From positions 27,063-91,062 of the forward strand of contig CAZFZU010000001.1 in assembly GCA_964523615.1 (NCBI GenBank): a stretch of 64,000 nt of DNA, in the 5' to 3' direction. The notes beneath the pieces are model-generated. The model did no database searches, was not told the DNA's origin, and saw nothing but the letters and a program-made list of their open reading frames with translations. The position numbers and the translations under genes are program-made. Numbering within the stretch: position 1 is the first letter of the stretch; the number at the start of each line of letters is the position of its first letter. Positions 1 through 64,000 of this stretch are shown in pieces. The stretch is from an uncultured Eubacteriales bacterium. Lineage in GTDB: Bacteria > Acidobacteriota > Aminicenantia > Aminicenantales > Saccharicenantaceae.

Positions 1-1130
1 GCCTGCTCAACAACTCCTACAACATGGGCCTGCGCAAGCTCCGTCCCCACGTCCCCGAGTACCCCGTGGGCACGCCCGACGAGGTGGCCAAGATGATCGG
101 CGAGTTCGTCCCCGTGGCCCGCGTCCTCCTGGGGATGAAGAAGCTCAAGATCTTCTCCTTCGGCCCCCGGCCGCAGGACTTCCTGGCCTGCAACGCGCCC
201 ATCAAGCCCCTCTACGACCTCGGCGTCGAGGTCATGGAGAACAGCGAGCTCGACCTCTACGACATCTTCCGCAAGGCCGAGGGCGACGCCAAGGTCAAGG
301 CCGTGGCCGCCGACATGGCCAAGGAGCTCGGGGCCGGCAACACCTACCCGGACATCCTCAACAAGCTGGCCCAGTTCGAGGTGGCCCTCCTCAAGTTCAT
401 GGAGGCCAACCTCGGGGCCTCGGCGTACGGCGTCTTCGCCGACAAGTGCTGGCCGGCCTTCGAGAGCTACTTCGGCTTCGTCCCCTGCTACGTCAATTCC
501 CGGCTGGCGGCCCGCGGCATCCCCGTCGCCTGCGAGGTCGACATCTACGGCGCCCTGAGCGAGTACATGTGCACCTGCGCCACGGAGCTGCCGGCGACCA
601 TCCTCGACATCAACAACACCGTCCCCTACGACATGATCGCCGGGGCCAAGAAGGCCCTCAAGGGCTACAAGCCGACCGACCTGTTCATGGGCTTCCACTG
701 CGGCAACACGCCGGCGCCCTGCCTGTTCGACCCGGCCATGCGCTACCAGCTCATCATGCACCGGCTCATGGAGCCCGGGAAGGACCCCAACATCACCCGC
801 GGCACGCTCGAGGGCCGGATCCGGACGGGCGGCGTGACCGTCTTCCGGCTCCAGTCGACGGCGGACACGGTCCTGCGGGCCTACGCGGCCGAAGGCGAGG
901 TCCTCGACATCGACCCGAAGTCGTTCGGCGGCATCGGCGTCATCGGCATCAAGGAGATGGGCCGGTTCTACCGCCACGTCCTCATCGAGAAGCGCTTCCC
1001 CCACCACACGGCCGTGGCCTTCGATCACGCCGGAAAGACGATGTGGTCGGTCCTGCGCGTCCTCGGGGTCGAGGACATCGGCTTCAACCGCCCTGCCGGG
1101 ATGCCCTACCCGACCGAGAACCCGTTCTGA
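1..1130 (+). CDS. L-fucose/L-arabinose isomerase family protein, C-terminal ~375 aa (5' end lies outside the window)
   Basis: The frame is open from nt 3 (LLNNSYN precedes the first ATG at 24), so the gene starts upstream. Codon usage is coherent for a high-GC genome. The C-terminal block EKRFPHHTAVAFDHAGK resembles sugar isomerases of the fucose/arabinose isomerase family as I remember them. The stop at 1128-1130 is followed directly by a hairpin. Confidence 0.6.
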   Translation, partial: LLNNSYNMGLRKLRPHVPEYPVGTPDEVAKMIGEFVPVARVLLGMKKLKIFSFGPRPQDFLACNAPIKPLYDLGVEVMENSELDLYDIFRKAEGDAKVKAVAADMAKELGAGNTYPDILNKLAQFEVALLKFMEANLGASAYGVFADKCWPAFESYFGFVPCYVNSRLAARGIPVACEVDIYGALSEYMCTCATELPATILDINNTVPYDMIAGAKKALKGYKPTDLFMGFHCGNTPAPCLFDPAMRYQLIMHRLMEPGKDPNITRGTLEGRIRTGGVTVFRLQSTADTVLRAYAAEGEVLDIDPKSFGGIGVIGIKEMGRFYRHVLIEKRFPHHTAVAFDHAGKTMWSVLRVLGVEDIGFNRPAGMPYPTENPF

Positions 1131-1207
1131 AAATGGGGGACATGATACCTATTTCCTATTTTTCTCATAACTGAAAATAGGGAAACGGGTATCACGTCCC
1201 CCATTTT
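1130..1207. terminator. Long imperfect AT-rich palindrome (~33-bp arms) between convergent genes; probable bidirectional terminator or REP/MITE-like element
   Basis: AAAATGGGGGACATGATACCTATTTCCTATTTT ... AAAATAGGGAAACGGGTATCACGTCCCCCATTTT are near reverse complements. The element starts at the isomerase stop codon. Confidence 0.7.
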
Positions 1208-1274
1208 CTAATTGCCGCGGCGCTGGGGTGCGGGCACATTTGCGTCGAAGAACTTCCGCGGCAGCTTCTCGTCC
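1208..1274 (-). pseudogene. Remnant of the M28 peptidase C-terminus (duplicate of the 3' end of the gene at 4025-5596)
   Basis: The minus-strand translation ends DEKLPRKFFDANVPAPQRRGN*. The intact peptidase ends RDEKLPRKFFDANVPAPARRGN*. Upstream of the 21-aa match the reading frame is nonsense. Confidence 0.8.
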
Positions 1275-1313
1275 AGCCGGCGGGGATCCTCGGGAGGTAA
1301 AAGCAGCCGGCGC

Positions 1314-2759
1314 CTAAGGCATTCCGGAACGGAAAATATTCGCCTCGACCCGGGTACAGGGAAACATCTCTTTGATGAAAAACATCCCGTCCAGGATCCG
1401 GGACCAATCCGTGGTCCTGGGTTTATATTTGAGAAATCGGCAGGACAGCGGCGACCGGAGCCAAGCGCCGTCGGCCGCGGGATTGCGGAAATCCAAAACG
1501 GCATAGTCGAAGCCGGCGGAGGAAAAGAGACCTTCCAAGCTGTTCGGCGCGGCCGGGGCCACTTCGAACGACGTGGGCATTCCGACCTCCGCCCACCGGC
1601 CTTGGAAGGAAGCGAAGCCCAACGAATACACCTCGCCGCCCATCGCCTTGTCCAGCCAGTCGCCCATGGGGACGAAGGGTTCGTCCGGAATCCCGATGAG
1701 ATCGTAGTGCCGGCTGATGTGCGACACCGCAGACCAAACGACGATCTTCCGCTCCGGATAGGCCCGTCGGGCCAGCCAGATGAGGTTGTCCCCCATTTGC
1801 CGGTCCCGTAGATTGAAGGCCCAGTCCATGATGGCTTTATCCCTCGATGCCACATTGATCCGCCAGCTCAACTTCAAGTACGAAGCGATGCTCTTCAAAC
1901 ATTGGATCCAGAAGTCCCGTTCGGCCGTCTCCGGCTCGCGGCCCGGGGGCGACGATGCGAGCGCCAGGCTGAGGTCCCGGACGGCGATCTCGAAGGCGGC
2001 TTGATCTTCGGGCCCGACATTCTTAAAATCGCTGCCGTTCCGGATGAAAGCCGGATCATTCACCACAAGCGCCAGGGTGTCCATCACCCGGGATACGGAG
2101 CTCTTGGCCGAGGGAGACAATCCGGCACCGGCCAAAAAATCGCTCAAATCCTTCTCGAGATGATCCTGGGAGGCGCTTCCCGTGAATTGCATGTCAAACC
2201 CGGCCAATTCCAGCGGAAGATCCGTTTTCGACGACTCCGCCAGGTAGCTCCACAGCGGGTTCGACTGGAGGCTGGCGCTCCAGGTCTCGGGAATGGCCGT
2301 AGATACGGCGGCCTGGGGATCCGCGCCGGCCCGCAGAGCCGACCAAGCCTTGCGGGTGTCGTAGAACCCGCTTTCGAACGCAAGGACGTCGAAGCCCATC
2401 CTTTGATGGAGAAACTTGATCAACCGGACCTTGGCCGCGAAGGTCGCCCCGTCGCCGTGGCTGCTCTCGCCCAGCATGACGATGCGCCGGCCGCCGATCA
2501 TCTGTCGAAGGGGCTCAAGATCGGAAAAATCGGCATCCTCGGACCTGATGGAACGAACCGGAAGAGCATGTTTTTTCAAATAATCGATCCGGGCTTCTCT
2601 CGTCGTCTCCTCCGCCGAAGCCGGCGCCGGCCCGAACCCGGCCCCGTTCATCGGGCCAAAGATCAGCAGCGCCAAGGAAACGGAAACCCCGCTGATTCGG
2701 GCAACGGCGAGCCGGGAATTTCGCTTCAGCTTCCGGCTCGGCGTTCTAACGGCGACCAT
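1314..2759 (-). CDS. Erythromycin esterase family (EreA/ChaN-like) protein, secreted
   Basis: 481-aa ORF with an N-terminal hydrophobic signal. The block RRIVMLGESSHGDGATF...VLAFESGFYD is typical of the erythromycin-esterase-like family. GC is visibly lower than the flanks (about 50% in the 60-nt lines I counted). Confidence 0.7.
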   Translation of the reverse strand: MVAVRTPSRKLKRNSRLAVARISGVSVSLALLIFGPMNGAGFGPAPASAEETTREARIDYLKKHALPVRSIRSEDADFSDLEPLRQMIGGRRIVMLGESSHGDGATFAAKVRLIKFLHQRMGFDVLAFESGFYDTRKAWSALRAGADPQAAVSTAIPETWSASLQSNPLWSYLAESSKTDLPLELAGFDMQFTGSASQDHLEKDLSDFLAGAGLSPSAKSSVSRVMDTLALVVNDPAFIRNGSDFKNVGPEDQAAFEIAVRDLSLALASSPPGREPETAERDFWIQCLKSIASYLKLSWRINVASRDKAIMDWAFNLRDRQMGDNLIWLARRAYPERKIVVWSAVSHISRHYDLIGIPDEPFVPMGDWLDKAMGGEVYSLGFASFQGRWAEVGMPTSFEVAPAAPNSLEGLFSSAGFDYAVLDFRNPAADGAWLRSPLSCRFLKYKPRTTDWSRILDGMFFIKEMFPCTRVEANIFRSGMP

Positions 2760-3786
2760 GAGGGCTCCTTGGTCCGAATGTTCCCTCGTAAACGCTGTTG
2801 TATTCCCGGAAGTCCTGATCGCAGCCGCCGATCACATAGATCCTGTCCCCCAGGACCGCGACTCCCGAGAACTGGATGGGTTTCGGCAGAGGACTGGCCA
2901 TCGCCCAGCGATCCCTGCGGACATCAAAAAAGCACACCTTGTCGCTGGCCATGGAAGATCCGAGCTCTTCCGTGAGCCCGCCGACGACGAAGATGTCCTC
3001 CCCGATGACCGCGATCCCGGGCCCGAGGATGGGAAATGGCAGGTCGGGCAAGGATTCCCAGGCCTTTGCCCCGGGATCATATCTTTGGAACGCCGCGGAG
3101 ATGGACCGGCCCTTATTCGGACCCAGGCCGCCGCCGATCGCGTACAGCTTCCCCCCGACGACGGCCACCTGGACTCCATCGCGGGCTTCCGGCAAGGGAC
3201 GTCCCATGGCCCAGCGATCCGCGGCGAGGTCGTAGATCTCTACGGTCGGGGTGAGGGCCACTCGTTCGGAACCATCCGGCGCGTCAGGGTCTTTACCCAT
3301 CCCCGATACGACGTAGATCTGATTCCCGATGAGACCGCCATCGATATGCTGACGCGGCAGGGACAACGGCGCCAAGCCTGCCCACCTGTCTTCGTCCGGC
3401 AGATAAAGATCGTTGTTGGGCAGGACCGGATCGCCCCCGACGGCGAAGATCTTGCGGTCCAGGGAGACCAGGGCGAAATTCGACCGGCCGACCGGGATCC
3501 TCGCTTTGGCCGTCCAGCTGTCTTTTTCCGGATCGTATTCGTAGTTCGAGGATTCGCACCACTCCTTCGTCGCCGGGCAGTATCCGCCCATGAAATAGAT
3601 CTTTCCGCCTGACGAGACGGCCTTTCCGTTGCGATGGGGCAGGGGCAGATCCGCCTTCGCGGTCCATCGGATGGCGCGGACGCCGCCCCTCTCGGGCTCG
3701 CTTTGGGCGCCCGTCGTGCTGAAAGCGCTCACGAAGATGGACCCGAGAACGAAGGGAAGAACGAATGTCCGGGCCTTAAGCGACAT
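2746..3786 (-). CDS. Kelch-repeat beta-propeller protein, secreted
   Basis: Repeated units GGKIYFMGG, KIFAVGG, NQIYVVSG, GGKLYAIGG, EDIFVVGG and DRIYVIGG each carry W/DxW spacing. The signal peptide is MSLKARTFVLPFVLGSIFVSAFS. I place the start at the second ATG (3786). The gene overlaps the esterase start by 14 nt. Confidence 0.75.
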   Translation of the reverse strand: MSLKARTFVLPFVLGSIFVSAFSTTGAQSEPERGGVRAIRWTAKADLPLPHRNGKAVSSGGKIYFMGGYCPATKEWCESSNYEYDPEKDSWTAKARIPVGRSNFALVSLDRKIFAVGGDPVLPNNDLYLPDEDRWAGLAPLSLPRQHIDGGLIGNQIYVVSGMGKDPDAPDGSERVALTPTVEIYDLAADRWAMGRPLPEARDGVQVAVVGGKLYAIGGGLGPNKGRSISAAFQRYDPGAKAWESLPDLPFPILGPGIAVIGEDIFVVGGLTEELGSSMASDKVCFFDVRRDRWAMASPLPKPIQFSGVAVLGDRIYVIGGCDQDFREYNSVYEGTFGPRSPHGRR

Positions 3787-3910
3787 CCTATCTCCTCGGA
3801 AGCCGGGATCCATATATGATTACGCCCGGATGGCCCCGCACGTTGGGAGTAATTAATAGAATTTCCCTGGCTGGCGGCGGAACGGGGAGGTTCCCCTATA
3901 GGGCGGATCG

Positions 3911-4091
3911 ACCCGACCGAGAACCCGTTCTAGAAATGGGGGACATGATACCTATTTCCTATTTTTCCCATAACAGAAAATAGGGAAACGGGTATCACGT
4001 CCCCCATTTTCCGTCCCCCTTTTTCTAGTTGCCGCGGCGCGCGGGCGCCGGCACATTCGCGTCGAAGAACTTCCGCGGCAGCTTCTCGTCC
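3911..4091. repeat. Direct repeat copy B (~181 bp): remnant of the isomerase 3' end (PTENPF*), palindrome, and the genuine M28 peptidase 3' end
   Basis: See copy A. This copy includes cgaccgagaacccgttctag, a copy of the last codons of the isomerase gene 2.8 kb away. Confidence 0.9.
3933..4010. terminator. Second copy of the AT-rich palindrome
   Basis: GAAATGGGGGACATGATACCTATTTCCTATTTTTCCCATAACAGAAAATAGGGAAACGGGTATCACGTCCCCCATTTT is nearly identical to 1130-1207. Confidence 0.7.
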
Positions 4092-5596
4092 CGCATCGCG
4101 GCGTTGTAGACGAACCAGGCCATGACCGTCGCCGACTGGATGAGGTCCGGCCTCGAGACGTGGTCGAGGACGTCCATGTTCGAGTGGTGCGTCAGCGTGT
4201 CGTACTCGAGGTCGTCCTGGATGAACTGGAAGCCGGGCAGGCCGACCGCGTCGAACGGCAGGTGGTCGGTCCCGCCGGTGTTGCGGAGCGTCACCGTGGC
4301 CGCCCCCAGATCGCGGATGGGCTCGAGCCAGGCCTGGAAAATGGGCACGACGGCGCTGTTGTTCTGGGCGTAGATGCCTCGGATCTTGCCGCTGCCGTTG
4401 TCGAAATTGAAATAGGCCGAGAGCTTGTCGTACTCGGGCTTCTTCTCCTTCTTGGTCCGGTCGAAGAAGTGGTTGGCGACGTAGCCGCGCGAGCCGACGA
4501 AGCCCTGCTCCTCGGCGTCCCAGAGGGCCATGCGGATGGTCCGGCGGGGCTTGACGCCGAGGGCCTTCAGGATGCGCATGGCCTCGAAGGCGACCGCGCT
4601 GCCGGCCCCGTCGTCCGTGGCCCCGGTGCCCGAATGCCAGGTGTCGAAGTGGCCACCGAGCATGACCAGCTCGGACTTGAGCTTGGGATCGGTGCCCGGG
4701 ATCTCGGCGACGACGTTGGTGCCCGGCAGGTCGTCGGCCGTAAAGCGGGCCTGGACCTCGATCTCGAGGGTCACCGGGATGTCCTTCTGCAGGATGCGGA
4801 CGATGCGGTTGTAGTGCTCGTTGGCGACGGCGATCGAAGGCAGGGGCGTCTCGGCCCCCTTGACCCTCGACCCGCCGCTCGAGACGAAGACCGTGCCGAA
4901 CTTGCCGCGGCCCGGATCGACGAGGCAGCCGACGCCCTCGGCCTTGAGGAACTTGCCGACGGCCATCTGGAGCTGCTGGCGGGCGGCCGCGTCCTGCATC
5001 TGGGGGTTCTGCGGCCGGCGGGCGCCCGGCTCGGGCGCGAGCACGAGCTTCGCCAGGTCGGTCTCGAGCAGGCGCGAGGCCATCGGGTCGAAGGAGATCG
5101 TCATATCCTGCTCGCCCTGGGTCAGGACGATGGCGTCCTTGAGCTTGCCCTTGTACTTGTCGAGGTCGGCCACCGTCTTGGGCTGGAGGAGGACGGCCTG
5201 GCCCTTGAGGACCCCGTTCGTCCCGGGCGTCCAGGCCTTGGGATAGCCGATGAGCGGCATGTATTGCGGCGCGGTCATGGCAGCGTAGTACTTCTGGAGC
5301 TCCCAGCTGCGGCCGAACGTGCCGTAGGCCTCCAGGGCCGCGTTGGCCAGGCCGAGCTCCTTGGCCTTGCCGACGACCCACTCGCCGGCCTGGACGTACT
5401 GCGGCGAGGCCGGCAGCCGCGGCGCATAGACGTCGCAGAGGTAGATGAGGAAGTCGACGATCTTCGAGTTCTGCAAGCCCTCGGCCCGGATGCGGTCGAG
5501 CATCTGCAGGTCGAGCTTCTCCTGGGCGCTCCCCTCGAGCGCGGCGAAGACGAGAAGCAGGGCCAGGACGAGCGTGCGAACGAGCGGTCTTTTCAT
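4025..5596 (-). CDS. M28 family metallo-aminopeptidase (with PA-like insert), secreted
   Basis: 523 aa with signal MKRPLVRTLVLALLLVFAALEGSAQ. Zinc-site blocks are GGHFDTWHSGTGATDDGAGSA and ALWDAEEQGFVGSRGY. Confidence 0.85.
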   Translation of the reverse strand: MKRPLVRTLVLALLLVFAALEGSAQEKLDLQMLDRIRAEGLQNSKIVDFLIYLCDVYAPRLPASPQYVQAGEWVVGKAKELGLANAALEAYGTFGRSWELQKYYAAMTAPQYMPLIGYPKAWTPGTNGVLKGQAVLLQPKTVADLDKYKGKLKDAIVLTQGEQDMTISFDPMASRLLETDLAKLVLAPEPGARRPQNPQMQDAAARQQLQMAVGKFLKAEGVGCLVDPGRGKFGTVFVSSGGSRVKGAETPLPSIAVANEHYNRIVRILQKDIPVTLEIEVQARFTADDLPGTNVVAEIPGTDPKLKSELVMLGGHFDTWHSGTGATDDGAGSAVAFEAMRILKALGVKPRRTIRMALWDAEEQGFVGSRGYVANHFFDRTKKEKKPEYDKLSAYFNFDNGSGKIRGIYAQNNSAVVPIFQAWLEPIRDLGAATVTLRNTGGTDHLPFDAVGLPGFQFIQDDLEYDTLTHHSNMDVLDHVSRPDLIQSATVMAWFVYNAAMRDEKLPRKFFDANVPAPARRGN

Positions 5597-5723
5597 GATC
5601 TCTTCCTCCGGGACGACGTCTCCCGGGGACTATACGCCTCGGGCGGGAACGATGTCAAAGCGCCCGGCGGCCGCGGCGGCGGGGCTTCCCGAATCGGCCG
5701 GCCTGCCTTATAATACAGGGGCC

Positions 5724-6758
5724 GTGAAAGCCGCATTCCTGACCGGAGTCCGGGCCATCGAGATCCGGGAGGCCCCCGCGCCGCGCCTCGTCCGCGACGA
5801 CGACGTCATCGTCAAGAGCCAAGCCGTCGGCGTCTGCGGCAGCGACCTCCATTACTACCTGTCCGACAGCGTCGGCAGCGACAAGGTCAAGTACCCCTTC
5901 ATCCCCGGGCACGAGTGCGCCGGCGTCGTGGCCGAGACGGGCCGGGCCGTCAAGAAGGTCAAAGCGGGCGACCTGGTCGTGGTCGAGCCGGCCGTCTCCT
6001 GCGGCGTCTGCGACCAGTGCCGCGCCGGCCGGCCCCACACCTGCCGCTGGCTCCTGTTCCTCGGGCACGCCGGCGAGCTGACCGGGGGCATGGCCGAGTT
6101 CGTCATGGCCCCCGAGCGCAACTGCGTCCCCCTGCCGGGCCGGATGACGGCTGTCCAGGGCGCCCTGGCCGAGCCGCTGTCCATCGGCCTTTACGCCGCC
6201 GGGCAGGCCGGTTCGGTCCGGGGCAAGGCCGTCGCCGTCCTGGGGACCGGGCCCATCGGCCTGTGCGTCCTGATGGCCCTGCGGACGGAAGGCGCGGCGG
6301 CCATCTACGCCACCGAGAAGGTCGAGGCCCGGGAGCGGGCGGCCATGCCGGCCGGGGCCCAGTGGACGGGCAACCCCGACCGCGAGGACGTCGTCGGCTC
6401 CATCCTGGCCCACGAGTCGCAGGGCCTCGACGCCGTTTTCGAGTGCTGCGGCGAGCAGTCCGCGCTCGACCAGGCCGTGGCCCTGCTCAAGCCGGGAGGG
6501 ACCCTGGTCGTCGTCGGCATCCCCCTCGCGGCCCGCGTCTCCTTCGACAGCTCCAAGGTCCGCCGCAAGGAGATCCGGGTCCAGAACGTCCGGCGCCAGA
6601 ACCGCTGCCTGGAGAAGGCCGTGGCCCTGATCCACTCGGGCAAGGTCAAGGTCGATTACCTGGCCACGCACTTCTTCGGCCTGGAGCTGGCCCGGGAGGC
6701 CTACGAGACCGCCGCGGCCCGGAAGAACGGCGTCATCAAGGCCGTCGTCACGCCCTGA
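5724..6758 (+). CDS. Zinc-dependent alcohol/polyol dehydrogenase (MDR family, sorbitol/threonine dehydrogenase-like)
   Basis: GVCGSDLHYY, PFIPGHECAGVV, the CGVCDQCRAGRPHTC structural-zinc motif and the GTGPIGL Rossmann motif are present. The start is taken as GTG 5724 (VKAAFL...). An in-frame ATG at 5652 is an alternative. Confidence 0.85.
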   Translation: MKAAFLTGVRAIEIREAPAPRLVRDDDVIVKSQAVGVCGSDLHYYLSDSVGSDKVKYPFIPGHECAGVVAETGRAVKKVKAGDLVVVEPAVSCGVCDQCRAGRPHTCRWLLFLGHAGELTGGMAEFVMAPERNCVPLPGRMTAVQGALAEPLSIGLYAAGQAGSVRGKAVAVLGTGPIGLCVLMALRTEGAAAIYATEKVEARERAAMPAGAQWTGNPDREDVVGSILAHESQGLDAVFECCGEQSALDQAVALLKPGGTLVVVGIPLAARVSFDSSKVRRKEIRVQNVRRQNRCLEKAVALIHSGKVKVDYLATHFFGLELAREAYETAAARKNGVIKAVVTP

Positions 6759-6763
6759 CCGGC

Positions 6764-6798
6764 GGGGACATGTACCGAAGGTACGTGCCCCCTCTTTT
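6764..6798 (+). terminator. Rho-independent terminator downstream of the dehydrogenase
   Basis: GGGGACATGTACC-gaa-GGTACGTGCCCC is followed by CTCTTTTCC. It shares the GGGGACATG core with the larger palindromes. Confidence 0.6.
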
Positions 6799-6819
6799 CC
6801 AGACGCGAAGGAGGCCCAT

Positions 6820-7776
6820 ATGAATACGCGCCAGGAAGACGATTTCGGCACCCCCTTCGAGCGCGTCTTCGTCGGCGCTACCGCCGTCGCGACCGCGCTC
6901 GTCCTGGGCTACCTCGCCGTCCAAGGCCCGCTCGCCCGCGGCGTCATCGCCTACAAGACCGCGCCGGGCATCGTCGGCCAGCTCATGGGCCAGGACGCGG
7001 TCAACCTGGTCCTGATGGCGCCCCTGTTGCTCGCCGGAGGCGTTCTCCTCTTGCTCCGCCGGCCCCTCGCGAAGTTTCTGCTCATCGCTACGCCGCTTTT
7101 CCTCATCTACTACGCCCTGAGCTACACCATCGGCTGGGAGTGGAGCTCGCCGGCCTACGCGGGCAACAGCGAGCGCTGGTTCTTCCTCTACCTCTTCGTC
7201 CTCGTCGCGGCCCTCGTCATCCTGCTCTACGCCCTGGCGGTCTTCCCCAAGGACGTCGAGAGCCGGTTCCGTAAGAGCGGGCTGGCGGCCTATTCCGCCG
7301 TGTTCGTCCTGTTCCTGCTCGTCTTCGCGGCCATGTGGGCCAAGGAGGTCTTCGAGGTCGTCCGGACCGGCACCAGCCGCGGTTACGACATCGCCCCGGC
7401 CGCCTTCTGGCTGGTCCGGGTCTTCGACCTCGGCTTCTCGATCCCCCTGGGCCTCATCAGCGTCTACCTCCTGTGGGCCCGGCCGAAGCAGGCCTACGCC
7501 GTCGTCTGCCTGTTCTACGGCTTCTTCTTCACCCAGATCGTGGCCGTCAACGCCATGGGCTGGACCATGCTCGTCAAGAAAGACCCGACCTTCCTCTGGC
7601 GCGACCTCGTCGTCTTCCATGTCCTGGCCGCGGTCATCGCCTTCGGCTTCTTCTACGTTCGGAGGAATTACCGCCAACCGGTCCTGACGCCCGAGGAGGA
7701 AGCAAACCCCGCCAAGATCCTCGCCGAGGACGAGTTCGTTGCCCTGGAGCAGGCGAAAAAGTCGCTCGATCGCTAA
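6820..7776 (+). CDS. Integral membrane protein of unknown function (~8 predicted TM segments)
   Basis: 318 aa with an AGGAGG RBS 6-11 nt upstream of the ATG. It has repeated long hydrophobic stretches. I recognise no family. Confidence 0.7.
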   Translation: MNTRQEDDFGTPFERVFVGATAVATALVLGYLAVQGPLARGVIAYKTAPGIVGQLMGQDAVNLVLMAPLLLAGGVLLLLRRPLAKFLLIATPLFLIYYALSYTIGWEWSSPAYAGNSERWFFLYLFVLVAALVILLYALAVFPKDVESRFRKSGLAAYSAVFVLFLLVFAAMWAKEVFEVVRTGTSRGYDIAPAAFWLVRVFDLGFSIPLGLISVYLLWARPKQAYAVVCLFYGFFFTQIVAVNAMGWTMLVKKDPTFLWRDLVVFHVLAAVIAFGFFYVRRNYRQPVLTPEEEANPAKILAEDEFVALEQAKKSLDR

Positions 7777-7794
7777 TCGCCTTATCTCCGGACT

Positions 7795-9768
7795 TCAGAT
7801 GATTTTGAAGCCGATGTCCTTCAGGTAATCGAACGTCGGGTCATAGAACGAGGGCAAGCGCGTCGGGTCCTCCTTGTCCCCCGGCGGCACGACGATGACC
7901 ATTCCCTGGCGGGCCCGGGTCAACAGGACCCGGTAAGCGTTCTTCTGGTATTTCTGTCGTTCCGGGTCCTTGATGTTCGTCCACTTATCGCCAAGGAAAG
8001 ATTTGTGCGCCCATCCGGAATGGGAATAACGGAAATCGGCGTCCCAAGTGATACAAGTCCAATCTAGCTCCAGTCCCTGGACGTCGAATTCCGTCGCCAC
8101 ATCTTCAAGATAGTAGGATGAGCGGACATCGTTCTTTCCATCCAGGAACCAATGGACAGGATCCGTGGGGGATTTGACAAAAATGGCATGGGGCTTGAGT
8201 CGTTCGGCCTGAGACGAAACGACGATTCCATATCGTTCTGTTCCTCTAGCCTGCCGCCGTAGCCACGTCTTAGCCTTGTCGATTTCCCGAGTGATCACTA
8301 TGGGGTATTTCCCCGTCAATTGTCCATGGGTCCAGCGCGCCGCCTCGGTTTCGCGATCGAGCAACTGCTTAACTAAGAGGGAGACGTTCTCGGCGCGGAA
8401 CGAGCGCATAGACACGGAGAGGTGAAGCGACTTCTCTTCGTTCACATGTCCCAACGGTTTCAGGCGCTCCAAGGCTCTTCCGGCATCATACTCGTTGTCC
8501 ATCAATTGCGGCGAGATGTAAACGCGCCAATCCCTGAAACGTCGTAACAGCGAATCGATCCATTCCGAGATCCCGGCCTCCCCCGTATTGATCTCCTGGC
8601 CTCCCCCTACAAGACAGATGACGACGGCCCAATCGGGGTGACGGTCGAGACATGAAATGAGGAATTCCGGTTCTGAAAACGTGAACCCAGGCGTCTTTTT
8701 CTTCCGTTTCATGAAGTCCGCGGTCTTTTGGGGAGTCCATGCGCGCTGCGCCTCATCGAAGAGGGCCACGTGATCGATCGGCGGTTTCGCGTCGATCAGG
8801 CAATCGTCCCGGAAGTGATGGACGTTCTGGATGAATGCCTTGACGCGGCTTTTCGCGTCATGTTTCTTGATCTTCTTGCCCCGGGCCTTTTCTCTCGCGA
8901 CCATATCCCTGGCCAGGGCTTCTTGCAGGATCTTCACGAGCGGGCCGTTTCCGGAAAGAAAGACGCTATGATGAGCATCGGCCGTATCGATATATTTCGT
9001 GGCGATGTTGAGTCCGACGAGGGTTTTGCCGGCCCCCGGGACGCCGGTCACGAAGCAGATCGATTTATGCCCCTGGGATTTCGACCGCTGGATGATGTCC
9101 GAGACCGCGTCAGACGTCTCCCGTAAGTTGATCGCGCCCGCGTCGCTACGGGAGATCTCAGCTACGGAATGACTTCGATAGAGCGCTAGAGCGGCTTCCA
9201 TTATAGTCGGTGTCGGGCTGTATCGTCCGGTCCTCCATATCTGCCAATCGATAGGTTCCCCTTCCGCGAAATGCAAGACATCCACGAGGGTTTGCCCGAA
9301 CAGCTCCGCGTTAGTTCTAATGGGATACAGCAGCTTGTCGTTCTGAGGCGTCATGGAGATAACGGGCATGACGGTTTTGGCGCCGGTCGCGATCAGAATG
9401 GGCGCGATGACCCGGTCATGGCTCGTTTCGTGGAAGTTCTTGAGGTCCAAGGCATAATCGGTCACTTGGTCGACGGCATATGCGGAAAAATCCTGGGAAC
9501 CCGTCTTGAATTCGAGGACGAAGATGACCGGTCCAATGATGAGGAGGACATCAATCCTCTCTCCCATGCGGGGGATCGCATATTCGAAATAGATGGCCCC
9601 TGAATAAGGGCCCAGCACCGAACGGAGGATCTGGATCTCCTCGACCCAGGCCGCACGTTGCTCGGAGGTGTCCGGGAAGTCGCTGCCGAGCGCTAGCTTT
9701 CCGACGATCTCTTCCGTTGACGTTCGGAGGAATCCGGAGATCGTGTCAGAATAATATTCGCGGTTCAC
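7795..9768 (-). CDS. DUF2075-type (Schlafen-like) SF1 helicase/ATPase with an N-terminal PD-(D/E)xK-like nuclease region
   Basis: 657 aa with Walker [11 protein letters not shown]. The C-terminal [19 protein letters not shown] block is typical of DUF2075 and UvrD-C-like proteins. The N-terminal ...[18 protein letters not shown]... looks like a D...ExK nuclease core. GC was about 53-58% in sampled lines, against ~68% in the flanks. The GTG start overlaps the upstream stop (GTGA). Confidence 0.75.
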
Positions 9769-10355
9769 TTCATCCGGTCCCGCATCTTGGCCTCGTTCTC
9801 GGAGGGCCAGTAGCCGCAGTCGAGCTCCAGGAAGACGGAGGTGTAAGGCACGGCCAGGGTCGTCTTGACCATGACGATCTTGAAGGCCTTTCCGGCTTGA
9901 TCGAGCCGGGCGATGAGCTCTTCATGGAGGACGGGCGCGGCGCCCCGGCCCTTGAGCGCCTCGTCGAGCCGCCGCTTGGCCTCGTCCGCTCCCGGCGCCA
10001 GGTCCTCGGTCACGTATCCCAGCTCCTTGTCGAGCCAGATCTTGGGCCGGATGTGCTTGGCGCCGTCGACGGCCTCGAGCACCTTCTCCAGGACGGCGAA
10101 ATGGTCCTCGCCCGTGACGATGGTCTCGATGCCGGGCGAGATCTGGAGGGGGAAGGCCGAGTCGGCTACCACGATCCAGTTGCGGTGGCCTAGGGCCGGC
10201 AGATAGGCGGCGAGCTTGTCCATCCAGGCCGGGGACGCGACGGCTTGAGCGTTGGTCATGGCGTGTTCCTCCCCTTTCGCTTCGTCCTCCTGATCACAGG
10301 CGACGAACGCCGCGAGCAGGACGGCCAATCCGACGCTCAGGAGCTTAACGCGCAC
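9765..10355 (-). CDS. RbsD/FucU (sugar mutarotase/pyranase) family protein with an N-terminal signal or lipoprotein-like peptide
   Basis: [16 protein letters not shown] and [21 protein letters not shown] resemble the LGHxDxxvvxDAxxP and C-terminal blocks of RbsD/FucU. The N-terminus is [20 protein letters not shown]. Confidence 0.55.
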
Positions 10356-10376
10356 GATATCCTCCTCCGCGGTCCG

Positions 10377-10808
10377 TCATTCGCCCGGCAGGAGCCGGTA
10401 GGTCGCCGCGATGGGCGCCGCCATCTTGAGCATGGCCCAGACCGGGCAATAGCGCTCCTCGGACAGGGCCAGGGCCTTCTCGACCTGGGCCGGATCGAGC
10501 TTGCCGCCCCTGAACTCGAACTCGAGCACGATCGAGGTGAAGACGGCCGGGTGGATCTCCTTCTTCTCGCCGCGGGCGTGGACGGTCAGGTCCTCGACCT
10601 CCTGGCCCATGCGCTTGAGAAGGCCGACCGCGACCTGGCCGCTGCAACCGGCCAGGCTGGCCAGGACGAGCTCCATGGGTGTGTGCCCGCCGATCGGTCC
10701 CCCTTCCGCCGCGAAATCGATGGCCACGGTCGTCCCGGCCCGCTCGGACCGGCCCTCGAACTTCATGCCGCCCTTGAAGACGATGTCCGCGCGAGACTCC
10801 TTGGCCAT
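10377..10808 (-). CDS. OsmC/Ohr family peroxiredoxin-like protein
   Basis: 143 aa with GGHTPMELVLASLAGCSG and SEERYCPVWAML, the two conserved Cys blocks of the OsmC family. Confidence 0.85.
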   Translation of the reverse strand: MAKESRADIVFKGGMKFEGRSERAGTTVAIDFAAEGGPIGGHTPMELVLASLAGCSGQVAVGLLKRMGQEVEDLTVHARGEKKEIHPAVFTSIVLEFEFRGGKLDPAQVEKALALSEERYCPVWAMLKMAAPIAATYRLLPGE

Positions 10809-10877
10809 GGGCAGGCTCCTTTCGCCGGGATGCGGGCGGACGCCCGCCGCTAGTATCCAACGGGGCGCCGGCCGGCG

Positions 10878-11936
10878 TCAATAAGGCAGGGCGACGAAGA
10901 ACTCGACCCACTTCCCGGGCTCGCCCTCGACCCAGATGCGGCCCTTGTGCTTGTCGACGACGGTCTTCGAGATGTAGAGCCCCAGGCCCGAGCCCTTGAC
11001 GCCCTCGGTGCCCTTTTGTTTGAGCCGCTCGAAGCGCTTGAAGAGCCGGGGCATGTCTTCCTTGGGGATGCCGACGCCCTCGTTGCGGACCGCCAGCACG
11101 AGCTCGCCGTCCCGCGCCGCCAGCCGTATCCGGACCGGCGTGCCCTCGGCGCCGTACTTGACGGCGTTGTTGACGAGGTTCGCGACCAGGATCTTGAGCA
11201 GGTTGGGATCGCCCTCGATGACGGGGTCGCCGTCGAGCTCGGTCACGATGGCCATCCGGCGGACGTTGTCGCAGACGCCGGGCATGTCCAGGACCGGCCC
11301 GACGACGGCCGAGGCGAAGGGGACCTTCTCCTTGAACAGGGCCAGCCCATCGAGCTCCATCTTGGACAGGTCGATGTAGCTGCGGATGATGTCCTCGAGA
11401 TAGGAGCAGTTGCGGATGATGGTCTCGACGATCCTCTGCTGCTCGGGCTCGAGCTTGCCGAAATAGCCCCGCTGCAGGGTCGTCGCCGTCGTCTGGACGG
11501 CGGCCAGGGGGCTCTTGAGCTCGTGGGAGACGATGGCCATGAGATCGAGCATCTTGGCCCCGGCGGCGTCCTTGCGGGCCTCGATGGCGTTGGCGATGAC
11601 GCTCCGCAGCTCGTCCGGGGTGAAGGGCTTGGGGACGTAGTCGAAGGCCCCGTTCTTGAGGGCTTCGCGGGCCGTGTCGACGCTCGAGAATCCGGTGAAG
11701 ATGATGACGGTCGTCTTGGGCCGGTCCCGGCGCAGGGCCTTGAGGACCTCCATGCCGCCGAGGCCGGGCATCTTGAGGTCGGTGACGACGATGTCGTAGT
11801 CCTTGGCCATGGCCATGGCCAGACCCTCGTCGCCGGAGGGGGCCGTGTCGATCTCGTGGTCGGAGCCGGCGAAGATGCGCTTCGAGCTCTTGAGGACGAT
11901 GTCCTCGTCGTCGATGAACAGCAGCTTGACGCCCAT
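10878..11936 (-). CDS. Hybrid response-regulator receiver / histidine kinase (REC-HisKA-HATPase)
   Basis: REC motifs DDED...DLKMPG...KPF are present, with H-box VSHELKSPL, N-box LVNNAVKY and G-box GSGLGLYIS. Confidence 0.9.
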   Translation of the reverse strand: MGVKLLFIDDEDIVLKSSKRIFAGSDHEIDTAPSGDEGLAMAMAKDYDIVVTDLKMPGLGGMEVLKALRRDRPKTTVIIFTGFSSVDTAREALKNGAFDYVPKPFTPDELRSVIANAIEARKDAAGAKMLDLMAIVSHELKSPLAAVQTTATTLQRGYFGKLEPEQQRIVETIIRNCSYLEDIIRSYIDLSKMELDGLALFKEKVPFASAVVGPVLDMPGVCDNVRRMAIVTELDGDPVIEGDPNLLKILVANLVNNAVKYGAEGTPVRIRLAARDGELVLAVRNEGVGIPKEDMPRLFKRFERLKQKGTEGVKGSGLGLYISKTVVDKHKGRIWVEGEPGKWVEFFVALPY

Positions 11937-11959
11937 GGTCTGTCTCCCGCGCCGCCCGC

Positions 11960-13882
11960 TCAGCGGGCCGGCAGCTTGATGATGAACTCCGTGCCCTCGC
12001 CGATACGGCTCTGGACGTCGATCTGCCCGCCGTGGCGCTGGATGGCGCCGTAGACCATCGGCAGGCCCAGGCCCGTCCCCTGCCCGCGGTCCTTGGTCGT
12101 GAAGAAGGGCTCGAAGATCTTGTTCAGGTTCTCCTCGCTGATGCCGACGCCCGTGTCGGCCACCCGGATGACGGCCATGCCCGTTCCCGGCTCGACCGAA
12201 GTGGCGATGGTCAGCCGGCCGCCCGAGGGCATGGCGTCGGCCGCGTTGACGGCCAGGTTGTTGATGACCCCCCGGATCTCGCCGGCGTCGACGTTGACGC
12301 GGGGCAGGTCCGGGGCCAGGTCCTTGACGATCTTGACGTTCTGGAAGGTGACGTGCTTCTCCAGGATGCGCAGGGCGTCCTCGATGAGGGCGTTGAGGTC
12401 GGCCGGGGCCCGCTCCGACTTGGTGTCGCGGGCGAAGTCCAGGATGCCCCGGACGATGCCCCGGCAGCGCAGGGTCTCGTCGCGGATGACCTTGAGGTCC
12501 TCCTCGTACGGCGTGCCCTTCATGTCCTCGAGCAGGAGCGAGCTGTAGGTCAGGACGCCGGTCAGGGGGTTGTTGATCTCGTGGGCGATGCCCGAGGCCA
12601 TCCGCCCGATCGAGGCCAGCTTCTCGGACTTCAGGATGGTCCGGTCGGCCAGGTCCGTCAGCTGTCGGTCGCGCTCCTGGATGGCGTCGACCATGCCGTT
12701 GAAGGCCCGGGCCAGCCGCCGGGCGTCCTCGTCGTCGTGGGGGTCGGTCTCGATGCGGTGGTAGAAGCCCAGGGCCATCTCGGTCGAGGCGTCGATGATG
12801 CGCTTGACCGGCTTGGTGTAGAGGGCGATGAGGTAGCCGGACAGGGCCAGGGCCAGGACGGTGGCCAGGAGGATGACCAGGAGGTAGGAGATGGTCGTGT
12901 TGCGGACGACGACGTCGAACTTCTTCTTCAGGACGCCGACGTAGAGCATGCCCAGGACCTTCTGGTCGAAGTCGTAGAGCGGCGTGTAGCCGGAGATGTA
13001 CCAGTCGTCGACGACGAAGGCCTTGCCGACCCAGGTCTCACCGCGCTCGAAGACCTTGCGGTAGACCTCCTCGGACACCTGGGTCCCGATGGCCCGCTTG
13101 CCCGTCGGGCCGAGGACGTTGGTGGCCACCCGGACGTCGCCGAGGAAGATCGTCGTCGTCCCGGCGTCCTTGCCGTTGATCCTCTCGTCCCGGAAGACGA
13201 GACGCTTGAAGCGGTCGACGAAGGCGTCGTTGTTGTTGAGCAGGATGGCGCCGTAGAGGATGCCGGCCAGGCGGTCGCCGTCGAGGATGGGCGCGGCGAT
13301 CTTGATGATCAGGGCCCGGTCCTCGGCCGGCCTCGGCCGGGGCCGGGCGTGCGAGGTCTCGACGACCGGGATGACCGTCCGCGAGGCCAGGTCGGCGCCT
13401 TCCCGGGCGATGTCCTCGTAGTCGAGCAGGCCCGTGCCGGCGATGGGGGCATGGGTCCGCAGGACCTCCTGGACGGTCCGGTAGCCGGTCATGCTGTCGC
13501 CGAAGGCCTCGAAGTTGTTGGCCCGGACGAGCATGGTGCCGTCGGCGTTGATGGCGTCGACGATGTCGAAGCCGAACTCGCGCTTGATCTGGACGAGCTT
13601 CTCGAACAAGAAGGCCCGGTCGCGGGCGGCCGTGGCCCGGACGATCTCGGGGGTCCGGGCCATGTACTGGATGGTCCGGGAGCGGTTGTCGATCTCCTCC
13701 CGGTAGAGCTCGCTCGTCGAGGCCAGGTTGGTCCCCACGGTGGCGTAGGCGTCGCGGACGAGGTTGGTGTTGAGCGCGCTCAGCCCGACGATGATCGACA
13801 GGACCCCGGCCAGCAGGACGATGGCCAGCAGGCTGACGACGAGCTTGAAACGGATGTTCGAGCGCGCGATGGACTTGATCAT
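11960..13882 (-). CDS. Sensor histidine kinase with extracytoplasmic Cache-like domain, HAMP, HisKA and HATPase
   Basis: 640 aa with two TM segments flanking a ~300-aa sensor domain. It has H-box [11 protein letters not shown]-box [12 protein letters not shown] and G-box GTGLGL. The start overlaps the upstream stop by 4 nt. Confidence 0.9.
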
Positions 13883-14283
13883 GACAGGGCCCGGGCGATC
13901 TTGGCCAGCAGCTCGTCGAGATCGACGGGCTTGGTCAGGAACTCGTTCCGCCCCGGCAGAAAGCTGTCGGACGGATCCATGGAGAAGCGCGAGTTCGTGA
14001 CCTGGTCGATGGCCGTCAGGATGACGATGGGGACGTCCCGGAAGGCCCTGTACTTCGAGGTCTCGCGTCGGCTGCGGATGGCGTCGGCGGCCTCGAAGCC
14101 GGCCGTGTCCGTCTCCATCATGACGTCCAGGACGACCAGGTCGGGCCGCTCGGCCAACAGGGCCTTGAGGCCTTCGGCGCCGCTGTGCGCGGCGGCGACG
14201 TCGTAGCCGTGGGCCTTGAGGACCTGGGCCAGGCTGGCCACGAGGTCCCGGTCGTCGTCGACGACGAGGATCTTTTTGCTCAT
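13879..14283 (-). CDS. Single-domain response regulator (CheY-like, with an insert)
   Basis: The protein begins MSKKILVVDDDRD, with ...DLVVLDVMME... and ...LTKPVD. The ATG at 14283 overlaps the hycG-like stop (ATGA). Confidence 0.85.
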   Translation of the reverse strand: MSKKILVVDDDRDLVASLAQVLKAHGYDVAAAHSGAEGLKALLAERPDLVVLDVMMETDTAGFEAADAIRSRRETSKYRAFRDVPIVILTAIDQVTNSRFSMDPSDSFLPGRNEFLTKPVDLDELLAKIARALS

Positions 14284-14810
14284 GTGTTCAGGACCTTGTA
14301 GATGACGTTGCGCTCTTCCCAGGCCTTGTTCCGCTCGTACATGTCGATGGGGAACTCGACCTGTTTGAGCTCGACCGGGGCGGCCTTTTTGTCGACCAGG
14401 CCGAGGGCCAGGGCGACGCCGTAGATGATGGCCTCCGGCCTCGGCGGGCAGCCGGGGATGTAGTAGTCGACCGGGACGGCCGTGGCCCCGCCGCCGGTGA
14501 CGTTGTAGGTGTCGAACCAGCAGCCGCCGCCGATGGCGCAGGAGCCGATGCCGAAGACGAGCTTGGGCGCGGGCATGGCCGCCCAGGCCTTCTTGACGAG
14601 CGGCAGGGTCGGCCGGGTCACGGCCCCGGACAGGAGCATGACGTCGGCGTGGCGCGGCGAGCCGACCAGCTTGATGCCGAACCGTTCGACGTCGTAGTAG
14701 GGCGTCAGGATGTTGAGGATCTCGATGTCGCAGCCGTTGCAGGCGCCGCTGTTGCAGTGGTAGACCCAGAGCGAGCGCGGGAAGCACGTCTTGGCCAGTT
14801 TGGCGAGCAT
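14280..14810 (-). CDS. hycG: Group-4 [NiFe]-hydrogenase small subunit (HycG/NuoB-like)
   Basis: CNSGACNGCDIE, GSCAIGGG and IPGCPPRPE are the NuoB/HycG [4Fe-4S] ligand blocks. Confidence 0.9.
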   Translation of the reverse strand: MLAKLAKTCFPRSLWVYHCNSGACNGCDIEILNILTPYYDVERFGIKLVGSPRHADVMLLSGAVTRPTLPLVKKAWAAMPAPKLVFGIGSCAIGGGCWFDTYNVTGGGATAVPVDYYIPGCPPRPEAIIYGVALALGLVDKKAAPVELKQVEFPIDMYERNKAWEERNVIYKVLNT

Positions 14811-14811
14811 G

Positions 14812-15357
14812 TCAGTCTCCTGTCCCGTCCGGTCGCTCGTAGCGCTCGGTCGGGCCGAGCTCCCGGGGCTCGAAGGTGTCGGTCGCCCGGCGCAGGACCG
14901 TGCGGGCCTCCAGGCTGTCGTAGCGGTAGCCGGTCAGGCCGAGCTTGTCGATGGCGCTGGCCGTCTCCATGTCGTAGCACCGGCCGCAGCGCTGGCAGGT
15001 CAGCATGAACAGCTCCAGCGTCTCCGTGATGTCGTTCCGCTCGTCCGTGGCCTGCTCGAAGCGGTCGGTCATGGCGATGGCCTTCTCCGGGCAGACGTCG
15101 GCGCAGCGGCCGCAGTAGGTGCAGCGCGAGCCGTCGTAGAGGAGGACGCGGATCTCCTGGCAGATGTCGCGGACCATGATGGTCCGGGCCGGGCAGTGGT
15201 TGGCGCAACCGCCGCAGCCGATGCACTTCGTATGGTCCCAGTGAGGGGCGCCGCGGAAGCCCTCCGGGGCCGGCCGGGGCTCGAAGGGGTACTTGAGGGT
15301 CACCACGCCGGGCTTGGCCGCCATCAGGACCTGCTTGATCTTGCTCGTCAGCCACAT
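14812..15357 (-). CDS. hycF: Hydrogenase 2x[4Fe-4S] ferredoxin subunit (HycF/NuoI-like)
   Basis: CIGCGGCANHCP and CTYCGRCADVCP are present, plus an additional CQRCGRC. At 181 aa it is close to E. coli HycF in size. Confidence 0.85.
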   Translation of the reverse strand: MWLTSKIKQVLMAAKPGVVTLKYPFEPRPAPEGFRGAPHWDHTKCIGCGGCANHCPARTIMVRDICQEIRVLLYDGSRCTYCGRCADVCPEKAIAMTDRFEQATDERNDITETLELFMLTCQRCGRCYDMETASAIDKLGLTGYRYDSLEARTVLRRATDTFEPRELGPTERYERPDGTGD

Positions 15358-15376
15358 GGCGCTTCTCCCGGTGCTC

Positions 15377-16282
15377 CTAGATGCCGGCCACGGCCAGCCC
15401 GACCGCGCCGAGGGCGGCCAGGATGAGGACGGCGTAGATCTTGACGGCCTGGTCGATCCGCAGCCGCGGATTGGTCGAGCCGACCACGGCGATGAGGACG
15501 AAGACGGCCATCGTCCCCAGGAGCTGGGTCAGCAGGTCGCCGGCGTAGGCGCCCGTCCGCAGGAAGGGCAGGAAGACGGCCACGAACAGCCAGGCGTAGA
15601 ACATCTGCTTCATCATCATGTACCAGCGGAACAGGGCGTAGTCCGGCCCGCTGAACTCGATGAACGGGCCCTCGAGGACCTCGATCTCGGCCTCCGCGAT
15701 GTCGAAGGGCTGCTTGGACACGAAGGCCTGCAGGGCGGCCAGATAGGCGACGGCCATGACCGCGGTCGAGAGGCCGTAGCCGGCGGCCGAAGCGCCGAAG
15801 ACGGCCGCGCCCAGCCCCAGGCCGCCGGCGCGGGCGGCGCCGACGAGAAGGGTCATGGCCAGGACCGGTTCGACCATGATCATGGTCACCATCTCCCGGC
15901 TGGCCCCGATGGCGGCGAAGGTGTTGCGGCTGGCCAGGGCCCCGACCAGGACCGAGACCCCGCCGAGCGTCAGGAGATAGACGAGGGTGACGGCGTCGAC
16001 CCGAGCGCCCAGGGCGTTGACCTTGGAGCCGAGGGGGACGAGGGCGGCCACGGCCAGGATCGAGGCGAAGGCGGCCGGCGGGGCCAGGCGGAAGGCCCAG
16101 CTCCCGGCCGAGATGAGGCGCTGCTTGCCGAGCAGTTTGAGCAGGTCGAAGTAGGGCTGGACGACCGGCGGCCCCTTGCGGGTCTGGACCCGGGCCGTGA
16201 TCTTGCGCATCACGCCCTCGAAGAGCGGCGCCAGAAGCAGGAAGAGGAGGACGTTGACGAGGACGGCGACGACGCTCACGAT
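15377..16282 (-). CDS. hycD: Hydrogenase membrane subunit (HycD/NuoH-like)
   Basis: 301 aa starting at GTG 16282 behind GAGGAGGG. APLFEGVMRKITARVQTRKGPP is NuoH/HycD-like and the protein is polytopic. Confidence 0.85.
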   Translation of the reverse strand: MVSVVAVLVNVLLFLLLAPLFEGVMRKITARVQTRKGPPVVQPYFDLLKLLGKQRLISAGSWAFRLAPPAAFASILAVAALVPLGSKVNALGARVDAVTLVYLLTLGGVSVLVGALASRNTFAAIGASREMVTMIMVEPVLAMTLLVGAARAGGLGLGAAVFGASAAGYGLSTAVMAVAYLAALQAFVSKQPFDIAEAEIEVLEGPFIEFSGPDYALFRWYMMMKQMFYAWLFVAVFLPFLRTGAYAGDLLTQLLGTMAVFVLIAVVGSTNPRLRIDQAVKIYAVLILAALGAVGLAVAGI

Positions 16283-17964
16283 CCCTCCTCCCCGGCCCCG
16301 CGCCGCGACAGGCGCTCGAGCTCGGCCCGGCCCAGGACGCGTTTCGCGCCCGAGCGGGCGTCGACGACGGCCACCCGGTCCGTGCACGAGAAGCAGGGGT
16401 CGATCTGTCCCAGGATGATGGGGAAGTCGGCGAATTGGTTGTCGAGGAGCATGGCCGGCACGGCCTGCAGGTTCGGATAGGTCGGGGCCCGGACGCGCCA
16501 ACGCTCGGGCCGGTTCTCCTCGCCGGTGACGACGTAGTGGACGGACTCGCCGCGGGGCGCCTCGACCATGGACAGGCCGTGCCGCAGGGGCGGCAGGGCC
16601 TCGGGGACCACGGCCAGGAGCGGCCCGTCGTCGGGCAGGCCGGCCAGGGCCTGGCGCAGGATGGCGATGGACTCGAAGATCTCCAGGACCCGGACGACGA
16701 GCGTCCCCCAGACGTCGCCGCTGTCGGCGACGGGGACGTCGAAGGCCATGTCGGCGTAGGCCGCGTAGGGGTGGTCCTTGCGGCTGTCCATCTTCAGCCC
16801 GCGGGCCCGGGCCACGGGGCCGACCAGGCTCCAGCGCACGGCCTCCTCCCGCGACAGGTAGCCGACGCCCTTGGTCCGGCGGTGGATGGCGCCGTCGCCG
16901 ACGATGGCCTTCTTGAGCGTCATGACCTCCTTCTCCAAGCCGGCCAGGACGCTCTCGATGTCGGCCCGGACCTCGGGCCCGATGTCGCGCCGGACGCCGC
17001 CGATGAGGACCATGCCGTAGGTCTTGCGGTTGCCGGTGATGCGCTCCGAGAGCCACATGACCTTCTCCCGGACCCGCCAGGCCTGCATGAAGACCGTGTC
17101 GAAGCCGATGAGATGCCCGGCGATGCCCAGCCAGAGGAGGTGCGAGTGGAGGCGCTCGATCTCCAGCATGACCGTGCGGATGTACTCGGCCCGACGGGAG
17201 ATCCGGAGGCCGGCGGCGGCCTCGACGGCCTGGGCGTAGCAGACGGCGTGGACCGAGCCGCAGATGCCGCAGATGCGCTCGGCGACGAAGGGCACCTCGT
17301 TGTAGCTGACCTGCGTCTGGCAGAGCTTCTCGATGCCGCGGTGGGTCATGAAGCCGCGGTAGTCGCAGCCCTTGATGGTCTCGCCGTCGACGTAGACGGC
17401 GAAGTGTTCGGGCTCGTGGAGGCTGACGTGGAAGGGCCCGACGGGGACGATGGTCGTCCCGGGCGGGGCCTCGTCGAGCCGGTAGGCGACGTCCTCGGCC
17501 GCCGGCGGCTCGAGGTCGTGCGGGACCTCCTTGCGCAGAGGGTAGATCCCATCCGGCCAGTCGTCGGCCAGGATGAGCCGCTTGGGCTTGGGGTGGCCGG
17601 GGAACGACATCCCCAGGAGGTCCCGGTACTCGCGCTCGGACCAGCCGGCGCTCGGGATGTCCGGGGTGATGGATTCGAAGGACGGGTCGCCGGCCGGGGC
17701 CGAGGTCCGCAGGGCCACCGCGGCGTGGTCGGCGTCGAAGGCGAAGGTGTGGATGAGCCCCAGCGTGCCCTGGCGGGCGATCTCGTCGGTGCCGATGCCG
17801 ACCATGTAGCGGCCGCCGAGCCCGATCAGGGCTTGGGCCGCGGTCCGCAGGACGGCCCGGTCGACGTCGACGAAGAGACGGTCCGGGCGCGGCGACTCCG
17901 CGCCCCGGAAGCCGCCGCCGCAGCGGGCCTCGAGCTCGGTCCTGATCCTGGCGAGGGCGTCCAT
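16276..17964 (-). CDS. hycE: Group-4 [NiFe]-hydrogenase large subunit, NuoC-NuoD fusion (HycE-like)
   Basis: 562 aa. The N-terminal NuoC-like part contains WSEREYRDLLGMSFPGHP. Ni-Fe ligand motifs ERICGICGSVH and IDPCFSCTDR are present. A ~30-aa C-terminal extension after the second motif is a likely substrate for an endopeptidase. Confidence 0.92.
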   Translation of the reverse strand: MDALARIRTELEARCGGGFRGAESPRPDRLFVDVDRAVLRTAAQALIGLGGRYMVGIGTDEIARQGTLGLIHTFAFDADHAAVALRTSAPAGDPSFESITPDIPSAGWSEREYRDLLGMSFPGHPKPKRLILADDWPDGIYPLRKEVPHDLEPPAAEDVAYRLDEAPPGTTIVPVGPFHVSLHEPEHFAVYVDGETIKGCDYRGFMTHRGIEKLCQTQVSYNEVPFVAERICGICGSVHAVCYAQAVEAAAGLRISRRAEYIRTVMLEIERLHSHLLWLGIAGHLIGFDTVFMQAWRVREKVMWLSERITGNRKTYGMVLIGGVRRDIGPEVRADIESVLAGLEKEVMTLKKAIVGDGAIHRRTKGVGYLSREEAVRWSLVGPVARARGLKMDSRKDHPYAAYADMAFDVPVADSGDVWGTLVVRVLEIFESIAILRQALAGLPDDGPLLAVVPEALPPLRHGLSMVEAPRGESVHYVVTGEENRPERWRVRAPTYPNLQAVPAMLLDNQFADFPIILGQIDPCFSCTDRVAVVDARSGAKRVLGRAELERLSRRGAGEEGS

Positions 17965-17974
17965 GCGCGTCTCC

Positions 17975-19843
17975 CTACTTCCCGTTCCGGCCGCCGGCGG
18001 GCTTGAAGAGCGACCGCAGGCCGGCGAACATGCCCCGGTCCGCGTACCGGTTGGCTTCGTTGAGGTCCTGATAGCCGCAGAGCCAGGTCGGCGCGGCGGC
18101 GTCCTTGGAACCGCCCGACCGCCGCAGCAGGGCCCCCAGCCCCAGCCCGGCCGCGAGGAGGGCCAGGACGAGGAGCGGGACGGCGGCCGCGCCGAGGCCT
18201 TTCAGCCCGACTCCCAGAGCCGCGGCCGGCCCGAGGCCGCCCGGCGCGTTCAAGGCGTCGGCCAAGAGGAAGCCCTCGGAGCGCCGCAGCACGGCCAGGG
18301 CCAGGCCGACCGAGAGGACCGGGAAGAGCCCCTGGACGAGGGCCAGGAGGACCAGGGCGACCTGGGGGACGAGCATCGATCCCGGGACCTCGCGGATGGG
18401 CCTCGCGGCGTGGTGCTCGGCCCCCGACGAGGTGAAGGCCATGCCGAAGAACTTGACGTAGCAGGCCAGGGTCACCGCGCTCGTGAACAGGGCCACGACG
18501 CCGAAGACGACCAATAAGAAGGTCGCCTCCCCCGCCAGGACCGAGCTCGAGACGATGGCCCACTTGCTGGCGAAGCCGCTGAAGGGCGGCATGCCGGCGA
18601 TGGACAGCGAGGCCAGGCCGGCGACGACGGCGCTCACGGGCATCAGGCGGATGAGCCCGCCGAGCCGGTTGAGGTCGCTCGTCCCGGTGGCGTAGAGGAT
18701 GCCGCCGCCCGTGAGGAAGAGGGCCTCTTTGAACACGGCGTGGTTGAGGGCGTGGTAGAGGGCCCCGACGGCGGCGGCCGCGGCCAGGACGAGCAGGCGG
18801 GCCTGGAGGCCGGCATCGGCGGTCGCGGCGGAGAAACCGGCCAAGCCGAGAGCGGCCCCGAGCGCCAGGACGATGTAGCCGATTTGGCCGATGGAGCTGA
18901 AGGCCAGGAGGCGCTTGGCGTCGCTCTGGAGCATGGCTTGGACGGTGCCGATGAGCAGGGTCGCCGCTCCGACGGCGGCCACGATCAGGCCCCAGGTCCG
19001 GGCGGAGAAGGCCGGGTTGGCGAGCGGGGCCAGGAACAGGAAGACCCGCATCAGGCCGAAGATGCCGGTCTTGCTCATGGCCGAGCTGAGCAGGGCGCCG
19101 ACCGGGGAGGGGGCCGCGGCGTAGGCCCCCGGCAGCCAGAGCTGGCCGAGGGGGAAGACGCCGGCCTTGAGCCCGAAGCCGGCGAGCAGAAGCCCGAAGA
19201 ACAGGGCCAGGGCCGGCCCGCCCGCGCCGGCCAGACGGCCGCCGATCTCCGGCAGAGTCTCGCCGAAGCGGTAGCCGCCGACGGCGAAGGGGGCGGCCAC
19301 GGCCAGCAGCCAGGCCAGTTCCATGAAGATCAGGAAGTCCCGGGCGGCCCGGGCCGTCCCCGGCCGATCGCGGTCGAACCGGACCAGGGCGTAGGCCGGC
19401 AGGGTCATGACCTGCCAGGCCAGGGTGAAGCCCAGGGCCAGGTCGTCCACGACGAGGACGGCGGCCATGCCGAGCAGGAAGAGCGGGAAGCAGGCGTAAT
19501 AGCCGCGCAGGTCGCGCCCCGGGAAGCGGTCCATATAGCGGATCGAATAGAGGGCGCTGGCCAGGCCCATGACGGCGACGACGGCCAGGAAGATGGCGGC
19601 CAGGCCGTCGACGAGGAGCGGCACGGAGACGGGCCCGAGGGAGACGGTCCGCGCGGCGTGGCCGGCATGGCCGAACAGGGCCTCGTAGCCGACCGTGAGC
19701 AGCAGGGCCGACGAGACCGCGACCAGGACCAGGTTGACCGTCCCCGCGAGGGCGCGCCGGCGCCCGGCAGCGAGCGCCGCGACCGCCGCCGCGGCCAGGG
19801 CGCCGAAGGCGGCGAAGAGGCGGACGAAGAGGTCAGCGGTCAT
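17975..19843 (-). CDS. hycC: Antiporter-like membrane subunit (HycC/NuoL-M-N family)
   Basis: About 622 aa from ATG 19843 (MTADLF...). The protein is polytopic, and its FSSIGQIGYIVLALG and NHAVFKEALFL blocks are typical of NuoL/M/N and HycC. Confidence 0.85.
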   Translation of the reverse strand: MTADLFVRLFAAFGALAAAAVAALAAGRRRALAGTVNLVLVAVSSALLLTVGYEALFGHAGHAARTVSLGPVSVPLLVDGLAAIFLAVVAVMGLASALYSIRYMDRFPGRDLRGYYACFPLFLLGMAAVLVVDDLALGFTLAWQVMTLPAYALVRFDRDRPGTARAARDFLIFMELAWLLAVAAPFAVGGYRFGETLPEIGGRLAGAGGPALALFFGLLLAGFGLKAGVFPLGQLWLPGAYAAAPSPVGALLSSAMSKTGIFGLMRVFLFLAPLANPAFSARTWGLIVAAVGAATLLIGTVQAMLQSDAKRLLAFSSIGQIGYIVLALGAALGLAGFSAATADAGLQARLLVLAAAAAVGALYHALNHAVFKEALFLTGGGILYATGTSDLNRLGGLIRLMPVSAVVAGLASLSIAGMPPFSGFASKWAIVSSSVLAGEATFLLVVFGVVALFTSAVTLACYVKFFGMAFTSSGAEHHAARPIREVPGSMLVPQVALVLLALVQGLFPVLSVGLALAVLRRSEGFLLADALNAPGGLGPAAALGVGLKGLGAAAVPLLVLALLAAGLGLGALLRRSGGSKDAAAPTWLCGYQDLNEANRYADRGMFAGLRSLFKPAGGRNGK

Positions 19844-20339
19844 GGCGATCCTCCGGGCGGGCGGGGGCCAGGGCGCCCAGGACGGCATCGCGCACGCCGG
19901 CGGCGGCCCGGGCCACGGCGGGCGTCAGGCCCTCGCCGAAGTCCAGGTCGGCGGGCACGATGCCGAGGAGAAAGGCCTCTTTGCCGGCGGCCGCGAGATA
20001 CTTGCCGCTGAGCGAGAGGGCCATTTTGTGGGTCGAGAAGCTCTCGGCCTCGGCCAGGTCGGCCAGGCGGCCGAAGACGACGGTCCCGGGCTCGCCCTCG
20101 GCGGCCACGGCGTCGACGAAGACGACGTTCCGGGCGGCGCCGCGGGCGATGGCCGGGACGAAGTTCTCGGGCACGTCCTGGGCGTCGACGAGATCCAAGG
20201 CGGAGGCGGCCGCGGTCCCGCGCAGGGCGGCCACGATCCAGGGGCCGACGCCGTCGTCCCGGCGCAGGGGGTTGCCGACGCCGACGAGACAGGCCGGGCC
20301 GCGGAGGACGTCGGCCAGGCGGGGGGCGCCGTCCGTCAT
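19833..20339 (-). CDS. hycI: Hydrogenase maturation endopeptidase (HycI family)
   Basis: 168 aa with GVGNPLRRDDGVGPW, DAQDVPENF and STHKMAL. The ATG overlaps the upstream stop (ATGA). Confidence 0.85.
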   Translation of the reverse strand: MTDGAPRLADVLRGPACLVGVGNPLRRDDGVGPWIVAALRGTAAASALDLVDAQDVPENFVPAIARGAARNVVFVDAVAAEGEPGTVVFGRLADLAEAESFSTHKMALSLSGKYLAAAGKEAFLLGIVPADLDFGEGLTPAVARAAAGVRDAVLGALAPARPEDRHDR

Positions 20340-21178
20340 ATCTGCTCTCCCAGGGTCTTGATCTGCTTGTAGGTGTAGACCGGGCCGTCCGTGCAGACGA
20401 GGGTCCGGCCGATGGCGCAGTGCTGGCACTTGCCGATGCCGCACTTCATGTGCCTCTCGAGCGTGGAGACGATGGCCTCGTCCTTGAGCCCGGCCGCCAG
20501 GAGCTCCTTGATGACCGAGTTGAACATCAGCGGCGGGCCGCAGACGAAGGCGACGGTGTCCCGGACCGGCACCTGGGCCGGCTTGACGAGCGTGTGGACG
20601 AAGCCGACGGGGCCCGTCCAGCCCGGCTCGGGGCGGTCGATGGTGAAGTAGGTCTCGAAGCCCTCGGTGGCCTTCCATCGGTCGATCATGTCCCGGTACA
20701 TCAGCTCCTTGGAGGAGCGGGAGCCGTAGATGAGGATGATGCGGCCGAAGTCCCGCCGGTGCTGGAGGACATGGACGATGGACGAGCGCAGCGGGATGAG
20801 CCCGATGCCGCCGGCGACGTAGACGACGTTCTTGCCCTTGATGGCCTCGAAGGGGAAGCCGTTGCCGAAGGGGCCGCGGATGCCGATCTTGTCCCCGGCC
20901 CCGAGCTCGTGGAGGGCCCGGGTGACCTTGCCCACCCGGCGGACCGACAGGTGGGGCCGGTCGCCCTCGGGGCTGAACGGCAGGGACACGGCGAACTCGC
21001 CGGCGCCGAAGACCGTGCACATGACGAACTGGCCGGACCGGATGCGGAAGTCCCGGGCGGCCTCCGGCCGCTCGAACGAGAAGTAGAAGGTGCGGACGTC
21101 CTCGATCTCGTCCCGGACCTCGTCGATGACGGCGACCTCGGGGACGGTGACGATGGCGCCGGGGTTCTGAGCGCTCAT
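20336..21178 (-). CDS. FAD/NAD(P)-binding [2Fe-2S] oxidoreductase, sulfhydrogenase gamma (HydG) / AsrB / PyrK-like
   Basis: 280 aa with a ferredoxin-reductase-type fold. Motifs are GPFGNGF, VYVAGGIGLIPLRS and the C-terminal cluster motif MKCGIGKCQHCAIG...C. Confidence 0.8.
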   Translation of the reverse strand: MSAQNPGAIVTVPEVAVIDEVRDEIEDVRTFYFSFERPEAARDFRIRSGQFVMCTVFGAGEFAVSLPFSPEGDRPHLSVRRVGKVTRALHELGAGDKIGIRGPFGNGFPFEAIKGKNVVYVAGGIGLIPLRSSIVHVLQHRRDFGRIILIYGSRSSKELMYRDMIDRWKATEGFETYFTIDRPEPGWTGPVGFVHTLVKPAQVPVRDTVAFVCGPPLMFNSVIKELLAAGLKDEAIVSTLERHMKCGIGKCQHCAIGRTLVCTDGPVYTYKQIKTLGEQI

Positions 21179-22242
21179 TTCGCGCCTGCCTTGGTGATCT
21201 CGCGCCGGATGTAGGTGACGACGTTGGCGATGCCGATGTCGCCGGGGCAGACCCGGTTGCAGCGGCCGCAGCCGACGCAGCCGGGCCGGAGGTATTTCTT
21301 GGACTGGGAATAGGACAGCTTGCAGAAGAAGCGCTTGTTGCGGCGGTCCTCGACGGGCTTGCGGGGATTGTGGTCGCCGGCCATGCGGGTGTAGCCCTCG
21401 AAGGAGCAGGAGTCCCAGGACCGCGTCCGGTCGGTCCGGCCGCCGTCCGCGGCCAGGTCCTCGACGTTGAAGCAGGAGCAGGTCGGGCAGACGAACGAGC
21501 AGGCCCCGCACTCGAAGCACTGGTCGCCGATGTACTCCCAGACCTCGTTGGCGATGAAGCCCATGGTGATGCGGTTCATGACCCGCGAGATCCAGGCCTT
21601 GTTCTCGGTGGCCTCGGCGTCGAAGCGGGCGATGGAGGCGTCGACGGCGGCCTTCTTGACGGCCGCGGCGTCCGGGCCGGCCTCGGCCAATCCCAGGCGG
21701 CGGGCCAGGGCCTCGCCCTTCTCGCTGCCGGCCTCGTAGAGGTAGCGGTCGCCGACGGCGGTCAGGGCGGCGTCGTAGCCCTCCCGGGCGGCCGGGCCGC
21801 TGTCCGTGCAGACGCAGAAGCACTGGGGGAAGGGCCGGACGCAGGTGTTGGCCAGGACGAACATCTTCTTGCGGTGGTCGCGGTAGACCTCGTCGACGTA
21901 TTCCTGGCCGAGGAAGAAGCGGTCCAGGCAGAGGAGGCCGTTGAGGTCGCAGGCCCGGATGCCGACCAGGGCCTTGGGCCGGACGAGGTCCTCGCGGACG
22001 ACGGCGGCCTGGCGCGTCTCCCGGTCGTAGCGGTAGGATAGGATCCGCTCGGCCTGGGGGAAGACGGCGTGCTTGGGCGGGTTGTAGGTGATGGGGGCGT
22101 CGAGACGGATCACGGCCGGGTCCTCGACCCGCTCGAACATGGGGTCGCCGCCGTCGGCCCGGACGACGGGGCCGTAGAGGTCGTGGTCGGCGGCCAGAGC
22201 GGCCAGGAGCGCGGCGACCCGGTCTCGGGGCAGGATGTACAT
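21175..22242 (-). CDS. Poly-[4Fe-4S] protein, sulfhydrogenase beta (HydB) / AsrA-like
   Basis: 355 aa from ATG 22242. CFECGACSFVCPTCSCF and CVGCGRCNRVCP are present. The overall layout is that of the AsrA/HydB family. Confidence 0.75.
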   Translation of the reverse strand: MYILPRDRVAALLAALAADHDLYGPVVRADGGDPMFERVEDPAVIRLDAPITYNPPKHAVFPQAERILSYRYDRETRQAAVVREDLVRPKALVGIRACDLNGLLCLDRFFLGQEYVDEVYRDHRKKMFVLANTCVRPFPQCFCVCTDSGPAAREGYDAALTAVGDRYLYEAGSEKGEALARRLGLAEAGPDAAAVKKAAVDASIARFDAEATENKAWISRVMNRITMGFIANEVWEYIGDQCFECGACSFVCPTCSCFNVEDLAADGGRTDRTRSWDSCSFEGYTRMAGDHNPRKPVEDRRNKRFFCKLSYSQSKKYLRPGCVGCGRCNRVCPGDIGIANVVTYIRREITKAGAK

Positions 22243-22244
22243 CG

Positions 22245-24203
22245 TCACACCTTCTCGATCCGCACGGGGATGGCCGATTCCTGGTCCTCGTCGATGGAGG
22301 TCCCGGCGGCGTTGAGGAAGCCCGGCACCATGTCCTCGATGAAGTACGGGACGTGGACGGTCCCGGGCCGGACGTCCTCGGAGACGCGGACGGCGACCCG
22401 CATCGAGCCGCCGGCGGCGACGACGTCGACGGGGGCGCGGTCGCGGAGGCCAAGCCGCTTGGCGTCGGAGGCCTCGACCTCGACGAAGCCCCGCGGGTAC
22501 AGGAGGAGCAGGGCGTTGTACTCCCGCTTGGGGATCTGGGTCTTCTTCATGATGTTGTTGCGGTGCCAGAAGTAGTTGGCCTTGCCGGCCATGAGCAGGA
22601 AGGGGAACTCGTCCGAGGCGGCCGGCACGGAGAAGTCGGCGCCGGGGGCGACGAAACGGAGGAGGCGGCCGGCGGAAGCGGCGTCGTAGCGGAGCGTGCC
22701 TTCCGGGCGGGCGGCGTCGACGGGCCACTGCAGGCCGTGGCCTTTCTCGAGCCCGGCGTAGGTGACGCCGGCGTAGGCCGGAACGGCCGCGGCGATCTCG
22801 GCCATGACGCCCTCGGCCGAGTCGACCGCCCAGCCGGCGCCGAGCTTGGCGGCCAGGTCGGCGTAGACGCGCCAGGCCGGGCGGACGCCGGCCGGGGGCT
22901 CGACCTTCTTGCGGTTGAGCTGGATGCGCCGCTCGGCGTTGGTGTAGGTCCCGTCGGTCTCCGCGGACGAGGCGGCCGGCAGGACGACGTGGGCGAACTC
23001 GGCGAAGGGGTTGGCGAAGGCGCCGATGTAGACGAGGCAGTCGAGGGCGCCGAGCTTGGCGGCGTGGCGGACGATCTCCTCGTCACGGTCGGCCACGACC
23101 AGGGCCTTGAGCGGCGTGGGCTCGGCCGCCAGCAGCTCGCGCGGCGTCCGGCCGGCCGCCGGGCCCTCGGCCCGGCGGTGGCCGGCGAGGAAGCGGTTCG
23201 AGGCGCCCACGTCCGTCCCTCCGAGGAGGTTGCAGATGCCCGTGACGGGGTTGACGCCGCAGCCCTCCCGGCCGACCTTGCCGGCGGCCAGGAAGAGGTC
23301 GAAGAGCAGGGCCGTGGAGGCCCGGTCGAGGCCGGCGATCCCGGAGGTGAAGAAGGCCATGGCCGTCGACGCCTGGGCCAGCCGCCGGGCCAGGTCCTCG
23401 ATCGTCGCGGGCTCGAGCCCGGCGGCCCCGGCCAGGGCGGCCAGGTCGAGGACGGCCAGGGAGCGGGCGAAATCGTCGAAGCCCTCGGTCCGCTCGCGGA
23501 CGAAGGCCTCGTCGTGCCAGCCGCGCTCGACGAGGACCTTGGCCAGGGCGGCCAGGACGTGCCGCAGGGTCCCCGGGCGGAGCCAGAGGTGGCGGCCGCT
23601 GAGCCGGGCGATCTGGGTCGAGCGCGCGCTCAGGGTGACGAGCTCGGACCCGCCCCGGGCGGCCCGGTGGATCTCGCTGCCGACGATGGGATTGAGCTTG
23701 GCGATGTCGGCCCCGGCGACCAGGATGAAGCCGGCCTTCCGGATCTCGGTCAGGCCGCCGGACATGGCCGGCCAGCCCGTGCCCTCGAGGAGGACGTCGG
23801 CGGCCTCGCCGTGCCCCTGGTCGGAGGCCAGGGCGATGTGGGGCGTGCGGAAGACCGAGCGGGCCAGCTGGGCCATGAGGAAGTTGTCCTCGTTGGAGGC
23901 CCGCGGCGAGGCCAGGAAGGCGATCTCGTCGCCGGAGTAGCGGCCCAGCCGGTCCGCGGCGTAGGTCAAAGCCTCATCGTAGGGGACCGTCTGGAGGCGG
24001 CCGTCGCGCCGGACGGCCGGCGAGACGATCCGGTCCCGCGTCGCCAGGAGCTCGTGGATGTGCCAGCCGCGGACGCAGAGACGTCCCCGGCTGACGGGGT
24101 GGCCGGGGGCGGCGAAAACGCCGCGGACGGCGCCGTCCCGGACGTCGAGCAGATGGCCGCAGCCGGTGCCGCAGAAGTTGCAGACCCCCGAGTGAGTGCT
24201 CAT
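22245..24203 (-). CDS. Molybdopterin-oxidoreductase family protein, FdhH-like (formate dehydrogenase alpha-like) with non-canonical active-site residues
   Basis: 652 aa. The N-terminal [4Fe-4S] motif is CNFCGTGCG...C. Blocks collinear with FdhH include RTEGFDDF, GVNPVTG and HVPYF. The ORF is uninterrupted, so there is no in-frame TGA and no selenocysteine. Confidence 0.8.
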   Translation of the reverse strand: MSTHSGVCNFCGTGCGHLLDVRDGAVRGVFAAPGHPVSRGRLCVRGWHIHELLATRDRIVSPAVRRDGRLQTVPYDEALTYAADRLGRYSGDEIAFLASPRASNEDNFLMAQLARSVFRTPHIALASDQGHGEAADVLLEGTGWPAMSGGLTEIRKAGFILVAGADIAKLNPIVGSEIHRAARGGSELVTLSARSTQIARLSGRHLWLRPGTLRHVLAALAKVLVERGWHDEAFVRERTEGFDDFARSLAVLDLAALAGAAGLEPATIEDLARRLAQASTAMAFFTSGIAGLDRASTALLFDLFLAAGKVGREGCGVNPVTGICNLLGGTDVGASNRFLAGHRRAEGPAAGRTPRELLAAEPTPLKALVVADRDEEIVRHAAKLGALDCLVYIGAFANPFAEFAHVVLPAASSAETDGTYTNAERRIQLNRKKVEPPAGVRPAWRVYADLAAKLGAGWAVDSAEGVMAEIAAAVPAYAGVTYAGLEKGHGLQWPVDAARPEGTLRYDAASAGRLLRFVAPGADFSVPAASDEFPFLLMAGKANYFWHRNNIMKKTQIPKREYNALLLLYPRGFVEVEASDAKRLGLRDRAPVDVVAAGGSMRVAVRVSEDVRPGTVHVPYFIEDMVPGFLNAAGTSIDEDQESAIPVRIEKV

Positions 24204-24381
24204 GCCAAAGGCTCCTCAGACTTGGCGGCCCGGATCTTCCCGGCCGGCGGGCCTCGACCGGACAGATGCGCGGCCGACGGGACACCTCGCCCTCTCGGCG
24301 GTCCATAGGGGCTTCGACGGAGAGCTTAGCTCGCGAGCCGCGCAGGGAATTCTATAGACGATAAGATACCAGAACGGCGCC

Positions 24382-24879
24382 CTAAAGTAAAGGTCCCCGG
24401 AGCTTCAGGCCGATGACGTACATAATATTGTAAAGATTGGAGATACCGCCGACGAAACGCTCCTTGACCAGGCCCTTGGGGATGTCGTCGATGACGGCCT
24501 TGAGGCCGTCGAGAGCGGCCTTGAGAGCCTCGTGGTCGGCCTGCAGGGCGGCGCGGCCGTCCGAGGCCGCGAGGGCCTCGGAGGACGGGCCGACCCGGGA
24601 GACGTCGTCGAACATCGCCCGGTAGGCCTCGCGCCGGGAGCGGGGCACGGCCAGGACGGCTTTCTCGATGAGGGCGGCCCGGGTCACGGCGTAGCCGATG
24701 AGGACCTCGGCGGCGTTGCGGTCCTGAGCCCGGTCGGGGTAGCGCTCGAAGTAGGCCTCGCCGAGGGCGATCATGTCGGCGCTTTCGAGCGGGAAGGCGC
24801 CGTCGAGGGCCCGGACGGCGCCGCGGAAGGCGCCGGCGTCGGGCTCGCGGCGGAAGAGATCGGCCAGGGAGACGGTCAT
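24382..24879 (-). CDS. Hypothetical protein (predicted all-alpha, 165 aa)
   Basis: The ORF has native codon bias and lies in the co-directional array. I recognise no motif. Confidence 0.55.
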   Translation of the reverse strand: MTVSLADLFRREPDAGAFRGAVRALDGAFPLESADMIALGEAYFERYPDRAQDRNAAEVLIGYAVTRAALIEKAVLAVPRSRREAYRAMFDDVSRVGPSSEALAASDGRAALQADHEALKAALDGLKAVIDDIPKGLVKERFVGGISNLYNIMYVIGLKLRGPLL

Positions 24880-24928
24880 GGGCCTTTCGGGAGCGTCCGG
24901 CCGGGCGGCGGCGCCGGCGGCCGGGGCG

Positions 24929-25306
24929 CTACTTGGCCTTGGCGTACCGGCCGATGACGGCCAGCAGCAGGTCGAAGTTGACGGGTTTCTGGAAGACGCC
25001 GCTGAAGCCGAACTCGGCCAGGCCGACGGTGGCCGCCGTGGCGTCGCCGATCGTGCTCAGCAGGAACACGGGCGTCCCGGGCCGCTCCGTCTTCATGATC
25101 TTGGTCACCTGGCCGCCCGAATCGATGTCCTCCATCATCATGTCGCAGAGGACGATGTCGGGGTTCGTCTTCCGGAAGGCCTCGAGGCCCTCCTTGCCGC
25201 TGAGGGCGGTGGCGGCCTCGAAGCCGCTGGCGTCGAGGATGGCCTTGACGGATTCGACGATGGCCGGGTCGTCGTCGATGATGAGCACCTTTTTCTTATC
25301 GCTCAT
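24929..25306 (-). CDS. Single-domain response regulator (CheY-like)
   Basis: The protein begins MSDKKKVLIIDDDP, with ...DIVLCDMMME... and ...FQKPV. It is 125 aa. Confidence 0.85.
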   Translation of the reverse strand: MSDKKKVLIIDDDPAIVESVKAILDASGFEAATALSGKEGLEAFRKTNPDIVLCDMMMEDIDSGGQVTKIMKTERPGTPVFLLSTIGDATAATVGLAEFGFSGVFQKPVNFDLLLAVIGRYAKAK

Positions 25307-25379
25307 GGTGTCCTCCGGGCGTCGTTCGGGAAGGTCCTTTATACCACATTCGTCCCCCGGGGGCCAAGCGGGACGGTCC

Positions 25380-27749
25380 CTAGAGCTCCTGGTGCTCGGT
25401 CCGGTGGATGATCTCGTTCTGGAGCTCGGTCGAGCAGTCGACGAAGTAGTCGCTGTAGCCGGCCACGCGGACGATGAGGTCGCGGTACTTCTCGGGCTGG
25501 GCCTGGGCCGTCCGCAGGAGGTCGGCCGTGACGACGTTGAACTGGATGTGGTGGCCCATGAGCCGGAAGTAGCCGCGGACGAGGTCCTTGAGCCCGTTGA
25601 GCCCGGCCTCCCCGGCCAGGAGCTGGGGGGTGAACTTCTGGTTGAGGAGGGTGCCGCCCGTCCGGACGTGGTCCATCTTGCCGAGCGACTTGACGACCGC
25701 CGTCGGGCCTTTGCGGTCGGCGCCCTGGACGGGCGAGACGCCCTCGGACACGGCGTCGCCGGCCCGGCGGCCGTCGGCCGTAGCTCCGGTCATCTTGCCG
25801 AAGTAGATGTGGGCCGTGGTCGGCAGGAGGTTGATGCGGTAGGTGCCGCCCCGCGGCGTCGGCCGGCCGTCGACGGCCTCGAAGTAGGCCTCGAAGACCC
25901 GGGTCATCAGGGAGTCGGCGTAGTCGTCGTCGTTCCCGAACTTGGGCGTCCGGTTGAGGACGCGCTGGCGGAGGGCCGCGTGGCCCTCGAAATCGGCCGC
26001 CAGGGCCGCCCGCAGCTCGGCCATACTGAAATGCCCGTGGTCGTAGACGTTGTAGCGGATGGCGCTGAGGGTGTCGGTGATCGTGCCGACGCCGACGCCC
26101 TGGATGTAGTTCGTGTTGTAGCGGGCCCCGCCGGCGTGGTAGTCCCGGCCGGTCTTGACGCAGTCGTCGACCAGGACCGACAGGAAGGGGGCCGGCAGGT
26201 ACTTGGCGTAGAGGGCCTCGATGACGTTGGAGCCGCGGACCTTGATGTCGACGAAGTGCCGGATCTGCTTCCGGAAGGCCTCGAAGAGCTCGTCGAAGGA
26301 GGAGAACGCGTCCGGATCGCCGGTCTCGAGGCCGATGCGCTTGCCCGTCCGCGGGTCGACGCCGTTATGGAGAGCGATCTCGAAGACCTTGGGAAGGTTG
26401 AAGTAGCCGGTCAGGATGTAGGCCTCCTTGCCGAAGGCCCCGGCCTCGACGCAGCCGCTGGCCCCGCCGTTGCGGGCATCGACCACGGACTTGCCCTGGC
26501 GGACGAGCTCCTGGACGATGGCGTCGGTGTTGAAGATCGAGGGCTGGCCGAAGCCGGTCTTGACGATCTTGAGGGCCCGGAGCAGGAACGCGTCCGGCCC
26601 CTTGGCGCTGATCTGGACCATCGAGCTGGGCTGGAGGATGCGCATCTCCTCGATGACGTCGAGGATGAGGAACGACAGCTCGTTGACGCCGTCCGTGCCG
26701 TCCTCCTTGAGGCCGCCGACGTTGATGAGGGCGAAATCCGTATAGGTACCGCTCTCCTCGGCCGTGACGCCGACCTTGGGAGGCGCGGGCTGGTTGTTGA
26801 ACTTGACCCAGAAGGCCTGCAGGAGCTCGCGGGCCGACTCCTTGGTCAGGCTGCCGTCGGCCAGGCCCCGCTGGTAGAACGGCCAGAGGTGCTGGTCGAG
26901 CCGGCCCGGGTTGAAGGAGTCCCAGGTGTTGTACTCGGTGATGACGCCCAGGTGGACGAACCAGTACATCTGGAGGGCCTCCCAGAAGTCGCGGGGGGCC
27001 TCGGCGGGCACGCGGTCGCAGACCGCGGCGATCCGCTCGAGCTCGGCCCGGCGGGCCGGGTCCTGCTCCCCCGCCGCCAGCTCGCGGGCCTTGGCGGCGT
27101 GGCGCCGGCCGAAGGCGATCAGGGCGTCGCAGCTCGCGGACATGGCCTTGAGCTCCTCCTGCCTGTCGTAGGCGGCGGGGTCGGCCATGAAGTCGAGGGC
27201 GGCCAGGGCGGCTTCGATGTCCTTCTTGAAGCCGTTCATCCCTTTCCGGTAGATCTTGCCGTCGAGGACGGTGTGGCCCGGGGCCCGCTGCTCCATGAAC
27301 TCGGTGAAGACGCCGGCTTCGTAGGCGTCGAGCCATTCGCGGGTCATCTCGGCGAAGATCCGTTCCCGCTGGGAGCGGCCCTGCCAGAACGGGATGATCT
27401 CCTCGGCGTAGACGCGACGGGTCTCGGCGTCGGAGGCGAAGGCCGTCTTCTTGCGGTCGTCGAGGTACTGGAGGTCCTGCAGGGAATGGACGCAGACCTC
27501 GGGGTAGGTCGGCGTGGCCTTGGGGGCCGGGCCGCGCTCGCCGACGATGAGCTCGCCGTCGTTGAAGACGACGGTCTTCCCTTCCATGATGTGCTTGAAG
27601 GCCAGGGCCCGTTGCATCGGCGTCGACAAACCGGCCGTCGCGGGACGCTTGTAGAACTCGGTTAGGAGCCGGGCCCGTTCGGCGCTGATCGTCGGCTTGG
27701 CCTCGAGCGTCTGCGTCCTCAGCTTCTTGATGCGGTCGTTCATGGTCAT
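25380..27749 (-). CDS. Glycyl radical enzyme, PFL2 / glycerol-dehydratase-like (eliminase) clade
   Basis: About 789 aa. The C-terminal glycyl-radical motif is DLIVRVAGYSDYF. The thiyl loop is GASGCVEAG (Cys-x-Glu, not the Cys-Cys of pyruvate formate-lyase). An alternative start at 27743 has better spacing to GGAGG. Confidence 0.9.
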   Translation of the reverse strand: MTMNDRIKKLRTQTLEAKPTISAERARLLTEFYKRPATAGLSTPMQRALAFKHIMEGKTVVFNDGELIVGERGPAPKATPTYPEVCVHSLQDLQYLDDRKKTAFASDAETRRVYAEEIIPFWQGRSQRERIFAEMTREWLDAYEAGVFTEFMEQRAPGHTVLDGKIYRKGMNGFKKDIEAALAALDFMADPAAYDRQEELKAMSASCDALIAFGRRHAAKARELAAGEQDPARRAELERIAAVCDRVPAEAPRDFWEALQMYWFVHLGVITEYNTWDSFNPGRLDQHLWPFYQRGLADGSLTKESARELLQAFWVKFNNQPAPPKVGVTAEESGTYTDFALINVGGLKEDGTDGVNELSFLILDVIEEMRILQPSSMVQISAKGPDAFLLRALKIVKTGFGQPSIFNTDAIVQELVRQGKSVVDARNGGASGCVEAGAFGKEAYILTGYFNLPKVFEIALHNGVDPRTGKRIGLETGDPDAFSSFDELFEAFRKQIRHFVDIKVRGSNVIEALYAKYLPAPFLSVLVDDCVKTGRDYHAGGARYNTNYIQGVGVGTITDTLSAIRYNVYDHGHFSMAELRAALAADFEGHAALRQRVLNRTPKFGNDDDYADSLMTRVFEAYFEAVDGRPTPRGGTYRINLLPTTAHIYFGKMTGATADGRRAGDAVSEGVSPVQGADRKGPTAVVKSLGKMDHVRTGGTLLNQKFTPQLLAGEAGLNGLKDLVRGYFRLMGHHIQFNVVTADLLRTAQAQPEKYRDLIVRVAGYSDYFVDCSTELQNEIIHRTEHQEL

Positions 27750-28669
27750 CCTCCGATGCGGACATCGAAACCGGCCTCCCGGAAGGCCGCGGCGACGGCC
27801 GCCACGCGCTCCTCCCCGGGGGCCTCGAAGGCCCGGAAATCCCGTTCCCGGCCGATCCGGCGGGCCTTCTCCATGCCGCCGGCGTGATAGGGCAGCAGCC
27901 CGACCCGCTCGACCTTCCCCAGCGACCTGAGGAAGTCGATCGTGCGCCGGACGTTGCCGTCGTCGTCGTTGACGCCGGGGACCAGCGGAACGCGGACCCA
28001 GACCTCTGTCCTGCGCGCGACGAGCCGGCTGAGGTTCTCGAGGAGGGGCCCGTTCGGGGCGCCCGTCGTCTCGCGGTGCCGGGCGTCGTCCATGACCTTG
28101 AGGTCGTAGAGGACGAGGTCGGCTCTCGCGGCCAGCCGGTCGAGGACGCCGGGGGCGGCCATCCCCGCCGTATCGATGGCCGTCCGCAGGCCGCGGGCCC
28201 GGCAGGCGTCGAGGACGGCCTCGGCGAAATCCGATTGGACGAAGGGATCTCCGCCCGAAAGGGTCACGCCGCCGCCCGACTGCTCGTAGAAGATACGGTC
28301 CCTCTCGACCTCGGCCACGACCTCGTCGACGGTCATCTCCCGGCCGACGATCTGCATGGCGTCGTAGAGACAGGCCTCGGCGCACTTGCCACAGGCGTCG
28401 CATTTGGCCCGGTCGACGGAAACGGCCCCGTCGCCGTTCTTAGCGATGGCCCCGGGGGGACAGGCGGCGACGCAGGCGTAGCAGCGGCGGCAGCGGGCCG
28501 GCCAATGCATGAGCTCGGGCCCGGGATCGACGCTTTCGGGATTGTGGCACCACAGGCAGCGCAGGGCGCAGCCTTTGAGGAAGACGGTCGTCCGGATGCC
28601 CGGTCCGTCGTGGATCGAGTAGCGCTTGATGTCGAAAACGCGTCCCTTCAAGTCGCTCACTTTTTTCAA
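27746..28669 (-). CDS. Glycyl-radical enzyme activating enzyme (radical SAM with ferredoxin-like insert)
   Basis: CALRCLWCHNPE is the CxxxCxxC motif. Extra clusters are CRRCYACVAACP and CDACGKCAEAC. The GGGVTLSGGDP SAM motif is present. Confidence 0.9.
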   Translation of the reverse strand: MKKVSDLKGRVFDIKRYSIHDGPGIRTTVFLKGCALRCLWCHNPESVDPGPELMHWPARCRRCYACVAACPPGAIAKNGDGAVSVDRAKCDACGKCAEACLYDAMQIVGREMTVDEVVAEVERDRIFYEQSGGGVTLSGGDPFVQSDFAEAVLDACRARGLRTAIDTAGMAAPGVLDRLAARADLVLYDLKVMDDARHRETTGAPNGPLLENLSRLVARRTEVWVRVPLVPGVNDDDGNVRRTIDFLRSLGKVERVGLLPYHAGGMEKARRIGRERDFRAFEAPGEERVAAVAAAFREAGFDVRIGG

Positions 28670-28710
28670 TCTCTCGGCATAAGGGGTTCTACCCCCGGTT
28701 TAGTCGTAAT

Positions 28711-28783
28711 ATATCAGATATCAGGGCGGCTCGCAAGCGATATTTTTGACCTTTTCCCTACCTTTTTCCCCTGATATGTTATA
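28711..28783. promoter_or_regulatory. Divergent promoter region with three copies of ATATCAG / CTGATAT
   Basis: Tandem ATATCAG ATATCAG GG lies at 28711-28726. The inverted copy CCCTGATAT lies at 28769-28777. The sites sit between the activase start (28669) and the sugar porter start (28805), in a locally AT-rich region. Confidence 0.4.
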
Positions 28784-28804
28784 AAAAGACCCTCTGGAGC
28801 CGCC

Positions 28805-30208
28805 ATGACCGCCGCCCATCCTTATAACATGCGCTTCGTCTGGGCGACCACCCTGGTCTCGGCCATGGGCGGGCTCCTCTTCGGCTATGACTGGGTCGTC
28901 ATCGGCGGGGCCAAGCCCTTCTACGAGAAGTTCTTCGGCCTGACCACGCCGTCGGAGATCGGCTGGGCCATGTCGAGCGCCCTGGCCGGCTGCATCGTCG
29001 GCGCGCTCGTCTCGGGCGCCCTGTCGGACCGCTTCGGGCGCAAGCGCCTGCTCATCCTGGCCGGCTTCTTCTTCACCGTCTCGGCCGTCTGGACGGCCCT
29101 GGCCTCGGATTTCACCCTGTTCGTCGTCTTCCGCCTGGTCGGCGGCGTCGGCATCGGCCTGGCCTCCAACCTCTCGCCCATGTACATCGCCGAGATCGCG
29201 CCGGCCGAGATCAGGGGCAAGCTCGTCTCGGTCAACCAGCTGACCATCGTCATCGGCATCCTGGCCGCCCAGATCGTCAACTGGCTCATCGCCCGGCCGG
29301 TGCCGGCAGGGGCCACGGCGGCCGACATCCTGGCCTCCTGGAACGGCCAGACCGGCTGGCGCTGGATGTTCGGCGCCGAGACCGTCCCGGCCCTGCTCTT
29401 CTTCTTCCTGATGTTCCTCGTTCCCGAGAGCCCGCGCTGGTTGGCCAAGAACGGACGGCCGGAGCGGGCCGCCAAGGTCCTCGAGCGCGTCGGCGGCCGC
29501 GACTTCGCGGCCCGGGCCATGGACGAGATCCGGGCCACGCTGGCGGGCGAAGAGGCCGGACGGGTCCGCTTCCGCGAGCTCCTCGGGCCCGGCCTGCGCC
29601 GGGTCCTTCTCGTCGGCGTCGTCCTGGCCGTCTATCAGCAGTGGTGCGGCATCAACGTCATCTTCAACTACGCCCAGGAGATCTTCACGGCCGCCGGCTA
29701 CGGCGTCAGCGACGTCCTGTTCAACATCGTCGTCACCGGGACCGTCAACCTCGTCTTCACCTTGGTCGCCATCCGCCTCGTCGACCGGACCGGGAGGCGG
29801 CCGCTCATGCTGGCCGGGTCGGCCGGGCTGGCCGTCGTCTTCGGTCTCATCGGCGCGGCTTACGCCATGCGCCTCCGCGGCGTTCCCATCCTGCTCCTCG
29901 TCCTCGTCGCCCTGGCCCTCTACGCCCTGTCGCTCGCGCCGGTGACCTGGGTCCTGCTGTCCGAGATCTTCCCCAACCGCATCCGCGGCGCGGCCATGTC
30001 GGTCTCGACCTTCGCCCTCTGGGCGGCCTGCTTCGCCCTCACCTACACCTTCCCCCACCTCAACGCCGGGCTGGGGCCGGCCGGCACCTTCGGCCTCTAC
30101 GCCGGCATCAGCGCCCTGGGCTTCCTCTTCATCCGATCGCGCGTCCGCGAGACCAAGGGCAAGACCCTGGAGCGGATCGAGCGGGAGCTCGGCGGGGGCG
30201 GGGCGTGA
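28805..30208 (+). CDS. MFS sugar porter (XylE/GalP-like sugar:H+ symporter)
   Basis: 467 aa with signatures GRKRLL, PESPRWL and VRETKGKTLE. Hydrophobicity suggests 12 TM segments. Confidence 0.9.
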   Translation: MTAAHPYNMRFVWATTLVSAMGGLLFGYDWVVIGGAKPFYEKFFGLTTPSEIGWAMSSALAGCIVGALVSGALSDRFGRKRLLILAGFFFTVSAVWTALASDFTLFVVFRLVGGVGIGLASNLSPMYIAEIAPAEIRGKLVSVNQLTIVIGILAAQIVNWLIARPVPAGATAADILASWNGQTGWRWMFGAETVPALLFFFLMFLVPESPRWLAKNGRPERAAKVLERVGGRDFAARAMDEIRATLAGEEAGRVRFRELLGPGLRRVLLVGVVLAVYQQWCGINVIFNYAQEIFTAAGYGVSDVLFNIVVTGTVNLVFTLVAIRLVDRTGRRPLMLAGSAGLAVVFGLIGAAYAMRLRGVPILLLVLVALALYALSLAPVTWVLLSEIFPNRIRGAAMSVSTFALWAACFALTYTFPHLNAGLGPAGTFGLYAGISALGFLFIRSRVRETKGKTLERIERELGGGGA

Positions 30209-30215
30209 GCCGGCG

Positions 30216-31016
30216 ATGAACGGGAACGCCGGTCCCCTGACGCCGGACCCGGGAGCGGCCGCGGGACCGGGCCGGACGGACGGGGCCGTCCGGCGGCTCT
30301 ACCGCGAGGAGCGGGAAGCCTGGCGCCGGACCTACCGGCGCTACTTCAAGCGCGCCGCCCGGGCCCTCGGGCTGGGCTTCGTCGGGGGTTTCGCCTTCTT
30401 CTCGCTCTGGCCGGCCCAGGAGCAGAAAGCGCTCGAGCTCGTCGTCCAGGCCCTCAAGGACATCCCCATCGGCGGCTCGGCCGCCGTGCTTGCCCTGACG
30501 CTCCTCTATCACAACGCCCGGGCCTCGGTCATCGCCGTCGCCGTCGGGGCGGTCCCCTTCCTGTCGCTGTCCATCTTCGACCCGCTCCTCAACGGCGGGG
30601 TCCTGGGCCTGCTGGCCTCCGTTTCCAAGCACAACGGGCTCGACGTCCCCCGCTTGTTCCTGACCCAGATCCTGCCCCACGGCGTCTTCGAGCTCACGGC
30701 CGTCTGCTACGCGACGGCAGTCGGCCTCCATCTCTCGGCGGGGACGGGCCGGAAGGTGGCGGCCGCTTGGCGGGCCCGCCGGGCCCGGAAAACGGGACGG
30801 GAGGAGGATCCGGCGCTCATACCGGCCTCCGCGGGGACGGAAGCCCCGATCGAAGCGGCTACGGCGGGACTGCCGCGGCCGGCCGGAACCGCGCCCTGCG
30901 GACTGTGCGAGCCCGGGCTCGTCCGCGACGCCGTCCGCTCGTTCGTCCTGGTCGTCCTGCCGCTCCTCGTCGTGGCCGCCTTCATCGAGGGCTTCATCAC
31001 GCCTCGCTTGCGCTGA
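30216..31016 (+). CDS. SpoIIM-like (DUF95) integral membrane protein
   Basis: ILPHGVFELTAVCYA is the hallmark of the stage II sporulation protein M / DUF95 family. The protein has several TM segments. Confidence 0.6.
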   Translation: MNGNAGPLTPDPGAAAGPGRTDGAVRRLYREEREAWRRTYRRYFKRAARALGLGFVGGFAFFSLWPAQEQKALELVVQALKDIPIGGSAAVLALTLLYHNARASVIAVAVGAVPFLSLSIFDPLLNGGVLGLLASVSKHNGLDVPRLFLTQILPHGVFELTAVCYATAVGLHLSAGTGRKVAAAWRARRARKTGREEDPALIPASAGTEAPIEAATAGLPRPAGTAPCGLCEPGLVRDAVRSFVLVVLPLLVVAAFIEGFITPRLR

Positions 31017-31028
31017 ACGGAGGACGAC

Positions 31029-31397
31029 ATGAAATTCACCTTCGCCCACAACAACATCAATGTCTTCCACCTCCAGAAGAGCCTGATCTTCTACAAGTCC
31101 GCCCTCGGGCTCGAGGAGGTCCGCCGGCACGAGGCCGCGGACGGCAGTTTCGTCCTGGTCTACCTCGGCGACGGCAAGACCCCTCACCGGCTCGAGCTGA
31201 CCTGTCTCCACGACCGCAAGGAGCCCTACGACCTGGGCGACAACGAGAGCCACCTGGCCTTCACGGTCGACGACTATCGGGCCGCCCACGCCCTCCACGA
31301 GGAGATGGGGGTCATCTGCTACGAGAACCCGGGGATGGGTATCTATTTCATCGAGGACCCGGACGGGTACTGGCTGGAGATCGTGCCCGCTAAATAA
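31029..31397 (+). CDS. VOC family protein / lactoylglutathione lyase-like (glyoxalase I)
   Basis: 122 aa. The protein begins FAHNNINV, with ...HRLELT...ESHLAF... and ends ...FIEDPDGYWLEIV. Confidence 0.8.
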   Translation: MKFTFAHNNINVFHLQKSLIFYKSALGLEEVRRHEAADGSFVLVYLGDGKTPHRLELTCLHDRKEPYDLGDNESHLAFTVDDYRAAHALHEEMGVICYENPGMGIYFIEDPDGYWLEIVPAK

Positions 31398-31398
31398 T

Positions 31399-31466
31399 GG
31401 GGCCGTTTCTATTTATTTTATTCATCCAATTTTCATCAAATGAATAAAACAAATAGAAACGGCCCC
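31399..31466. terminator. Bidirectional terminator: 27-bp AT-rich stem between convergent genes
   Basis: GGGGCCGTTTCTATTTATTTTATTCAT ... ATGAATAAAACAAATAGAAACGGCCCC has one mismatch. It is flanked by T-runs on both strands and fills the gap between the stops at 31397 and 31472. Confidence 0.75.
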
Positions 31467-31471
31467 GTTTT

Positions 31472-32635
31472 CTATTTGAACCTGTAGAGCGAGATCGAGC
31501 GGAAGGTCTCGCCGGGCCGCAACACCGTCGAGGGGAAGTTCGGGTGGTTCGGCGAATCCGGGAAGTGCTGGGTCTCGAGGCAGAAGGCGTAGTGTTTCTG
31601 ATAGGCTTTGCCGCCCTTGCCGACGACCGAGCCGTCGAGGAAGTTGCCCGTGTAGAGCTGGATGGCCGGCTGGTCCGTCCAAACTTCCATGACGCGGCCG
31701 CTCACCGGCTCCTCGACGCGCGCCGCCAGGGCCAGCGTGCCGCCGCCGCTCCTGAGGACAAAATTGTGGTCGTAGCCGCCCTCGACCAGGGCGATCCTCT
31801 CGCCGATCGCGTGGGGGGCGGTGAAATCGAACGGCGTCCCGGCCACGGGCGCGATCTCGCCGGTCGGGATGAGGTTGACCGGAGAATCGACGGCGGTGAT
31901 CCTGTCGGCCTCGATCCGGAGGACGTGCCCCAGGATATCGCCGCGGCCCTCGCCCTTGAGGTTCCAGTAGGCGTGGTTGGTCAGGTTGAGGACGGTGGGC
32001 TTGTCCGTCGTCGCCTCGTAGCGGATCTCGAGCTCGTCGGCCTCCATCAGGGTGTAGACGACCGTGACCGCCAGGTTCCCCGGATAGCCCTCCTCGCCGT
32101 CTTTGCTGAGGTAGGTCAGCTTGAGGCCGGCGCCCTTCTCGCCGCGGACGGGTTCGGCCGTCCAGACGACCTTGTCGAAGCCCTTGAGCCCGCCGTGGAG
32201 CGTGTTCTCGTTGTTGTTGACGGCCAGGCGGTATTCGGCGCCGTCCAAGGTGAACCGGGCCTTGGCGATGCGGTTGCCGTAGCGGCCGATGATGGCCCCG
32301 AAATAGGGATGGGTGCCTAAATACCCCTCGAGCGAATCGAAGCCGAGGTTGACGTCGGCCAGGGCGCCGGCGCGGTCCGGGGTCTTGAGCGAGACCAGGA
32401 TGGCCCCGTAGGTCATGATACGGGCCTCCAGGCCGGCCTTGTTGGTCAGGGTGTAGATATCGACGGCCGTGCCGTCGGGCAGCCGGCCGAAGAGCTCTTT
32501 GCGGACGTCCATCGTCGGGCCTCCTTCGCCGGCGGCCGCCGCCCGGGGCGTCTCGGTCCCGTTCTTGCAGCCCGGGATGAGACAAGCCAGGGCCAGGAGG
32601 GCCGCCAGGATCGTTCTTTTCGCGCGCTCGGTCAT
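31472..32635 (-). CDS. galM: Aldose 1-epimerase (galactose mutarotase), lipoprotein-type signal
   Basis: 387 aa with GRYGNRIA, NENTLHGG, TNHAYWNL and the CLETQHFPDSPN block. The N-terminus contains LALACLIPGC. Confidence 0.9.
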   Translation of the reverse strand: MTERAKRTILAALLALACLIPGCKNGTETPRAAAAGEGGPTMDVRKELFGRLPDGTAVDIYTLTNKAGLEARIMTYGAILVSLKTPDRAGALADVNLGFDSLEGYLGTHPYFGAIIGRYGNRIAKARFTLDGAEYRLAVNNNENTLHGGLKGFDKVVWTAEPVRGEKGAGLKLTYLSKDGEEGYPGNLAVTVVYTLMEADELEIRYEATTDKPTVLNLTNHAYWNLKGEGRGDILGHVLRIEADRITAVDSPVNLIPTGEIAPVAGTPFDFTAPHAIGERIALVEGGYDHNFVLRSGGGTLALAARVEEPVSGRVMEVWTDQPAIQLYTGNFLDGSVVGKGGKAYQKHYAFCLETQHFPDSPNHPNFPSTVLRPGETFRSISLYRFK

Positions 32636-32730
32636 GATCGCCTCCGCGGGTCAGGGGAGCTGAATCCTTTATTTATATTAAAGACAGGGCCATTTCAACT
32701 CTCTCTCCACTCCCGGCAGGCGGATTGGCT

Positions 32731-32855
32731 GGGACACGATGCGGGAAGATCGGGGACACGTTGCGGGAAAATGGGGACACGATCCCTTTTCAGGAGAAAA
32801 GGGTCATGTCCCTATTTTCCCTCTGTCCCCATTTTCCCTCTGTCCCCGATTTCGC
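32731..32855. repeat. Composite palindrome built from three direct repeats per arm (GGGACACGnTGCGGGAAnAT / inverted ATTTTCCCTCTGTCCCC)
   Basis: Left-arm repeats lie at 32731-52, 32753-73 and 32774-90. The centre is caggag. Inverted repeats lie at 32797-812, 32813-30 and 32831-47. It shares the AAAATGGGGACA(C/T)GAT core with the palindromes at 1130 and 3933. Confidence 0.8.
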
Positions 32856-32974
32856 ACCCCCGCCCGCCCTGAAGCGGGCCGGCTTCGCTAGCCCGCTTCC
32901 CTCCGCCGGGCTATGCCCGGCGGCGGAACGATTGACCCCCGCTTCTACGTATGGTAATCCTAAGGCGTATTACT

Positions 32975-34390
32975 ATGGCCGAACTCGTCGGAACGACCCT
33001 CAAGCACTACTTTGTCGAGACCCAGCTCGGCAAGGGCGGCATGGGCGTCGTCTACCGGGCCCGGGACACCCGCCTGGACCGCCCGGTGGCCCTCAAGACG
33101 ATCTCGCCCGGCCTGGTGGCCGACCCCGAGCGCCGGGCCCGCCTGATGATCGAGGCCCGGGCCGCGGCCGCCGTCTCCCACCCGGCCATCGCCCAGGTCT
33201 ACGACATCGACGAGGTCGACGGCCTCCTGTTCATCGCCTTGGAGTACGTCGACGGGCGGACGGTCACCAAGCTCGTGGCCGACGGCGAGCTCGACCTCCT
33301 GGGAGCCATCGAGATCGTCCTCCAGGTCGCCGAAGGCCTGGCCAAGGCCCACGACGCCGGCATCCTCCACCGCGACATCAAGTCCGACAACATCATGGTC
33401 ACCAGGGACGGCCACGCCAAGCTCCTCGATTTCGGCCTGGCCAAGCTCGTCGAGCCCGGTTCGGACGCCCCCGCCGGCCCCTCGGCCCCCCTCGGCATGT
33501 CCCGGACTCTGACCCAGGGCCGAGTCCAGACCATTCCCGGGGCGGTCATGGGCACGATCAATTATATGAGCCCGGAGCAGGCCCGCGGCAAGGAGCTCGA
33601 CCGGCGCAGCGATATCTTCTCCCTGGGCACGGTCCTCTACGAGATGGTCACCTCGGAGCTGCCGTTCAAGGGCGAGACCCCCCTCGACACCATGCACGCC
33701 ATCGCCTACGAAGAGGCCCGGCCGGTGACCATCGTCCGCCGCAACCTGACCCCCGAGCTCCACCGCATCGTCTTCCGCTGCCTGCGCAAGAACCCCGACG
33801 ACCGCTATCCCGACGCCCACGCCCTGGCCGCGGACCTGCGGCGCCTCAAACAGGACCTCGAATCGGGCACCCGGACCCGTCTCCCCATCGTCGACCGCGT
33901 CCGCAACTGGGGCGTCGGCCTGCGGACCTCGTTCCCGGGCGGGTACAAGGGCATGGCCATCCTGTTCGCGGCCGTCGCCCTGGCCGCGGTGCTCGTGGCC
34001 GTCAATTTCGACTGGGGAGGGCTCATCGGCCCGGCCTTCATCGGCCTGTTCCTGTACCGCTACGTCCGCAACCGCAAGAAACGGCTCATCGCGGCTTTCG
34101 CCAAGAAGGTGGGTCGGTTCCCGGAGGTCCGCCTGGTCACGGCCAGGGACGACCGTATCCTGGTCGTCGTGGACAAGGCCCCGGCCAAGGTCTACCTGCG
34201 CATCACGGCCCTGGTCGACGACCTCAATCGGGCCCTCTTCGTCGGCAAGGACGTCAAGGCCGAGGTCCGCTCGGAGGTCGCCGAGGAAGAAGCCCGGACC
34301 CTGTTGACCCAGGTGGGCGTCATCTACGCCCGCGAGGACAAGGCCGCGCCTACTTCCGCATCTTCTCGACCGCGGCGATCGTCGCCCTGA
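32975..34390 (+). CDS. Ser/Thr protein kinase with C-terminal membrane anchor and a small extra domain
   Basis: GKGGMGVVYRA, VALK, HRDIKSDNIMV, DFGLAK and SPEQ are present. Two hydrophobic segments follow the kinase domain. The start is taken at MAELVG (32975). Confidence 0.9.
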   Translation: MAELVGTTLKHYFVETQLGKGGMGVVYRARDTRLDRPVALKTISPGLVADPERRARLMIEARAAAAVSHPAIAQVYDIDEVDGLLFIALEYVDGRTVTKLVADGELDLLGAIEIVLQVAEGLAKAHDAGILHRDIKSDNIMVTRDGHAKLLDFGLAKLVEPGSDAPAGPSAPLGMSRTLTQGRVQTIPGAVMGTINYMSPEQARGKELDRRSDIFSLGTVLYEMVTSELPFKGETPLDTMHAIAYEEARPVTIVRRNLTPELHRIVFRCLRKNPDDRYPDAHALAADLRRLKQDLESGTRTRLPIVDRVRNWGVGLRTSFPGGYKGMAILFAAVALAAVLVAVNFDWGGLIGPAFIGLFLYRYVRNRKKRLIAAFAKKVGRFPEVRLVTARDDRILVVVDKAPAKVYLRITALVDDLNRALFVGKDVKAEVRSEVAEEEARTLLTQVGVIYAREDKAAPTSASSRPRRSSP

Positions 34391-35318
34391 CGCCTTCCGC
34401 CTGGGGGTCGTTGGGGGCCAGCTCCACGAACCTGCGCAGCCCGGCCAAGGCCTTGTCGAAGTCGCCCTTGTTGAGCCAGGCCAGGCCGATCCGGTGGTGG
34501 GGCTTGGGCCAGTCCGGCTTGATCTTGGCGGCCATCTCGAAATAGGCCACGGCCTCGTCGACGCGCTGGTTGGAGAAGAAGATCTCCCCGACGTTGTAGG
34601 CTGCCGCGGCGTCCTCCGGCGAGATGTCCAGGGCCCGGCGGAAGGCCGCCTGGGCGGCCTCGAGGTCGTTCTTCAGCAGGGCCACTTCGCCGAGCCCTGA
34701 GAGGGCCCGCAGCGAGGTCTCCCGGGCCCGGGCCGCGTCGCCGCCGTCGGCCGCGGCCTTTTCGAGCACGCCCCGGAACTCGGCCTCGGCCCGTTCGAGA
34801 TCGCCCTTTTTCATGTGGACCGTGGCGATGTTGAGCCGGACGCCGTAGACGGCCGGATAAGCCGCCGCGAACTCCTCGAAGGCGGCCAGGGCCTCGTCGT
34901 ACCGTTCCTGGCCCATCAGCTCTCCGCCTCTCTCCAGCAGGGAGGCCGCCTTCTCGTCGGCGCCGGAGGCGGCCGCCGAGGCGGCCAACCGCTTCATCGT
35001 CAGCGTGATCGGGGGATTGGTCTTGAGCTGGCTGACCGGCAGCTCCGTATAGGCGCCGACATAGCCTTCCTTGGCCGCGCTGACGCGCCAGGTGCCGGAA
35101 CCCAGCCCGGCCACGGCGAAGTGGCCCTTTTTGTCGGTCCGGCCCTCGAGCGTCGTCGTGCCGGGCACGATCTGGGCGGTCACCGCGACGCCTGGGATGC
35201 CGGCGCCGGTCTCGTCCACGACCTGGCCGGTGATGCGGCCGCGGCCGAGGTTCTCCTGGGCGGCCAGGGCCGCGGCCAGGGCGAGCAGGAGGAGCGAACA
35301 AGCCATCGCGCGTTTCAT
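34350..35318 (-). CDS. Secreted CarboxypepD_reg-like domain plus TPR repeat protein
   Basis: A signal peptide is present. GRITGQVVDETGAGIPGVAVTA...DKKGHFAVAGLGSGTWRV is a carboxypeptidase-regulatory-like fold. It is followed by TPR-like A/Y/F periodicity. Confidence 0.75.
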   Translation of the reverse strand: MKRAMACSLLLLALAAALAAQENLGRGRITGQVVDETGAGIPGVAVTAQIVPGTTTLEGRTDKKGHFAVAGLGSGTWRVSAAKEGYVGAYTELPVSQLKTNPPITLTMKRLAASAAASGADEKAASLLERGGELMGQERYDEALAAFEEFAAAYPAVYGVRLNIATVHMKKGDLERAEAEFRGVLEKAAADGGDAARARETSLRALSGLGEVALLKNDLEAAQAAFRRALDISPEDAAAAYNVGEIFFSNQRVDEAVAYFEMAAKIKPDWPKPHHRIGLAWLNKGDFDKALAGLRRFVELAPNDPQAEGVRATIAAVEKMRK

Positions 35319-35337
35319 CTTCGCCTCCGTTCGCCGG

Positions 35338-37431
35338 TCATTTGCGTTTCTTGAGGCCCTCGACCTTCTCCCGGACGGCCGGCTGGTCCGGGCTGAGCGC
35401 GAGGGACTTGGCGAAGGCCGCCAGGGCCTCGCCGGTCTTGCTCTGGGCCAGGTAACAGTCGCCGAGCAGATTCATGAGCGAGGCGTTGACGCCGTAGTGG
35501 GCCACGGCCTTGTCGACGAGCTCGCCCGCGCGGGCGGGTTGGCCGACCTTCATCAAGGCCTCGGCGGCGAGGACGTAGGTCTCGTACTTGGCCGTCCGGG
35601 CGGGGTCGGCGAAGGGCGCCAGGACGCGGGCCGCCGCGGCCGCGTCGTCGAGGGCCAGATAGATCCGGGCCAGGTTGCCGGCCGTCTCCTCCGAGCCCGG
35701 CTTGCGCTGGAAGGCCCGCTCGAGGAAGACGCGGGCCTCGTCGACGCGCCCGAGGTTATACAGCTGGCCGCCCACGATCTCCCCGTAGGCGGGATCCCCG
35801 GCGTCCGGCAGGACGCGCGACGAGGACCAGGGCCGCGGCACGGCCTCGGCGAAGGTCAGGTCGAACTCCTCGGAGGCCGCGACGACCTCCGTCCCGCCGC
35901 TCGCGACCGAGACCCGGACCTCGTAGTGGGCCGGCGGGAAGTCGGCCAGGGCCGTCTCCTCGAGGGCCACGGGCAGGTCGGGGTACTCGGCCGGCCGGCG
36001 GCGCGTCTCCCGGAACGGCTGGCCGTCCTTGAGGAAGGCGACGCGGACCTCGGCCGCGGCGGCCAGCTCGGGCGAGAGGTTGTTGAGCTGGAAGACCACG
36101 GCCAGGGTGTCGGACTTGGTGAAGATCCGCCCCGGCTGGGCGTAGACCTGGAAAGGCCCGATCCGGAAGGCCTTCATCCGCCGGGCGGCCGGCTCCAGAC
36201 GGAGGACGCGGTAGCCGAGGAGCGGCTGGGCCAGCTCGACGGCCGCGCCGGGCTGGGGGATGCGCAGGGCCCGCTCGACGGAAGTGAACTCCTTGGAGGC
36301 CTCGTTCTTGATCAGGACCGAGAGCTCGTAATCGCCGCCGACGAGCGGGAAGAGGTCCTGGAAGTCGAAGGGCGCCCGCTCGGCCCCGCTCATCTGCTCG
36401 GCCGTGAGCTTCAGGGCCACGGTCTTGTCGAACTGGTGGACGAGGCGGCCGCCGGCGGCCGTGACCCGGCCGTTGACCTGGAGGGTCGTCGAGTACTCGC
36501 CGTTGTAGAGGTTGACCGACAGCCGCCGCGGTTCGACGGCGTAGTGCACGAAATAGAAACCGGACGGGTCGCGGAAGACCTTGACGAGGCTGTCGCTCTC
36601 GAGATAGTTGGCCGTGTACTCGACATCGACGATGTCCTTGTACTGGAGGAACTTCTGGGCGTAGCGGGCCTCCACGGTCCGGGCCGGCGTCGTGGCGATG
36701 CGCTGGAGGAGGATGTCGGAGGACATCGTCGGCCGGCTGGAGACCATGCCGCTCTCGCCGGGGATGAGGGACAGGGACACGGCGGCCAGGCTCGGCTCGA
36801 TCTCCCGCAGCTTGTTGTAAGCCGTAGCGTACTCCGGGCCGCCGAACCAGCCCGTCAGCAGGGCCATGGGCCCGTCGCCGACGGGGCTGTACAGGCGGTA
36901 CTCGCCGCGGCCGTCGGGGCGGAAGAAGACGAGGTTGAAGCCGGCCGGCAGGCCGACGTTCGTCAGGCCCTGGTAGAACCAGACCTCGGCGTCGTAGGTC
37001 GAAGACTTGCCCTCGAACCGCTGGATGTCCTGGGGCTCGCCCAGGATGATGTACATGCGGCCGCGGTCCGTGCGCCGGCCGGGCCGGGGCGCGTCGCGCC
37101 CCAGGTAGCGGTCGGCGTGGGCCAGGCGGCGCTCGTGTTCGGTCTTGAACTCGTTCTCGGGCGTGCCGGGGTTCGGGTCGCGCTGCTTCCAGAAAGCCTC
37201 GATGAACAGGTCGCGCTCCCGGTCCGACTGGAGCTTGAGGAAGACGTCCCGCTCCATGGGAGCGATGATGTATGCGACCTCTTCCTCGAGCCAAGTCCGG
37301 TATTTTTCCGGGAGCTTGGGCTTGGCGGTTTTTTCGCCCGCCTGGCCTCCGGCCGCGGGGCCGGCCAGGAGGGCCGCGAGCAGGAGGAGGGCCGACGCGG
37401 CCAGGAAACGTTTCTTGACGGGGAAGCCCAT
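35338..37431 (-). CDS. GWxTD domain-containing protein with C-terminal TPR repeats
   Basis: 697 aa. The N-terminal block FIEAFWKQRDPNPGTPENEFK...GRRTDRGRMYIILGEP...EVWFY matches the GWxTD domain family as I remember it. That family is common in Acidobacteria. Confidence 0.75.
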   Translation of the reverse strand: MGFPVKKRFLAASALLLLAALLAGPAAGGQAGEKTAKPKLPEKYRTWLEEEVAYIIAPMERDVFLKLQSDRERDLFIEAFWKQRDPNPGTPENEFKTEHERRLAHADRYLGRDAPRPGRRTDRGRMYIILGEPQDIQRFEGKSSTYDAEVWFYQGLTNVGLPAGFNLVFFRPDGRGEYRLYSPVGDGPMALLTGWFGGPEYATAYNKLREIEPSLAAVSLSLIPGESGMVSSRPTMSSDILLQRIATTPARTVEARYAQKFLQYKDIVDVEYTANYLESDSLVKVFRDPSGFYFVHYAVEPRRLSVNLYNGEYSTTLQVNGRVTAAGGRLVHQFDKTVALKLTAEQMSGAERAPFDFQDLFPLVGGDYELSVLIKNEASKEFTSVERALRIPQPGAAVELAQPLLGYRVLRLEPAARRMKAFRIGPFQVYAQPGRIFTKSDTLAVVFQLNNLSPELAAAAEVRVAFLKDGQPFRETRRRPAEYPDLPVALEETALADFPPAHYEVRVSVASGGTEVVAASEEFDLTFAEAVPRPWSSSRVLPDAGDPAYGEIVGGQLYNLGRVDEARVFLERAFQRKPGSEETAGNLARIYLALDDAAAAARVLAPFADPARTAKYETYVLAAEALMKVGQPARAGELVDKAVAHYGVNASLMNLLGDCYLAQSKTGEALAAFAKSLALSPDQPAVREKVEGLKKRK

Positions 37432-37432
37432 G

Positions 37433-38188
37433 TCAGTCCCTCCCCCAGCGGGTCCGCAGGCGGGCCAGCTCTGTCCCCGCGGTCGCGTGGACGACCTGGT
37501 GGAGGAAGACCGGCCCGCCCTCGCTGTCCCCGGCCCGGCGGACGGCCGAGACGACCTCGTCGCCGAGGAAGGCCTCGGCCCGGTAGGAGACCTCGATCTC
37601 CGCCGGGCGCAGGGTCGTGAGGACCTCGGCGGGCGCGGCCTCGAGGGCCCATTGGACGTAGATGGCGTTGTTGACGTGGCGGTTCCAATCGATGTGGCCC
37701 GACTCGACCCGGAAGCGGACCTCGGCGTCGCGGGCCTCGGGCACGGGCAGGGAGTCGAAGGGATCGTCCAGGGCCCGCCGCTCGACGGCGTACGGACCGG
37801 CGATGGCCTCGTCGACCTTGACGGGCTGCTTGCGGTCGAGGGCGATGACCATCCAGGAGCTCGTCGCCGACAGGACCGGCCCTTCGGCGTCGGCCGCCTC
37901 GAAGTCGCGCAGGGCGAAATAACCCCGCTTGGCGGAAGGCCAGGTCGTGACCTCGAGCCGGGCGCCCATCGCCGGGTAGCGGCGGATGGCGATGTGGTAG
38001 CGGGACAGGACCCAGGTCATGTTCCGCCGGACGAGGTCGCGGACGCCCACGCCCAATCGGGCGGCGTGCTCGCCGGCGGCGTCCTGGAGGAAATTGAGGA
38101 GGGTCGCGGCTTTGGCCAGCCCCCGGGCGTCGGTCTCGTAGGAATGGACCGCGTAGTCCTTGGTGAAGATCATCTCGGTTTCGGCCAT
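37433..38188 (-). CDS. Acyl-ACP thioesterase family protein
   Basis: The double hot-dog layout includes YETDARG, NMTWVLSRYHI and DWNRHVNNAIY. The start is taken at MAETEM (38188); an ATG at 38215 is also possible. Confidence 0.8.
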   Translation of the reverse strand: MAETEMIFTKDYAVHSYETDARGLAKAATLLNFLQDAAGEHAARLGVGVRDLVRRNMTWVLSRYHIAIRRYPAMGARLEVTTWPSAKRGYFALRDFEAADAEGPVLSATSSWMVIALDRKQPVKVDEAIAGPYAVERRALDDPFDSLPVPEARDAEVRFRVESGHIDWNRHVNNAIYVQWALEAAPAEVLTTLRPAEIEVSYRAEAFLGDEVVSAVRRAGDSEGGPVFLHQVVHATAGTELARLRTRWGRD

Positions 38189-38271
38189 GACTTCATTATA
38201 AACGATTGAATTCATTCCGCCGGAGAATATATAATATATCGGTCGATGATTTTAATCAAATAGGAGCCGCC

Positions 38272-39324
38272 ATGTCGATTCGTAAAAACTCTGTTATCAG
38301 ACCTTTAGCCGTTCTCTGGCTGGTCGCGGCGACCTCCTTGGCCGCCCTGCCGTTGGCCTCCCAGGACCTCACCTTCCAGGTCCCCCGCTCCCGGGCCGAC
38401 CTCGAGAAGGCCCTGCGGACGGGGGCCGGGACCGTCCACGGCCGGCTCGGCATCCTCGTCAAGCACGTCGAGTCGGGCGAGGCCTTCGGCCTGCGCGAGG
38501 ACGAGCGCTTCCAGCTGGCCTCCGTCTTCAAGATCCCGGTCCTCCTGACACTGCACAAACAGATCGCCCTCGGCCGGATCTCCCTCGACGACCGCGTCAA
38601 CTTCACGGAACGGATGAAGACCTTCGGCAGCGGGCTGATGACCAAGATGAAGCCCGGGCTGAACATCTCCGTCCAGGACCTCCAGCTGCTGATGATGGCC
38701 CGGTCCGACAACACGGCTACCGACATCCTTTTCCACATGGTCACGCCCGAGGCCATCGCGGCCTATATGTCCGAGCTCGGGCTGCGGGCGACGACGGTCG
38801 ACTACGACACGCGACAGCTCATCCTGGCCTTCCTCGGCCTCGATCCCGACAAGCCGCTGACGATCGCCGAGCTGGACGCGCTGCCGGAGTCCGTTTGGGC
38901 CGACCCGGCCCGGTCCGCGGCCGAGAAGGCCTTCGAGACCTCCGTCCATAACACCTCGACGCCGCGGGAGATCGGCCTGCTGCTCGAGAAGTGCGTCCGG
39001 GGCGAGATCGTCGACCGGGCCGAGAGCGACCGCGTCCTGGAGGTCATGAAGAGCCACACCGGGGCCGAGCTCGTCCTCCGCTACCTCCCGTCCTCGACGG
39101 CCGTGGCCCGCAAGGGCGGCAGCCTGTCGCGGGGCGGCGGCGACACGGTCCTGCTCGACGCGGCCGTCATTTGGCTGCCCGAGAAGGCGGGGACGCTGGT
39201 GATGTGCTTCTTCGGGAACGATCTCCGCGAGGTCCACTACGACATCAAGCACAAGATCGGCCTGATGGCCCGGGCCGCCTACGACTACTTCCTGGCCAAG
39301 AACCGCAAGCCCGGGAATATCTGA
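38272..39324 (+). CDS. Class A beta-lactamase-like serine hydrolase, secreted
   Basis: An AGGAG RBS precedes ATG 38272 and a signal peptide is present. ASVFK is the SxxK motif, SDNTA the SDN motif, and RKGGS a variant of KTG. Confidence 0.75.
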   Translation: MSIRKNSVIRPLAVLWLVAATSLAALPLASQDLTFQVPRSRADLEKALRTGAGTVHGRLGILVKHVESGEAFGLREDERFQLASVFKIPVLLTLHKQIALGRISLDDRVNFTERMKTFGSGLMTKMKPGLNISVQDLQLLMMARSDNTATDILFHMVTPEAIAAYMSELGLRATTVDYDTRQLILAFLGLDPDKPLTIAELDALPESVWADPARSAAEKAFETSVHNTSTPREIGLLLEKCVRGEIVDRAESDRVLEVMKSHTGAELVLRYLPSSTAVARKGGSLSRGGGDTVLLDAAVIWLPEKAGTLVMCFFGNDLREVHYDIKHKIGLMARAAYDYFLAKNRKPGNI

Positions 39325-39330
39325 GCCGCC

Positions 39331-40800
39331 TCAGCCCTTCTGGAAGAAGATCTGCTGGATCTTCCCGTCGGGCGTCCGGTACATCAGGACCTTGAGGGCG
39401 CCCGAGGCGAACTCGAGCCGGGTCGTCGAGACCTCCATGCCGCCCCGCTCGCCGATCGACTCGACGACGGCCTTGAGCGGCTCGCCGAAGGCCTTCATGC
39501 GCGCGGCGGCCGCCGGGACGACGCCGTCCTTGAGGAAGAACGAGAACTCCTCGCCGAGGCGCGACCGGTCGACCCGTCCCCGCTGCAGGTCCATGAAGAA
39601 GCCCTGGGCCGCCGCGGCCGCCGGAGGCCCGGCGATGGCCGGGATGCCCGAGGCCGCCGGCGCCGGCGGGACGCGCTTGTCCTTGGCCGCCGCGGCCGGA
39701 GCGGCCGCCGGGGCCGGCTTGGGCAGGACGAGGGCCGTGAGCTCGCCGAAGACGGCGTTGGTGTCGCTGTAGGACGACAGGTTCGAGAACAGGACGGCCG
39801 CCGAGCGGGTCGACGGCACGACGATGTTGAGGGCGTGGAAGCCGTTGACGGCGCCTGTGTGGGAGAGGAAGGCGACGCCGCCCCGGTTGCCCATGGCCAG
39901 GCCGCAGCCGTAATTCGAGAGGGTCCCGTCGTTGAGCCGCCGCGGCGAGGTCATGAGCTCGAAGGACTCGGGCCTGAGGACCTTGCCGTCGACGAGGGCC
40001 AGGTCCCAGGTGACCAGGTCGGACGGGGTGGAGAACATCGCCCCGGCCGCCGCGACCCAGCCCGGGCCCTCGAGCGGCACGATCTCCGGCGCCCCGAGCC
40101 AGAACGACATGTGGCCGCGGGCGCAGCCGGGGCCGAGCGGATCGGGCTCGAAGGCCGTGTGGGCCATGCCGAGGGGCTTCAGGACGCGCCGGTCGAGGAA
40201 GGCCCCGAACGGCTGGCCGGAGACCTTCTCGACGATCCGGCCCAGGATGAGGTAGCCCGTGTTGGAATAGGAGTAGCGGGCGCCGGGCTCGAAATCGAGG
40301 GGCCGGGTGGCGAAGCGGCGGATGACCTCGTCGCTGGGCGTGGCCGCGGCCATGGGCCGGTCGACGAAGTCGAGGGGATAGTAGTCGGCGTAACCCGAGA
40401 CGTGGTTCATCAGGTCGAGCAGGGTGATGTCGGAGGCCCGGGTCAGGGCTGGATACCACTTGGCGACCTTGTCCGTGACGGCCAGCTTGCCGTCCTCGGC
40501 CAGGAGCAGGACGCAGGCGGCGGTGAACTGCTTGGTGATGGAGCCGATGGCGAACATCGTGTCGGGGGCCACAGGCTCGCCCGTGGCCCGGGAGCGGACG
40601 CCGAAGCCCTCGGCCAGCGCGATTGCGCCGTTCTCGACGACGGCCACGGACAGGCCGACGAGGCCGCGGGACTTGAGCATGCCGGCTACGGTCGAGCGGA
40701 CGGCGGCGGGATCGATGTCGGCCGCGGCCGGCGCGGCCAGGACGGCGGCCAGGAACGCGGCCGTCAGGGCCGCGAAAACGCGCGTACGGGTCCTGTTCAT
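39331..40800 (-). CDS. Beta-lactamase (class C / PBP4*-like) family serine hydrolase with extra C-terminal domain, secreted
   Basis: A signal peptide is present. GSITKQF is the SxxK motif and YSYSNTGY the YxN motif. An Ala/Pro linker leads to a ~110-aa C-terminal domain. Confidence 0.8.
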   Translation of the reverse strand: MNRTRTRVFAALTAAFLAAVLAAPAAADIDPAAVRSTVAGMLKSRGLVGLSVAVVENGAIALAEGFGVRSRATGEPVAPDTMFAIGSITKQFTAACVLLLAEDGKLAVTDKVAKWYPALTRASDITLLDLMNHVSGYADYYPLDFVDRPMAAATPSDEVIRRFATRPLDFEPGARYSYSNTGYLILGRIVEKVSGQPFGAFLDRRVLKPLGMAHTAFEPDPLGPGCARGHMSFWLGAPEIVPLEGPGWVAAAGAMFSTPSDLVTWDLALVDGKVLRPESFELMTSPRRLNDGTLSNYGCGLAMGNRGGVAFLSHTGAVNGFHALNIVVPSTRSAAVLFSNLSSYSDTNAVFGELTALVLPKPAPAAAPAAAAKDKRVPPAPAASGIPAIAGPPAAAAAQGFFMDLQRGRVDRSRLGEEFSFFLKDGVVPAAAARMKAFGEPLKAVVESIGERGGMEVSTTRLEFASGALKVLMYRTPDGKIQQIFFQKG

Positions 40801-40831
40801 GATGTCCTCCTGACGCGAGAGCCGGACCGGC

Positions 40832-42088
40832 TCAGACGAGCCGCTCGAGCTCGCCGAGAAGCCGGTCGATCTGGTCGGTCGTGTGCTCCGAGAAGACGGA
40901 GGCGCGCAGCACGCCCCCGGCCGGGGCCCCGACGTACTTCAGCAGGGCCACGGCGATGCCCTTGTCGAAGAGGGCCGCCTGGACCCGCTTCATGTCCTCG
41001 GCCGACTTCAGGGTCCAGGTGACGATGGGCACGGGATTGTCGTTCATCTCGAAGCCGAGCTTCTTCATCCCGCCCTTCATCCGGGCCACGTTGCGGCGCA
41101 GGCGCTCGCGGCGCTGGGGCTCGCGCATGACGATCTCGAGTCCCTTGAGCGACGCGGCCATGGCCGGCGTCGGGCTGGGCGTGGCGCCGGGATAGGCGCC
41201 GCAGACGGCCTTGATGTGGTCGATGAAGGCCTTGGGGGCGGGGATGAAGCCGCCGTGCCCGCCGAAGGCCTTGCTCATCGTCCCGGCGTAGAAGCAGCGG
41301 TCGCTCTTGACGCCGTAATGGTCGTAGGTGCCGCGGCCGTTCGGCCCGAGGTGGCCGACGGCGTGGGAGTCGTCGAGGCACAGGTAGCCGCCGTAGGGCT
41401 CGAGGGCCTTGAGGTACTCCGGCACCGGCGCGATGACGCCGAAGGTCGGGAAGATGCCGTCGCTCATGACGAGCGGCGTGTCGCCGGCCTTGAGCTTGGC
41501 CTTGAGCTGCCGGGCCAGGTCCTCGGGGTCGCGGTGCTTGTAGATGTGGACCGGGAGAAGGGCCGAGTAGACGGCGTCGCGGATGCTGAAGTGGGCCGTC
41601 TCGTCGATGAAGATGGCCGTGGCCTTGGCCTTGAGCGCCTGGACGAGGAAGAGGTTGTCGAGGTACCCGGAGACGAAGTGGATGGAGTCCTCGGCGCCGA
41701 AGAACTCGGCGATCCGCCGCTCGAGCTCGAGCTGGACGGGCGTGTTGCCGAAGCCCGTCCGCGAGGTCGCGCTGTGGCAGCCGTACTTGCGGAAGGCGGC
41801 CGCGCCCGCCTCGACGACCTCGGGGTGGCCGTGGAGGGCGTAGTAGCCCGTGCCGCCGAAGTACAGGCAGCGCCGTCCGTTGATGACGGTCTCGGGCCCG
41901 GGCGCGCTCTCCATGATGAAGCCGCCCGGGGGGAGGCCGCCGTCGCCGAGCGGGAAGGCCTCGGCGTCGGCCGCGAAGAGCCGTTCGAACGGACCGAAGG
42001 ACGAGCCCAGCACGGCCAGGCCGGCCAGGGACCTGGCCAGGAATTCGCGGCGGCCGTTGGGGGTTTGGGAAGCGGTGTTCTCGGTCAT
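40832..42088 (-). CDS. PLP-dependent alpha-oxoamine-synthase / class-II aminotransferase family protein carrying a twin-arginine signal
   Basis: NGRREFLARSLAGLAVLG is Tat-like. CLDDSHAVG and TMSKAFGGHGG (PLP lysine) are typical of the KBL/BioF/SPT family. Confidence 0.75.
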   Translation of the reverse strand: MTENTASQTPNGRREFLARSLAGLAVLGSSFGPFERLFAADAEAFPLGDGGLPPGGFIMESAPGPETVINGRRCLYFGGTGYYALHGHPEVVEAGAAAFRKYGCHSATSRTGFGNTPVQLELERRIAEFFGAEDSIHFVSGYLDNLFLVQALKAKATAIFIDETAHFSIRDAVYSALLPVHIYKHRDPEDLARQLKAKLKAGDTPLVMSDGIFPTFGVIAPVPEYLKALEPYGGYLCLDDSHAVGHLGPNGRGTYDHYGVKSDRCFYAGTMSKAFGGHGGFIPAPKAFIDHIKAVCGAYPGATPSPTPAMAASLKGLEIVMREPQRRERLRRNVARMKGGMKKLGFEMNDNPVPIVTWTLKSAEDMKRVQAALFDKGIAVALLKYVGAPAGGVLRASVFSEHTTDQIDRLLGELERLV

Positions 42089-42170
42089 GGAGTGGACCTC
42101 CTCTCCGGGATCGGACCGGGCCGGCGCCCCCGGAGGGGCGCCGGCCCGCCTGCAGCAAGGACCGAAGGGT

Positions 42171-44978
42171 CTAGAACTTGTAAATCAGGCCGAGCTGCAT
42201 GTAGCGCGGCCCCATGATACCGTAAATGGCCTGTCCGCCGACACCCTGGAACCAATCGTAGTTCGTGGTGTTGCCGACGCTGGTGGCCCGGTTGTTGTTG
42301 AAGACGTTGTAGGCGTCGAACTGCACGCCCAGCTCGCCCCTCCAGACGGGGAAGGTCTTCTCGATCCGGATGTCCAGCAGGTGCTGGTCGGGCAGCTCGT
42401 AGGAGCCGCGGGGCTCGGCGAAGATGGCCACGCCGCCCTGGTAGAGGCTGCCGAGGCCGGCCTCGTAGGTCCGGATGACGCGGGAGAACGGGATGCCGGA
42501 GCCGAACTGGTAGTAGGCGCTGGCGTTGATGCCCCAGGGCCCGGCGTACGTGCCCTGGACCTTGACGAGGTGCTCGCGCTGGTAGTCGAGCCGGCCGTAG
42601 GCGTTGATCATGGAGTTCGGGTCGTCGTAGAAGCCGGTGAAGCCCGTGCTCTGGTCGCGGGAGGTGTTGAGGACGCCGACGCCGCGGGACCAGACGTAGC
42701 TGGCCTGCAGGGCCCAGCGGTCGGACATCCGCTTGGTCAGCTTGGTCTCCAGCCCGCGGTACTTGCGGGCCGTTCCGGGGACGTTCTGGAAGACGAAGTG
42801 GTAGTCCCCGAAGTCCTCGTTCATCTCGTAGAAGGTGACGTCGTTGTCCGTCCAGGGATCGGTCCCCGTGACGGCGTGGTATCCGGACCAGACCAGGTCG
42901 CCCGTCTCGAGATAGGCGTCCCAATCGAGGTGGGCGCGGTCGACGTCGTCGATGAGGTTCTTCTCCCACTTGGCGATGTAGGTCACGGACAGGGAGAAGT
43001 CCTCGAACAGCTCGCGCTCGATGCCGATGTTGAGCTCGTCGGCGTAGGGGGAGCTGATATTGGGGTCGACCTCGGTCATGCCGGGCGACCAGACGGGGGT
43101 CGTGTAGTTGACCGACCAATCGGGGTTGAGCTGGGCCCAGAAGGAGCTCCGCTGGTTGGGATTGTTGAAGTAGTAGTAGATCATGAGCAGCGGCGCGTAG
43201 TAGCGGCCGAAGTTGGCCCGGACGACGGTCTTGTTGTCGCCGACGGGGTCGAAGCTCAGGCCCAGGCGGGGCGAGAGCATGTTGAAGGTCATGGCCTTGA
43301 TGGTCGTCTCGTTGACCCACTCGCTGCCGTCACGCGTCTTCTGGGGCGGATAGCTGCCCTGGGCGAAGTCGTAGCGCAGGCCCAGGTTCAGGGTCACTCG
43401 CTTGACGGGGGACCAGGTGTCCTGGAGGTAGCCGCCGATCTGGACGAGGTTGTTCTTCTGCTTGTACTCGGTGCCGACCCAGGCCCAATTGGGCACGCCG
43501 TCCCAAAGATAGATATCGACGGCCTTGAAGCCCTCGGGGAAGACGCCCTCGAAGTGGGGGTCCTGATAGTACTGGGTCTCGGTCGTGTCGAAGGCGAACT
43601 CGGAGTCGAAGCCCAGCTTGAACTCGTGGGAGCCCGCCCAGTTGTCGACGAAGCGGGTGGCGTCGCCGGCCAGCTGGAGGCGCCGGCGGGTGTACCACCA
43701 GTCGGACCCGGCGCCGCCGCGGTTGATGTTGTCCGTGGCCTCGTCGACGAGGGGGGCCAGATCGTTGCGGGCCAGGATGTACTGGTGCAGGGCGTACCAG
43801 GCGGCCTTGACGTTGGTGAAGAAATTGTTGCTGATGGTCTTGGTCCACTGGACGTTGGCGATGGTGACGGCGCTGTCCTCCTTGGAGTTGGCGTCGAGGA
43901 CGGTCCAGCGGCTGGCGTTGCGGTGGTCCCAGTTGTAGAGCCGGTAGTAAGCCGAGGCGACGATCTTGTCCTTCTGGCCGAGCTGCCAGGTCAGCTTGGC
44001 GAACGGGGCGTAGGTGTTCTGGTTGGTCGGCGCGGACTGGGGCTGGGGGCCGCCGTAGGTGGCGGGAGCGGGGAAGCCCTGGATGTAGGACGAGGACAGG
44101 TCGACGTCGAGGCTGGTGAAGAACCACAGCTTGTCCTTGACGATGGGGCCGCCCAGGGAGAAACCGGGCACGAACTGGCGGCGGAAGCCGACGAACTGGC
44201 CCTCGAGCGGCGTGCCCTGGGTGTTGTCGGACTGCAGGCTCTTGTCGCGGAAGTAGAGGTTGACGCCGCCGCTGAACTCGTTGCCGCCGGCCTTGGTGAT
44301 GACGTTGACCAGGGCGCCCTTGACGGCGCCGTACTCGGCCTTCTGGTTGCTGGTCTCGATCTCGACCTCGTCGATGGCGTTCCAGGGGACCGTCTGGTAA
44401 GGGTCGCCCGTGACGGGGTCCTGCATCTTGACGCCGTCGACGATGAAGTTGTTGGACCGGGCGTCGGAGCCGTGGGAGGTCCGGGCGAACATGCCGGGCG
44501 CCGAGTTGAAGATCGACGCCAGGTCGCGCGCCAGGGGCAGGGTCTCGATGAGCTCGGTCGTGAAGGTCGAGCCCGTCTGGGTCTTCTGCATGTCGACCGT
44601 CGGCGACAGGCCGACGACGGTGATGGACTCGTTGATCTCGCCCGGCGCCAGGGTCATGTCGATGACGATGTTGCCCTGGGCCCGGACGATGATGCCTTCG
44701 CGGACGCCGGTCTTGAAGCCCTGCAGCTCGAAGACGATCTTATACGTGCCGGAGGGCAGGGAGAAGAACCGGTAGAGACCGTCCTCGTTGGTGACGGTCG
44801 CCATCTCCGGAAGGATGAGGGACGGACTGCTGATCTTGACGGAGACGCCCGGCAGGGGCGCCTTGCCGTCGTCGGTGACCGTGCCCGTCAGCTTGCCCGT
44901 GGGCGTCATCTGACCGAAGGCCAGGGCCACGGACGCGACGGCCAGGAAGGCCACGACGATGCCTTTCATGAACCGCAT
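42171..44978 (-). CDS. TonB-dependent outer-membrane receptor with N-terminal CarboxypepD_reg-like domain
   Basis: 935 aa with a signal peptide. GKLTGTVTDDGKAPLPGVSVKI...GLYRFFSLPSGTYKI is the regulatory-like domain. The remainder is beta-barrel-like with alternating residues, and the C-terminus LGLIYKF ends in an aromatic residue. Confidence 0.85.
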   Translation of the reverse strand: MRFMKGIVVAFLAVASVALAFGQMTPTGKLTGTVTDDGKAPLPGVSVKISSPSLILPEMATVTNEDGLYRFFSLPSGTYKIVFELQGFKTGVREGIIVRAQGNIVIDMTLAPGEINESITVVGLSPTVDMQKTQTGSTFTTELIETLPLARDLASIFNSAPGMFARTSHGSDARSNNFIVDGVKMQDPVTGDPYQTVPWNAIDEVEIETSNQKAEYGAVKGALVNVITKAGGNEFSGGVNLYFRDKSLQSDNTQGTPLEGQFVGFRRQFVPGFSLGGPIVKDKLWFFTSLDVDLSSSYIQGFPAPATYGGPQPQSAPTNQNTYAPFAKLTWQLGQKDKIVASAYYRLYNWDHRNASRWTVLDANSKEDSAVTIANVQWTKTISNNFFTNVKAAWYALHQYILARNDLAPLVDEATDNINRGGAGSDWWYTRRRLQLAGDATRFVDNWAGSHEFKLGFDSEFAFDTTETQYYQDPHFEGVFPEGFKAVDIYLWDGVPNWAWVGTEYKQKNNLVQIGGYLQDTWSPVKRVTLNLGLRYDFAQGSYPPQKTRDGSEWVNETTIKAMTFNMLSPRLGLSFDPVGDNKTVVRANFGRYYAPLLMIYYYFNNPNQRSSFWAQLNPDWSVNYTTPVWSPGMTEVDPNISSPYADELNIGIERELFEDFSLSVTYIAKWEKNLIDDVDRAHLDWDAYLETGDLVWSGYHAVTGTDPWTDNDVTFYEMNEDFGDYHFVFQNVPGTARKYRGLETKLTKRMSDRWALQASYVWSRGVGVLNTSRDQSTGFTGFYDDPNSMINAYGRLDYQREHLVKVQGTYAGPWGINASAYYQFGSGIPFSRVIRTYEAGLGSLYQGGVAIFAEPRGSYELPDQHLLDIRIEKTFPVWRGELGVQFDAYNVFNNNRATSVGNTTNYDWFQGVGGQAIYGIMGPRYMQLGLIYKF

Positions 44979-45054
44979 GATGATTACCTCCTCGATATGC
45001 GTTAAAACGGGTGATCTCTGTCGTCTGTCGGAGCCTGCGGAACCGGAGTGATTC

Positions 45055-45759
45055 TCACCTCCCTGTCGCCTTTCCTTCGCCCGGCCCTGCTTCGCGCTCG
45101 ACGGAGAATTCCTCGCCCCAATGGGCCTCGATGAGCTTCTCCAGGCGCTTGATGTCCCGGGCCTCGACGAACCGGAGGATCTCGAGATGGTCGCCGAACG
45201 ATTTCTCCAGGGCCGGGCGGGCCGCGAACGGCAGGAAGCCGTTCTTGCGGTGGAAGATGCGGATCTTGGCCATAACCTCGGCCAGCGTGTCGTAAAGGGC
45301 CGCGCTGCCGGAGTGGCGCCAGATCCGGTCGTGGATGCAGAGGTTCTGCTCGAGGTAGTTGGCGTGGTCGTCCGCGTCGTGGAAACGGCCCAGCTCCCCG
45401 GTCATCTCGCGCAGCTCCTCGACGTCGCCGGGCGTCATCCGGGACAGGGCCCGGCGGGCGGCCAGGATGTCGAGCGTGCGGACGATCTCGTAGAGCTCGC
45501 GGACCTCCTCGAGCGTGGTGTCCTGGGCCAGGACTTCCTTGCGGGCGTTGATGACCAGGAACTTCTCGGCCGCGAGGCGGAAGAAGGCCTCGCGGACGGG
45601 GGTCGACGAGGTGTTGAACAGGGCCGCGATCTCCTTCTCCTGGAGGCGCTGGCCCGGCTTGATGTCGCCGTCGATGAGGGCCTTTTTGAGCGATTGGTAG
45701 ATGGTCTCGCTGAGGGTCGCGGGGACCTGAAAAGAGACGGGCTTCCAGTCCATTTTCAT
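45055..45759 (-). CDS. GntR family transcriptional regulator (FadR/FCD-type C-terminal domain)
   Basis: The wHTH block is IYQSLKKALIDGDIKPGQRLQEKEIAALFNTSSTPVREAFFRL. The C-terminal domain is helical and FCD-like. The start is taken at MKMDWKP. Confidence 0.85.
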   Translation of the reverse strand: MKMDWKPVSFQVPATLSETIYQSLKKALIDGDIKPGQRLQEKEIAALFNTSSTPVREAFFRLAAEKFLVINARKEVLAQDTTLEEVRELYEIVRTLDILAARRALSRMTPGDVEELREMTGELGRFHDADDHANYLEQNLCIHDRIWRHSGSAALYDTLAEVMAKIRIFHRKNGFLPFAARPALEKSFGDHLEILRFVEARDIKRLEKLIEAHWGEEFSVEREAGPGEGKATGR

Positions 45760-45768
45760 ACCTACCGC

Positions 45769-45797
45769 ACGATATAAGATATATTTTATTCTGTCAA
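45769..45797 (-). promoter_or_regulatory. Possible sigma-70 promoter for the GntR gene
   Basis: On the minus strand, TTGACA is followed 15-17 nt later by TATATC/TATCGT. The site lies in an AT-rich 80-bp gap upstream of the regulator. Confidence 0.3.
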
Positions 45798-45841
45798 GGG
45801 TGTATTTTTCTCGAACTTCCATATTATTGGGATCGAACGAC

Positions 45842-46969
45842 TTAGGCGCCGCAGGCGCGGATAGTCGGGATCTTGTTCCCGTCCAGGTCCACGTACTGCT
45901 TCCAGAGGTCCACGGTCAGGCACGAGTGCACGGGCAGGATGAACAGGATATCCCCCGGCCGCGCCCGGCGAATGACATCCTCGGTCGTCGCGACGACGCC
46001 GTGCTCCTGCGACAGCGCGCGCACCGATGTCCCCGGCAGGACGGGCCCCCAACCCGCGCCGCGCGGCCGGCAGACCCGGCCGTAGATGCGGCCGTCGCTC
46101 GCGGAGACGAAATCCTCTTTCGACAGGTGGATGGCCCCGCCGTAAACGACGATCTCGCGCCGGCGCTCGTGGACGGCCACGACCGGGCAGGCCACCGCCG
46201 CCGCCACGTCCCGCTCGGCGCAGTTGCCGAGCTCGAGCTGGGTGACATCGTAGAGGACGAAGTTGCCGGGCCGGACCTCGTCGACGCCGTCGAAGGCCTC
46301 GAGCCGGCTGCAGGACGGCGTGTCGCCGACCGAGATCTCGAGCCCGGCGAAGCCCGCCCTCTCCAAGGCCCGGCGGGCCCGGCGCATCTTGTCGAGGGAG
46401 TCGGCGTGGCTGGCCGCGAGGGCTTCGGGCGTCCGGGCCCCGTAGGTCCGGCCGTTGTGGGTCAGCAGGCCGCGCAATCGCAGTCGCGGGAGGCGGGCGA
46501 CCTCGGCGCAGACGCGGGCTTGGCCGGCCCGGTCGTTCCAGTCGAGCCCGGCCCGGTTGGCCCCGATGTCGATCTTGATCCAGACCTCGACGGGGCGGCC
46601 GACGCCGGCCGCGAGCGCGGCCAGGCCGTCGGCGGCTTCGACGAGGACGCCCAGCTTCACGCGCCGGGCCAACCGCTTCAGGCCGTCGATCTCCAGGATG
46701 TTGAGCGGGAAGGCGACCAGGATGTCGCGCCAGCCGTCGGCCGCGAAGTACTCGGCCATGTCGACGGAGGACACGGTGATGGCCTCGACGCCGGCGTCGC
46801 GGAACATCCGGCCGACGGCGCGGGACTGGTGGGTTTTGAAGTGGGGCCGGAAGCGCAGGCCGAGCCGGCGGGCCTTGGCGGCCATCCGCTCGATGTTGCG
46901 GCGGGCCCGGCCCGCGTCGAGGACGAGGGCCGGCTTGATGTAGGTCGGCATGGCTGTGCTCTTTATCAC
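45842..46969 (-). CDS. Alanine-racemase-fold PLP enzyme, D-threonine aldolase / D-serine dehydratase (DSD1)-like
   Basis: The protein begins ALVLDAGRARRNIERM, followed by FRPHFKTHQS (PLP lysine block) and a C-terminal beta domain. An alternative start is at 46951. Confidence 0.7.
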   Translation of the reverse strand: MIKSTAMPTYIKPALVLDAGRARRNIERMAAKARRLGLRFRPHFKTHQSRAVGRMFRDAGVEAITVSSVDMAEYFAADGWRDILVAFPLNILEIDGLKRLARRVKLGVLVEAADGLAALAAGVGRPVEVWIKIDIGANRAGLDWNDRAGQARVCAEVARLPRLRLRGLLTHNGRTYGARTPEALAASHADSLDKMRRARRALERAGFAGLEISVGDTPSCSRLEAFDGVDEVRPGNFVLYDVTQLELGNCAERDVAAAVACPVVAVHERRREIVVYGGAIHLSKEDFVSASDGRIYGRVCRPRGAGWGPVLPGTSVRALSQEHGVVATTEDVIRRARPGDILFILPVHSCLTVDLWKQYVDLDGNKIPTIRACGA

Positions 46970-46994
46970 CCCGGTCGGTCCGAGTCCATTCGCC

Positions 46995-48254
46995 TCAGTT
47001 CCAGTCCGTGACGGCGTTGACGGCCCGCCACAGCTCGCTGTCGAGCTCGTTGAAGAACGCGTCGGCCGCCGCGGGGCGGGAGTTGAACAGGGCCACCCAG
47101 CTCAGGTTGTTGGCCGTCCGGACCATGATCGTCGATGTTCCGGGCAGCGATCCCGTGTGCCACCAGTTGGCGTCCCCCCCGGTCGGCCGGACCTGCCAGC
47201 CGAGGGCGTAATAAGCCGCGGCGCCAACGTACTCGGCGAGCGGAGGGCGCTCGACCATGAGGTCGATGGAGGCCGGCTGCAGGACGTCGGGCGTCGCCGC
47301 GCGGCCGTCGACGGCCAGGGCGAACCGCAGGAGGTCGCGGGCCGAGGCCAGCCAGCCGCCGTGGGCGTCCATGGGCTCGAGGGCGAAACCACCGTAGGGC
47401 CAGGGCACCGTCTCCGACCCGGTCGTGAAGACGCTTGGGGCCAGGGGGGCCCCGGCGTAGTCGTAATAGACGACCTCGTCCGGGGCCCGGTCGGCCTCGA
47501 GCGAGCGGCCCAGGCGCATGCCGGTCGCGCCGGCCGGATCGAGGACGGCGGACATGACGTAGGCGTCGTAGGCCTGGCCCGTGACCTTCTCGATGATCCG
47601 GCCGAGCAGGCAATAGCCGAAATTCGAATAGGCGTAGACCGTGCCCGGGTCGTGGTCGAGGGGCTGGCCGGCCATGTAGCGGACGATGTCCGCGGCCGCA
47701 GCGGGAGGAGCGACGCCGAGGGCGGCGGCGATCTCGCGCGACCGGAACATGGGGTCGTAACTCACGGACCGGTCCCAGCCGCCCGAGTGCCGGAGAAGGT
47801 CGCGGACGGTGACCTGGGCGACCCGGGGGTCGGGCGTCGAGCCCTCGGGCGGGACGATGTCGTCGAGGATGTCGAAGACGCGGGCGTCGAGGTCGACCAG
47901 GCCGGCTTCGCGGAGCTTGAGAACGGCCGCGGCCGTCACCGGCTTGGACAGGCTGGCGACCCGGAAGAGCGAGTCGACGGTCACCGGCGACGAGGACGAC
48001 CGGTCGGCCGTGCCGTAGACGTCGGTCATGACGACGACGCCGTCGCGGGCCAGGGCGACCGCGCCGCCGGGGATGCTCCACTTCGACATCAGGGCCGTGA
48101 CGACGCGCTCGAAGCTGGTCTCCGGCGTGACGCCTTCGGGCTCGGCCGAGCCCGTGGACTGGCAACTCGAGCCGGAGACGAGGGCGGCGGCCAGGACGAG
48201 GACGGGAATGAGGACGGAACGGCGGACAAGATCGATCTTCATATCGGGCTCCAC
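46995..48254 (-). CDS. Beta-lactamase-fold serine hydrolase (class C / D-aminopeptidase-like), secreted
   Basis: A signal peptide is present. ASLSKPVT is the SxxK motif and YAYSNFGY the YxN motif. Confidence 0.8.
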   Translation of the reverse strand: MEPDMKIDLVRRSVLIPVLVLAAALVSGSSCQSTGSAEPEGVTPETSFERVVTALMSKWSIPGGAVALARDGVVVMTDVYGTADRSSSSPVTVDSLFRVASLSKPVTAAAVLKLREAGLVDLDARVFDILDDIVPPEGSTPDPRVAQVTVRDLLRHSGGWDRSVSYDPMFRSREIAAALGVAPPAAAADIVRYMAGQPLDHDPGTVYAYSNFGYCLLGRIIEKVTGQAYDAYVMSAVLDPAGATGMRLGRSLEADRAPDEVVYYDYAGAPLAPSVFTTGSETVPWPYGGFALEPMDAHGGWLASARDLLRFALAVDGRAATPDVLQPASIDLMVERPPLAEYVGAAAYYALGWQVRPTGGDANWWHTGSLPGTSTIMVRTANNLSWVALFNSRPAAADAFFNELDSELWRAVNAVTDWN

Positions 48255-48318
48255 AGGCGGCCAAACGCCGCGCCGGCTCGCGATCCCGGCCCCGTTAAGG
48301 GGGCCCGGTCCGCGGGTC

Positions 48319-48747
48319 TCAAGATTTTTCTTGGAAGACGAAGACGAAATCGGCCATGCAGGGATAGTTGTTCGAGCTCATCTGCACGGCTTCCGGGTTC
48401 TGGGTGCCGATGCACAGCCGGTAGGTCTTGCCGGGCTCGTAGGCCAGGCCCTTCTTCGGCGCCATGGCCACGGTGTAGCCGGCGCCGGTCGTCTTGAGCG
48501 TCCGGAACCAGCCCTCGGAGACCGGCGTGTTGCCGTCGAGGACGAGGTGGTAGAGCCGGTCGAAACCCTTGAAGTCGACCCGGATCTCGAACGTGATCTC
48601 GGCCGTCGAGGCCTTGACGACCGTGATGAACCCCTCGGGCACGTTCTGCCCGTGGTAGTAGTTCATCTGCGGCGTCGCCTTGTACGTCGAACAGCCCGCG
48701 AGGACGGCCAGGGCGGCCGCGGCGGCGGCGAACGTCGTCGGCTTCAT
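48319..48747 (-). CDS. Small lipoprotein of unknown function
   Basis: 142 aa with lipobox LAVLAGC and an AAGGAGGGA RBS. The ATG overlaps the upstream stop (ATGA). Confidence 0.65.
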   Translation of the reverse strand: MKPTTFAAAAAALAVLAGCSTYKATPQMNYYHGQNVPEGFITVVKASTAEITFEIRVDFKGFDRLYHLVLDGNTPVSEGWFRTLKTTGAGYTVAMAPKKGLAYEPGKTYRLCIGTQNPEAVQMSSNNYPCMADFVFVFQEKS

Positions 48748-49763
48748 GATGTCCCTCCTTGCTGACGTTCCGTGATGTGGACGGGTCCGCCCGTCCGGAT
48801 GGACGAGAAACAGGCGTCGAGGGCCCGGGCGTTGGCCATGGCGTCGGACACGGGGACGCGGAGCGGGGCCCGGCCCAGGACGGCGTCGCCGAAGTGCTCG
48901 GCCATGAGCCGGAACATGTCGGCCCGCGGCACGGCCAAGCGCTCGACGGCGCCGCCGCGCTCGACCTCGACGGCGACGTCGAAGTCCTTGGCCGAGAAGG
49001 CCCGGTCGAGGCGGAGCGTGCCCTCGTCGCCGGCGACGAGAAGCCGGCTCTGGAAGGCGGACTCGAAGCTCGCGTCGCACAGGGCGAAGCGGCCGTCCGG
49101 GAACTCGAGCAGGGCGGCCGCCGTCGTGTCGACGCCCGTCGCGGGATCGATCCGGGCCCGGGCGAAAGCCGAGACCGGCTCGTCGCCGAGGAACAGGCGG
49201 GCCGCGCTGACCGTGTAGCAGCCGACGTCGTAAAGGGCCCCGCCGCCCATGGCCGGGGACCAGCGGTAATTGGCGCCCTCGCGGGCGAAGCGGAAGGTGA
49301 ACGAGGAGTGGACCGAACGGACCCCGCCGAGGCCGCCGGACCGGACGAGGCCGAGGGCCCGCTCGATCTGCGGATGGAACTTGTACATGAAGCCTTCCAT
49401 CAGCAGGACGCCGGCGGACCCGGCCGCGGCGGCCATGGCCGCGGCCTCGGCCGCGTCGAGGGCCAGCGGTTTCTCGCACAGGACGTGCTTGCCGGCCGCC
49501 ATGGCCCGGACGGACCACGGCGCGTGGAGGTCGTTCGGCAGCGGATTGTAGATCGCGTCCACGTCCGGGTCGGCGACGAGCTCGGCGTAGGTCGCCGCGG
49601 CGCGGGCGAACCCGAACCGGTCCGCCCAGGCCCGGGCCCGCGCCGGGTCCCGGGCGGCGACCGCGGCCAGGACGCCGTTGCGCGACGCGAGGACGGCCGG
49701 GACGAAGGCCTTCTCGGCGATCCCGGCGCAGCCCAGGACGCCCCAGCGGACCCTGCGGTCCAT
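48744..49763 (-). CDS. Gfo/Idh/MocA family NAD(P)-dependent oxidoreductase
   Basis: The protein begins RWGVLGCAGIAEKAFVPA, with ...VLCEKPLA. It is 339 aa. Confidence 0.85.
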   Translation of the reverse strand: MDRRVRWGVLGCAGIAEKAFVPAVLASRNGVLAAVAARDPARARAWADRFGFARAAATYAELVADPDVDAIYNPLPNDLHAPWSVRAMAAGKHVLCEKPLALDAAEAAAMAAAAGSAGVLLMEGFMYKFHPQIERALGLVRSGGLGGVRSVHSSFTFRFAREGANYRWSPAMGGGALYDVGCYTVSAARLFLGDEPVSAFARARIDPATGVDTTAAALLEFPDGRFALCDASFESAFQSRLLVAGDEGTLRLDRAFSAKDFDVAVEVERGGAVERLAVPRADMFRLMAEHFGDAVLGRAPLRVPVSDAMANARALDACFSSIRTGGPVHITERQQGGTS

Positions 49764-49780
49764 GCGCTCCTCCCCTACCG

Positions 49781-50992
49781 TCAGATCTTCTTGAGCTTCT
49801 TGACGAAGGCCGGGTCGACGTCGCAGCCGAGGCCCGGCTTCTCGGGCAGCGTCAGCAAGCCTGCCTTGACGGTCATGCCGTCGACGATGGGGTCGCTGAC
49901 GTGCTCGGAGTTGCCGTCGAGGTCGGCGTAGACGATGTTGGCCTGCGAGGCCACGACGTGGGCCGCGGCCGTCAGGGCCAGGCGTGTCTCCAGCATGCAG
50001 CCGACCATGCAGCGCATGTTGGCCGCGTCGGCGATGTGGGCGATGCGCAGGGAATTGAGGATGCCGCCGGCCTTCATGAGCTTGATGTTGAAGGTGTCGC
50101 AGGCCTCGGCCCGGACGAGCTCGATGGCCTGGGCCGGGCTGAACAGGGCCTCGTCGGCCATGATGGAGATGGGGCTCTGCCGGCGGACGGCGCGCAGGCC
50201 GGCCGTGTCGGCGGCCCGGACGGGCTGCTCGCAGAACTGGATGTCCAGAGGGGCCATGCCCTTCAGGGCCTGGAGGGCCTGGGGCACGGAATAGCCCTGG
50301 TTGGCGTCGATGCGCAGGGCGATGTCGGGCCCGATGGCCTTGCGGACGGCCGTCATGCGGACGATGTCGTCCTCCGGGTCAAGCCCGACCTTGACCTTGA
50401 GGGTCTTGTACCCCCGGTCGGCGTAGCCCTTGGCCTCGGCGGCCATGGCCTCGGGCGTGTCGAGCCCGGTCGTGATGTCCGTTTCGAAGGTCGACTTCGT
50501 GCCGCCGAGGAGGCGGAACAGGGGCAGCCCGGCGACCTTGCCCAGGATGTCGTGGAGGGCCATGTCGAAGGCGGCCACGGCGCTGGGATTGGAGTGGACG
50601 ATGGGCCCGATGAGCCGGAGGAGGTCGTCGATGGCCAGGGGGTCCTTGCCGATGAGCATGCCCCGGATGGCGGAGGCGGCGGCGGCGTTGGTGGCCTGGG
50701 TCTCGCCGGTGATGGGCGGGAAGGGGCAGGCCTCGCCGAGGCCGACGATGCCCTGATCGGTCTTGACGCGGACGAGCAGGTCGTTGGCCGCGATCATCTC
50801 GCCGATGGCGATGCGGAAGGGCGAGGTCAAGGGCAGGTCGAAGAGGTAGATCTCGACATCGGTGATCTTGATCTTCTTGGCCGCGGCCCTGGCGTCCTCG
50901 AGAGCTTTGGACGGCAAGCCGTAGGCCTGGGTGCCGGCGGCGAGCGCGCCGAACCCGAGCATCTTCAGGAATCCTTTGCGGGTGAGACTCAT
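49781..50992 (-). CDS. Enolase-superfamily dipeptide epimerase (L-Ala-D/L-Glu epimerase-like) with Tat-like signal
   Basis: 403 aa starting at ATG 50992. The N-terminus is MSLTRKGFLKMLGFGALAAG. KVKVG, RIDANQGY, CEQP, MADE and NIKLMKAGG are MLE-subgroup and dipeptide-epimerase blocks. Confidence 0.8.
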   Translation of the reverse strand: MSLTRKGFLKMLGFGALAAGTQAYGLPSKALEDARAAAKKIKITDVEIYLFDLPLTSPFRIAIGEMIAANDLLVRVKTDQGIVGLGEACPFPPITGETQATNAAAASAIRGMLIGKDPLAIDDLLRLIGPIVHSNPSAVAAFDMALHDILGKVAGLPLFRLLGGTKSTFETDITTGLDTPEAMAAEAKGYADRGYKTLKVKVGLDPEDDIVRMTAVRKAIGPDIALRIDANQGYSVPQALQALKGMAPLDIQFCEQPVRAADTAGLRAVRRQSPISIMADEALFSPAQAIELVRAEACDTFNIKLMKAGGILNSLRIAHIADAANMRCMVGCMLETRLALTAAAHVVASQANIVYADLDGNSEHVSDPIVDGMTVKAGLLTLPEKPGLGCDVDPAFVKKLKKI

Positions 50993-51095
50993 GATGCCTC
51001 CGTATGTGCGAAGTGGCGATACAGAAAACATTCTATAGCAGGAGGCCCGCGGTTTGACAAGGGCCGCTCGCGCCCATAAGGGGAGAAATTTTTTT

Positions 51096-52493
51096 TCAGC
51101 GGGTATCGTTCGCTTCGCGGTCGCCGCGGGCGAGCGAGGCGAAGACGCCGGCGACGCACAGGGCGGCGAAGAACAGGAACGCGAGCCGGGCGCTGCGCAG
51201 GAACTGCGGGTAGACGGACGGCGTGATGGGAACACGGCCCATGACCAGAGCGAAGATCATGAGGACCGCCCCGGCGCTCATCATCTGGCCCGTCAGGCGC
51301 ATGGTGCCCAGGGCCGCGGAAGCGACGCCGAGGTGCCGACGGCCGACCGAGCCCATCACGGCGTTGGTGTTCGGCGAGGAGAACAGCCCGAAGCCGAGGC
51401 CGAGGAGCGCCAAGCTGGCGGCGATGAAGCCGAAGCCCGTGTCCGGCCCGAGCAGGGAGAACAGGACCAGGCCCGCGGCCGACAGGGCCATGCCGGCCGA
51501 GGCCAGGACGCGCGGCTCGACGCGGTCCGAGAGCCTTCCGGCGAAGGGCGAGGCCACGGCCATGACGACGGGCTGGGCGATGAGGACCAAGCCGGCCTTG
51601 TGGGGCGGCAGCCCCTTGAGGTACTGCAGGTAGAGGCTCATGAGGAAGGCCACGGCCGAGGTCGCGCTGTAATTGAAGAACGCGGCCAGGTTGGAGAAGG
51701 CGAAGATGCGGTTGCGGCGGAACAGCCGCAGGTCGAGGAGCGGCGCCGCGCAGGCCAGCTCGTAGCGGACGAAGCCGGCCAGGGCGGCGGCGCCGCCGGC
51801 CGTGAGGACGAGCCCGAGCGCGGACGGCAAGCGCGAGAAGCCGTACATCAGCGCGACCAGGCCGGCGCCGAAGACGGCTGCGCCGGTCCGATCGAAGCGC
51901 TCGCCGCGGGCGTCGGCCCACTCACCGTCGAGCCGGGCCAGAGTCAAGGCCAGGGCGAAACCCGCGACCGGGGCCGTGGCCCAGAAGACGGCCCGCCAGC
52001 CCCAGGCGTGGACGAGAAAGCCGCCGGCGACGGGGCCGAGGGACAGGCCGGTGTAGACGGCGGCCGTGTTGAGGCCGAGGGCGTGGCCGCGCTGGCCGGG
52101 CGGATAGACGGAGGTCAGGATGGCCACGCCGGTGCCGAAGATCATGGCCCCGCCGACGCCTTGGACGCCGCGGCCGAGGATGAGCAGGGCGGCCGACGGG
52201 GCCAGGGCGCAGAGGAGGGTGCCGGCGATGTTGACGGCGATGCCGAGGGCGAAGATCCGCTTGCGCCCGACGAGGTCGGCCAGACGGCCGAAGGGGACGA
52301 GGAACATCGCGGCGGCCAGGGTGTAGGCCGTCAGGACCCAGCCCAGGGACACGGCGCTGAGGCCGAACTCGCGGCCGATGAGGGGCATGGCCACGTTGGT
52401 GCCCGAGGCCATGAACGGCGTCAGGAAGGACGAGACCATGGACACGGCCAGGGCCGTCCGCCGCAGGGAGAGGGCGTGATCGTCGCCGCGCAT
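51096..52493 (-). CDS. MFS transporter, DHA2 (EmrB/QacA-like, 14-TM) family
   Basis: 465 aa with GRLADLVGRKRIF. The hydrophobic pattern suggests 14 TM segments. Confidence 0.85.
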   Translation of the reverse strand: MRGDDHALSLRRTALAVSMVSSFLTPFMASGTNVAMPLIGREFGLSAVSLGWVLTAYTLAAAMFLVPFGRLADLVGRKRIFALGIAVNIAGTLLCALAPSAALLILGRGVQGVGGAMIFGTGVAILTSVYPPGQRGHALGLNTAAVYTGLSLGPVAGGFLVHAWGWRAVFWATAPVAGFALALTLARLDGEWADARGERFDRTGAAVFGAGLVALMYGFSRLPSALGLVLTAGGAAALAGFVRYELACAAPLLDLRLFRRNRIFAFSNLAAFFNYSATSAVAFLMSLYLQYLKGLPPHKAGLVLIAQPVVMAVASPFAGRLSDRVEPRVLASAGMALSAAGLVLFSLLGPDTGFGFIAASLALLGLGFGLFSSPNTNAVMGSVGRRHLGVASAALGTMRLTGQMMSAGAVLMIFALVMGRVPITPSVYPQFLRSARLAFLFFAALCVAGVFASLARGDREANDTR

Positions 52494-52586
52494 TTCGCGC
52501 GCTATTATACCCTAAGACGGTCCCTGGTCTTTACAAACGCCCGCCCTCCCCCGGAGACGTCAAGACCTGGCACCGTCGGGCCCGAC

Positions 52587-53360
52587 TCAGGCCGGGACGT
52601 CCCGGGCGGCGACGAGGGCGGCGCCGACGGCCGTGACGATCTGCGGGTCATCCGGGATGACGACAGCCCGCCCGAGCTTGTCCGCGAGCGCCGCGGCGAA
52701 GGCCGGGTTGAGGGCGACGCCGCCGGCCAGCACGAACTCCCCGCCCGTAGCGAAGCGGGCCGCGAGCGGATAGATGCGGTCGGCGATCGACCGCAACAGG
52801 GCTCGGGCGATCGACCGCCGGTCGCGCCCGGCGGCCAGCAGCGAGACGACCTCGGACTCGGCGAAGACCGTGCACATGCTGCTGAGGGCGAGGGGCCCGC
52901 CGTCGTCGGGGCCGGCCTCTCGGCCGAACTCGCCCAGGGGCAGGCCGAGACGGGCGGCCATGACCTCGAGGAAGCGGCCCGTGCCCGCCGCGCAGCGGTC
53001 GTTCATCTCGAAGTCGGCGAAGGGCCCCGGCCCGCCGCCGAGGAGGATGACCTTGGAATCCTGGCCGCCGACGTCGATGACCAGGCCGGCCGCGGGGCGG
53101 AGGAAGCGCGCGCCCAGGGCGCAGGCCGTGATCTCGGTCACGACGCGGCAGTCGAGGTGGGCGGTCACGAGGAAGCGGCCGTAGCCGGTCGCCGCGGCCC
53201 GGACATAGCCGCGCGCGGCGAGCCGGGCCCGCACCCGGTCGAGCGCATCGGGGCCGGTGTCAAAGATCTCGGAACGGCGGACCGCGCCGCCGGCCATCTC
53301 CACGAGCTTGGTCGTGCGCGACCCGAGGTCGAGGCCCAGGAAAACGCCCGCTTCGGCCAC
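52587..53360 (-). CDS. BadF/BadG/BcrA/BcrD-type ATPase; 2-hydroxyacyl-CoA dehydratase activase (HgdC-like)
   Basis: LGLDLGSRTTK, DVGGQDSK, the cluster-bridging-Cys block NDRCAAGTGRF, and AGGVALN are present. Confidence 0.85.
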   Translation of the reverse strand: MAEAGVFLGLDLGSRTTKLVEMAGGAVRRSEIFDTGPDALDRVRARLAARGYVRAAATGYGRFLVTAHLDCRVVTEITACALGARFLRPAAGLVIDVGGQDSKVILLGGGPGPFADFEMNDRCAAGTGRFLEVMAARLGLPLGEFGREAGPDDGGPLALSSMCTVFAESEVVSLLAAGRDRRSIARALLRSIADRIYPLAARFATGGEFVLAGGVALNPAFAAALADKLGRAVVIPDDPQIVTAVGAALVAARDVPA

Positions 53361-53369
53361 GGCTGTCCC

Positions 53370-54695
53370 CTACCGCCCCAGGCCCTCGAGGAAAGCATCG
53401 ATGCGCAGGCGCAGCGGGCCGGTATCCTCCTCGGCATAATCGGTGACGATCTTGAGGCTGGGGACGCCGGCCTCTTTGAGGATATCGGCCACGGCCGCGG
53501 CCTCGATGTCGTACGTGTGGCAGTACTGGAGGACGTATTGGAGGACGCCGTTCACCCGGAAATCGCGGGCCAGCCGGACGACGGACTCCAGACGCTCCGC
53601 GTTCGGCGAGAAGCATGAGCATTCGATGGCCATGTAGCGGTCGGCGACCGCGTCCAACTGGGCGTCGAGGCCGGCGTCGACTTCCGTCACGAGGTTCTCG
53701 TAATAGCGCGAACCGGTGCAGGTCTCGTCGCAGACGACGATCGCCCCCGCCGATTCGACCAGGGCGTGGACCTTCCAGTTGCCCATGACCGACGGGCAGC
53801 CGGAGACCATGATCCGCCGGGCCCCGGGCGGCGCGACGCCGGCGCCGTGACGGACGCGCCCGGCGAGCTCGTCGTTGAGCTCCTCGAGACGCTCCGTGAA
53901 GCGGAGCGTGTCGTCGACGAGGGCCCCCTGCATGACGACGAGGGCGTCGAGGCCGCTGATCGGGGGCGCGGCCTCCTTGCGGAACTCGTTGAGCCGGGCC
54001 AGGGCCCGCCGCTTGCGGTTCATGAGGCGCACGGCCGCGGCCAGCGCGCCGGGCTCGAGCGTCCTGCCCGTCAGCTCCTCGAGCCGGGCCCGGAACTCGC
54101 GGACCTCCTCGCGCCAGAGGTCGCGGTCGCGGGGGCCCTTCTTCTGAGGCACCTCGAGGACGTGGAAGCCGCCGTCGCGGGCCAGCAGGTCCCAGGTCTT
54201 CTTCTTGGCGTCGCAGGTCGTCTCGCCGACGGCCAGGTCCTCGAGCGGCCCGTACGGGCAGGTGTTCGACAGGGCCAGGCCGAGCGTGGACTTGACCAGC
54301 GGGCAGATGTCCCGGGGCAGCATCGTCTCGGCGTAGGGGATGGAGGCCGCCGTCCCGCCGCAAAGGGCGACCGGGACCGCGCCGAGGGCCAGGACGATCT
54401 CCTCGGGGACGTAGATGCAGAAGGTGCCGATGAACTTGTCGCCCGCATCGCGCCGGGCGGCGATCTCGCGGACGCGTTCGCCGTGCGCTCCGCGGACGAC
54501 GCCGTCGAAGTAGGCCATCCGGGCGGGCCGGTCCCGCCGCGACAGGACCGTGCGCTCGAAGCTTCGGTCGATGGCGTCGAAGACCTTGCGGTGGAGCGGG
54601 ACGTTCAGGCCCAGCTCCGTCAGGAAGTCGTCGTCGCTCATCGGTCGGCTGCCTTTCCGCGCGCGGGCGCCGGTCATGTCGTCGAAGGGGATCAC
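53370..54695 (-). CDS. 2-hydroxyacyl-CoA dehydratase family protein, single-subunit type (double-cubane-cluster-protein-like)
   Basis: 441 aa. Conserved Cys positions lie in ICPLVKS, TTCDAKKK, CDETCTGSRY and YCHTYDIE. A cognate activase gene lies immediately downstream. An alternative start is at 54641. Confidence 0.75.
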   Translation of the reverse strand: MIPFDDMTGARARKGSRPMSDDDFLTELGLNVPLHRKVFDAIDRSFERTVLSRRDRPARMAYFDGVVRGAHGERVREIAARRDAGDKFIGTFCIYVPEEIVLALGAVPVALCGGTAASIPYAETMLPRDICPLVKSTLGLALSNTCPYGPLEDLAVGETTCDAKKKTWDLLARDGGFHVLEVPQKKGPRDRDLWREEVREFRARLEELTGRTLEPGALAAAVRLMNRKRRALARLNEFRKEAAPPISGLDALVVMQGALVDDTLRFTERLEELNDELAGRVRHGAGVAPPGARRIMVSGCPSVMGNWKVHALVESAGAIVVCDETCTGSRYYENLVTEVDAGLDAQLDAVADRYMAIECSCFSPNAERLESVVRLARDFRVNGVLQYVLQYCHTYDIEAAAVADILKEAGVPSLKIVTDYAEEDTGPLRLRIDAFLEGLGR

Positions 54696-55094
54696 GCGCC
54701 TGCGGCCGACCGGCCGGGAGGGGAGGTCATTATAGGCCGCGCCTCGGAACGGGTCAACCAGCTCAGACGGGGATCCTCTCTCTCAGGCTTTAGCTCGGGG
54801 ATGTCCTCTGGCTCCCCGGCCCCCCGGGGAACGGGGAGCGAAGCCCTGTGAGCGGACCAGGCAGGGTCGGGACGGAGCACCCGGAGTCCCGATCCTGCGA
54901 AATATCGGGAGTTAGAACTTTCTTACGATATCTCCCAGCGCCGCTCCTCCGAGCGACTCCGGAGCGGCGCTGATGGTCGCTTCGGGGACTCCGCTCCCTG
55001 CCGGCCCTCCTCCAGCAACGGGGATCTGCGAGGACAATCCCCTCGCCGCTTCGAGAGGGAATCCAGGAATGCGGAGAAGGATCTGCTTTGCTTT

Positions 55095-56651
55095 TTATCG
55101 GCGCAGGAAGCGGCGGACGAAGTCGCGGGTCTCGCGGAGACCCAGGACGCGGGCCACCGCGAAGAAGACGCCCAGGCCGGCCAGGCCGCAGACGGCCACG
55201 ATCGCCGCCGTCGCCGGGAACGAGGTCCCGAAGCGGGCGGACAGGAACAGGCTCCCCAGCCAGGCCGCTCCCCCGCCGGCCGCGGACGCGGCGGCCAGCT
55301 TTCCGGCGTAGGCCGCCAGCGGGCCGAGGGGCATGGCCCCGATCTTGCGCGGCAGCAGGGCGTAGAGGATGCCGACGTTGAGGATGGCGGCCAGCGTCGT
55401 CGACAGCGGGAAGGCCAGGAATCCCAGGACCCACATGAGCGTCGCGTTGAGGACCAGGTTGAGGCCGATCGAGGCGAAGCTGGCCATCATCGGCGTCCGC
55501 GAGTCCTTGTGGGCGTAGAACACGGCGGCGACGTTGCGCAGGGCCGACATGAACGGGATGCCCAGCGTGTAGAGGACGAGGGCCCCGGCCGTGGCCACGG
55601 TGTCGGCGGCCGTGAAGCGGCCGCGCTCGTAGATGGCCCGCGTCACGGGCACGGCCAGTCCCACGATGAGGGCCGAGGTCGGCACGGTCAGGAACAGGAC
55701 CATCTTCAGCGAGTCGGCCAGCGTGGCCCGTACCGACGCGACGTCGTTCTCCAGGACCATCTTCGAAAGCGACGGCAGGGCGACCGTCCCGACGGCGATG
55801 CCGAACAGCCCCAGCGGCAGGTGCATGACGCGGAAGGCGTAATTGAGCCAGCTGACGCTGCCCTGGGCCAGCGGCGTGACCAGGATCGTGTTGACGAGGA
55901 CGTTGATGCGCGTCCCGGCCAGGCCGATGGCCACCGGTACGAACAGGGCCATGACCCGCCGGAACTCGGGATCGCGGAAGCTCAGGACCGGGCTCCAACG
56001 GAAACCGTTGCGCCGCAAGGACGGCACCTGGACGAGGAACTGCATCAGCCCGCCGACGAGGACGCCGACGGCCATGCCGAAGATGGGCTCCCGGCCGCGC
56101 GCCGTGTACCAGCCGAAGGCGGCGACGGGCACGAGGATCGAGAACAGGTTGAAGGCGGCCGGAGCGACCGAGGGCACGAAGAACGAGCGCTCCGTGTTGA
56201 GGTAGCTCATGGCCCAGGCGGCCAGGCTGACGAAGACGAGGAAGGGGAAGAGCGCGGCGGTCAGCTGGGCCGTCAGGTCGATCTTGCCGGGCACGCGGCC
56301 GAAGCCGAAGGCGATGGCCTTGGCGAGGTAGGGCGCCGCGACGAACCCGGCCAGCGAGACCGCGCCCGTGACGACGAGGAGGACGTTGAAGATGTTGGAG
56401 GCCAGGCGGTTCTGAGCCGCTTTGCCCTTGGCCTTCTCGGCCGTCAGGACCGGCACGAAGGCGGCCGACAGGGACGTCTCGGCGAACAGGTCGCGCAGGA
56501 GGTTGGGGATGCGGAAAGCGACGTTGAAGGCGTCGGTCGCCGCCCCGACGCCGAAGAGAAGGGCGAAGACGGACTCGCGGACGAGGCCCATGACCCGGCT
56601 GACGGCCGTGCCGACGGTGAAGGACCGGACGCCCCGCGAGATGTCTTCCAT
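55095..56651 (-). CDS. murJ: Lipid II flippase MurJ (MviN)
   Basis: 518 aa from ATG 56651. GLVRESVFALLFGVGAATDAFNVAFRIPNLLRDLFAE is the canonical MurJ N-terminus. Confidence 0.9.
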   Translation of the reverse strand: MEDISRGVRSFTVGTAVSRVMGLVRESVFALLFGVGAATDAFNVAFRIPNLLRDLFAETSLSAAFVPVLTAEKAKGKAAQNRLASNIFNVLLVVTGAVSLAGFVAAPYLAKAIAFGFGRVPGKIDLTAQLTAALFPFLVFVSLAAWAMSYLNTERSFFVPSVAPAAFNLFSILVPVAAFGWYTARGREPIFGMAVGVLVGGLMQFLVQVPSLRRNGFRWSPVLSFRDPEFRRVMALFVPVAIGLAGTRINVLVNTILVTPLAQGSVSWLNYAFRVMHLPLGLFGIAVGTVALPSLSKMVLENDVASVRATLADSLKMVLFLTVPTSALIVGLAVPVTRAIYERGRFTAADTVATAGALVLYTLGIPFMSALRNVAAVFYAHKDSRTPMMASFASIGLNLVLNATLMWVLGFLAFPLSTTLAAILNVGILYALLPRKIGAMPLGPLAAYAGKLAAASAAGGGAAWLGSLFLSARFGTSFPATAAIVAVCGLAGLGVFFAVARVLGLRETRDFVRRFLRR

Positions 56652-56738
56652 GCTCAGGCCATTATTGGCCAAGCCGGGCCCTGATGGCAAGGGAGACGCC
56701 GGGCTTGCGTCGCGCGGGCAACGGCCTATAATTAGCCC

Positions 56739-57140
56739 ATGGCCTTCGACGACAAAGCGAAAGCCCCCGACGACGAGGCCCTCGCGAGGGGACTGGGAAA
56801 AGCCAAAGCCCTCTGGGACGAGATCGTCACCCATATCTCCGGTGAATTCGCCCCGGTCACCGAAGCCTGGGGGTTCTACAAGTCCTGGTCGCTCCGGCTC
56901 AAGCGCAAGGACCGGACCGTCCTCTATCTTCTGCCCGGCGACGGCGGGTTCCGCTGCGCCTTCGTCCTCGGCGCCAGAGCGACCGAGGCCGCCCGCAAGG
57001 CGAAACTCCCCAAGGCCGTCCTGAAGGCCATCGACGAGGCGCCCGTCTACGTCGAAGGCCGCGGCTTCCGGTTCGAGGTCCGGTCGGCCAAGGACGTCGC
57101 GACGGTCAAGACCCTGGCGGCCGTCAAGATGGCCCGCTGA
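56739..57140 (+). CDS. Hypothetical protein (possibly DUF3788-like)
   Basis: 133 aa with native codon bias. It is transcribed divergently from murJ. The family call is a weak recollection only. Confidence 0.5.
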   Translation: MAFDDKAKAPDDEALARGLGKAKALWDEIVTHISGEFAPVTEAWGFYKSWSLRLKRKDRTVLYLLPGDGGFRCAFVLGARATEAARKAKLPKAVLKAIDEAPVYVEGRGFRFEVRSAKDVATVKTLAAVKMAR

Positions 57141-57191
57141 TCCCGGCCCCCGCGAGAGGGACTCCCGGCACCCCCCGGACCTCGGCGAGAC

Positions 57192-57220
57192 TTGACAAAT
57201 ATTCTGATTTATCAGATAAT
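57192..57220 (+). promoter_or_regulatory. Sigma-70 promoter (TTGACA-17 nt-GATAAT) with embedded palindromic operator TCTGATTTATCAGA
   Basis: TTGACA lies at 57192-57197 and GATAAT at 57215-57220, a 17-nt spacer. The perfect 6+2+6 palindrome at 57203-57216 spans the spacer and the -10 element. GGAGG lies at 57251-57255 and the ATG at 57263. Confidence 0.7.
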
Positions 57221-57262
57221 TCTTATTGTTATGATTTTGCGATCACTGTAGGAGGTTCTCCC

Positions 57263-57517
57263 ATGGCCGGACGGACGAAACCCGACGACAGCTGCTGCGC
57301 GGTCGAGGCCCTGATCAGCGTCGACGAGCGCGGCCAGATGGTCCTCCCCAAGGACGTCCGGGAGGCCGCGGGCATCCGCCCCGGCGACAAGCTGGCCCTC
57401 ATCGCCTGGAAGAAGGACGGGGCCGTCTGCTGCATGTCCCTCATCAAGGCCGACGAGCTGAAGGGCATGGTCCGGGGCAAGCTCGGCCCCCTCATGAAAG
57501 ACATCATCAAATCATAA
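57263..57517 (+). CDS. AbrB/SpoVT-fold DNA-binding protein with two vicinal cysteine pairs
   Basis: 84 aa. VDERGQMVLPKDVREAAGIRPGDKLALI is a SpoVT-AbrB looped-hinge domain. Vicinal pairs are CC at residues 11-12 and 56-57. The gene lies 10 nt upstream of arsM. Confidence 0.75.
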   Translation: MAGRTKPDDSCCAVEALISVDERGQMVLPKDVREAAGIRPGDKLALIAWKKDGAVCCMSLIKADELKGMVRGKLGPLMKDIIKS

Positions 57518-57527
57518 AGGAGCGCTC

Positions 57528-58379
57528 ATGAACGACAAGGACACCCAGATCAAAAAACACGTCCGCGACCGGTACGCCCGGGCGGCCACGACCGGCTCCT
57601 CCTGCTGCGGACCGGCCGCGAGCCCCTGTTGCTGCGGTGGAACGCCGACGCCGGAGGGGACCGAGGCCAGCCGCCTGGTGGGCTATTCGACCGAGGAACT
57701 GGCGGCCATACCGGCCGACGCCGACCTCGGCCTCGGCTGCGGCAACCCGACCGCCCTGGCCGCCCTCAAATCCGGCGAGACGGTCCTCGACCTCGGCTCG
57801 GGCGGCGGCATCGACTGCTTCCTGGCGGCCCGCCGGGTCGGCCCGTCCGGCCGGGTCATCGGCGTCGATATGACGCCCGAGATGATCGACCGGGCCCGGG
57901 CCAACGCCCGCGAGACCGGCGCCGCCAACGTCGAGTTCCGGCTGGGCGAGATCGAGAACCTGCCCGTCGCCGACGCCAGCGTCGACGTGGTCATCTCCAA
58001 CTGCGTCATCAATCTCTCGACCGACAAGCCGCGCGTCTTCCGCGAGGCCTTCCGCGTCCTCCGGCCGGGCGGCCGGCTGATGGTCTCGGACCTCGCGCTC
58101 ACGAGACCGCTGCCCGAGGCGATCCGGACTTCGGTCGAGGCCTACGTCGCCTGCATCGCCGGCGCGCTCGTCAAGGACGAGTACCTCGGCGCCATCCGCG
58201 GGGCCGGGTTCCGCGACGTCCGGATCGCCGGCGAGAAGGCCTTCCCGGCCGAGCTCGTCCTCGAGGACTCCCTCGCGCCCCAAGTCGCCAAGACGCTGAA
58301 GCTGTCCCGGGAGGCGCTCGCGGAGCACGTCGCGTCGGTCGTCAGCCTGAACGTCGCGGCGACCAAACCGGCGGCCTAG
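57528..58379 (+). CDS. arsM: Arsenite S-adenosylmethionine methyltransferase
   Basis: 283 aa with a Cys-rich N-terminus (SSCCGPAASPCCCGG). LGLGCGNP, the SAM motif VLDLGSGGGID, VVISNCVINL and VACIAGA are present. Confidence 0.85.
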   Translation: MNDKDTQIKKHVRDRYARAATTGSSCCGPAASPCCCGGTPTPEGTEASRLVGYSTEELAAIPADADLGLGCGNPTALAALKSGETVLDLGSGGGIDCFLAARRVGPSGRVIGVDMTPEMIDRARANARETGAANVEFRLGEIENLPVADASVDVVISNCVINLSTDKPRVFREAFRVLRPGGRLMVSDLALTRPLPEAIRTSVEAYVACIAGALVKDEYLGAIRGAGFRDVRIAGEKAFPAELVLEDSLAPQVAKTLKLSREALAEHVASVVSLNVAATKPAA

Positions 58380-58510
58380 CGCCGGATCGCGTCCGCTCTT
58401 CTGACACGCGGCGGCGGACGTCGCCCGGGACATTCGATGGCCTTTGACACCCGGGCCGCGAGAGGATTATGCTGAGGGGAAGAATCCCAGGGGCAGGAGG
58501 ATCCCCCTCT

Positions 58511-59875
58511 ATGACAGCGGATCCATCGTCCTTCCGCGGCGAGGCCCTCTTCGAGGCCGTGCTGAACACCGTCAGCGACGCCATCACGGTCATCGACAAA
58601 GGCCTGACCGTCGTCTTCCAGAACGAGCCCGTCCGGAGGCTCTATGGGGACAAGGTCGGCGAGACCTGCTACGAGGCCTATCGCGGGCGTCAAGAGCCTT
58701 GCGAGGATTGCATGGTCTTGGATGTCATCAAGGACGGGAACCCCAGGAAGGCGCTCCGGGACATCCGCTTGCCGAACGGGAACGTCCTGTGGATGGAGGT
58801 CTTCGCGGGGCCTTATCGGGACGGGGAAGGCCGGCTCGTCGGGGCCGTGGAGGTCCATCGCAACGTGACCGAGCAGATGAGGCTCTCGGAGACCTGCGCG
58901 ACGCTGCGCCGGGAGATCGAGCGCCAGGCCCAGTTCCACAACATCGTCACCCAGTCCAAGAGGATGAAGGCCGTCTTCCGCCTCGTCGAGCGGGTGGCCG
59001 CCACGACGAGCTCGGTCCTGATCACCGGGGAATCCGGGACGGGCAAGGAGCTCATCGCCCGGGCCATCGTCTTCAACTCGGACCGGAAGGACAAGCCCTA
59101 CGTCACCGTCAATTGCGGGGCGATCCCGGAGAACCTCATCGAGTCGGAGCTGTTCGGCCATGTCCGGGGGGCCTTCACGGGGGCCGTGAGGGACCATCCG
59201 GGCGTCCTCGAAGCGGCCGACGGCGGGACGGCCTTCCTGGACGAGGTCGGCGAGCTTCCGGCCGCGGCGCAGGTCAAGCTGCTCCGCTTCCTCCAGGAAG
59301 GGGAAAGCCGCCGGGTCGGCGACACGAAGGTCCGCAAGCTCGATGTCCGGATCATCGCCGCCACGAACCGGGACCTCGAAGGGGCCGTTCGGGACGGGAC
59401 GTTCCGGGAAGACCTGTTCTTCCGCTTGAACGTCATTCCCATCGCGCTGCCGCCGCTCAGGGACAGGAAAGAGGACATCCCTCCCCTGGCCGCCCATCTC
59501 CTCCAGCGCCTCTGCGACGCGCACTCCCGGAACGTCACAGGGCTCTCGCCGGACGCCCTCAAGGCTTTCATGAATTACGACTGGCCGGGGAACGTCCGAG
59601 AGATGGAGAACGCCATCGAATATGCCCTGCACCTGACCGACGAGGGGTCGCCCATCCGCCCCGGACAGCTCCCCCCCAAGCTGCTCGCGGAGACGGAGCC
59701 CTCGGGAAATCCGGGTCCCTGCGTCTCGATCGAGGAATACGCGAAGCGGGCCATCCTCGCGCTCCAGGCGGATCATTCCGAAGAGCGGATCGCCGAGGTC
59801 CTCGGGATCAGCCGGAAGAACCTGTGGGAGAAGCGGAAGCGCTGGAACATCCCGAGATCAGGTAAGCACCCGTGA
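58511..59875 (+). CDS. Sigma-54-dependent transcriptional activator (PAS - AAA+ - HTH)
   Basis: The PAS region carries the Cys motif CYEAYRGRQEPCEDC. The AAA+ domain has GESGTGKE and the GAFTGA loop (RGAFTGA). ESELFGH is present, and the C-terminal Fis-type HTH is RIAEVLGISRKNLWEKRKRW. Confidence 0.9.
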   Translation: MTADPSSFRGEALFEAVLNTVSDAITVIDKGLTVVFQNEPVRRLYGDKVGETCYEAYRGRQEPCEDCMVLDVIKDGNPRKALRDIRLPNGNVLWMEVFAGPYRDGEGRLVGAVEVHRNVTEQMRLSETCATLRREIERQAQFHNIVTQSKRMKAVFRLVERVAATTSSVLITGESGTGKELIARAIVFNSDRKDKPYVTVNCGAIPENLIESELFGHVRGAFTGAVRDHPGVLEAADGGTAFLDEVGELPAAAQVKLLRFLQEGESRRVGDTKVRKLDVRIIAATNRDLEGAVRDGTFREDLFFRLNVIPIALPPLRDRKEDIPPLAAHLLQRLCDAHSRNVTGLSPDALKAFMNYDWPGNVREMENAIEYALHLTDEGSPIRPGQLPPKLLAETEPSGNPGPCVSIEEYAKRAILALQADHSEERIAEVLGISRKNLWEKRKRWNIPRSGKHP

Positions 59876-60074
59876 CGCCCCAAACCCTCCGGCCTTCCGT
59901 GCTCGGTTCGGACGAGCGCCGGGGATCTTGTTACCTCCCGTAATTAACGGCCACTTCAGCCGCTACTTTCGGTAACGCCGCCGCCCGCATCAGCCCGCCA
60001 CGCACACGGGACCAATATCTTTATGTGATTTTTAATCATTATTTTACCAGGGACGATGAGTCGCCTCACGGCCT

Positions 60075-60090
60075 TGGCACACTTTCCGCA
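60075..60090 (+). promoter_or_regulatory. Sigma-54 (-24/-12) promoter
   Basis: In TGGCACactttccGCA the GG and GC elements have the exact consensus spacing (TGGCAC-N5-TTGCA). The site is 43 nt upstream of the ORF at 60133 and just downstream of the sigma-54 activator gene. Confidence 0.6.
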
Positions 60091-60132
60091 AGATACGGAG
60101 GCGATCGTCGGGAAAGATAATAAGGTCCGAAG

Positions 60133-60396
60133 ATGAAAGAGAACAAGGATCAGCCGAGAAGGATCAGTACCTGCTTCGAGGGCTCGCCCTGTGCGGAGAT
60201 GATGCAGAAGATCCTGAAGGAAAGCGGCATCGGCTCTCTCTGCGAAGAGCTGATGAGGACCACGGCGAACGGATCCGGAGGAGCCCGACGGCAGCCCCGA
60301 GAAGACGAGAGGCCGGCCCGGGAGGCAGGGACCGATCAGGGCCCCCAGGCCGCCCCAAGTCCCGATAAAGATCAATATCCTGGAGGTGTGAAATGA
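60133..60396 (+). CDS. Small hypothetical protein: Cys-containing N-terminal half, disordered C-terminal half
   Basis: 87 aa with CFEGSPCAEMMQKILKESGIGSLCEELM. The stop overlaps the next ATG (ATGA). The RBS is weak. Confidence 0.4.
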   Translation: MKENKDQPRRISTCFEGSPCAEMMQKILKESGIGSLCEELMRTTANGSGGARRQPREDERPAREAGTDQGPQAAPSPDKDQYPGGVK

Positions 60397-60575
60397 TCGG
60401 ATCCCTGATGAAGCTCCACAAGTGCGCCCACTGCCCCATCCGGTGCCGGGCCTCGCGAAAGCCCCGGTCGCTCTTCGCGCGCATCCATCGCTGGCACGCG
60501 ACCTGGTGGCCCGGCTGGAAGCTGTACCAGTCGGAGCTCGGCGCCCGGACGGCCAAGGCCATGCCGCGCGTCTGA
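60393..60575 (+). CDS. Small Cys/Trp-rich hypothetical protein
   Basis: 60 aa with HKCAHCPIRC...RIHRWHATWWPGWKLY. A GGAGG RBS lies 7 nt upstream. Confidence 0.5.
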   Translation: MIGSLMKLHKCAHCPIRCRASRKPRSLFARIHRWHATWWPGWKLYQSELGARTAKAMPRV

Positions 60576-60613
60576 AGTCCCGACACGAAAATATCATTCA
60601 GAGGAGGAAGGAC

Positions 60614-60985
60614 ATGAACAACACGATGAAGGAAGTCGAAACCGGCGATCCGTCCGGCGACCGCCGGCTGGGCAGGCGCCTCGATGAGATCTCCCTGGCC
60701 CTGGTCCTGGTCATGACCGGGGCGATGTGGCTGGCCCCCAAGGGGATGTTGCCCGAGGGCTCCTGGCTCGTGGGCGTGGGGCTGATCGTGCTCGGGCTGA
60801 ACGCCGTCAGGCGCCTGCGGGGCCTCAAAGCGAGCGGCTTCGGCCTCATCCTCGGTCTGATCGCGTTCGCCGCCGGGATCGGCCGCATCATCGGCCGGGA
60901 CCTCCCGATCATCCCCGGCGTGCTGATCGTCCTGGGCGTCGGACTGGTCATCAGGGCCGCGGCGCGGAGAAGAACCGCCGCTTGA
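60614..60985 (+). CDS. Small integral membrane protein (3-4 TM)
   Basis: 123 aa with a GAGGAGGA RBS. The hydrophobic segments are [40 protein letters not shown] and [15 protein letters not shown]. Confidence 0.6.
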
Positions 60986-62003
60986 AGAGGAGGGCCACGT
61001 TGACGAGGCCGATCATGACCGGCACTTCGACGAGCGGGCCGATGACGGCGGCGAACGCTTCGCCCGAGTTGATCCCGAATACCGCGACGGCCACGGCGAT
61101 GGCCAGCTCGAAGTTATTGCTGGCCGCCGTGAACGAGAGGGTCGCCGCCTTGGGATAATCCGCGCCCGCCTTCATGCTCAGGCCGAACGAGACCAGGAAC
61201 ATGACCACGAAATAGATCAAAAGCGGGACGGCGATGCGCAGGACGTCGAGCGGGATCTTGACGATGTACTCGCCCTTGAGCGAGAACATGACGACGATGG
61301 TGAAAAGCAGGGCGATGAGCGTGATCGGCGAGATCCGGGGGATGAACTTGGTCTCGTACCAGGCCTTGCCCTTGAGCTTGAGCAGGCTGAAGCGCGTGAT
61401 GAGCCCGGCCAGGAAGGGAATGCCGAGGTAGATGAAGACGCTTTCGGCGATCTGCCGCATGGTGATGTCGACGGCCGTCCCCGCCAGTCCCAGCCAGGTC
61501 GGGAAGACGGTGATGAAGAGGTAGGCGTAGACCGAGAAGAACAGGACCTGGAAGATCGAGTTGAAGGCCACCAGGCCCGCGGCGTACTCGCGGTCGCCGC
61601 CGGCCAGGTCGTTCCAGACGATGACCATGGCGATGCAGCGGGCCAGGCCGATCATGATCAGGCCATACATGTACTCCGGCTTGTCGCGGAGGAAGACGAC
61701 GGCCAGGCCGAACATCAGGAGCGGCCCGATGACCCAGTTCTGGACGAGGGAGAGCGAGAGGACCTTGACGTTCTTGAAAACGTCGCCGAGCTCCTCGTAC
61801 TTCACCTTGGCCAGGGGCGGGTACATCATCAGGATGAGCCCGACGGCGATGGGGATGTTGGTCGTCCCCGACTGGAACCGGTTGATGACGCCGACGACGG
61901 CCGGGACGAGATAGCCCAGCCCGACGCCGACGGCCATGGCCAGGAAGATCCACAGGGTCAGGTAGCGGTCCAGGAACTTGAGTCTCGGATTTCCGGGGGT
62001 CAT
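60951..62003 (-). CDS. acr3: ACR3 family arsenite efflux permease
   Basis: 350 aa from ATG 62003. [34 protein letters not shown] and [14 protein letters not shown] are hallmark ACR3 blocks. Confidence 0.9.
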
Positions 62004-62028
62004 GATCTTCTCCTTCTTCAGAACCCTG

Positions 62029-62811
62029 TCAGGGCTTGAGCCTCTCGTAGAGTGGCTTGAGCTTCGATCGGTATTTCGACCTGATGTCCTCTTCATCATC
62101 CTTCATGGGCTTGACCGGGACGAGGTCCATAACTTCCCCTGTTGGCAGCTCCGATCTAAAATAGGCTTTCGCGGCTCCGTCGACCATTCCCGCCAGGGCC
62201 TTTCGTGCGTCTTCGCCCGACAAGCCAAACCCTGCGCCAAGGAGTTCGAGCTCCTCCCATTGGAACCAGAAATAGGTCGGCCCCATGGCGGCAAGGATGG
62301 CATACGCCTCGAGATCCTTTTCGGGGACTTCCGGGCACTCACCGAGGGTCGCCAGGATTTCGCTGATCGCGGCCCCCTCCTGATTCCCCAACGCCGGGGG
62401 ATAAGTGATCGGATTATACCCGGCGCCGACGATCGACGGCGCATTGGGGATCATCCGGCAGACCCGCATGAACCCTCCCAGCTTTTCTAATATCCGCGCG
62501 CTCGTGACCTTCGGCGCGAGAGAGATCAGGACCGCATCCGGTTTCAGGGTCCCCTTGATCTCTTCGAGCGCGGCGCCGCAGGCGGGAGGATGCAGGGCCA
62601 GGAAAACAAGGTCGCACGCGGCCGGGCTTCTGTTGTTCCCGAGGACGGTCCGGGCACGGGGAGAGATCGCCCGAATGCGAGCCAGGGCTTCTTCGCTCAC
62701 GTCGCTGACGACGATCTCTGCGAACTCTTTGCCCTTCCTCCGAAACCCCTCGAGGATGATCCTGGTTATCCTTCCTCCGCCGATAAAACCGAGGCTGACG
62801 GGATCCTTCAT
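62029..62811 (-). CDS. Pyrroline-5-carboxylate reductase-like / NADP oxidoreductase (F420-dependent-type N-domain) family protein
   Basis: 260 aa. [10 protein letters not shown] is the Rossmann motif. The overall ProC-like layout is MIPNAPS...GPTYFW. The gene lies 25 nt upstream of acr3. Confidence 0.65.
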
Positions 62812-62816
62812 CGCCC

Positions 62817-63506
62817 TTACCTCCCGAAAACAAAATAGAGCCCGATGCCTATGATCAGAACTCCGGCGACTTTCTGTAGGATGCCGTGGGCTTTGCGCAG
62901 GCCTTTCGATTCGAGCAGGCCCTTCGCAGCGCCGACCGATGTTCCGGCGACGAGCACCAAGGCCGAATGCCCCAGCGCATAGACGAAGAGCAGGAAGCCC
63001 CCGTAAAGGATGTTCCCTTTCTCGGCCACGAAGGCCAAGAGCACGGCCAGAATAGGCACGGCGCACGGGGTCGAAACGACGCCGAAGAGCAGGCCCAGCA
63101 GGAAGGCTCCGATATGCCCCCGTTTCTTGACCTTGAGGCCGGACGGAACAGGAAGGCTCAACCTGAGAAGACCTAGAAGGTGAAGCCCCATCAGAAGACA
63201 GACTGCCGCGACGAGATACTCCCAGAACGGACCGATATTGCCGAACATCCTTCCCATCAGGGCCGAGATGAGCCCGAGCGCGGTGAAAGTAACGGCCAAG
63301 CCCAGGACAAAGAAAAGCGAGAAGATGAGCGAGCGCTTGAGCGTCGTTGTCTCCTTGTTCCCGGCGACGACGCCCATCAGGAGCGGGATCATGGCCAGAA
63401 CGCAGGGATTCAGGGCGGTCGTCACGCCTCCCAAGAAGACAGCGACGATGGCCAGCCAAGGGCTGTGCTGAAGGAGGGCCGAGATGTCGCCGAAGAGATT
63501 CTCCAT
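62817..63506 (-). CDS. ccdA: Cytochrome c biogenesis protein CcdA / DsbD-core thiol:disulfide electron transporter
   Basis: 229 aa with 6 TM segments. The two conserved Cys lie in TALNPCVLAMIP and VVSTPCAVPIL. Confidence 0.85.
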   Translation of the reverse strand: MENLFGDISALLQHSPWLAIVAVFLGGVTTALNPCVLAMIPLLMGVVAGNKETTTLKRSLIFSLFFVLGLAVTFTALGLISALMGRMFGNIGPFWEYLVAAVCLLMGLHLLGLLRLSLPVPSGLKVKKRGHIGAFLLGLLFGVVSTPCAVPILAVLLAFVAEKGNILYGGFLLFVYALGHSALVLVAGTSVGAAKGLLESKGLRKAHGILQKVAGVLIIGIGLYFVFGR

Positions 63507-63517
63507 CTCGCCTCAGA

Positions 63518-64000
63518 TCACTGGATGCCGTGCTTCTTCAGGAGCTCGAGGATCTCCTCTTTGGGAAAAAGACCGACATGGCGGGCGATCTCCTTTCCCT
63601 TTTGGTCCAGGAAGACCTGGGTCGGGATGAGCTGGATGCGGTATTTCTCGCCCGGCTTGGGGTCCTTCCAGACGTCGTAGAAGACGACCTGGACCCGGTC
63701 GGGGAACATGGCGGCGATCTCTTTCATGATCGGCTGCATCTTCTTGCAGGGGATGCACCGGTCGGCGCCGAGCTCCAGGAACGTCACCTGGTATTTCGAG
63801 AAATCGATGTCCAGCCGGTTCGTGGCCAGGACCTCTCCTCTGGCCGCGTAGAGAGGCGGTTGGGATTGCCCGGCGGCCTCCGGCCCCGCGGCCGCCGGAG
63901 AGGGACCGGACACCCTTTGACCCCCGCTCGACGCGTTCGCGCCTCCGGCGATCAGGACGAGGGCCAGGACCGAGGCGGCAAGAACGATCTTCTGTCTGCG
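63518..64000 (-). CDS. Membrane-anchored or secreted thioredoxin-family protein (5' end outside window)
   Basis: The CxxC active site lies in GADRCIPCKKM, with a thioredoxin-like fold block IPTQVFLD. The frame stays open to nt 64000 through a hydrophobic segment (IVLAASVLALVLIAGG), so the start is probably beyond the window. Confidence 0.8.
   Translation of the reverse strand, partial: RRQKIVLAASVLALVLIAGGANASSGGQRVSGPSPAAAGPEAAGQSQPPLYAARGEVLATNRLDIDFSKYQVTFLELGADRCIPCKKMQPIMKEIAAMFPDRVQVVFYDVWKDPKPGEKYRIQLIPTQVFLDQKGKEIARHVGLFPKEEILELLKKHGIQ

Follow-up and report, generated by a model that had tools for sequence, protein, structure and literature searches.

The window analysed here (the whole 64-kb stretch of DNA) comes from an uncultured Aminicenantes-like bacterium and carries an islet between two converging housekeeping genes. 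The left neighbour is an L-fucose-isomerase-like gene, of which the window, cutting it at its left end, holds the 3' 368 codons, ending in PTENPF-TGA inside the first of two repeat copies (A); its full-length orthologues have 492 aa at 95-100% identity, and the aldolase-isomerase neighbours are syntenic in relatives. The right neighbour encodes an M28 family peptidase, whose orthologues show 64-94% identity across 80 metagenome loci. An exact look-up of the window's own peptidase gave no match, likely because short-read assemblies cut this gene off inside the repeat. The features of the locus are as follows.

24-1130, plus strand: L-fucose-isomerase-like gene (Pfam PF02952 Fucose_iso_C, E = 4e-20)
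1108-1277 (170 nt): direct repeat copy A, comprising the functional isomerase tail (1108-1130), the hairpin and an orphan peptidase tail
1129-1208: hairpin A, between the isomerase stop and the orphan peptidase tail (fold energy, covariation)
1208-1274, minus strand: orphan peptidase tail of copy A, 21 codons and stop
1278-1313, minus strand: left illegitimate junction and esterase 3' UTR (blastn to locus L096)
1314-2759, minus strand: cargo gene 1, erythromycin-esterase-family protein, 481 aa (Pfam PF05139, E = 2e-28)
2746-3786, minus strand: cargo gene 2, Kelch-repeat beta-propeller protein of 346 aa, putatively secreted (Kelch_1, Kelch_6 and related Pfam families)
3787-3910, minus strand: cassette upstream region, AT-rich and promoter-like, containing gttgggagtaattaatagaat
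3910/3911: right illegitimate junction, between the cassette and the orphan isomerase tail
3911-4094 (184 nt): direct repeat copy B, comprising the orphan isomerase tail, the hairpin and the functional peptidase tail
3911-3933: orphan isomerase tail of copy B, stop TAG
3932-4011: hairpin B, within copy B
about 3998-4025: 14-nt tandem duplication (T-tract module) in copy B
4025-4094: functional peptidase tail of copy B
4025-5596, minus strand: M28 family peptidase, 523 aa, with signal peptide (Pfam PF04389, E = 5e-32)

The preliminary description of this DNA had reported near-identical repeats around a two-gene cassette, each repeat holding the isomerase end, a palindrome and the peptidase end read on the other strand, with orphan fragments in the inner halves. 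The repeats are real, and all three elements were found in each copy. Copies A and B, the sole long direct repeats within the window, differ by 11 substitutions over 170 aligned positions (93.5% identity) and by a single 14-nt indel, which is an additional tandem copy of CGTCCCCCATTTTC (about 3998-4025) present in copy B only; the exact blocks common to both are 21, 34, 36 and 33 nt long. Both copies encode PTENPF followed by a stop (TGA in A, TAG in B) and, on the minus strand, the last 21 peptidase codons, DEKLPRKFFDANVPAP(Q/A)RRGN-stop, with Gln in the orphan tail of copy A where the resident gene has Ala. The intact genes (Fucose_iso_C, 24-1130, plus; Peptidase_M28, 4025-5596, minus) continue from the outer halves only. 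The two peptidase tails differ in five codons, four of them synonymously, the fifth (Gln/Ala) being a natural variant among relatives. Because the differences are mostly synonymous, the copies were probably joined from diverged lineages and did not arise by simple decay in place, and a divergence of 6.5% indicates that the pair does not stem from a recent event in this genome. The search for a donor lineage of the orphan tails gave none, both tails being roughly equidistant (86-88%) from every relative sampled.

An assembly error, in which a separate circular or multi-copy element sharing the junction sequence was threaded into the chromosome, could in principle produce such an arrangement, given that the repeats make short-read k=31 assemblies break off or run in a cycle and that no unambiguous empty-site contig of the same species is among those recovered. 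This explanation is, however, extremely improbable. The 11 differences and the 14-nt indel leave A and B without a common 41-mer, so that each copy can be placed unambiguously by assemblies with a larger k. In L101, a contig assembled independently with SPAdes, the architecture is the same and the copy-specific variants recur (copy A 100% identical, copy B with 3 mismatches) in a background with 3.4% diverged flanks, which shows that the structure is not an assembly artefact and that the whole convergent junction, as described earlier, is duplicated around the foreign cassette. In addition, contig L001 runs continuously from the cassette via copy B into the peptidase body; its inner boundary of copy B is identical, but it is joined to a different hairpin and a third peptidase allele.

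The cassette between the repeats spans 2,633 bp, in which the esterase-family and Kelch genes are the only real ORFs. The esterase-family protein, with an N-terminal signal-like segment and a GExxHG motif, is predicted to be secreted; its relatives of known structure are Bcr135/136 (2qgm, 2rad/3b55) and EreC (6xcq), and an identical protein is present in about 25 Logan assemblies. Sequencing runs carrying the islet include SRR22184545, SRR29761470, SRR22184542, SRR12489245 and those behind ERZ781235. The Kelch gene overlaps the esterase start by 14 nt, which places the two in one operon. Its PDB matches are Kelch propellers. Gene calls in other assemblies give a product of 346 aa (recorded for 7 contigs), while an upstream ATG at 3813 would yield 355 aa. 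An exact look-up of the 355-aa ORF returned no match, likely because the gene is called from the downstream ATG. A scan of GTDB species representatives for a native context of the Kelch gene gave only actinobacterial matches, 25-32% identical. The upstream region of the cassette is 100% identical in L101 and in Logan contigs, and the stretch gttgggagtaattaatagaat within it, upstream of the Kelch gene, probably acts as the promoter.

The GC content of the cassette (0.617, with 300-nt windows spanning 0.58-0.67) is lower than that of the whole window (0.679); the low GC noted before thus stands, although the original figure of 50-58% was too low. At third codon positions both cassette genes have a GC of 0.77, as compared with 0.98 for the isomerase and 0.96 for the peptidase gene, marking the cassette as compositionally foreign. 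In agreement with the first reading of the sequence, the ORF and Pfam search found no integrase, transposase, terminal inverted repeats or integron signature, and no recombinase within or adjoining the cassette. In a search for a vehicle, the esterase and the hairpin had no match in IMG/VR viral contigs, and the cassette had none in PLSDB plasmids.

A relative of the esterase gene was found in another locus, L096, where positions 3487-4864 match window positions 2659-1282 with 94.7% DNA identity (blastn). The homology begins at window position 1282, so that 4-5 nt separate it from the orphan peptidase tail, marking a sharp illegitimate joint. In L096 the esterase resides in an att-flanked, integrase-less islet at tRNA-Arg(TCT), with the tRNA 3' half (about 50-60 nt) repeated in three tandem copies. 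The two islets share their esterase cargo (95% at the DNA level), their small size, the absence of an integrase and repeats that regenerate a target 3' end; on the other hand, the target is the 3' half of tRNA-Arg(TCT) in L096 and a protein-coding gene junction here. Islands of the tRNA-targeted class insert at the 3' end of a tRNA or tmRNA gene and duplicate the 3' part of the tRNA. Our islet does not belong to them, as there is no tRNA or tmRNA within the 64-kb window, this feature being found only in the esterase islet of L096.

The hairpin of each copy (78-80 nt) has an imperfect 36-bp stem and an 8-nt loop, with an A-tract and a T-tract on opposite sides, and its fold energies on the two strands are -48.1 and -49.2 kcal/mol (z about -9.4). 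Of the 29 pairs predicted for the orthologous hairpin of relatives, 7 show compensatory double changes. Hairpin A is likely to be a bidirectional terminator serving both the isomerase gene and the Kelch-esterase operon. Similar hairpins elsewhere in the window (31391-31474) likewise lie exactly between convergent stop codons, as fits generic bidirectional terminators. Only sub-hairpins were flagged in a simple terminator scan. In an Rfam scan no family reached its gathering score, and a known RNA family was dismissed, since the only matches were sub-threshold ones to miRNA precursors, as any long hairpin would give. MITE and REP-like elements are scattered through a genome in many copies that share conserved termini and bear a target duplication. 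The hairpin is not such an element, as it is not multi-copy in the window or in 104 related loci: within the window its arm is confined to copies A and B (0 occurrences expected by chance), and its core motif was found only at the orthologous junction in the related loci (roughly 0.9 Mb) and, elsewhere in the window, at one further related site (32773). The TA...TA flanks of the hairpin are merely the two stop codons.

The ancestral order that had been proposed for the locus (isomerase, hairpin, converging peptidase) is directly visible in relatives. In these empty sites, sought among the related loci, the two genes converge with only the orthologous hairpin or overlapping stop codons between them, forming a single junction without a cassette (L016, L010/L018, L011-L014, L019, L029 and L033). 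The site in L016, for example, lies on a 2.27-Mb contig with a peptidase 93% and an isomerase 95% identical to those in the window. No empty site within the same species (97% identity or more) was present among the related loci. The same junction carries other cargo in six lineages (L009, L015, L022, L040, L048/49 and L062), namely an HTH protein with an unknown gene, YkuD, a toxin-antitoxin pair, FG-GAP, a beta-lactamase-fold protein and a Ser/Thr kinase, inserted at differing points relative to the hairpin; no integrase, transposase or junction duplication was found in these six. The isomerase-peptidase junction is therefore a general insertion hot spot. At L062 this junction also bears tRNA-like direct repeats. 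Self-comparison of the window and of about 100 related loci revealed no second cassette with a duplicated hairpin junction, the other repeats in the related loci being only the tRNA half (L096) and an intergenic hairpin (L056, L097/98). Among about 100 loci no cassette but this one has its junction duplicated, which argues against a dedicated, recurrent mechanism.

The comparison of the window with L101 revealed how the block moves. The flanks have 88 mismatches over 2285 nt, as compared with 11 over 3311 nt for the block at 957-4267 (3.4% vs 0.3% different; Fisher p = 1e-23), which indicates a recent transfer of the block through homologous recombination within the flanking genes, with crossovers outside the repeats. 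The repeat-cassette-repeat block is thus passively mobile between strains via homologous recombination. A and B are already diverged from each other in both the window strain and L101.

With homologous recombination demonstrably active at the locus, a Campbell-type integration has to be considered, in which a circle from another lineage, carrying the cassette and one junction, recombined once with the resident junction over about 170 nt of homology, giving a left end composed of host-left and donor-right halves (attL) and a right end composed of donor-left and host-right halves (attR). The circle could have popped out of an earlier repeat-cassette-repeat arrangement or resulted from an aberrant excision that took the junction along. 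The present topology is exactly that expected after a single crossover, and the inner and outer halves do differ at mostly synonymous sites. The third-position GC of the orphan peptidase tail (0.81) is nearer that of the cassette (0.77) than that of the host gene (0.95-0.96); this difference, however, amounts to only 3 codons and is equally consistent with AT-biased decay. Logan contigs are compatible with a 2.80-2.82-kb cycle, as they self-close by 30 nt or carry hybrid repeats, but such contigs are uninformative, because the 33-36-nt blocks shared by A and B exceed k-1 = 30 and cannot be phased at k=31. For the same reason we rejected as recombinants L003/L004 (B-type left and A-type right) and L005 (B-type tail and cassette). 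The same mosaic would also follow if a linear repeat-cassette-repeat fragment entered an empty site by double crossover. Although the present A/B pair fits the Campbell-type import of such a junction-bearing circle equally well, this route needs the circle to pre-exist and cannot account for the first origin of the duplication; as an overall explanation we regard it as possible, if rather unlikely.

For the duplication itself we prefer an origin in a single step, by an insertion that produced a long target duplication. Our main reading, to which we assign a probability of about 55%, is that of a strain-variable islet without mobility genes of its own, which entered a permissive terminator hot spot with a long target duplication and then spread by homologous recombination. 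Foreign Kelch and esterase DNA (the esterase coming from an Aminicenantes tRNA-Arg islet) would have joined the chromosome by two illegitimate junctions, one 7 codons inside the isomerase 3' end and the other 21 codons inside the peptidase 3' end, leaving the 170 nt between them, centred on the terminator hairpin, on both sides of the insert. This could have happened through a staggered break around the hairpin followed by fill-in, or through a stalled polymerase that changed template and returned upstream of its departure point. A break or template switch would be a candidate route; a point against the reading is that 170 nt is far above any known duplication length of the transposase type. 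The duplication would make the insertion tolerable, as neither resident gene is truncated and all three transcription units retain a terminator. Spread between strains has since proceeded through crossovers in the adjoining core genes or within the repeats themselves, so that the inner orphan halves and the outer functional halves may come from different lineages, and such recombination between lineages would probably explain the synonymous differences between A and B. No intermediate of this origin was found among the related loci.

Among established classes, insertion sequences and composite transposons carry a transposase gene and terminal inverted repeats and produce a target duplication of 2-15 bp. 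The islet has no transposase domain and no terminal inverted repeats at 1278/3910, and its duplication is 170 nt. Integron cassettes are defined by an attC hairpin (RYYYAAC/GTTRRRY) and an intI/attI platform, and they usually hold one promoterless ORF. This class is excluded as well, as the hairpin ends, GTTCTGA and GTTCTAG, have C at a position that must be R in the core, no integrase is found in the neighbourhood, the cassette holds two genes with their own upstream region, and the hairpin is ancestral to the empty site. Elements such as e14 and phage 21, which integrate into E. coli icd by means of an integrase encoded beside the att site, enter the 3' end of the gene and bring a replacement 3' end, such that the target gene is kept intact, an orphan 3' end is displaced, one copy of the gene end travels with the element and the copies differ mainly synonymously. 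They duplicate one gene end, while here two convergent gene ends and a terminator are duplicated in the absence of an integrase. What the locus does have are the long bracketing repeats, the lack of an internal recombinase and the single-copy empty site in relatives that mark integrase-less islets. It is an unusual member of this established class rather than a new mobile element.

The islet most closely resembles the MccH47 island and the Salmonella wzy locus. The 13-kb MccH47 island of E. coli, whose RecA-independent excision and integration were shown experimentally, relies on host-supplied functions for its mobility (Azpiroz et al. 2011, PMC3191183). It likewise is small, has no integrase of its own, is bounded by extensive imperfect direct repeats in several identity blocks and has related strains with an empty site, which in MccH47 is a single hybrid repeat. 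It differs in that excision was shown there, as opposed to homologous exchange of the whole block here, and in that its repeats are not described as gene ends, while ours comprise a complete convergent junction with a terminator. The wzy (rfc) locus of Salmonella Typhimurium is bounded by 113-bp direct repeats and excises reversibly: PCR showed a circular form, and one repeat stays behind after deletion (Charity et al. 2025, PMC12074656). It resembles our cassette in size (2,558 bp vs 2,633 bp), in its cargo without a recombinase and in direct repeats of about 100-180 bp, although its repeats are perfect and intergenic whereas those described here are 6.5% diverged and contain coding 3' ends.

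Both analogues excise by RecA-independent or site-specific routes (PMC3191183, PMC12074656), which counts against the main reading. They offer precedents of small integrase-less islands that excise and reintegrate between long imperfect repeats, and the repeats described here might similarly be attachment sites for a recombinase encoded elsewhere in the genome, making the cassette cis-mobilizable through crossover in the hairpin or identity blocks. The esterase has its nearest relative in tandem islets that lack an integrase and lie between tRNA-Arg 3'-half repeats, tRNA-like repeats occur at this very junction in L062, and the site has been used repeatedly by different lineages. We nevertheless consider recombination in trans unlikely: the other cargo lacks a duplicated junction and varies in its insertion point, a second duplicated-junction cassette is absent from the window and about 100 related loci, the core motif is found nowhere else in those loci (and only once more in the window), no recombinase is encoded nearby, and the transfer that was demonstrated crossed over outside the repeats. 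Still less probable, indeed a long shot, is an Aminicenantes recombinase that recognises long terminator hairpins between convergent genes and inserts or excises integrase-less cassettes, regenerating both gene ends; if real, it would follow the logic of integron attC sites or Xer/dif hitch-hikers at ordinary terminators, and would also explain the different cargo at this junction in different lineages.

Under the favoured reading, in which insertion produced the long target duplication, the locus illustrates how accessory genes are gained without dedicated mobility machinery, here in an uncultured phylum: a terminator between convergent genes would serve as a reusable landing pad, and the long duplication would preserve both neighbours and the terminator. 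Through homologous recombination the block then travels from strain to strain about ten times faster than its flanks diverge. With an erythromycin-esterase-family gene as cargo, predicted from homology, the locus documents a route that such genes take among environmental Acidobacteriota. The repeats also hold a warning for metagenomics: with lengths of 170-184 nt, they split k=31 assemblies into cassette-sized, circular- or hybrid-looking contigs that could be mistaken for plasmids or excised elements.

The esterase and Kelch genes form a cassette of about 2.6 kb set between two direct repeats (copies A and B), at the junction where the 3' ends of a resident isomerase gene and a resident M28 peptidase gene converge.

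Features of the locus (window coordinates)
24-1130 (+): L-fucose-isomerase-like gene (PF02952); the window begins inside the gene
1108-1277: direct repeat copy A, bracketing the esterase-Kelch pair on the left
1208-1274: orphan peptidase tail, inner half of copy A
1314-2759 (-): erythromycin-esterase-family gene (PF05139)
2746-3786 (-): Kelch-repeat propeller gene
3911-4094: direct repeat copy B, bracketing the pair on the right
3911-3933: orphan isomerase tail, inner half of copy B
4025-5596 (-): M28 peptidase gene (PF04389)

Each copy holds the last seven isomerase codons with their stop, a 78-80-nt hairpin and, on the opposite strand, the last 21 peptidase codons with their stop; the complete genes are reached only from the outer halves. 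The copies, which are the sole long direct repeats within the 64-kb window, show 11 substitutions among 170 aligned positions (93.5% identity) and one indel of 14 nt, where copy B repeats the T-tract module in tandem. They have exact blocks of 21, 34, 36 and 33 nt in common, and no 41-mer. These values supply the exact identity that a preliminary description had left to be computed, and bear out its account of bracketing repeats that hold both gene ends and the hairpin, with orphan fragments as their inner halves. Its one error was the GC content of the cassette, put at about 50-58% and measured here as 0.617 (0.679 for the window). The contrast is far sharper in GC3, which is 0.77 in both cassette genes versus 0.98 in the isomerase and 0.96 in the peptidase. 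The esterase and Kelch genes overlap by 14 nt and constitute one operon. The esterase-family protein, with a signal-like N-terminus and a GExxHG motif, is distant kin of Bcr135/136 and EreC, and the signal-peptide-bearing Kelch protein is a six-blade propeller. Judging from family membership, the former might hypothetically hydrolyse macrolides.

The structure is real and well supported. An independent SPAdes contig (L101; ENA ERZ781235, NODE_978, 8,171 nt), with the gene order aldolase-isomerase-esterase-Kelch-peptidase-ADH, matches window 1-7137 collinearly, and both repeats are there with identical copy-specific variants. A contig from the short-read Logan collection (L001) runs continuously from the cassette across copy B into the peptidase body, and the lack of a common 41-mer means that larger-k assemblers phase the copies unambiguously. 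Together these observations exclude an assembly artefact, the possibility against which the preliminary description had cautioned. Among the other Logan contigs, L002-L004 have identical 30-nt ends. In L003 and L004 the repeat is B-type in its left half and A-type in its right half, and in L005 the cassette is attached to a B-type tail. The blocks of 33-36 nt common to both copies exceed k-1 = 30, so that a k=31 graph is unable to phase variants across them, and bubble popping or tip clipping can produce exactly such circle- or hybrid-looking paths. We therefore give L002-L005, which resembled recombinants or circles, no weight for or against excision.

Names attached to homologues in their sources point to an Aminicenantes-like bacterium of the Acidobacteriota as the origin of the window. 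The orthologous peptidase loci from metagenomes (n=80) reveal the empty site. In lineages with peptidase identity of about 76% or more, the isomerase and peptidase genes are usually convergent, and are separated by overlapping stop codons (ccgttCTAGtt; eight loci), by 10-46 nt (about ten loci) or by an 83-98-nt hairpin (about a dozen). The last group includes L016, a close relative on a 2.27-Mb contig (peptidase 93%, isomerase 95%). Such cassette-free convergent junctions support the ancestral order isomerase -> hairpin <- peptidase proposed in the preliminary description, whose overall interpretation we judge correct in view of the empty sites, the repeats and the independent L101. Other lineages have different inserts at the same junction.

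Junction inserts in other lineages
L015 (peptidase 94% identical): YkuD transpeptidase gene
L009 (91%): HTH gene and unknown gene, starting inside the hairpin right arm
L022: Gp49/HI1420 toxin-antitoxin pair
L040: FG-GAP protein
L048/49: beta-lactamase-fold hydrolase
L062: Ser/Thr kinase and the same FG-GAP gene as L040

As these inserts are unrelated, the junction is a landing site open to small accessory inserts in general. None of them contains an integrase or transposase, and the junction duplication is absent from all of them. The 1.4-kb insert of L009 (9570-11080 of JGI Ga0192394_134734; peptidase 91%) begins inside the hairpin right arm, where …gggaacgggtatcatgtcc meets agctcatgtcc…, and its far end abuts the isomerase stop codon without duplication, unlike the insert in the window. 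The 5.4-kb insert of L062 (1370-6760 of JGI Ga0299915_10008992; GC 0.47), at the peptidase/isomerase junction, contains a 31-nt exact direct repeat (1382-1412, 4774-4804) that brackets a 994-aa Ser/Thr-kinase-TPR gene and is similar to a tRNA anticodon-arm to T-arm fragment, with no tRNA called by ARAGORN. The first 60 residues of the 605-aa FG-GAP gene next to the kinase gene are the same as in the lone L040 insert.

With its 36-bp stem, the junction hairpin folds at about -48 kcal/mol whichever strand is taken (z about -9.4). From the symmetry of A-tract, G-rich stem and T-tract, it is probably an ancestral bidirectional terminator. The hairpins at this junction across relatives are orthologous and conserved in structure, and 7 of the 29 predicted pairs have their pairing kept by two-sided changes. 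Outside the two repeat copies the arm has no further occurrence in 64 kb; the hairpin is not a dispersed repeat. Elsewhere in the window, too, hairpins of like build lie between the stop codons of convergent ORFs. One example, AT-rich with 35-bp arms, at 31391-31474, spans exactly the stop-to-stop gap of convergent ORFs 31029-31397 (+) and 31472-32635 (-); its architecture matches that of the junction hairpin, suggesting that long bidirectional terminators of this build are a genome-wide style. Between divergent ORFs, at 32700-32880, three direct copies of the motif GGGGACACG(A/T)T are followed by a 25-bp-arm hairpin akin to the junction hairpin (GAAAATGGGGACACGATCCC...) and by tandem 'ccctctgtccccattttc' modules similar to the 14-nt tandem duplication of copy B. 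In the hairpin-less relatives L017, L020, L026, L027, L030, L031, L035 and L054 the overlapping stop codons lie in CTAG or CTAA. The hairpin context in copy B (window 3926-4031), ttcTA[GAAATGGGGG...CCCCCTTTTTC]TAgtt, formally resembles a palindromic element inserted at TA within CTAG; low copy number speaks against a MITE.

Base-by-base comparison of the window with L101 revealed 38 mismatches in 1107 nt of the isomerase body, 50 in 1502 of the peptidase body and 39 in 1033 of the ADH gene (flank divergence about 3.4%), versus only 11 in the 3311 nt of tract 957-4267 (0.3%; Fisher p = 1e-23 against the flanks). This tract takes in the 150 nt of isomerase sequence next to the repeat, then copy A (identical), the cassette, copy B (three differences) and 170 nt of the peptidase past the repeat. 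Its low divergence and near-identical copies show that the block moved recently between backgrounds, with both repeats already as diverged from each other as they are now, and with crossovers in the flanking core genes. L001 has the same inner boundary as the window (…ggcggatcga joined to cccgaccgag…) but a third hairpin and peptidase allele; here a crossover therefore fell inside copy B. This movement is ordinary homologous recombination and requires no element-encoded function.

Whatever the origin of the duplication, it needs two illegitimate joints: at one, peptidase codon -21 meets the 3' end of the esterase, and at the other, isomerase codon -7 meets the Kelch upstream region. The 170 nt that separate the joints must also end up on both sides. 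The most economical route is a single event at the hairpin, which we favour with moderate confidence. Either a break with long staggered ends would be filled in around captured DNA, or a polymerase stalled at the hairpin would copy foreign DNA and resume upstream of its departure point. Insertion within both genes would be tolerable only where the duplication restores the gene ends, which may be why the duplicated form is the one that survives; the duplication would also provide one terminator for each of three transcription units. The copies themselves are not young. The orphan and genic peptidase tails differ in five codons, 4/5 of them synonymously, and in the fifth the orphan has Gln, also found in several relatives, where the gene has Ala. 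This pattern, not expected from decay of the orphan tail in place, suggests that both tails evolved inside working genes of separate lineages and that recombination within the repeats brought them together later; the lower GC3 of the orphan tail (0.81 vs 0.95, a difference of three codons only) points the same way. Two routes could account for this joining: a junction-bearing circle may have integrated by one Campbell-type crossover, or a linear repeat-cassette-repeat fragment may have entered an empty site by a double crossover. Campbell-type integration is a live rival as the origin of the present state, and so is a site-specific recombinase acting in trans.

Prophage e14 and phage 21 target the 3' end of icd, a protein gene, for their integration and bring a synonymous-diverged replacement end. 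Small integrase-less islands between long direct repeats are already documented (PMC3191183, PMC12074656). The 13-kb microcin H47 island, with extensive imperfect repeats in four identity blocks, undergoes excision and integration without RecA and without a recombinase of its own (PMC3191183), and the 2,558-bp Salmonella wzy locus, between 113-bp perfect repeats, is reversibly excised (PMC12074656). The window locus has its architecture in common with all of these. On the other hand, what is repeated here is an entire convergent junction, both gene ends and the common terminator included, and the sole movement shown for the locus is exchange by passive homologous recombination. Insertion sequences, integron cassettes, tRNA-targeted islands and MITEs all have defining features that it lacks. 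Overall, the locus is an unusual form of the known integrase-less, repeat-flanked genomic islets, at a convergent-terminator hot spot. There is little to suggest that the repeats are substrates of a hairpin-recognising recombinase, which, if true, would make the locus far more interesting.

The cassette and hairpin left no trace in the viral contigs or plasmids searched, and GTDB species representatives include no close relative of the Kelch gene. The exact esterase protein occurs in about 25 short-read assemblies, in every case on cassette-sized contigs. Its nearest diverged homologue (L096; 92% protein, 94.7% DNA over window 2659-1282), lacking the Kelch gene, lies in a 2.2-kb islet after tRNA-Pro and tRNA-Arg(TCT). 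Directly repeated 3' halves of the tRNA-Arg form its borders, and the third of these copies, 1 kb on, delimits a second islet, of 1.0 kb.

tRNA-Arg copies in L096 (2900-6536 of JGI Ga0105107_10009982)
3197-3271: tRNA-Arg(TCT)
5403-5479: 3'-half copy
6405-6481: 3'-half copy

With no integrase in view at these islets, L096 is a case of tandem accretion at an att site. Upstream, after mutL, three direct AAGAAGGGGTCAAACC units stand ahead of a hairpin with 36-nt arms (97% complementary). The L096 homology ends at window 1282, and the orphan peptidase tail ends only 4-5 nt away, so the cassette is bounded on the left by a sharp illegitimate joint at the extreme end of the esterase gene. The window esterase has TAG where L096 has CCG and stays open for about a dozen codons more (window 1282-1316, L096 4830-4868), and the cassette boundary falls about 3-4 nt short of the stop of the longer L096-type ORF; the esterase C-terminus thus appears to have been reshaped at or after insertion. 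More distant homologues (66%) adjoin an integrase and an rve transposase gene; with the L096 kinship, this makes the cargo a mosaic of Aminicenantes/Acidobacteriota accessory DNA. Elsewhere in the window, a low-GC stretch at ~7800-9800 (0.51-0.59, versus 0.65-0.70 on either side) encodes at 7795-9768 (-) a 657-aa protein with a Schlafen-group-3 DNA/RNA helicase domain (PF09848, E = 4e-81); this segment looks like a second, separate foreign insert and is possibly defence-related.

What the first reader, a model, noticed from the sequence alone, without database searches (positions are those of the whole stretch)
7795..9768. Lower-GC DUF2075 nuclease-helicase gene wedged between native genes: candidate stand-alone defence or genome-surveillance gene
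The 657-aa protein combines an N-terminal PD-(D/E)xK-like segment (RIDVLLI...VLEFK) with a P-loop SF1 helicase module of the DUF2075 / Schlafen-like type (GVPGAGKT ... [19 protein letters not shown]). Its GC (about 53-58% in sampled lines) is well below the ~68% of both neighbours. Only 18 nt separate its stop from the convergent membrane-protein gene. Its GTG start overlaps the stop of the upstream FucU-like gene (GTGA). This is a very tight single-gene acquisition with no mobility genes. Nuclease-helicase fusions of this family are often discussed as anti-phage or anti-plasmid effectors, but few are characterised. No partner (methylase, sensor or toxin) is present here.
Basis: partly seen in the sequence, partly recalled or inferred. 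Interest (0 to 1): 0.6.

Follow-up and report, generated by a model that had tools for sequence, protein, structure and literature searches.

The report
Nhi-like anti-phage nuclease-helicase gene
This lower-GC gene encodes one protein that joins a DNA-cutting domain to a helicase motor; it belongs to the "Nhi-like" family, which has a laboratory-verified anti-phage member, and it sits in a genome slot where related bacteria repeatedly keep or lose it, so it is a solid but fairly ordinary defence gene.

Summary
A 657-aa GTG-started ORF lies at 7795-9768 (-). Its GC is 0.56 and its GC3 0.70, against GC3 0.89-0.98 in the neighbours. Its start overlaps the FucU-like stop (GTGA), and 18 nt separate it from the convergent membrane gene.

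The protein has an N-terminal PD-(D/E)xK nuclease domain. E62, D73, E86-x-K88 and Q101xxxY105 are invariant, and the fold matches McrC, Can2 and Cas4-type nucleases. A DUF2075 SF1 helicase domain follows.

It matches PADLOC candidate PDC-S41 end to end (E=4e-282). The verified Nhi-like protein of Millman et al. 2022 also hits PDC-S41 (E=9e-76) and aligns with this protein (E=3e-39). So this is a divergent member of a family with experimental anti-phage support, and it is not Nhi proper.

In this Aminicenantes genus the gene always occupies the same slot, and that slot is variable. It is intact in 6 of 24 relatives, empty in five species, and reduced to remnants elsewhere. In several species a ParE/RHH toxin-antitoxin pair sits beside it, and a relic of that antitoxin is fused to the window's membrane gene. 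dN/dS is 0.07-0.14.

This scan has already found the same family on other DNA several times. Novelty: new member of a known kind.

The parts
7795..9768 (-). Nhi-like / PDC-S41 nuclease-helicase gene, 657 aa, GTG start
   Evidence: ORF. PADLOC PDC-S41 E=4.4e-282 over residues 1-655. Single copy in the genome. dN/dS 0.07-0.14 against orthologues.
9073..9768 (-). N-terminal domain (residues 1-232): PD-(D/E)xK nuclease fold plus linker helices
   Evidence: AF2 model with pLDDT 82.8. Foldseek PDB matches are all PD-(D/E)xK nucleases: McrC 6hz4 E=3.5e-4, Cdn1, Can2, Card1, ACE1/Cas4, R.BspD6I, DdmD, Dna2 and AddAB. No Pfam model matches this region.
9454..9585 (-). Nuclease catalytic motif block: E62, D73, E86-x-K88, Q101-xxx-Y105
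   Evidence: Invariant in alignments A1 and A2 across many phyla. Conserved in the verified B. cereus Nhi-like protein and in the Exiguobacterium plasmid homologue.
7885..9066 (-). DUF2075 / Schlafen-group-3-type SF1 helicase domain (residues 235-628)
   Evidence: Pfam PF09848 E=3.7e-81. The full model matches the SLFN11/SLFN14 helicase domains, Upf1, RecD and nsp13.
9022..9045 (-). Walker A motif GVPGAGKT (residues 242-249)
   Evidence: Invariant in A1.
8746..8757 (-). Walker B motif DEAQ (residues 338-341)
   Evidence: Invariant in A1.
9765..9768 (-). GTGA overlap of the FucU-like stop and the nuclease-helicase start
   Evidence: Read from the sequence. The same adjacency to the FucU-like gene is seen in G004, G008, G010, G013 and G024. 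All eight copies compared (seven from the genus, one from G038) start with GTG.
7777..7794 (.). 18-nt spacer between the two convergent stop codons
   Evidence: Read from the sequence. In relatives this interval holds 16-25 nt (empty site), an RHH ORF, or a ParE+RHH pair.
7684..7767 (+). Relic of an RHH-antitoxin 3' end, fused in frame as the C-terminal tail (residues 289-316) of the membrane protein
   Evidence: 61% identity over 28 aa to the C-terminus of the RHH ORF of G021, E=8e-8. DNA-level matches to the RHH genes of G015 and G044. In most genus members the membrane protein ends near residue 286.
9765..10355 (-). FucU/RbsD-like lipoprotein gene: a resident flank, not a partner
   Evidence: Weak Pfam RbsD_FucU match, E=5e-5. 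Present in genus members whose slot is empty. No PADLOC hit.
6820..7776 (+). Membrane-protein gene: a resident flank
   Evidence: Found next to empty sites in relatives. No Pfam or PADLOC hit.

Best explanation
The gene encodes a stand-alone anti-phage (or anti-mobile-DNA) nuclease-helicase of the Nhi-like family, which is the same family as PADLOC candidate PDC-S41.

Shown here:
- An N-terminal PD-(D/E)xK nuclease with an intact catalytic set, fused to a DUF2075 SF1 helicase with intact Walker A and B motifs.
- Membership of the HMM family that also contains the experimentally verified Nhi-like protein.
- Accessory, horizontally circulating distribution.
- Strong purifying selection on both domains.

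Inferred from tested relatives: one polypeptide acts as both sensor and effector. The helicase domain uses ATP to engage phage DNA. The trigger may be replication intermediates, as for Nhi. It may instead be phage-modified (methylated) DNA, as the methylase-loss escape mutants of Nhi-like suggest. The nuclease domain is probably held inactive in the resting protein. Once engaged, it nicks and degrades the foreign DNA while sparing the chromosome.

In this Aminicenantes genus the gene sits in one fixed slot downstream of the OsmC and FucU-like genes. It probably arrived there from a lower-GC donor, possibly together with a parDE-type toxin-antitoxin pair. Since then it has been kept, exchanged between species or deleted, lineage by lineage.
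For: Family membership:
- PDC-S41 full-length match, E=4.4e-282.
- The verified Nhi-like protein (SG141, B. cereus FSL H8-0482; first 399 of 611 aa, taken from the Millman supplement) hits PDC-S41 at E=8.8e-76. It hits the Nhi model only at the P-loop.
- That protein aligns with the window protein over residues 35-399 at E=3e-39, covering both the nuclease and the helicase motifs.

Domains:
- Nuclease fold and invariant E/D/ExK/QxxxY set.
- SF1B helicase fold and PF09848 match.

Accessory distribution and transfer:
- Intact in 6 of 24 other genus genomes, with a remnant in a seventh.
- Found in 15 of 201 sampled genomes of the phylum and in 0 of 14 control genomes.
- Empty sites and deletion remnants at the same slot.
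- Lower GC than the flanks in 17 of 20 copies across phyla.
- 66-78% identity to copies in many phyla.
- The genus copies are rejected as a single clade, p-AU 1e-65.

Functional constraint: dN/dS 0.07-0.14.

Defence-type neighbourhoods elsewhere:
- McrBC next to the Exiguobacterium plasmid homologue.
- Toxin-antitoxin genes near copies in other phyla.

Literature on relatives:
- Millman preprint: the Nhi-like protein is defensive.
- Stokar-Avihail preprint: phages escape Nhi-like by losing a DNA methylase.
- 2025 nuclease-NTPase preprint: PsNhi-like defends against 7 of 11 phages. In vitro it degrades phage DNA but not host or plasmid DNA.
- Bari et al.: the Nhi nuclease is autoinhibited in the full-length protein, and the helicase is active.
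Against: - No experiment exists on this protein or on any member of its ~658-aa clade.
- It is only 27-28% identical to the verified Bacillus-type member.
- I could compare only the first 399 residues of that member.
- I could not confirm by sequence that PsNhi-like belongs to the same HMM family.
- In this window the gene is not in a defence island. Its neighbours are metabolic and signalling genes.
- The very high conservation of the clade (66-78% across phyla, dN/dS about 0.1) is unusual for defence genes, which often diversify fast.
- The trigger (methylated DNA, replication intermediates, or SSB) is pure inference for this protein.
Confidence: 0.75

Rival explanations
1. The protein mainly restricts plasmids or other non-phage mobile DNA, or serves competition between mobile elements, rather than defending against lytic phages. 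The biochemistry would be the same but the target different.
For: Homologues occur on plasmids: 51 PLSDB records, including Persicobacter plasmids at 47% identity and Bacillus-group megaplasmids. One homologue is on an unverified phage-labelled contig. Structurally related nuclease-helicases such as DdmD act against plasmids.
Against: The tested family members were scored as anti-phage. PsNhi-like did not cut plasmid DNA in vitro at the conditions reported.
Confidence: 0.12
2. The functional unit is a three-gene islet: the nuclease-helicase plus a ParE-type toxin and an RHH antitoxin. The window would then hold only a crippled remainder of that system.
For: ParE (Pfam E=6e-5) and RHH ORFs lie directly beside the gene in G021, G013 and the L071 locus, and beside its deletion remnant in G052. 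A relic of the antitoxin survives in the window.
Against: - The gene stays intact and under purifying selection without the pair in G000 and G024.
- Copies in other phyla lack this pair. Their neighbours are unrelated toxin-antitoxin types or none.
- The verified Nhi-like works as a single gene.
- The toxin-antitoxin ORFs have no PADLOC hit.
Confidence: 0.06
3. It is a housekeeping or stress-related DNA repair or replication helicase-nuclease, analogous to Dna2 or AddAB. It would be co-expressed with the OsmC stress gene and the FucU-like gene, to which it is translationally coupled.
For: - Same position in several genus members, with a conserved start/stop overlap.
- Strong purifying selection and unusually high conservation.
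- A promoter-like site lies upstream of OsmC.
- The nuclease fold also matches Dna2 and AddAB, though weakly.
Against: - Not found in most genus genomes, including genomes 94-96% complete, with clean empty sites.
- Deletion and frameshift remnants.
- Found in only 15 of 201 genomes of the phylum and in 0 of 14 model genomes.
- Foreign composition.
- Tree incongruent with taxonomy.
Confidence: 0.05
4. It is an inactive relic on its way to loss.
For: Many relatives show decay of this gene. Examples are G052, G019, G013 contig C4, and in the wider phylum G252, G245 and G082.
Against: This copy is full length. All catalytic and NTPase motifs are intact. dN/dS is about 0.1. Metagenomes hold relatives at 89-92% identity that are also full length.
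Confidence: 0.02

Closest known systems
Nhi-like (Millman et al. 2022, system SG141; verified protein of Bacillus cereus FSL H8-0482, 611 aa), the same family as PADLOC candidate PDC-S41
   Same: Same HMM family: both hit PDLC05014, and both hit the Nhi model only at the P-loop. Same architecture, with an N-terminal PD-(D/E)xK nuclease (E, D, ExK, QxxxY) and a DUF2075 SF1 helicase. They align across both domains at E=3e-39. Both are single-gene systems.
   Different: Only 27% identity. The window protein is about 46 aa longer, with an insertion around residues 289-310 and a conserved C-terminal tail. It belongs to a ~658-aa clade that is spread through uncultured anaerobe phyla and is untested. 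Only 399 of the 611 residues of the verified protein were available for comparison.
PsNhi-like (bioRxiv 10.1101/2025.07.10.664194)
   Same: It is described as a single polypeptide with a PD-(D/E)xK nuclease (split at about residue 163 for domain constructs) and an SF1 helicase. It gives broad anti-phage defence in E. coli and degrades phage DNA but not host or plasmid DNA in vitro. The domain boundary is similar to the one here.
Nhi (SERP2475, Staphylococcus epidermidis; Bari et al. 2022)
   Same: Identical domain order, with an N-terminal ~230-aa PD-(D/E)xK nuclease followed by DUF2075. It is single-gene. The nuclease and helicase are both needed for immunity, and the nuclease is autoinhibited in the full-length protein.
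   Different: No family-level sequence match. The PADLOC Nhi model matches only residues 224-263 (the P-loop) at E=2.9e-5. The Nhi nuclease was likened to HsdR. Here the motif set carries the RecB/Cas4-type QxxxY, and the best fold match is McrC.
Human SLFN11/SLFN14 (Schlafen group 3) helicase domain
   Same: Best structural matches of the full model (7zel E=4e-9), and the same Pfam family, PF09848.
   Different: The Schlafen N-terminal tRNA-cleaving RNase domain is absent. The N-terminal domain here is a PD-(D/E)xK DNA-nuclease fold.
Other nuclease-helicase defence proteins (Hna, DdmD, Hachiman HamAB, Gabija GajAB)
   Same: They share the general logic of an ATP-driven helicase coupled to a PD-(D/E)xK or related nuclease that degrades invading DNA.
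   Different: They use different helicase superfamilies or a different domain order (SF2, C-terminal nuclease), or are two-protein complexes. Sequence matches are P-loop only (GajB E>0.006).

Membership tests
Nhi-like / PADLOC PDC-S41 | Full-length match to the family HMM (PDLC05014) | tested here: met
   E=4.4e-282; residues 1-655 on model positions 1-651 of 657.
Nhi-like / PADLOC PDC-S41 | Homology to the experimentally verified member across both domains | tested here: met
   The verified SG141 protein (399 aa available) hits PDC-S41 at E=8.8e-76. It aligns to window residues 35-399 at E=3e-39, 27% identity. Its C-terminal ~210 aa were not available.
Nhi-like / PADLOC PDC-S41 | N-terminal PD-(D/E)xK nuclease with catalytic residues intact | tested here: met
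   E62, D73, E86, K88, Q101 and Y105 are invariant. The fold matches only PD-(D/E)xK nucleases.
Nhi-like / PADLOC PDC-S41 | DUF2075 (PF09848) SF1 helicase with Walker A and B motifs | tested here: met
   PF09848 E=3.7e-81. GVPGAGKT and DEAQ are invariant. SF1B fold matches.
Nhi-like / PADLOC PDC-S41 | Single-gene system without a conserved partner | tested here: met
   Unrelated neighbourhoods in four other lineages and in another Aminicenantes family. The ParE/RHH neighbour is confined to this genus and is dispensable.
Nhi-like / PADLOC PDC-S41 | Protection against phage infection | not testable with these tools
   Needs plaque assays. Known only for relatives.
Nhi (SERP2475 family, Bari et al. 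2022) | Family-level sequence match to the Nhi model | tested here: not met
   PADLOC PDLC02372 matches residues 224-263 only, E=2.9e-5.
Nhi (SERP2475 family, Bari et al. 2022) | Architecture: N-terminal ~230-aa nuclease followed by DUF2075 helicase | tested here: met
Bacterial Schlafen defence proteins | Schlafen (Ex4ExK) ribonuclease domain | tested here: not met
   No Schlafen or AlbA-type Pfam hit. The N-terminal fold is a PD-(D/E)xK nuclease. Only the group-3 helicase domain is shared.
Modification-dependent (type IV, McrBC-like) restriction | McrC-type nuclease working with a McrB GTPase, and dependence on modified DNA | tested here: inconclusive
   McrC is the best fold match, but it is weak (E=3.5e-4, TM 0.37). 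There is no McrB-type partner. Dependence on methylated DNA is suggested only by escape mutants of the Bacillus Nhi-like.
Housekeeping repair helicase-nucleases (AddAB, RecBCD, Dna2) | Conserved presence across the lineage, with native composition | tested here: not met
   Intact in 6 of 24 genus genomes and found in 15 of 201 phylum genomes. Empty sites exist. GC3 is 0.70 against 0.89-0.98 in the neighbours.

The most novel reading that the evidence does not exclude
The ~658-aa clade to which this gene belongs is a functionally distinct subtype of Nhi-like. It is more than 65% identical across at least ten phyla of mostly uncultured anaerobes and has dN/dS about 0.1. On this reading it recognises a conserved, hard-to-evade feature of foreign DNA, such as a common modification or a replication structure. 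That would explain why it is frozen in sequence while being passed between phyla. In Aminicenantes it would travel as a small recombination-borne islet together with a parDE-type addiction pair, without any integrase.
Probability: 0.15. Interest if true: 0.45.

Novelty: new member of a known kind. Interest (0 to 1): 0.27.

Why it matters
**Annotation.** The result ties PADLOC's "untested candidate" PDC-S41 to the experimentally verified Nhi-like system. Thousands of "DUF2075 domain-containing" or "hypothetical" proteins in metagenomes can therefore be read as probable anti-phage nuclease-helicases; more than 8000 clusters were scored here.

**Biology.**
- It gives uncultured Aminicenantes a first plausible single-gene defence.
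- It documents a clean presence/absence/decay series at one chromosomal slot, of the kind used to study defence-gene turnover without integrases.
- The clade's unusual cross-phylum conservation would make it a good choice for mechanistic work on how Nhi-like proteins tell foreign DNA from self.

Otherwise the finding is ordinary. The family, the architecture and the likely function are already known, and this scan has met the same family several times on other DNA.

Tried and rejected
**Searches that gave little or nothing**
- A sequence search of the PDB found nothing meaningful; the best hit was E=0.54 at the P-loop.
- NCBIfam has no model for this protein or for its two neighbours.
- A full-text search for "PDC-S41" found no paper.
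- The Payne et al. preprint describes the 145 PDC candidates only collectively. Its held supplements do not name PDC-S41.
- No supplements are held for the 2025 nuclease-NTPase preprint. The PsNhi-like sequence therefore could not be compared.

**Tools and sequences I could not use**
- L074 did not translate cleanly, with 30 stops. L071 gave a garbled translation with a branch length near 10 in the first tree. Both were left out of the alignments and of the final tree.
- Hits from the representative-library search were not fed into structure prediction, because that tool does not accept them. The models therefore rest on shallow alignments of 24 and 17 sequences.
- I did not fetch the Nhi copy that the literature reports on the B. 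anthracis pXO1 plasmid. I used an Exiguobacterium plasmid homologue as the yardstick instead.

**Ideas considered and rejected**
- FucU-like protein as a partner: it is an exported lipoprotein and is present beside empty sites.
- The window as a defence island: the other low-GC islet at about 1.3-3.8 kb encodes an erythromycin-esterase-like protein and a Kelch-repeat protein, with no PADLOC hits.
- Mis-binning as the explanation for the Syntrophales copy: its flanks lack all the Aminicenantes flank genes. Mis-binning of a 4.3-kb contig still cannot be excluded altogether.
Full report
**1. Observation**

The ORF at 7795-9768 on the minus strand is real: 657 aa with a GTG start. Its start GTG at 9768-9766 overlaps the TGA stop of the upstream FucU-like gene at 9767-9765, forming GTGA. 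Eighteen bases (7777-7794) separate its stop from the stop of the convergent membrane-protein gene.

The gene's GC is 0.559, with 500-nt windows at 0.538-0.574. The window as a whole is at 0.679 and the neighbouring genes at 0.655-0.718. Third codon positions show the contrast most clearly, with GC3 of 0.70 against 0.89-0.98 in six neighbours. The genome holds a single copy.

**2. What the protein is**

*Helicase part.* Pfam places residues 235-628 in PF09848, DUF2075 or "Schlafen group 3 helicase", at E=4e-81. It has no model for residues 1-230. A full-length AlphaFold2 model (mean pLDDT 79.7) finds the SLFN11 and SLFN14 helicase domains, Upf1, RecD and nsp13 as its best PDB matches, so this part is an SF1B-type helicase.

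*Conserved motifs.* I aligned 24 homologues from many phyla at 51-78% identity to the window protein. The following are invariant:
- Walker A (GVPGAGKT, 242-249) and Walker B (DEAQ, 338-341).
- GGGQEI and the arginine-rich LLTRARQGM block.
- In the N-terminal part, E62, D73, E86-x-K88 and Q101-xxx-Y105. This is the motif set of RecB/Cas4-type PD-(D/E)xK nucleases.

*Nuclease part.* A separate model of residues 1-232 (pLDDT 82.8, with the core at 83-97) matches only PD-(D/E)xK nucleases in the PDB. They are McrC (E=3.5e-4), the CRISPR ancillary nucleases Cdn1, Can2 and Card1, the Cas4-family ACE1, R.BspD6I, and the nuclease domains of DdmD, Dna2 and AddAB. These matches are individually modest (TM about 0.3-0.37).

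**3. Family assignment**

PADLOC-DB returns an end-to-end match to the single-gene "phage defence candidate" PDC-S41 (E=4.4e-282). The models for Nhi, AbiO and GajB match only the P-loop, at E of 1e-7 to 1e-2.

The PDC sets are 145 untested candidates derived by "guilt by embedding" within BREX, DISARM and type I RM systems (Payne et al. preprint). Earlier notes of this scan suggested that PDC-S41 equals the "Nhi-like" system of Millman et al. 2022, and I tested that claim.
- The Millman supplement prints the first 399 of the 611 residues of the verified protein, SG141 from Bacillus cereus FSL H8-0482, marked "Verified".
- That fragment hits PDC-S41 at E=8.8e-76 over its whole length. It hits Nhi only at E=6e-7.
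- It aligns with the window protein over residues 35-399 at E=3e-39 and 27% identity. The alignment includes FEY, D, ExK, QxxxY, Walker A and B, and GxGQEI.
- A 603-aa homologue on an Exiguobacterium plasmid behaves the same way (PDC-S41 E=3e-112; 28% identity over the full length). It lies directly beside McrBC.

So PDC-S41 is the Nhi-like family, it has an experimentally verified member, and the window gene is a divergent member of it. It is not a member of Nhi proper (SERP2475), with which it shares architecture only.

**4. Distribution and history**

*A large and unusually conserved clade.* More than 8000 clusters scored, and the best 120 are 68-100% identical. Named homologues at 66-78% identity come from Aminicenantes, Syntrophales, Saccharibacteria and Bacteroidota, with Omnitrophota and Nitrospirae names among the protein hits. 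More distant ones, at 49-62%, come from Phycisphaerae, Elusimicrobia, Opitutaceae, Steroidobacteraceae and other Acidobacteria.

*Patchy occurrence.* The gene is intact in 6 of 24 other genomes of the genus, with a remnant in a seventh, and in 1 of 16 genomes of sister families. It occurs in 15 of 201 sampled genomes of the phylum and in 0 of 14 model genomes.

*One slot, many states.* Every intact copy in the genus sits in the same slot. In G004, G008, G010, G013 and G024 it lies directly downstream of the FucU-like gene, as in the window. In G021 the slot is the same but the FucU-like gene is missing. All copies compared start with GTG. The slot takes these forms:

| State of the slot | Where |
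|---|---|
| Empty; 16-25 nt between the membrane and FucU-like genes | G007 (two contigs), G012, G046, G002, G022 |
| RHH-antitoxin-like ORF only | G044, G015 |
| RHH + ParE + nuclease-helicase reduced to residues 1-26 joined to 615-654 | G052 |
| 31-aa remnant of the nuclease-helicase | G019 |
| Frameshifted second copy | G013 contig C4 |
| Intact gene beside an intact ParE (Pfam E=6e-5) and RHH pair | G021, G013, the L071 locus |

*A relic in the window itself.* The last ~30 residues of the membrane protein are 61% identical (E=8e-8) to the C-terminus of that antitoxin. DNA-level matches confirm this. The tight 18-nt junction is therefore the scar of a deletion that removed the toxin-antitoxin pair. 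It is not the footprint of a neat single-gene insertion.

**5. Vertical or horizontal?**

- In a careful maximum-likelihood tree, all Aminicenantes copies plus one Syntrophales copy form a 100/100-supported group nested among copies from other phyla.
- The genus alone is rejected as a clade (p-AU 1e-65). A copy from another Aminicenantes family (G038), which lies at an unrelated locus on a 636-kb contig, nests inside it, and so does the Syntrophales copy. One caveat: I named the group after seeing a first quick tree.
- G010 and G024 share 93.7% identity in this protein but only 77% in the adjacent FucU-like protein. This points to recent exchange between species at the same slot, most simply by homologous recombination through the conserved flanks.
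- Synonymous divergence between most genus copies is saturated (dS 1.2-2.1). dN/dS is 0.07-0.14 overall and is low in both domains, at 0.11-0.18 for the nuclease and 0.06 for the helicase.
- GC3 of the genus copies ranges from 0.64 to 0.84, always below the flanks. Across phyla the gene is less GC-rich than its flanks in 17 of 20 copies.

The simplest history is one old entry from a lower-GC donor into this slot, partial amelioration, then repeated loss, occasional exchange between species, and export to other lineages.

**6. How it most likely works**

*Shown here:* an intact nuclease and an intact SF1 ATPase/helicase in one polypeptide, under purifying selection, with no conserved partner.

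*Inferred from tested relatives:*
- Nhi needs both activities for immunity. Its isolated N-terminal 230 residues nick and degrade DNA, while the full-length protein is nearly silent. It unwinds DNA with 5' or 3' tails, and it blocks accumulation of phage DNA.
- Phages escape the Bacillus Nhi-like system by losing their DNA methylase. Methylated phage DNA therefore seems to sensitise them.
- A protein called PsNhi-like protected E. coli more than 20-fold against 7 of 11 phages. In vitro it degraded T7, SECphi17 and SPO1 DNA but not E. coli or plasmid DNA.

I therefore propose a sensor-effector nuclease-helicase. It engages a feature of phage DNA, either a modification or a replication intermediate, through the helicase domain. 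It then releases the N-terminal nuclease to nick and degrade that DNA. The McrC-like fold and the McrBC neighbour of one homologue fit a modification-dependent mode, but they are weak hints only.

**7. Rivals**

- *Housekeeping repair role.* Contradicted by the empty sites, the remnants, the sparse distribution and the foreign composition.
- *Obligatory three-gene unit with ParE/RHH.* Contradicted by intact, constrained copies without the pair, by unrelated neighbourhoods elsewhere, and by the single-gene activity of the verified member.
- *Primarily anti-plasmid.* This remains possible.
- *Dead relic.* Very unlikely, given dN/dS and the intact motifs.

**8. Novelty and score**

The family, the architecture and the probable function are known, and this scan has already reported the same family on other DNA several times.
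- A direct sequence link between PDC-S41 and the verified Nhi-like protein.
- A well-resolved series of presence, absence and decay at one slot of an Aminicenantes genus, including the fused antitoxin relic.
- The observation that the ~658-aa clade is unusually conserved across phyla.

Verdict: new member of a known kind, with modest interest.

**Limits**

- There is no experiment on this protein.
- Only a partial sequence of the verified member was compared.
- The alignments behind the structure models are shallow.
- The genomes are metagenome-assembled, so absence calls depend on completeness.

Noticed in passing
window 7684-7767 (+): The C-terminal tail of the membrane protein (residues 289-316) is a fused relic of an RHH-antitoxin gene that relatives carry at this spot. 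In most genus members the protein ends near residue 286.
   Followed up: yes
L065:12002-12520 (G021); also L063, L071, L007 and L028: A ParE-type toxin (Pfam E=6e-5) and an RHH-like antitoxin lie directly beside the nuclease-helicase in several genus members. Two species (G044, G015) keep the antitoxin alone, without toxin or helicase.
   Followed up: partly
L005 (G010) and L006 (G024): The nuclease-helicase is 93.7% identical between these two species, while the adjacent FucU-like protein is only 77% identical. This suggests a recent exchange of the gene between species at the same slot.
   Followed up: partly
window 1314-3813 (-): A second lower-GC stretch encodes an erythromycin-esterase-like protein (PF05139, E=2e-28) and a Kelch-repeat protein. 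Neither has a PADLOC hit, so it is not a defence islet.
   Followed up: partly
window 9765-10355 (-): The FucU/RbsD-like protein (a weak Pfam match below the gathering score) begins with a lipoprotein-type signal (…LLAAFVAC|DQ). It is therefore probably exported, which is unusual for this family.
   Followed up: no
L081:2989-7758 (Exiguobacterium aurantiacum plasmid pCXA): A 603-aa PDC-S41 homologue sits between a plasmid rep gene and a McrBC pair (McrC family protein plus AAA ATPase) on a mobilizable plasmid.
   Followed up: partly
L082:692-2632 (MT836127.1, 'UNVERIFIED: Bacteriophage sp.', human faecal sample): A 12.7-kb unannotated contig labelled as phage carries a full-length PDC-S41 homologue (49% identity, PADLOC E=2.5e-276). 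I did not examine whether the contig is really viral.
   Followed up: no
G252:C24:46617-47712; G245:C3:963844-965862; G082:C323:19975-21879 (phylum sample): More decayed copies occur elsewhere in the phylum. One has an internal deletion, with residues 4-232 joined to 502-653. Two carry an in-frame TAG.
   Followed up: no
L071:10001-11974 and L074:10001-11964: Two homologous loci did not translate cleanly. L074 gave 30 stops, and L071 gave a garbled protein on a very long branch. They are probably frameshifted or misaligned copies.
   Followed up: no
window 10852-10881 (-): A sigma-70-like promoter match lies just upstream of the OsmC gene. It could drive an OsmC, FucU-like and nuclease-helicase transcript. 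This is a consensus match only.
   Followed up: no

Follow-up and report, generated by a model that had tools for sequence, protein, structure and literature searches.

The locus raises the question of which electron donor or acceptor serves a Hyc-type [NiFe]-hydrogenase whose operon lacks hycB and begins with genes for an FdhF-like protein and a pair of sulfhydrogenase-like electron-transfer subunits. The reading that we favor, to which sequence comparisons lead us to give a probability of roughly 0.55, is an NAD(P)(H)-linked, ion-coupled complex that would evolve or consume H2.

Gene organization and the hydrogenase core

The window, i.e., the whole stretch of 64,000 nucleotides that was analyzed, contains nine close-packed minus-strand genes (24203..14280) encoding MopB, an AsrA/HydB-like protein, an AsrB/HydG-like protein, HycI, and HycC, E, D, F, and G. 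The gaps calculated from the coordinates are, in gene order, −4, −4, −4, −11, +10, −4, +19, and +1 nt, in agreement with the packing first described (−11 to +19 nt). The domain assignments of all nine proteins were upheld by Pfam and NCBIfam profiles, and metal-binding motifs were intact throughout the cluster. The original prediction delimited the operon at 14280-24203; the nine genes do occupy this interval, but the operon does not end at hycG: it runs on to 10878 and takes in genes for a receiver and a pair of sensor kinases. The features are as follows:

22245..24203, minus strand: MopB (FdhF-like), 652 aa; Pfam Molybdop_Fe4S4, Molybdopterin, Molydop_binding
21175..22242, minus strand: AsrA/HydB-like poly-[4Fe-4S] electron-transfer subunit, 355 aa; Pfam Fer4_22, 98 bits
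20336..21178, minus strand: AsrB/HydG-like FAD/NAD(P)/[2Fe-2S] subunit, 280 aa; Pfam FAD_binding_6, NAD_binding_1, DHODB_Fe-S_bind
19833..20339, minus strand: HycI-type maturation endopeptidase, 168 aa; Pfam HycI, TIGR00072
17975..19843, minus strand: HycC, single antiporter-like (NuoL-type) membrane subunit, 622 aa; Pfam Proton_antipo_M, Proton_antipo_N
16276..17964, minus strand: HycE, [NiFe] large subunit of the fused NuoC-NuoD type, 562 aa; Pfam Complex1_30kDa, NiFeSe_Hases, Complex1_49kDa
15377..16279, minus strand: HycD, NuoH-like membrane subunit, 300 aa, GTG start; Pfam NADHdh, 176 bits
14812..15357, minus strand: HycF, NuoI-like 2x[4Fe-4S] subunit, 181 aa; Pfam Fer4 families
14280..14810, minus strand: HycG, NuoB-like small subunit with the proximal [4Fe-4S] site, 176 aa; Pfam Oxidored_q6
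13879..14283, minus strand: stand-alone receiver (CheY-like), with a 4-nt overlap between its start and the hycG stop; Pfam Response_reg
11960..13882, minus strand: sCache sensor histidine kinase; Pfam sCache_3_3, HisKA, HATPase_c
10878..11936, minus strand: hybrid receiver-histidine kinase; Pfam Response_reg, HisKA, HATPase_c

Gene calls made independently on public contigs gave the same sizes for HycC, HycE, HycD, and HycF (622, 562, 300, and 181 aa), against the 301 aa first given for HycD. Identity to the E. coli homologues was 29% for HycC, 35% for HycD, 40% for HycE, 32% for HycF, 51% for HycG, and 29% for HycI, and the best solved-structure match of HycE was E. coli HycE itself (7z0s_E, E=3.3e-124). 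As originally noticed, HycE carries both Ni-Fe ligand motifs (RICGICGSVH at residues 230-239 and DPCFSCTDR at 522-530) followed by a 32-aa tail, with a HycI gene in the same operon; these L1/L2 motifs were invariant in 83 family members, the tail was conserved, and HycI exceeded the TIGR00072 cut-off (101.8 versus 47.45 bits). HycF matched PRK12387, "formate hydrogenlyase complex iron-sulfur subunit" (E=8.6e-31), with 107.1 bits, under the 204-bit cut-off, and its 12 Cys were invariant among 81 members, while Cys19/24/27/91/121 of HycG were conserved across the family. In HycC, the Lys residues of TM7, TM8, and TM12 were retained, but the TM5 Glu of antiporter-like subunits was replaced by Gln in all 78 members, and ion pumping is thus uncertain. 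The best explanation of the operon is that it encodes a [NiFe]-hydrogenase of the Hyc type, membrane-bound and similar to formate hydrogenlyase (group 4a-like). E. coli formate hydrogenlyase-1 (hydrogenase 3, HycBCDEFG and FdhH; PDB 7Z0S) shares with it the HycC/D/E/F/G core, the fused NuoC-NuoD large subunit with its tail, and HycI, but differs in the gene order (C-D-E-F-G versus C-E-D-F-G here), in a longer HycG (255 versus 176 aa), and in having HycB, HycA, and HycH.

HycB had been described as missing, and indeed no HycB-like sequence was found in the cluster or elsewhere in the 64-kb window. Its place is taken by a pair of the sulfhydrogenase beta/gamma type, as proposed, with homology over nearly the full length: residues 4-339 of the AsrA-like protein matched the beta subunit of Pyrococcus furiosus sulfhydrogenase I (9nez_B, E=3.7e-40), and the AsrB-like protein matched its gamma subunit (9nez_C, E=1.3e-52). 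In 74 members, 17 Cys of the AsrA-like protein were invariant, as were the GGIGxIPLRS motif and Cys246/251/254/262 of the AsrB-like protein. Scores were far under the curated cut-offs of HydB, HydG, AsrA, and AsrB (147.9 versus 750 and 188.5 versus 650 for the sulfhydrogenase I equivalogs), and function can therefore be transferred at the superfamily level only. Sulfhydrogenase I (group 3b, NADPH-dependent; PDB 9NEZ) has the same Cys motifs and FAD/NAD(P)/[2Fe-2S] module in its beta and gamma subunits, but combines them with a soluble alpha/delta pair in place of the membrane-bound group-4 hydrogenase of this operon.

Conservation and origin of the input module

A genome survey for asrA/asrB-like genes beside hyc genes showed that they co-occur. 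Among the 70 species-representative loci having sufficient upstream flank, 68 had the identical gene set and order, or 69 when the frameshifted MopB of one locus (L060) is counted, an arrangement kept far beyond chance. The set spans at least four phyla, with carriers including Aminicenantes/Acidobacteriota, Spirochaetota, and the cultured Rhodocyclus purpureus, Chitiniphilus, and Chitinilyticum; it is thus a widespread operon type in anaerobes and not a unique arrangement. Cofactor and metal motifs of HycE, HycF, HycG, and the AsrA-like and AsrB-like proteins were invariant across 69-83 family members. The pairwise-distance matrices of ten genes were correlated (r=0.89 for MopB versus HycE), indicating that the genes are inherited as a unit.

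These data bear on the possibility that the operon encodes two co-regulated enzymes, an Ech-like, ferredoxin-dependent six-subunit hydrogenase (HycCDEFG) and a soluble MopB-AsrA-AsrB NAD(P)H:acceptor (e.g., ferredoxin) oxidoreductase, for which a shared redox pool would account for the common operon. The composition of the Hyc core is the minimal one of Ech, and related modules occur without hydrogenase genes. However, the linkage is near-universal across phyla, the module genes and hycI overlap by 4 nt at their start and stop codons, and in two loci (L073 and L077) the three module genes sit between hycD and hycI-hycE. Cross-phylum synteny, this nesting, and the congruent distance matrices argue that the MopB, AsrA-like, and AsrB-like genes belong with the hydrogenase, rather than forming the independent soluble dehydrogenase which the original prediction had named as its refuting case. 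We therefore regard two separate enzymes as unlikely.

Distant relatives are informative on the origin of the module. Two MopB-AsrA-AsrB modules with 28-34% identity to that of the window retain the canonical CxRxCH and PLRGQNNVQG motifs of MopB (the intact Cys-His...Arg set), which are lacking here, and no hydrogenase genes were found in the stretches recovered (17.9 kb for L095 and only 5.9 kb for L093). L095 has the three families in the order MopB-AsrA-AsrB, as in the window, with Moco-biosynthesis genes immediately 5' of the module, in contrast to the hydrogenase operon, near which none were found. In L093, the AsrB-like gene lies 5' of MopB with an IS transposase between them, and a MobA-like gene is present on the contig. 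Degenerate MopB relatives (32-34% identity), again in the MopB-AsrA-AsrB arrangement, were found beside a full Hyc operon (L089), with HycI, antiporter-like genes, and hycE (L092), and on a short contig where the three module genes alone are visible (L091). MopB degeneration tracks hydrogenase linkage in five contig-verified members (the window, L089, L091, and L092 versus L093 and L095), which suggests a changed, complex-bound role and also speaks against two separate enzymes. The best explanation is that the input module of the hydrogenase derives from a soluble MopB-AsrA-AsrB dehydrogenase, the stand-alone form being presumably the ancestral one.

Loss of the formate site in MopB

MopB was 26% identical to E. 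coli FdhF and scored 370.7 bits with TIGR01591, under the cut-off of 666.25. Gly130 occupies the position of FdhH Sec140, and Thr321 that of Arg333. In the 71 members of the family, the first position is G in 63, W in 7, and T in 1, and never Cys or Sec; the second is T, A, P, or V, and the His is missing from 13. The FS0 [4Fe-4S] ligands Cys8/11/15/43 were invariant in all 71. An assignment of MopB as a formate dehydrogenase was rejected, the Sec/Cys ligand of Mo and the catalytic Arg being gone in 71/71 while the [4Fe-4S] Cys are kept. The protein labeled "FdhH-like" in the original prediction thus lacks the FdhH catalytic residues, and the formate-type donor envisaged there is not supported, as neither residue is present in any family member. 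FdhF, FdnG, and NapA of E. coli are identical at 81 alignment columns, of which MopB keeps 35 and the cofactor-less NuoG 29. Judged from these alignments, the residue pattern of MopB, with catalysis lost and the FeS Cys kept, is that of NuoG.

A true hydrogenlyase would require MopB to be an active Mo/W enzyme, with a non-canonical formate site or another small substrate, the AsrA-like protein substituting for HycB and the AsrB-like protein forming a side branch to NAD(P)+. In favor of this, the MopB fold and FS0 cluster are preserved, of the 81 columns that the 23 nearest canonical relatives conserve, 48 are retained and 14 lost, the gene position parallels the fdhF-hycB logic, and the family has invariant polar residues of its own (H35-P36, W546-H547-x-N549, and R560-E561-Y562). 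Together with the shared columns, these residues could point to a novel active site instead of a scaffold role, possibly with a pterin cofactor. Some Mo-bisPGD enzymes, such as arsenite oxidase, have no protein ligand to Mo. However, not only are the ligand and the Arg lost, but their positions are themselves variable; residues conserved in FdhF/FdnG/NapA are lost about as in NuoG; MopB is among the fastest-evolving proteins of the set (mean p-distance of 0.48 versus 0.27-0.30 for the AsrB-like protein and HycE); Moco genes are not nearby; and the adjoining glycyl-radical enzyme is a hydroxyproline dehydratase (HypD), not pyruvate formate-lyase (PFL). An active hydrogenlyase therefore seems improbable.

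Proposed electron path and probable regulators

In the NAD(P)(H)-linked complex, whose physical assembly we infer from the gene set, the FdhH and HycB input would be replaced by the three-protein module derived from MopB-AsrA-AsrB. Electrons would be exchanged between NAD(P)H and the FAD and [2Fe-2S] of the AsrB/HydG-like subunit, then pass through the [4Fe-4S] chain of the AsrA/HydB-like subunit, the 2x[4Fe-4S] of HycF, and the [4Fe-4S] of HycG to the [NiFe] site of HycE and the 2H+/H2 couple, and HycD and HycC would couple turnover to transmembrane ion movement. MopB, with its formate site lost and its [4Fe-4S] kept, would most likely be a structural or electron-storage subunit, like the C-terminal MopB-derived domain of NuoG. 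The E0' values of NAD(P)H and H2 are about −320 and −414 mV, respectively; with the couple near equilibrium, the complex could run either way. At low H2 pressure it could use NAD(P)H to form H2, perhaps with help from the membrane potential; in the opposite direction it could take up H2 to reduce NAD(P)+ and conserve a little energy. The ferredoxin-dependent Ech has a composition equal to the six Hyc core subunits and needs no extra input module, and NAD(P)H need not, therefore, be the physiological partner.

A confurcating or dual-donor enzyme, in which NAD(P)H via the AsrB-like subunit and reduced ferredoxin via the exposed FS0 of MopB or the AsrA-like subunit would jointly drive H2 evolution, would solve the thermodynamic problem of making H2 from NAD(P)H, would suit fermenting hosts (amino-acid and sugar pathways lie in the window), and would address the strictly conserved, apparently off-pathway FS0 of a non-catalytic subunit, which calls for explanation, but it is very unlikely, since, judging from NfnAB, AsrB/HydG/PyrK/NfnA-type flavoproteins are not known to be bifurcation sites and a second flavin-binding subunit is absent from the operon.

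In gene content, the locus differs from formate hydrogenlyase-1 by the added flavin/NAD(P) subunit and by an FdhH counterpart without Sec/Cys140 and Arg333. The predicted complex is like complex I with its N-module in combining an NAD(P)H flavoprotein and an FeS chain with a NuoB/C/D/H/I/L-type core, and in a MopB-derived subunit that, as in NuoG, has lost catalysis and kept an FeS cluster. However, its FAD-containing flavoprotein belongs to the FNR/PyrK type, no homology links the module to NuoE/NuoF, and the acceptor is H+ at the [NiFe] site instead of quinone. Such a module placed on a Hyc core resembles the supposed assembly route of respiratory complex I. In agreement with the original prediction, no characterized group-4 enzyme of this subunit composition was found in the literature searched. 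An "enigmatic" group-4 region of Saganbacteria RX5A contains a single-FeS MopB, unclassifiable as FDH, and asrA- and asrB-like genes beside a membrane-bound [NiFe] hydrogenase; its authors proposed an "oxidoreductase module" and did not assign a function (Matheus Carnevali et al. 2019, PMC6349859, Supplementary Note 5). By the published description (PMC6349859), that hydrogenase is of the Mrp-Mbh type and a cooF-like gene is present, in contrast to the operon considered here.

Finally, the receiver and sensor kinases probably regulate the hydrogenase operon. The receiver gene was immediately 3' of hycG in 74 of the 75 loci with enough flank, the sCache kinase was retained after it in 49/70, and most loci from Acidobacteriota and Spirochaetota also had the hybrid kinase on the 3' side.

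The nine-gene operon and its hydrogenase core

The gene map, built from the ORF listing and start-codon mapping, contained nine co-directional genes on the minus strand, from a molybdopterin-family, FdhF-like protein (MopB) to the hydrogenase subunit HycG.

Genes of the operon (coordinates, strand, product)
24203..22245, minus, MopB, 652 aa
22242..21175, minus, AsrA/HydB-like poly-FeS protein, 355 aa
21178..20336, minus, AsrB/HydG-like FAD/NAD(P)/[2Fe-2S] protein, 280 aa
20339..19833, minus, HycI, maturation endopeptidase, 168 aa
19843..17975, minus, HycC, 622 aa
17964..16276, minus, HycE, 562 aa
16279..15377, minus, HycD, 300 aa, GTG start
15357..14812, minus, HycF, 181 aa
14810..14280, minus, HycG, 176 aa

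The successive junctions were −4, −4, −4, −11, +10, −4, +19, and +1 nt, which reproduces the range that had been noted, and the domain assignment of each of the nine genes was backed by Pfam and NCBIfam. On public contigs with an identical HycE, gene callers gave matching product sizes. The unit was found to be longer than nine genes, as three signaling genes continue 3' of hycG.

Genes continuing the unit 3' of hycG (coordinates, strand, product)
14283..13879, minus, stand-alone CheY-like receiver, its start overlapping the hycG stop codon by 4 nt
13882..11960, minus, sCache sensor histidine kinase, 3' of the receiver
11936..10878, minus, hybrid receiver-kinase, 3' of the sCache kinase

A DNA-binding output domain was absent from all three. 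In 74 of 75 related loci, from different phyla, hycG is directly followed by the receiver, which may thus act on the complex as a direct regulator or even be bound by it; the sCache kinase and the hybrid receiver-kinase were also found downstream in most Acidobacteriota and Spirochaetota loci. The intergenic region preceding the MopB gene is 178 nt long and contains an AT-rich patch, and the promoter and terminator scan gave counts at the level of shuffled sequence.

The large subunit HycE (562 aa) fuses Complex1_30kDa and Complex1_49kDa domains, i.e., it is of the NuoC-NuoD type. It carries the two Ni-Fe ligand motifs that had been noticed, RICGICGSVH at residues 230-239 and DPCFSCTDR at residues 522-530, and the four cysteines concerned (Cys232, Cys235, Cys524, and Cys527) were kept in 83 of 83 family members. 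Its 32-aa C-terminal tail, predicted to be cleavable, aligned with the tail that is cleaved from E. coli HycE, and the HycI gene was present, with a family match above its cut-off. The NuoL-, NuoH-, NuoI-, and NuoB-like partners (HycC, HycD, HycF, and HycG) were all recognized by Pfam and NCBIfam, and all Ni-Fe and Fe-S ligands of the core were invariant across the family. Identity to E. coli HycE, HycG, HycD, HycF, HycC, and HycI was 40, 51, 35, 32, 29, and 29%, respectively. The best solved structure for HycE was that of E. coli formate hydrogenlyase (7z0s_E, E = 3.3e-124, 419 bits), with P. furiosus MbhL scoring 256 bits. Judged by these matches, the core is a Hyc/formate hydrogenlyase-type, group 4a-like hydrogenase, the 4a label being taken from the nearest structure and the 40% identity. 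An assignment to HydDB group 4f (Ehf/Ehr-type), of which members devoid of the Ni-binding CxxC motifs and maturation genes have been reported (PMC13019369; 10.1101/328856), was disfavored, since HycI and the CxxC motifs are preserved throughout the family here and the nearest characterized relative is E. coli HycE.

HycC is the sole antiporter-like subunit of the operon. At residue 144, the TM5 glutamate of NuoL (E144), which is also Glu in E. coli HycC, was replaced by Gln in 78 of 78 family members, whereas the Lys/His residues of TM7, TM8, and TM12 were retained. Proton pumping could be altered or absent as a consequence of this substitution, and ion coupling is plausible rather than assured.

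The proposed input module and the MopB protein

The proposed lack of HycB was confirmed, as an E. coli HycB query had no match (E ≤ 0.01) in the cluster proteins or in the six-frame translated window. In its position lies, as originally noted, a beta/gamma-type pair: the AsrA-like protein has a Fer4_22 domain, and the AsrB-like protein has FAD, NAD(P), and [2Fe-2S] domains. Sulfhydrogenase I of P. furiosus is NADPH-dependent. The AsrA-like and AsrB-like proteins matched its beta (9nez_B, E = 3.7e-40) and gamma (9nez_C, E = 1.3e-52) subunits over approximately their full length. Seventeen cysteines of the AsrA-like protein were invariant in the family, as were the [2Fe-2S] cysteines and the nucleotide-binding motif GGIGxIPLRS of the AsrB-like protein. 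Scores were, however, far below the equivalog cut-offs, both for the AsrA-like protein (HydB, 147.9 bits versus 750; ShyB, 144.8 versus 690; AsrA, 141.4 versus 323.15) and for the AsrB-like protein (HydG, 188.5 versus 650; ShyC, 191.8 versus 600; AsrB, 175.4 versus 288.6), so that the pair belongs to this superfamily but not to the specific HydB/HydG or AsrA/AsrB families. The usual partners of such a pair, the group 3b alpha and delta subunits or the siroheme protein AsrC, were absent from the cluster and from the scanned window ORFs, and its partner here is a group-4 hydrogenase. The AsrB-like protein, with its conserved motif and NAD_binding_1 domain, may exchange electrons with NADH or NADPH, and the module would work in the manner of the group 3b sulfhydrogenase pair.

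The description of MopB as "FdhH-like" did not hold in the sense of a formate dehydrogenase. Active-site positions were read from HMMER alignments to three solved formate dehydrogenases and from aligning MopB by MAFFT with E. coli FdhF, the numbering of which is used for residues 140, 141, 333, and 335. In the window protein, Sec/Cys140 is replaced by Gly130 and the catalytic Arg333 by Thr321. Across 71 family members, the former position was occupied by Gly (63), Trp (7), or Thr (1), and the latter by Thr (44), Ala (21), Pro (3), or Val (3); Gln335 was replaced by Ile, Val, or Leu, and His141 was kept in 58 members and lost in 13. In all 71, the four cysteines of the N-terminal [4Fe-4S] cluster FS0 (Cys8, 11, 15, and 43) were present and Lys44 was Arg. 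The score against TIGR01591 (370.7 bits) was below the cut-off of 666.25. Of the 81 positions at which E. coli FdhF, FdnG, and NapA agree, the MopB family keeps 35, compared with 29 for the cofactor-less C-terminal domain of E. coli NuoG; among 81 columns conserved in the 23 closest canonical relatives, it keeps 48, and 14 are clearly lost, including CxRxCH. Binding of a pterin (Mo/W-bis-PGD) may have persisted in MopB or been lost. Only one protein of the set evolves faster than MopB (mean p-distance 0.48 for MopB, versus 0.27 for the AsrB-like protein, 0.30 for HycE, and 0.19 for HycG). On this residue evidence, MopB is not a formate dehydrogenase, and its pattern, with the fold and the FeS cluster constrained and the "active site" variable, is that of NuoG in complex I.

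The operon thus differs from classical formate hydrogenlyase, although its core is of that type, in lacking both HycB and a catalytic FdhH. Its likeness to the N-module of complex I is architectural and functional only, without homology to NuoEF: neither a Complex1_51K (NuoF) nor a 2Fe-2S_thioredx (NuoE) domain was detected in the cluster with Pfam.

Proposed electron path and conservation of the gene set

The most likely mechanism, to which we give a probability of about 0.55, is that of an NAD(P)(H)-linked Hyc complex with AsrB-like and AsrA-like input and a NuoG-like MopB. Electrons would be exchanged between NAD(P)H and the FAD/[2Fe-2S] centers of the AsrB-like subunit, then with the [4Fe-4S] chain of the AsrA-like subunit, which would stand in for HycB, and from there through HycF and HycG with the [NiFe] site of HycE and the H+/H2 couple. 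Movement of H+ or Na+ would be coupled via HycD and HycC, and MopB would be a structural or cluster-bearing subunit comparable to NuoG. The NAD(P)H/H2 couple lies close to equilibrium, so that the NAD(P)H ratio and the H2 pressure would determine the direction; fermenters would most plausibly use the complex to evolve H2 when H2 is low, perhaps with the membrane potential as a pull.

The operon could alternatively encode two separate, co-regulated enzymes, namely an Ech-like ferredoxin hydrogenase and a soluble NAD(P)H oxidoreductase, a reading that we consider unlikely. MopB-AsrA-AsrB modules do occur in stretches where hydrogenase genes were not recovered (see below). The genome survey bears on the other side. 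The source is an Aminicenantes-like Acidobacteriota, and HycE of the window is 85-88% identical to that of Aminicenantes MAGs. One genome per GTDB species was scanned, which gave 149 close relatives; 80 loci were retained and searched by tblastn with all window proteins. In 68 of the 70 loci with enough flank, the MopB, AsrA-like, and AsrB-like genes precede hycI-hycCEDFG on the same strand with the gene order unchanged; counting a frameshifted MopB (locus L060) raises this to 69. In the sole exception (L012), only the segment from the asrB 3' end to hycD was recognizable, and it was treated as a rearranged or chimeric locus rather than as a counter-example. In two other loci, from a deltaproteobacterial MAG (L073) and a Thermodesulfobacteriota MAG (L077), the order was hycC-hycD-MopB-AsrA-AsrB-hycI-hycE-hycF-hycG-receiver, with the three module genes nested within the hydrogenase gene set. 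The pairwise-distance matrices of all ten proteins were correlated (r 0.58-0.90; 0.89 for MopB versus HycE), indicating that the gene set was inherited and transferred as one block.

It is improbable, in our estimation, that MopB is an active but non-canonical Mo/W enzyme feeding a true hydrogenlyase. Residues 35-36, 47, 166, 171, 398, 546-549, and 560-562 are polar and invariant specifically in the MopB family, and they could mark either the interface with the AsrA-like subunit or an unrecognized site; the exchanges at positions 140 and 333 and the variability around them point the other way. A formate supply from the "PFL-like" gene upstream was rejected, as the curated model for this gene is trans-4-hydroxy-L-proline dehydratase and none but the nearest Aminicenantes relatives share the adjacency. 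A dual-donor or confurcating complex, in which the AsrB-like NAD(P)H branch would be one of the inputs, appears very improbable.

The hosts of the conserved gene set comprise Aminicenantes and other Acidobacteriota, many Spirochaetota, one Thiodictyon MAG, and Thermodesulfobacteriota, together with the cultured Rhodocyclus purpureus DSM 168, Chitiniphilus shinanonensis DSM 23277, C. eburneus, and Chitinilyticum piscinae; its presence in cultured strains makes the question accessible to experiment. The operon type is widespread and has been overlooked or mislabeled as formate hydrogenlyase; it is not mentioned in a Rhodocyclus genome comparison. In the part of the literature that was searched, no biochemical or genetic characterization was found and a single relevant description was retrieved; an earlier classification may exist. 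In Saganbacteria, an unclassifiable single-FeS MopB and asrA-like, asrB-like, and cooF-like genes lie beside an Mrp-Mbh-type hydrogenase (Matheus Carnevali et al. 2019, Supplementary Note 5 and Supplementary Fig. 3c-e; PMC6349859).

Origin of the module and neighborhood of the operon

Outgroups to MopB were obtained by an exhaustive HMMER search of 1.84 billion representatives followed by alignment; a word-indexed search gave only the family itself. Relatives with the canonical CARxCH/CxRxCH and PLRGQNNVQG motifs were located, where looked up, in MopB-AsrA-AsrB modules, and hydrogenase genes were absent from the recovered stretches. Relatives without these motifs were the closest to the window MopB (32-34% identity) and lay again in MopB-AsrA-AsrB-HycI-Hyc operons.

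Related loci found through MopB (locus, coordinates, content)
L095, 5841-9533, canonical module in a 17.9-kb stretch; MoaA/MoaD/MoaE/MoeB/MobA-like genes immediately upstream
L093, 1251-5879, canonical module in a 5.9-kb stretch; MobA-like gene nearby; AsrB-like gene upstream of MopB, across an IS transposase
L089, 345-12381, divergent operon of the same architecture; HycE 54% identity; no receiver; cNMP-binding protein and second Fer4_22 protein downstream
L092, 153-11696, divergent operon of the same architecture; HypA and CobW/HypB-like genes upstream; two antiporter-like subunits (Hyf-like)
L091, partial locus of the motif-less MopB type

The first two clusters look like an undescribed type of soluble formate dehydrogenase with HydB/HydG-like subunits. 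The simplest reading of these gene contexts would be that a Hyc-type hydrogenase took on a soluble, presumably NAD(P)-linked FDH-AsrA-AsrB enzyme as its partner, and that the catalytic subunit of this enzyme afterwards lost formate oxidation while the flavin/NAD(P) branch was kept. We tentatively propose, at somewhat less than even odds, that the complex is an independently evolved, complex-I-like, ion-coupled NAD(P)H:H+ oxidoreductase, in which a non-NuoEF flavoprotein module from a soluble NAD(P)-linked formate dehydrogenase sits on a proton-reducing Hyc core and MopB has decayed to a NuoG-like vestige. If so, it would mirror, in an extant enzyme, how complex I came by its N-module, and would offer fermenters, including the cultivable Chitiniphilus and Rhodocyclus, an NAD(P)H-H2 exchange at the membrane that is independent of bifurcation.

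Group-4 hydrogenases and complex I share one core with exchangeable input modules, such as FdhH-HycB, CooS-CooF, ferredoxin, FpoF, and NuoEFG. With a HydB/HydG-type NAD(P)H module attached to a Hyc core, this list would gain a new kind of input, and MopB would be a second, independent case, after NuoG, of a formate dehydrogenase subunit decaying to a scaffold, which bears on the origin of complex I. A membrane-coupled equilibration between NAD(P)H and H2 that needs no flavin-based electron bifurcation would be relevant to the redox balance of abundant uncultured fermenters (Aminicenantes, Spirochaetota) in digesters and sediments, and reconstructions that name the operon "formate hydrogenlyase" would misassign its substrate.

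Elsewhere in the window, no second hydrogenase, formate dehydrogenase, AsrC, or hyp gene was found by Pfam among the strongest GC3-selected ORF candidates (~1-54.8 kb), and when E. coli FdhF and the Hyc proteins were used as tblastn queries against all six frames of the window, the only match outside the cluster was a ferredoxin-like stretch in the glycyl-radical activase.

Genes upstream of the operon (coordinates, strand, product)
28669..27746, minus, HypD activase, co-directional with the operon
25380..28403, minus, PFL-like by Pfam; trans-4-hydroxy-L-proline dehydratase (HypD) by NCBIfam, 1282 bits, cut-off 1100
25306..24929, minus, second stand-alone receiver, 125 aa, between HypD and the operon
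24879..24382, minus, 165-aa ORF without Pfam or NCBIfam match, between HypD and the operon

As the 1007-aa ATG-to-stop ORF of HypD overlaps the activase gene, its true start is probably near 27743 (gene 27743..25380). The proximity of HypD to the operon was restricted to the nearest Aminicenantes relatives, and conservation of the 165-aa ORF ahead of MopB was confined to Acidobacteriota loci. At 7795-9921 on the minus strand, a Schlafen group 3-like DNA/RNA helicase-domain protein is encoded (E = 4.5e-81). Its gene lies in the window's one region of markedly low GC (0.57 versus ~0.68), which may be a foreign or defense-related insertion. Finally, a 2-hydroxyglutaryl-CoA dehydratase D-component and a BcrAD/BadFG-type activator ATPase are encoded at 52587-54782 on the minus strand; together with HypD and the aminotransferase, racemase, and peptidase genes, they point to an amino-acid-fermenting lifestyle.
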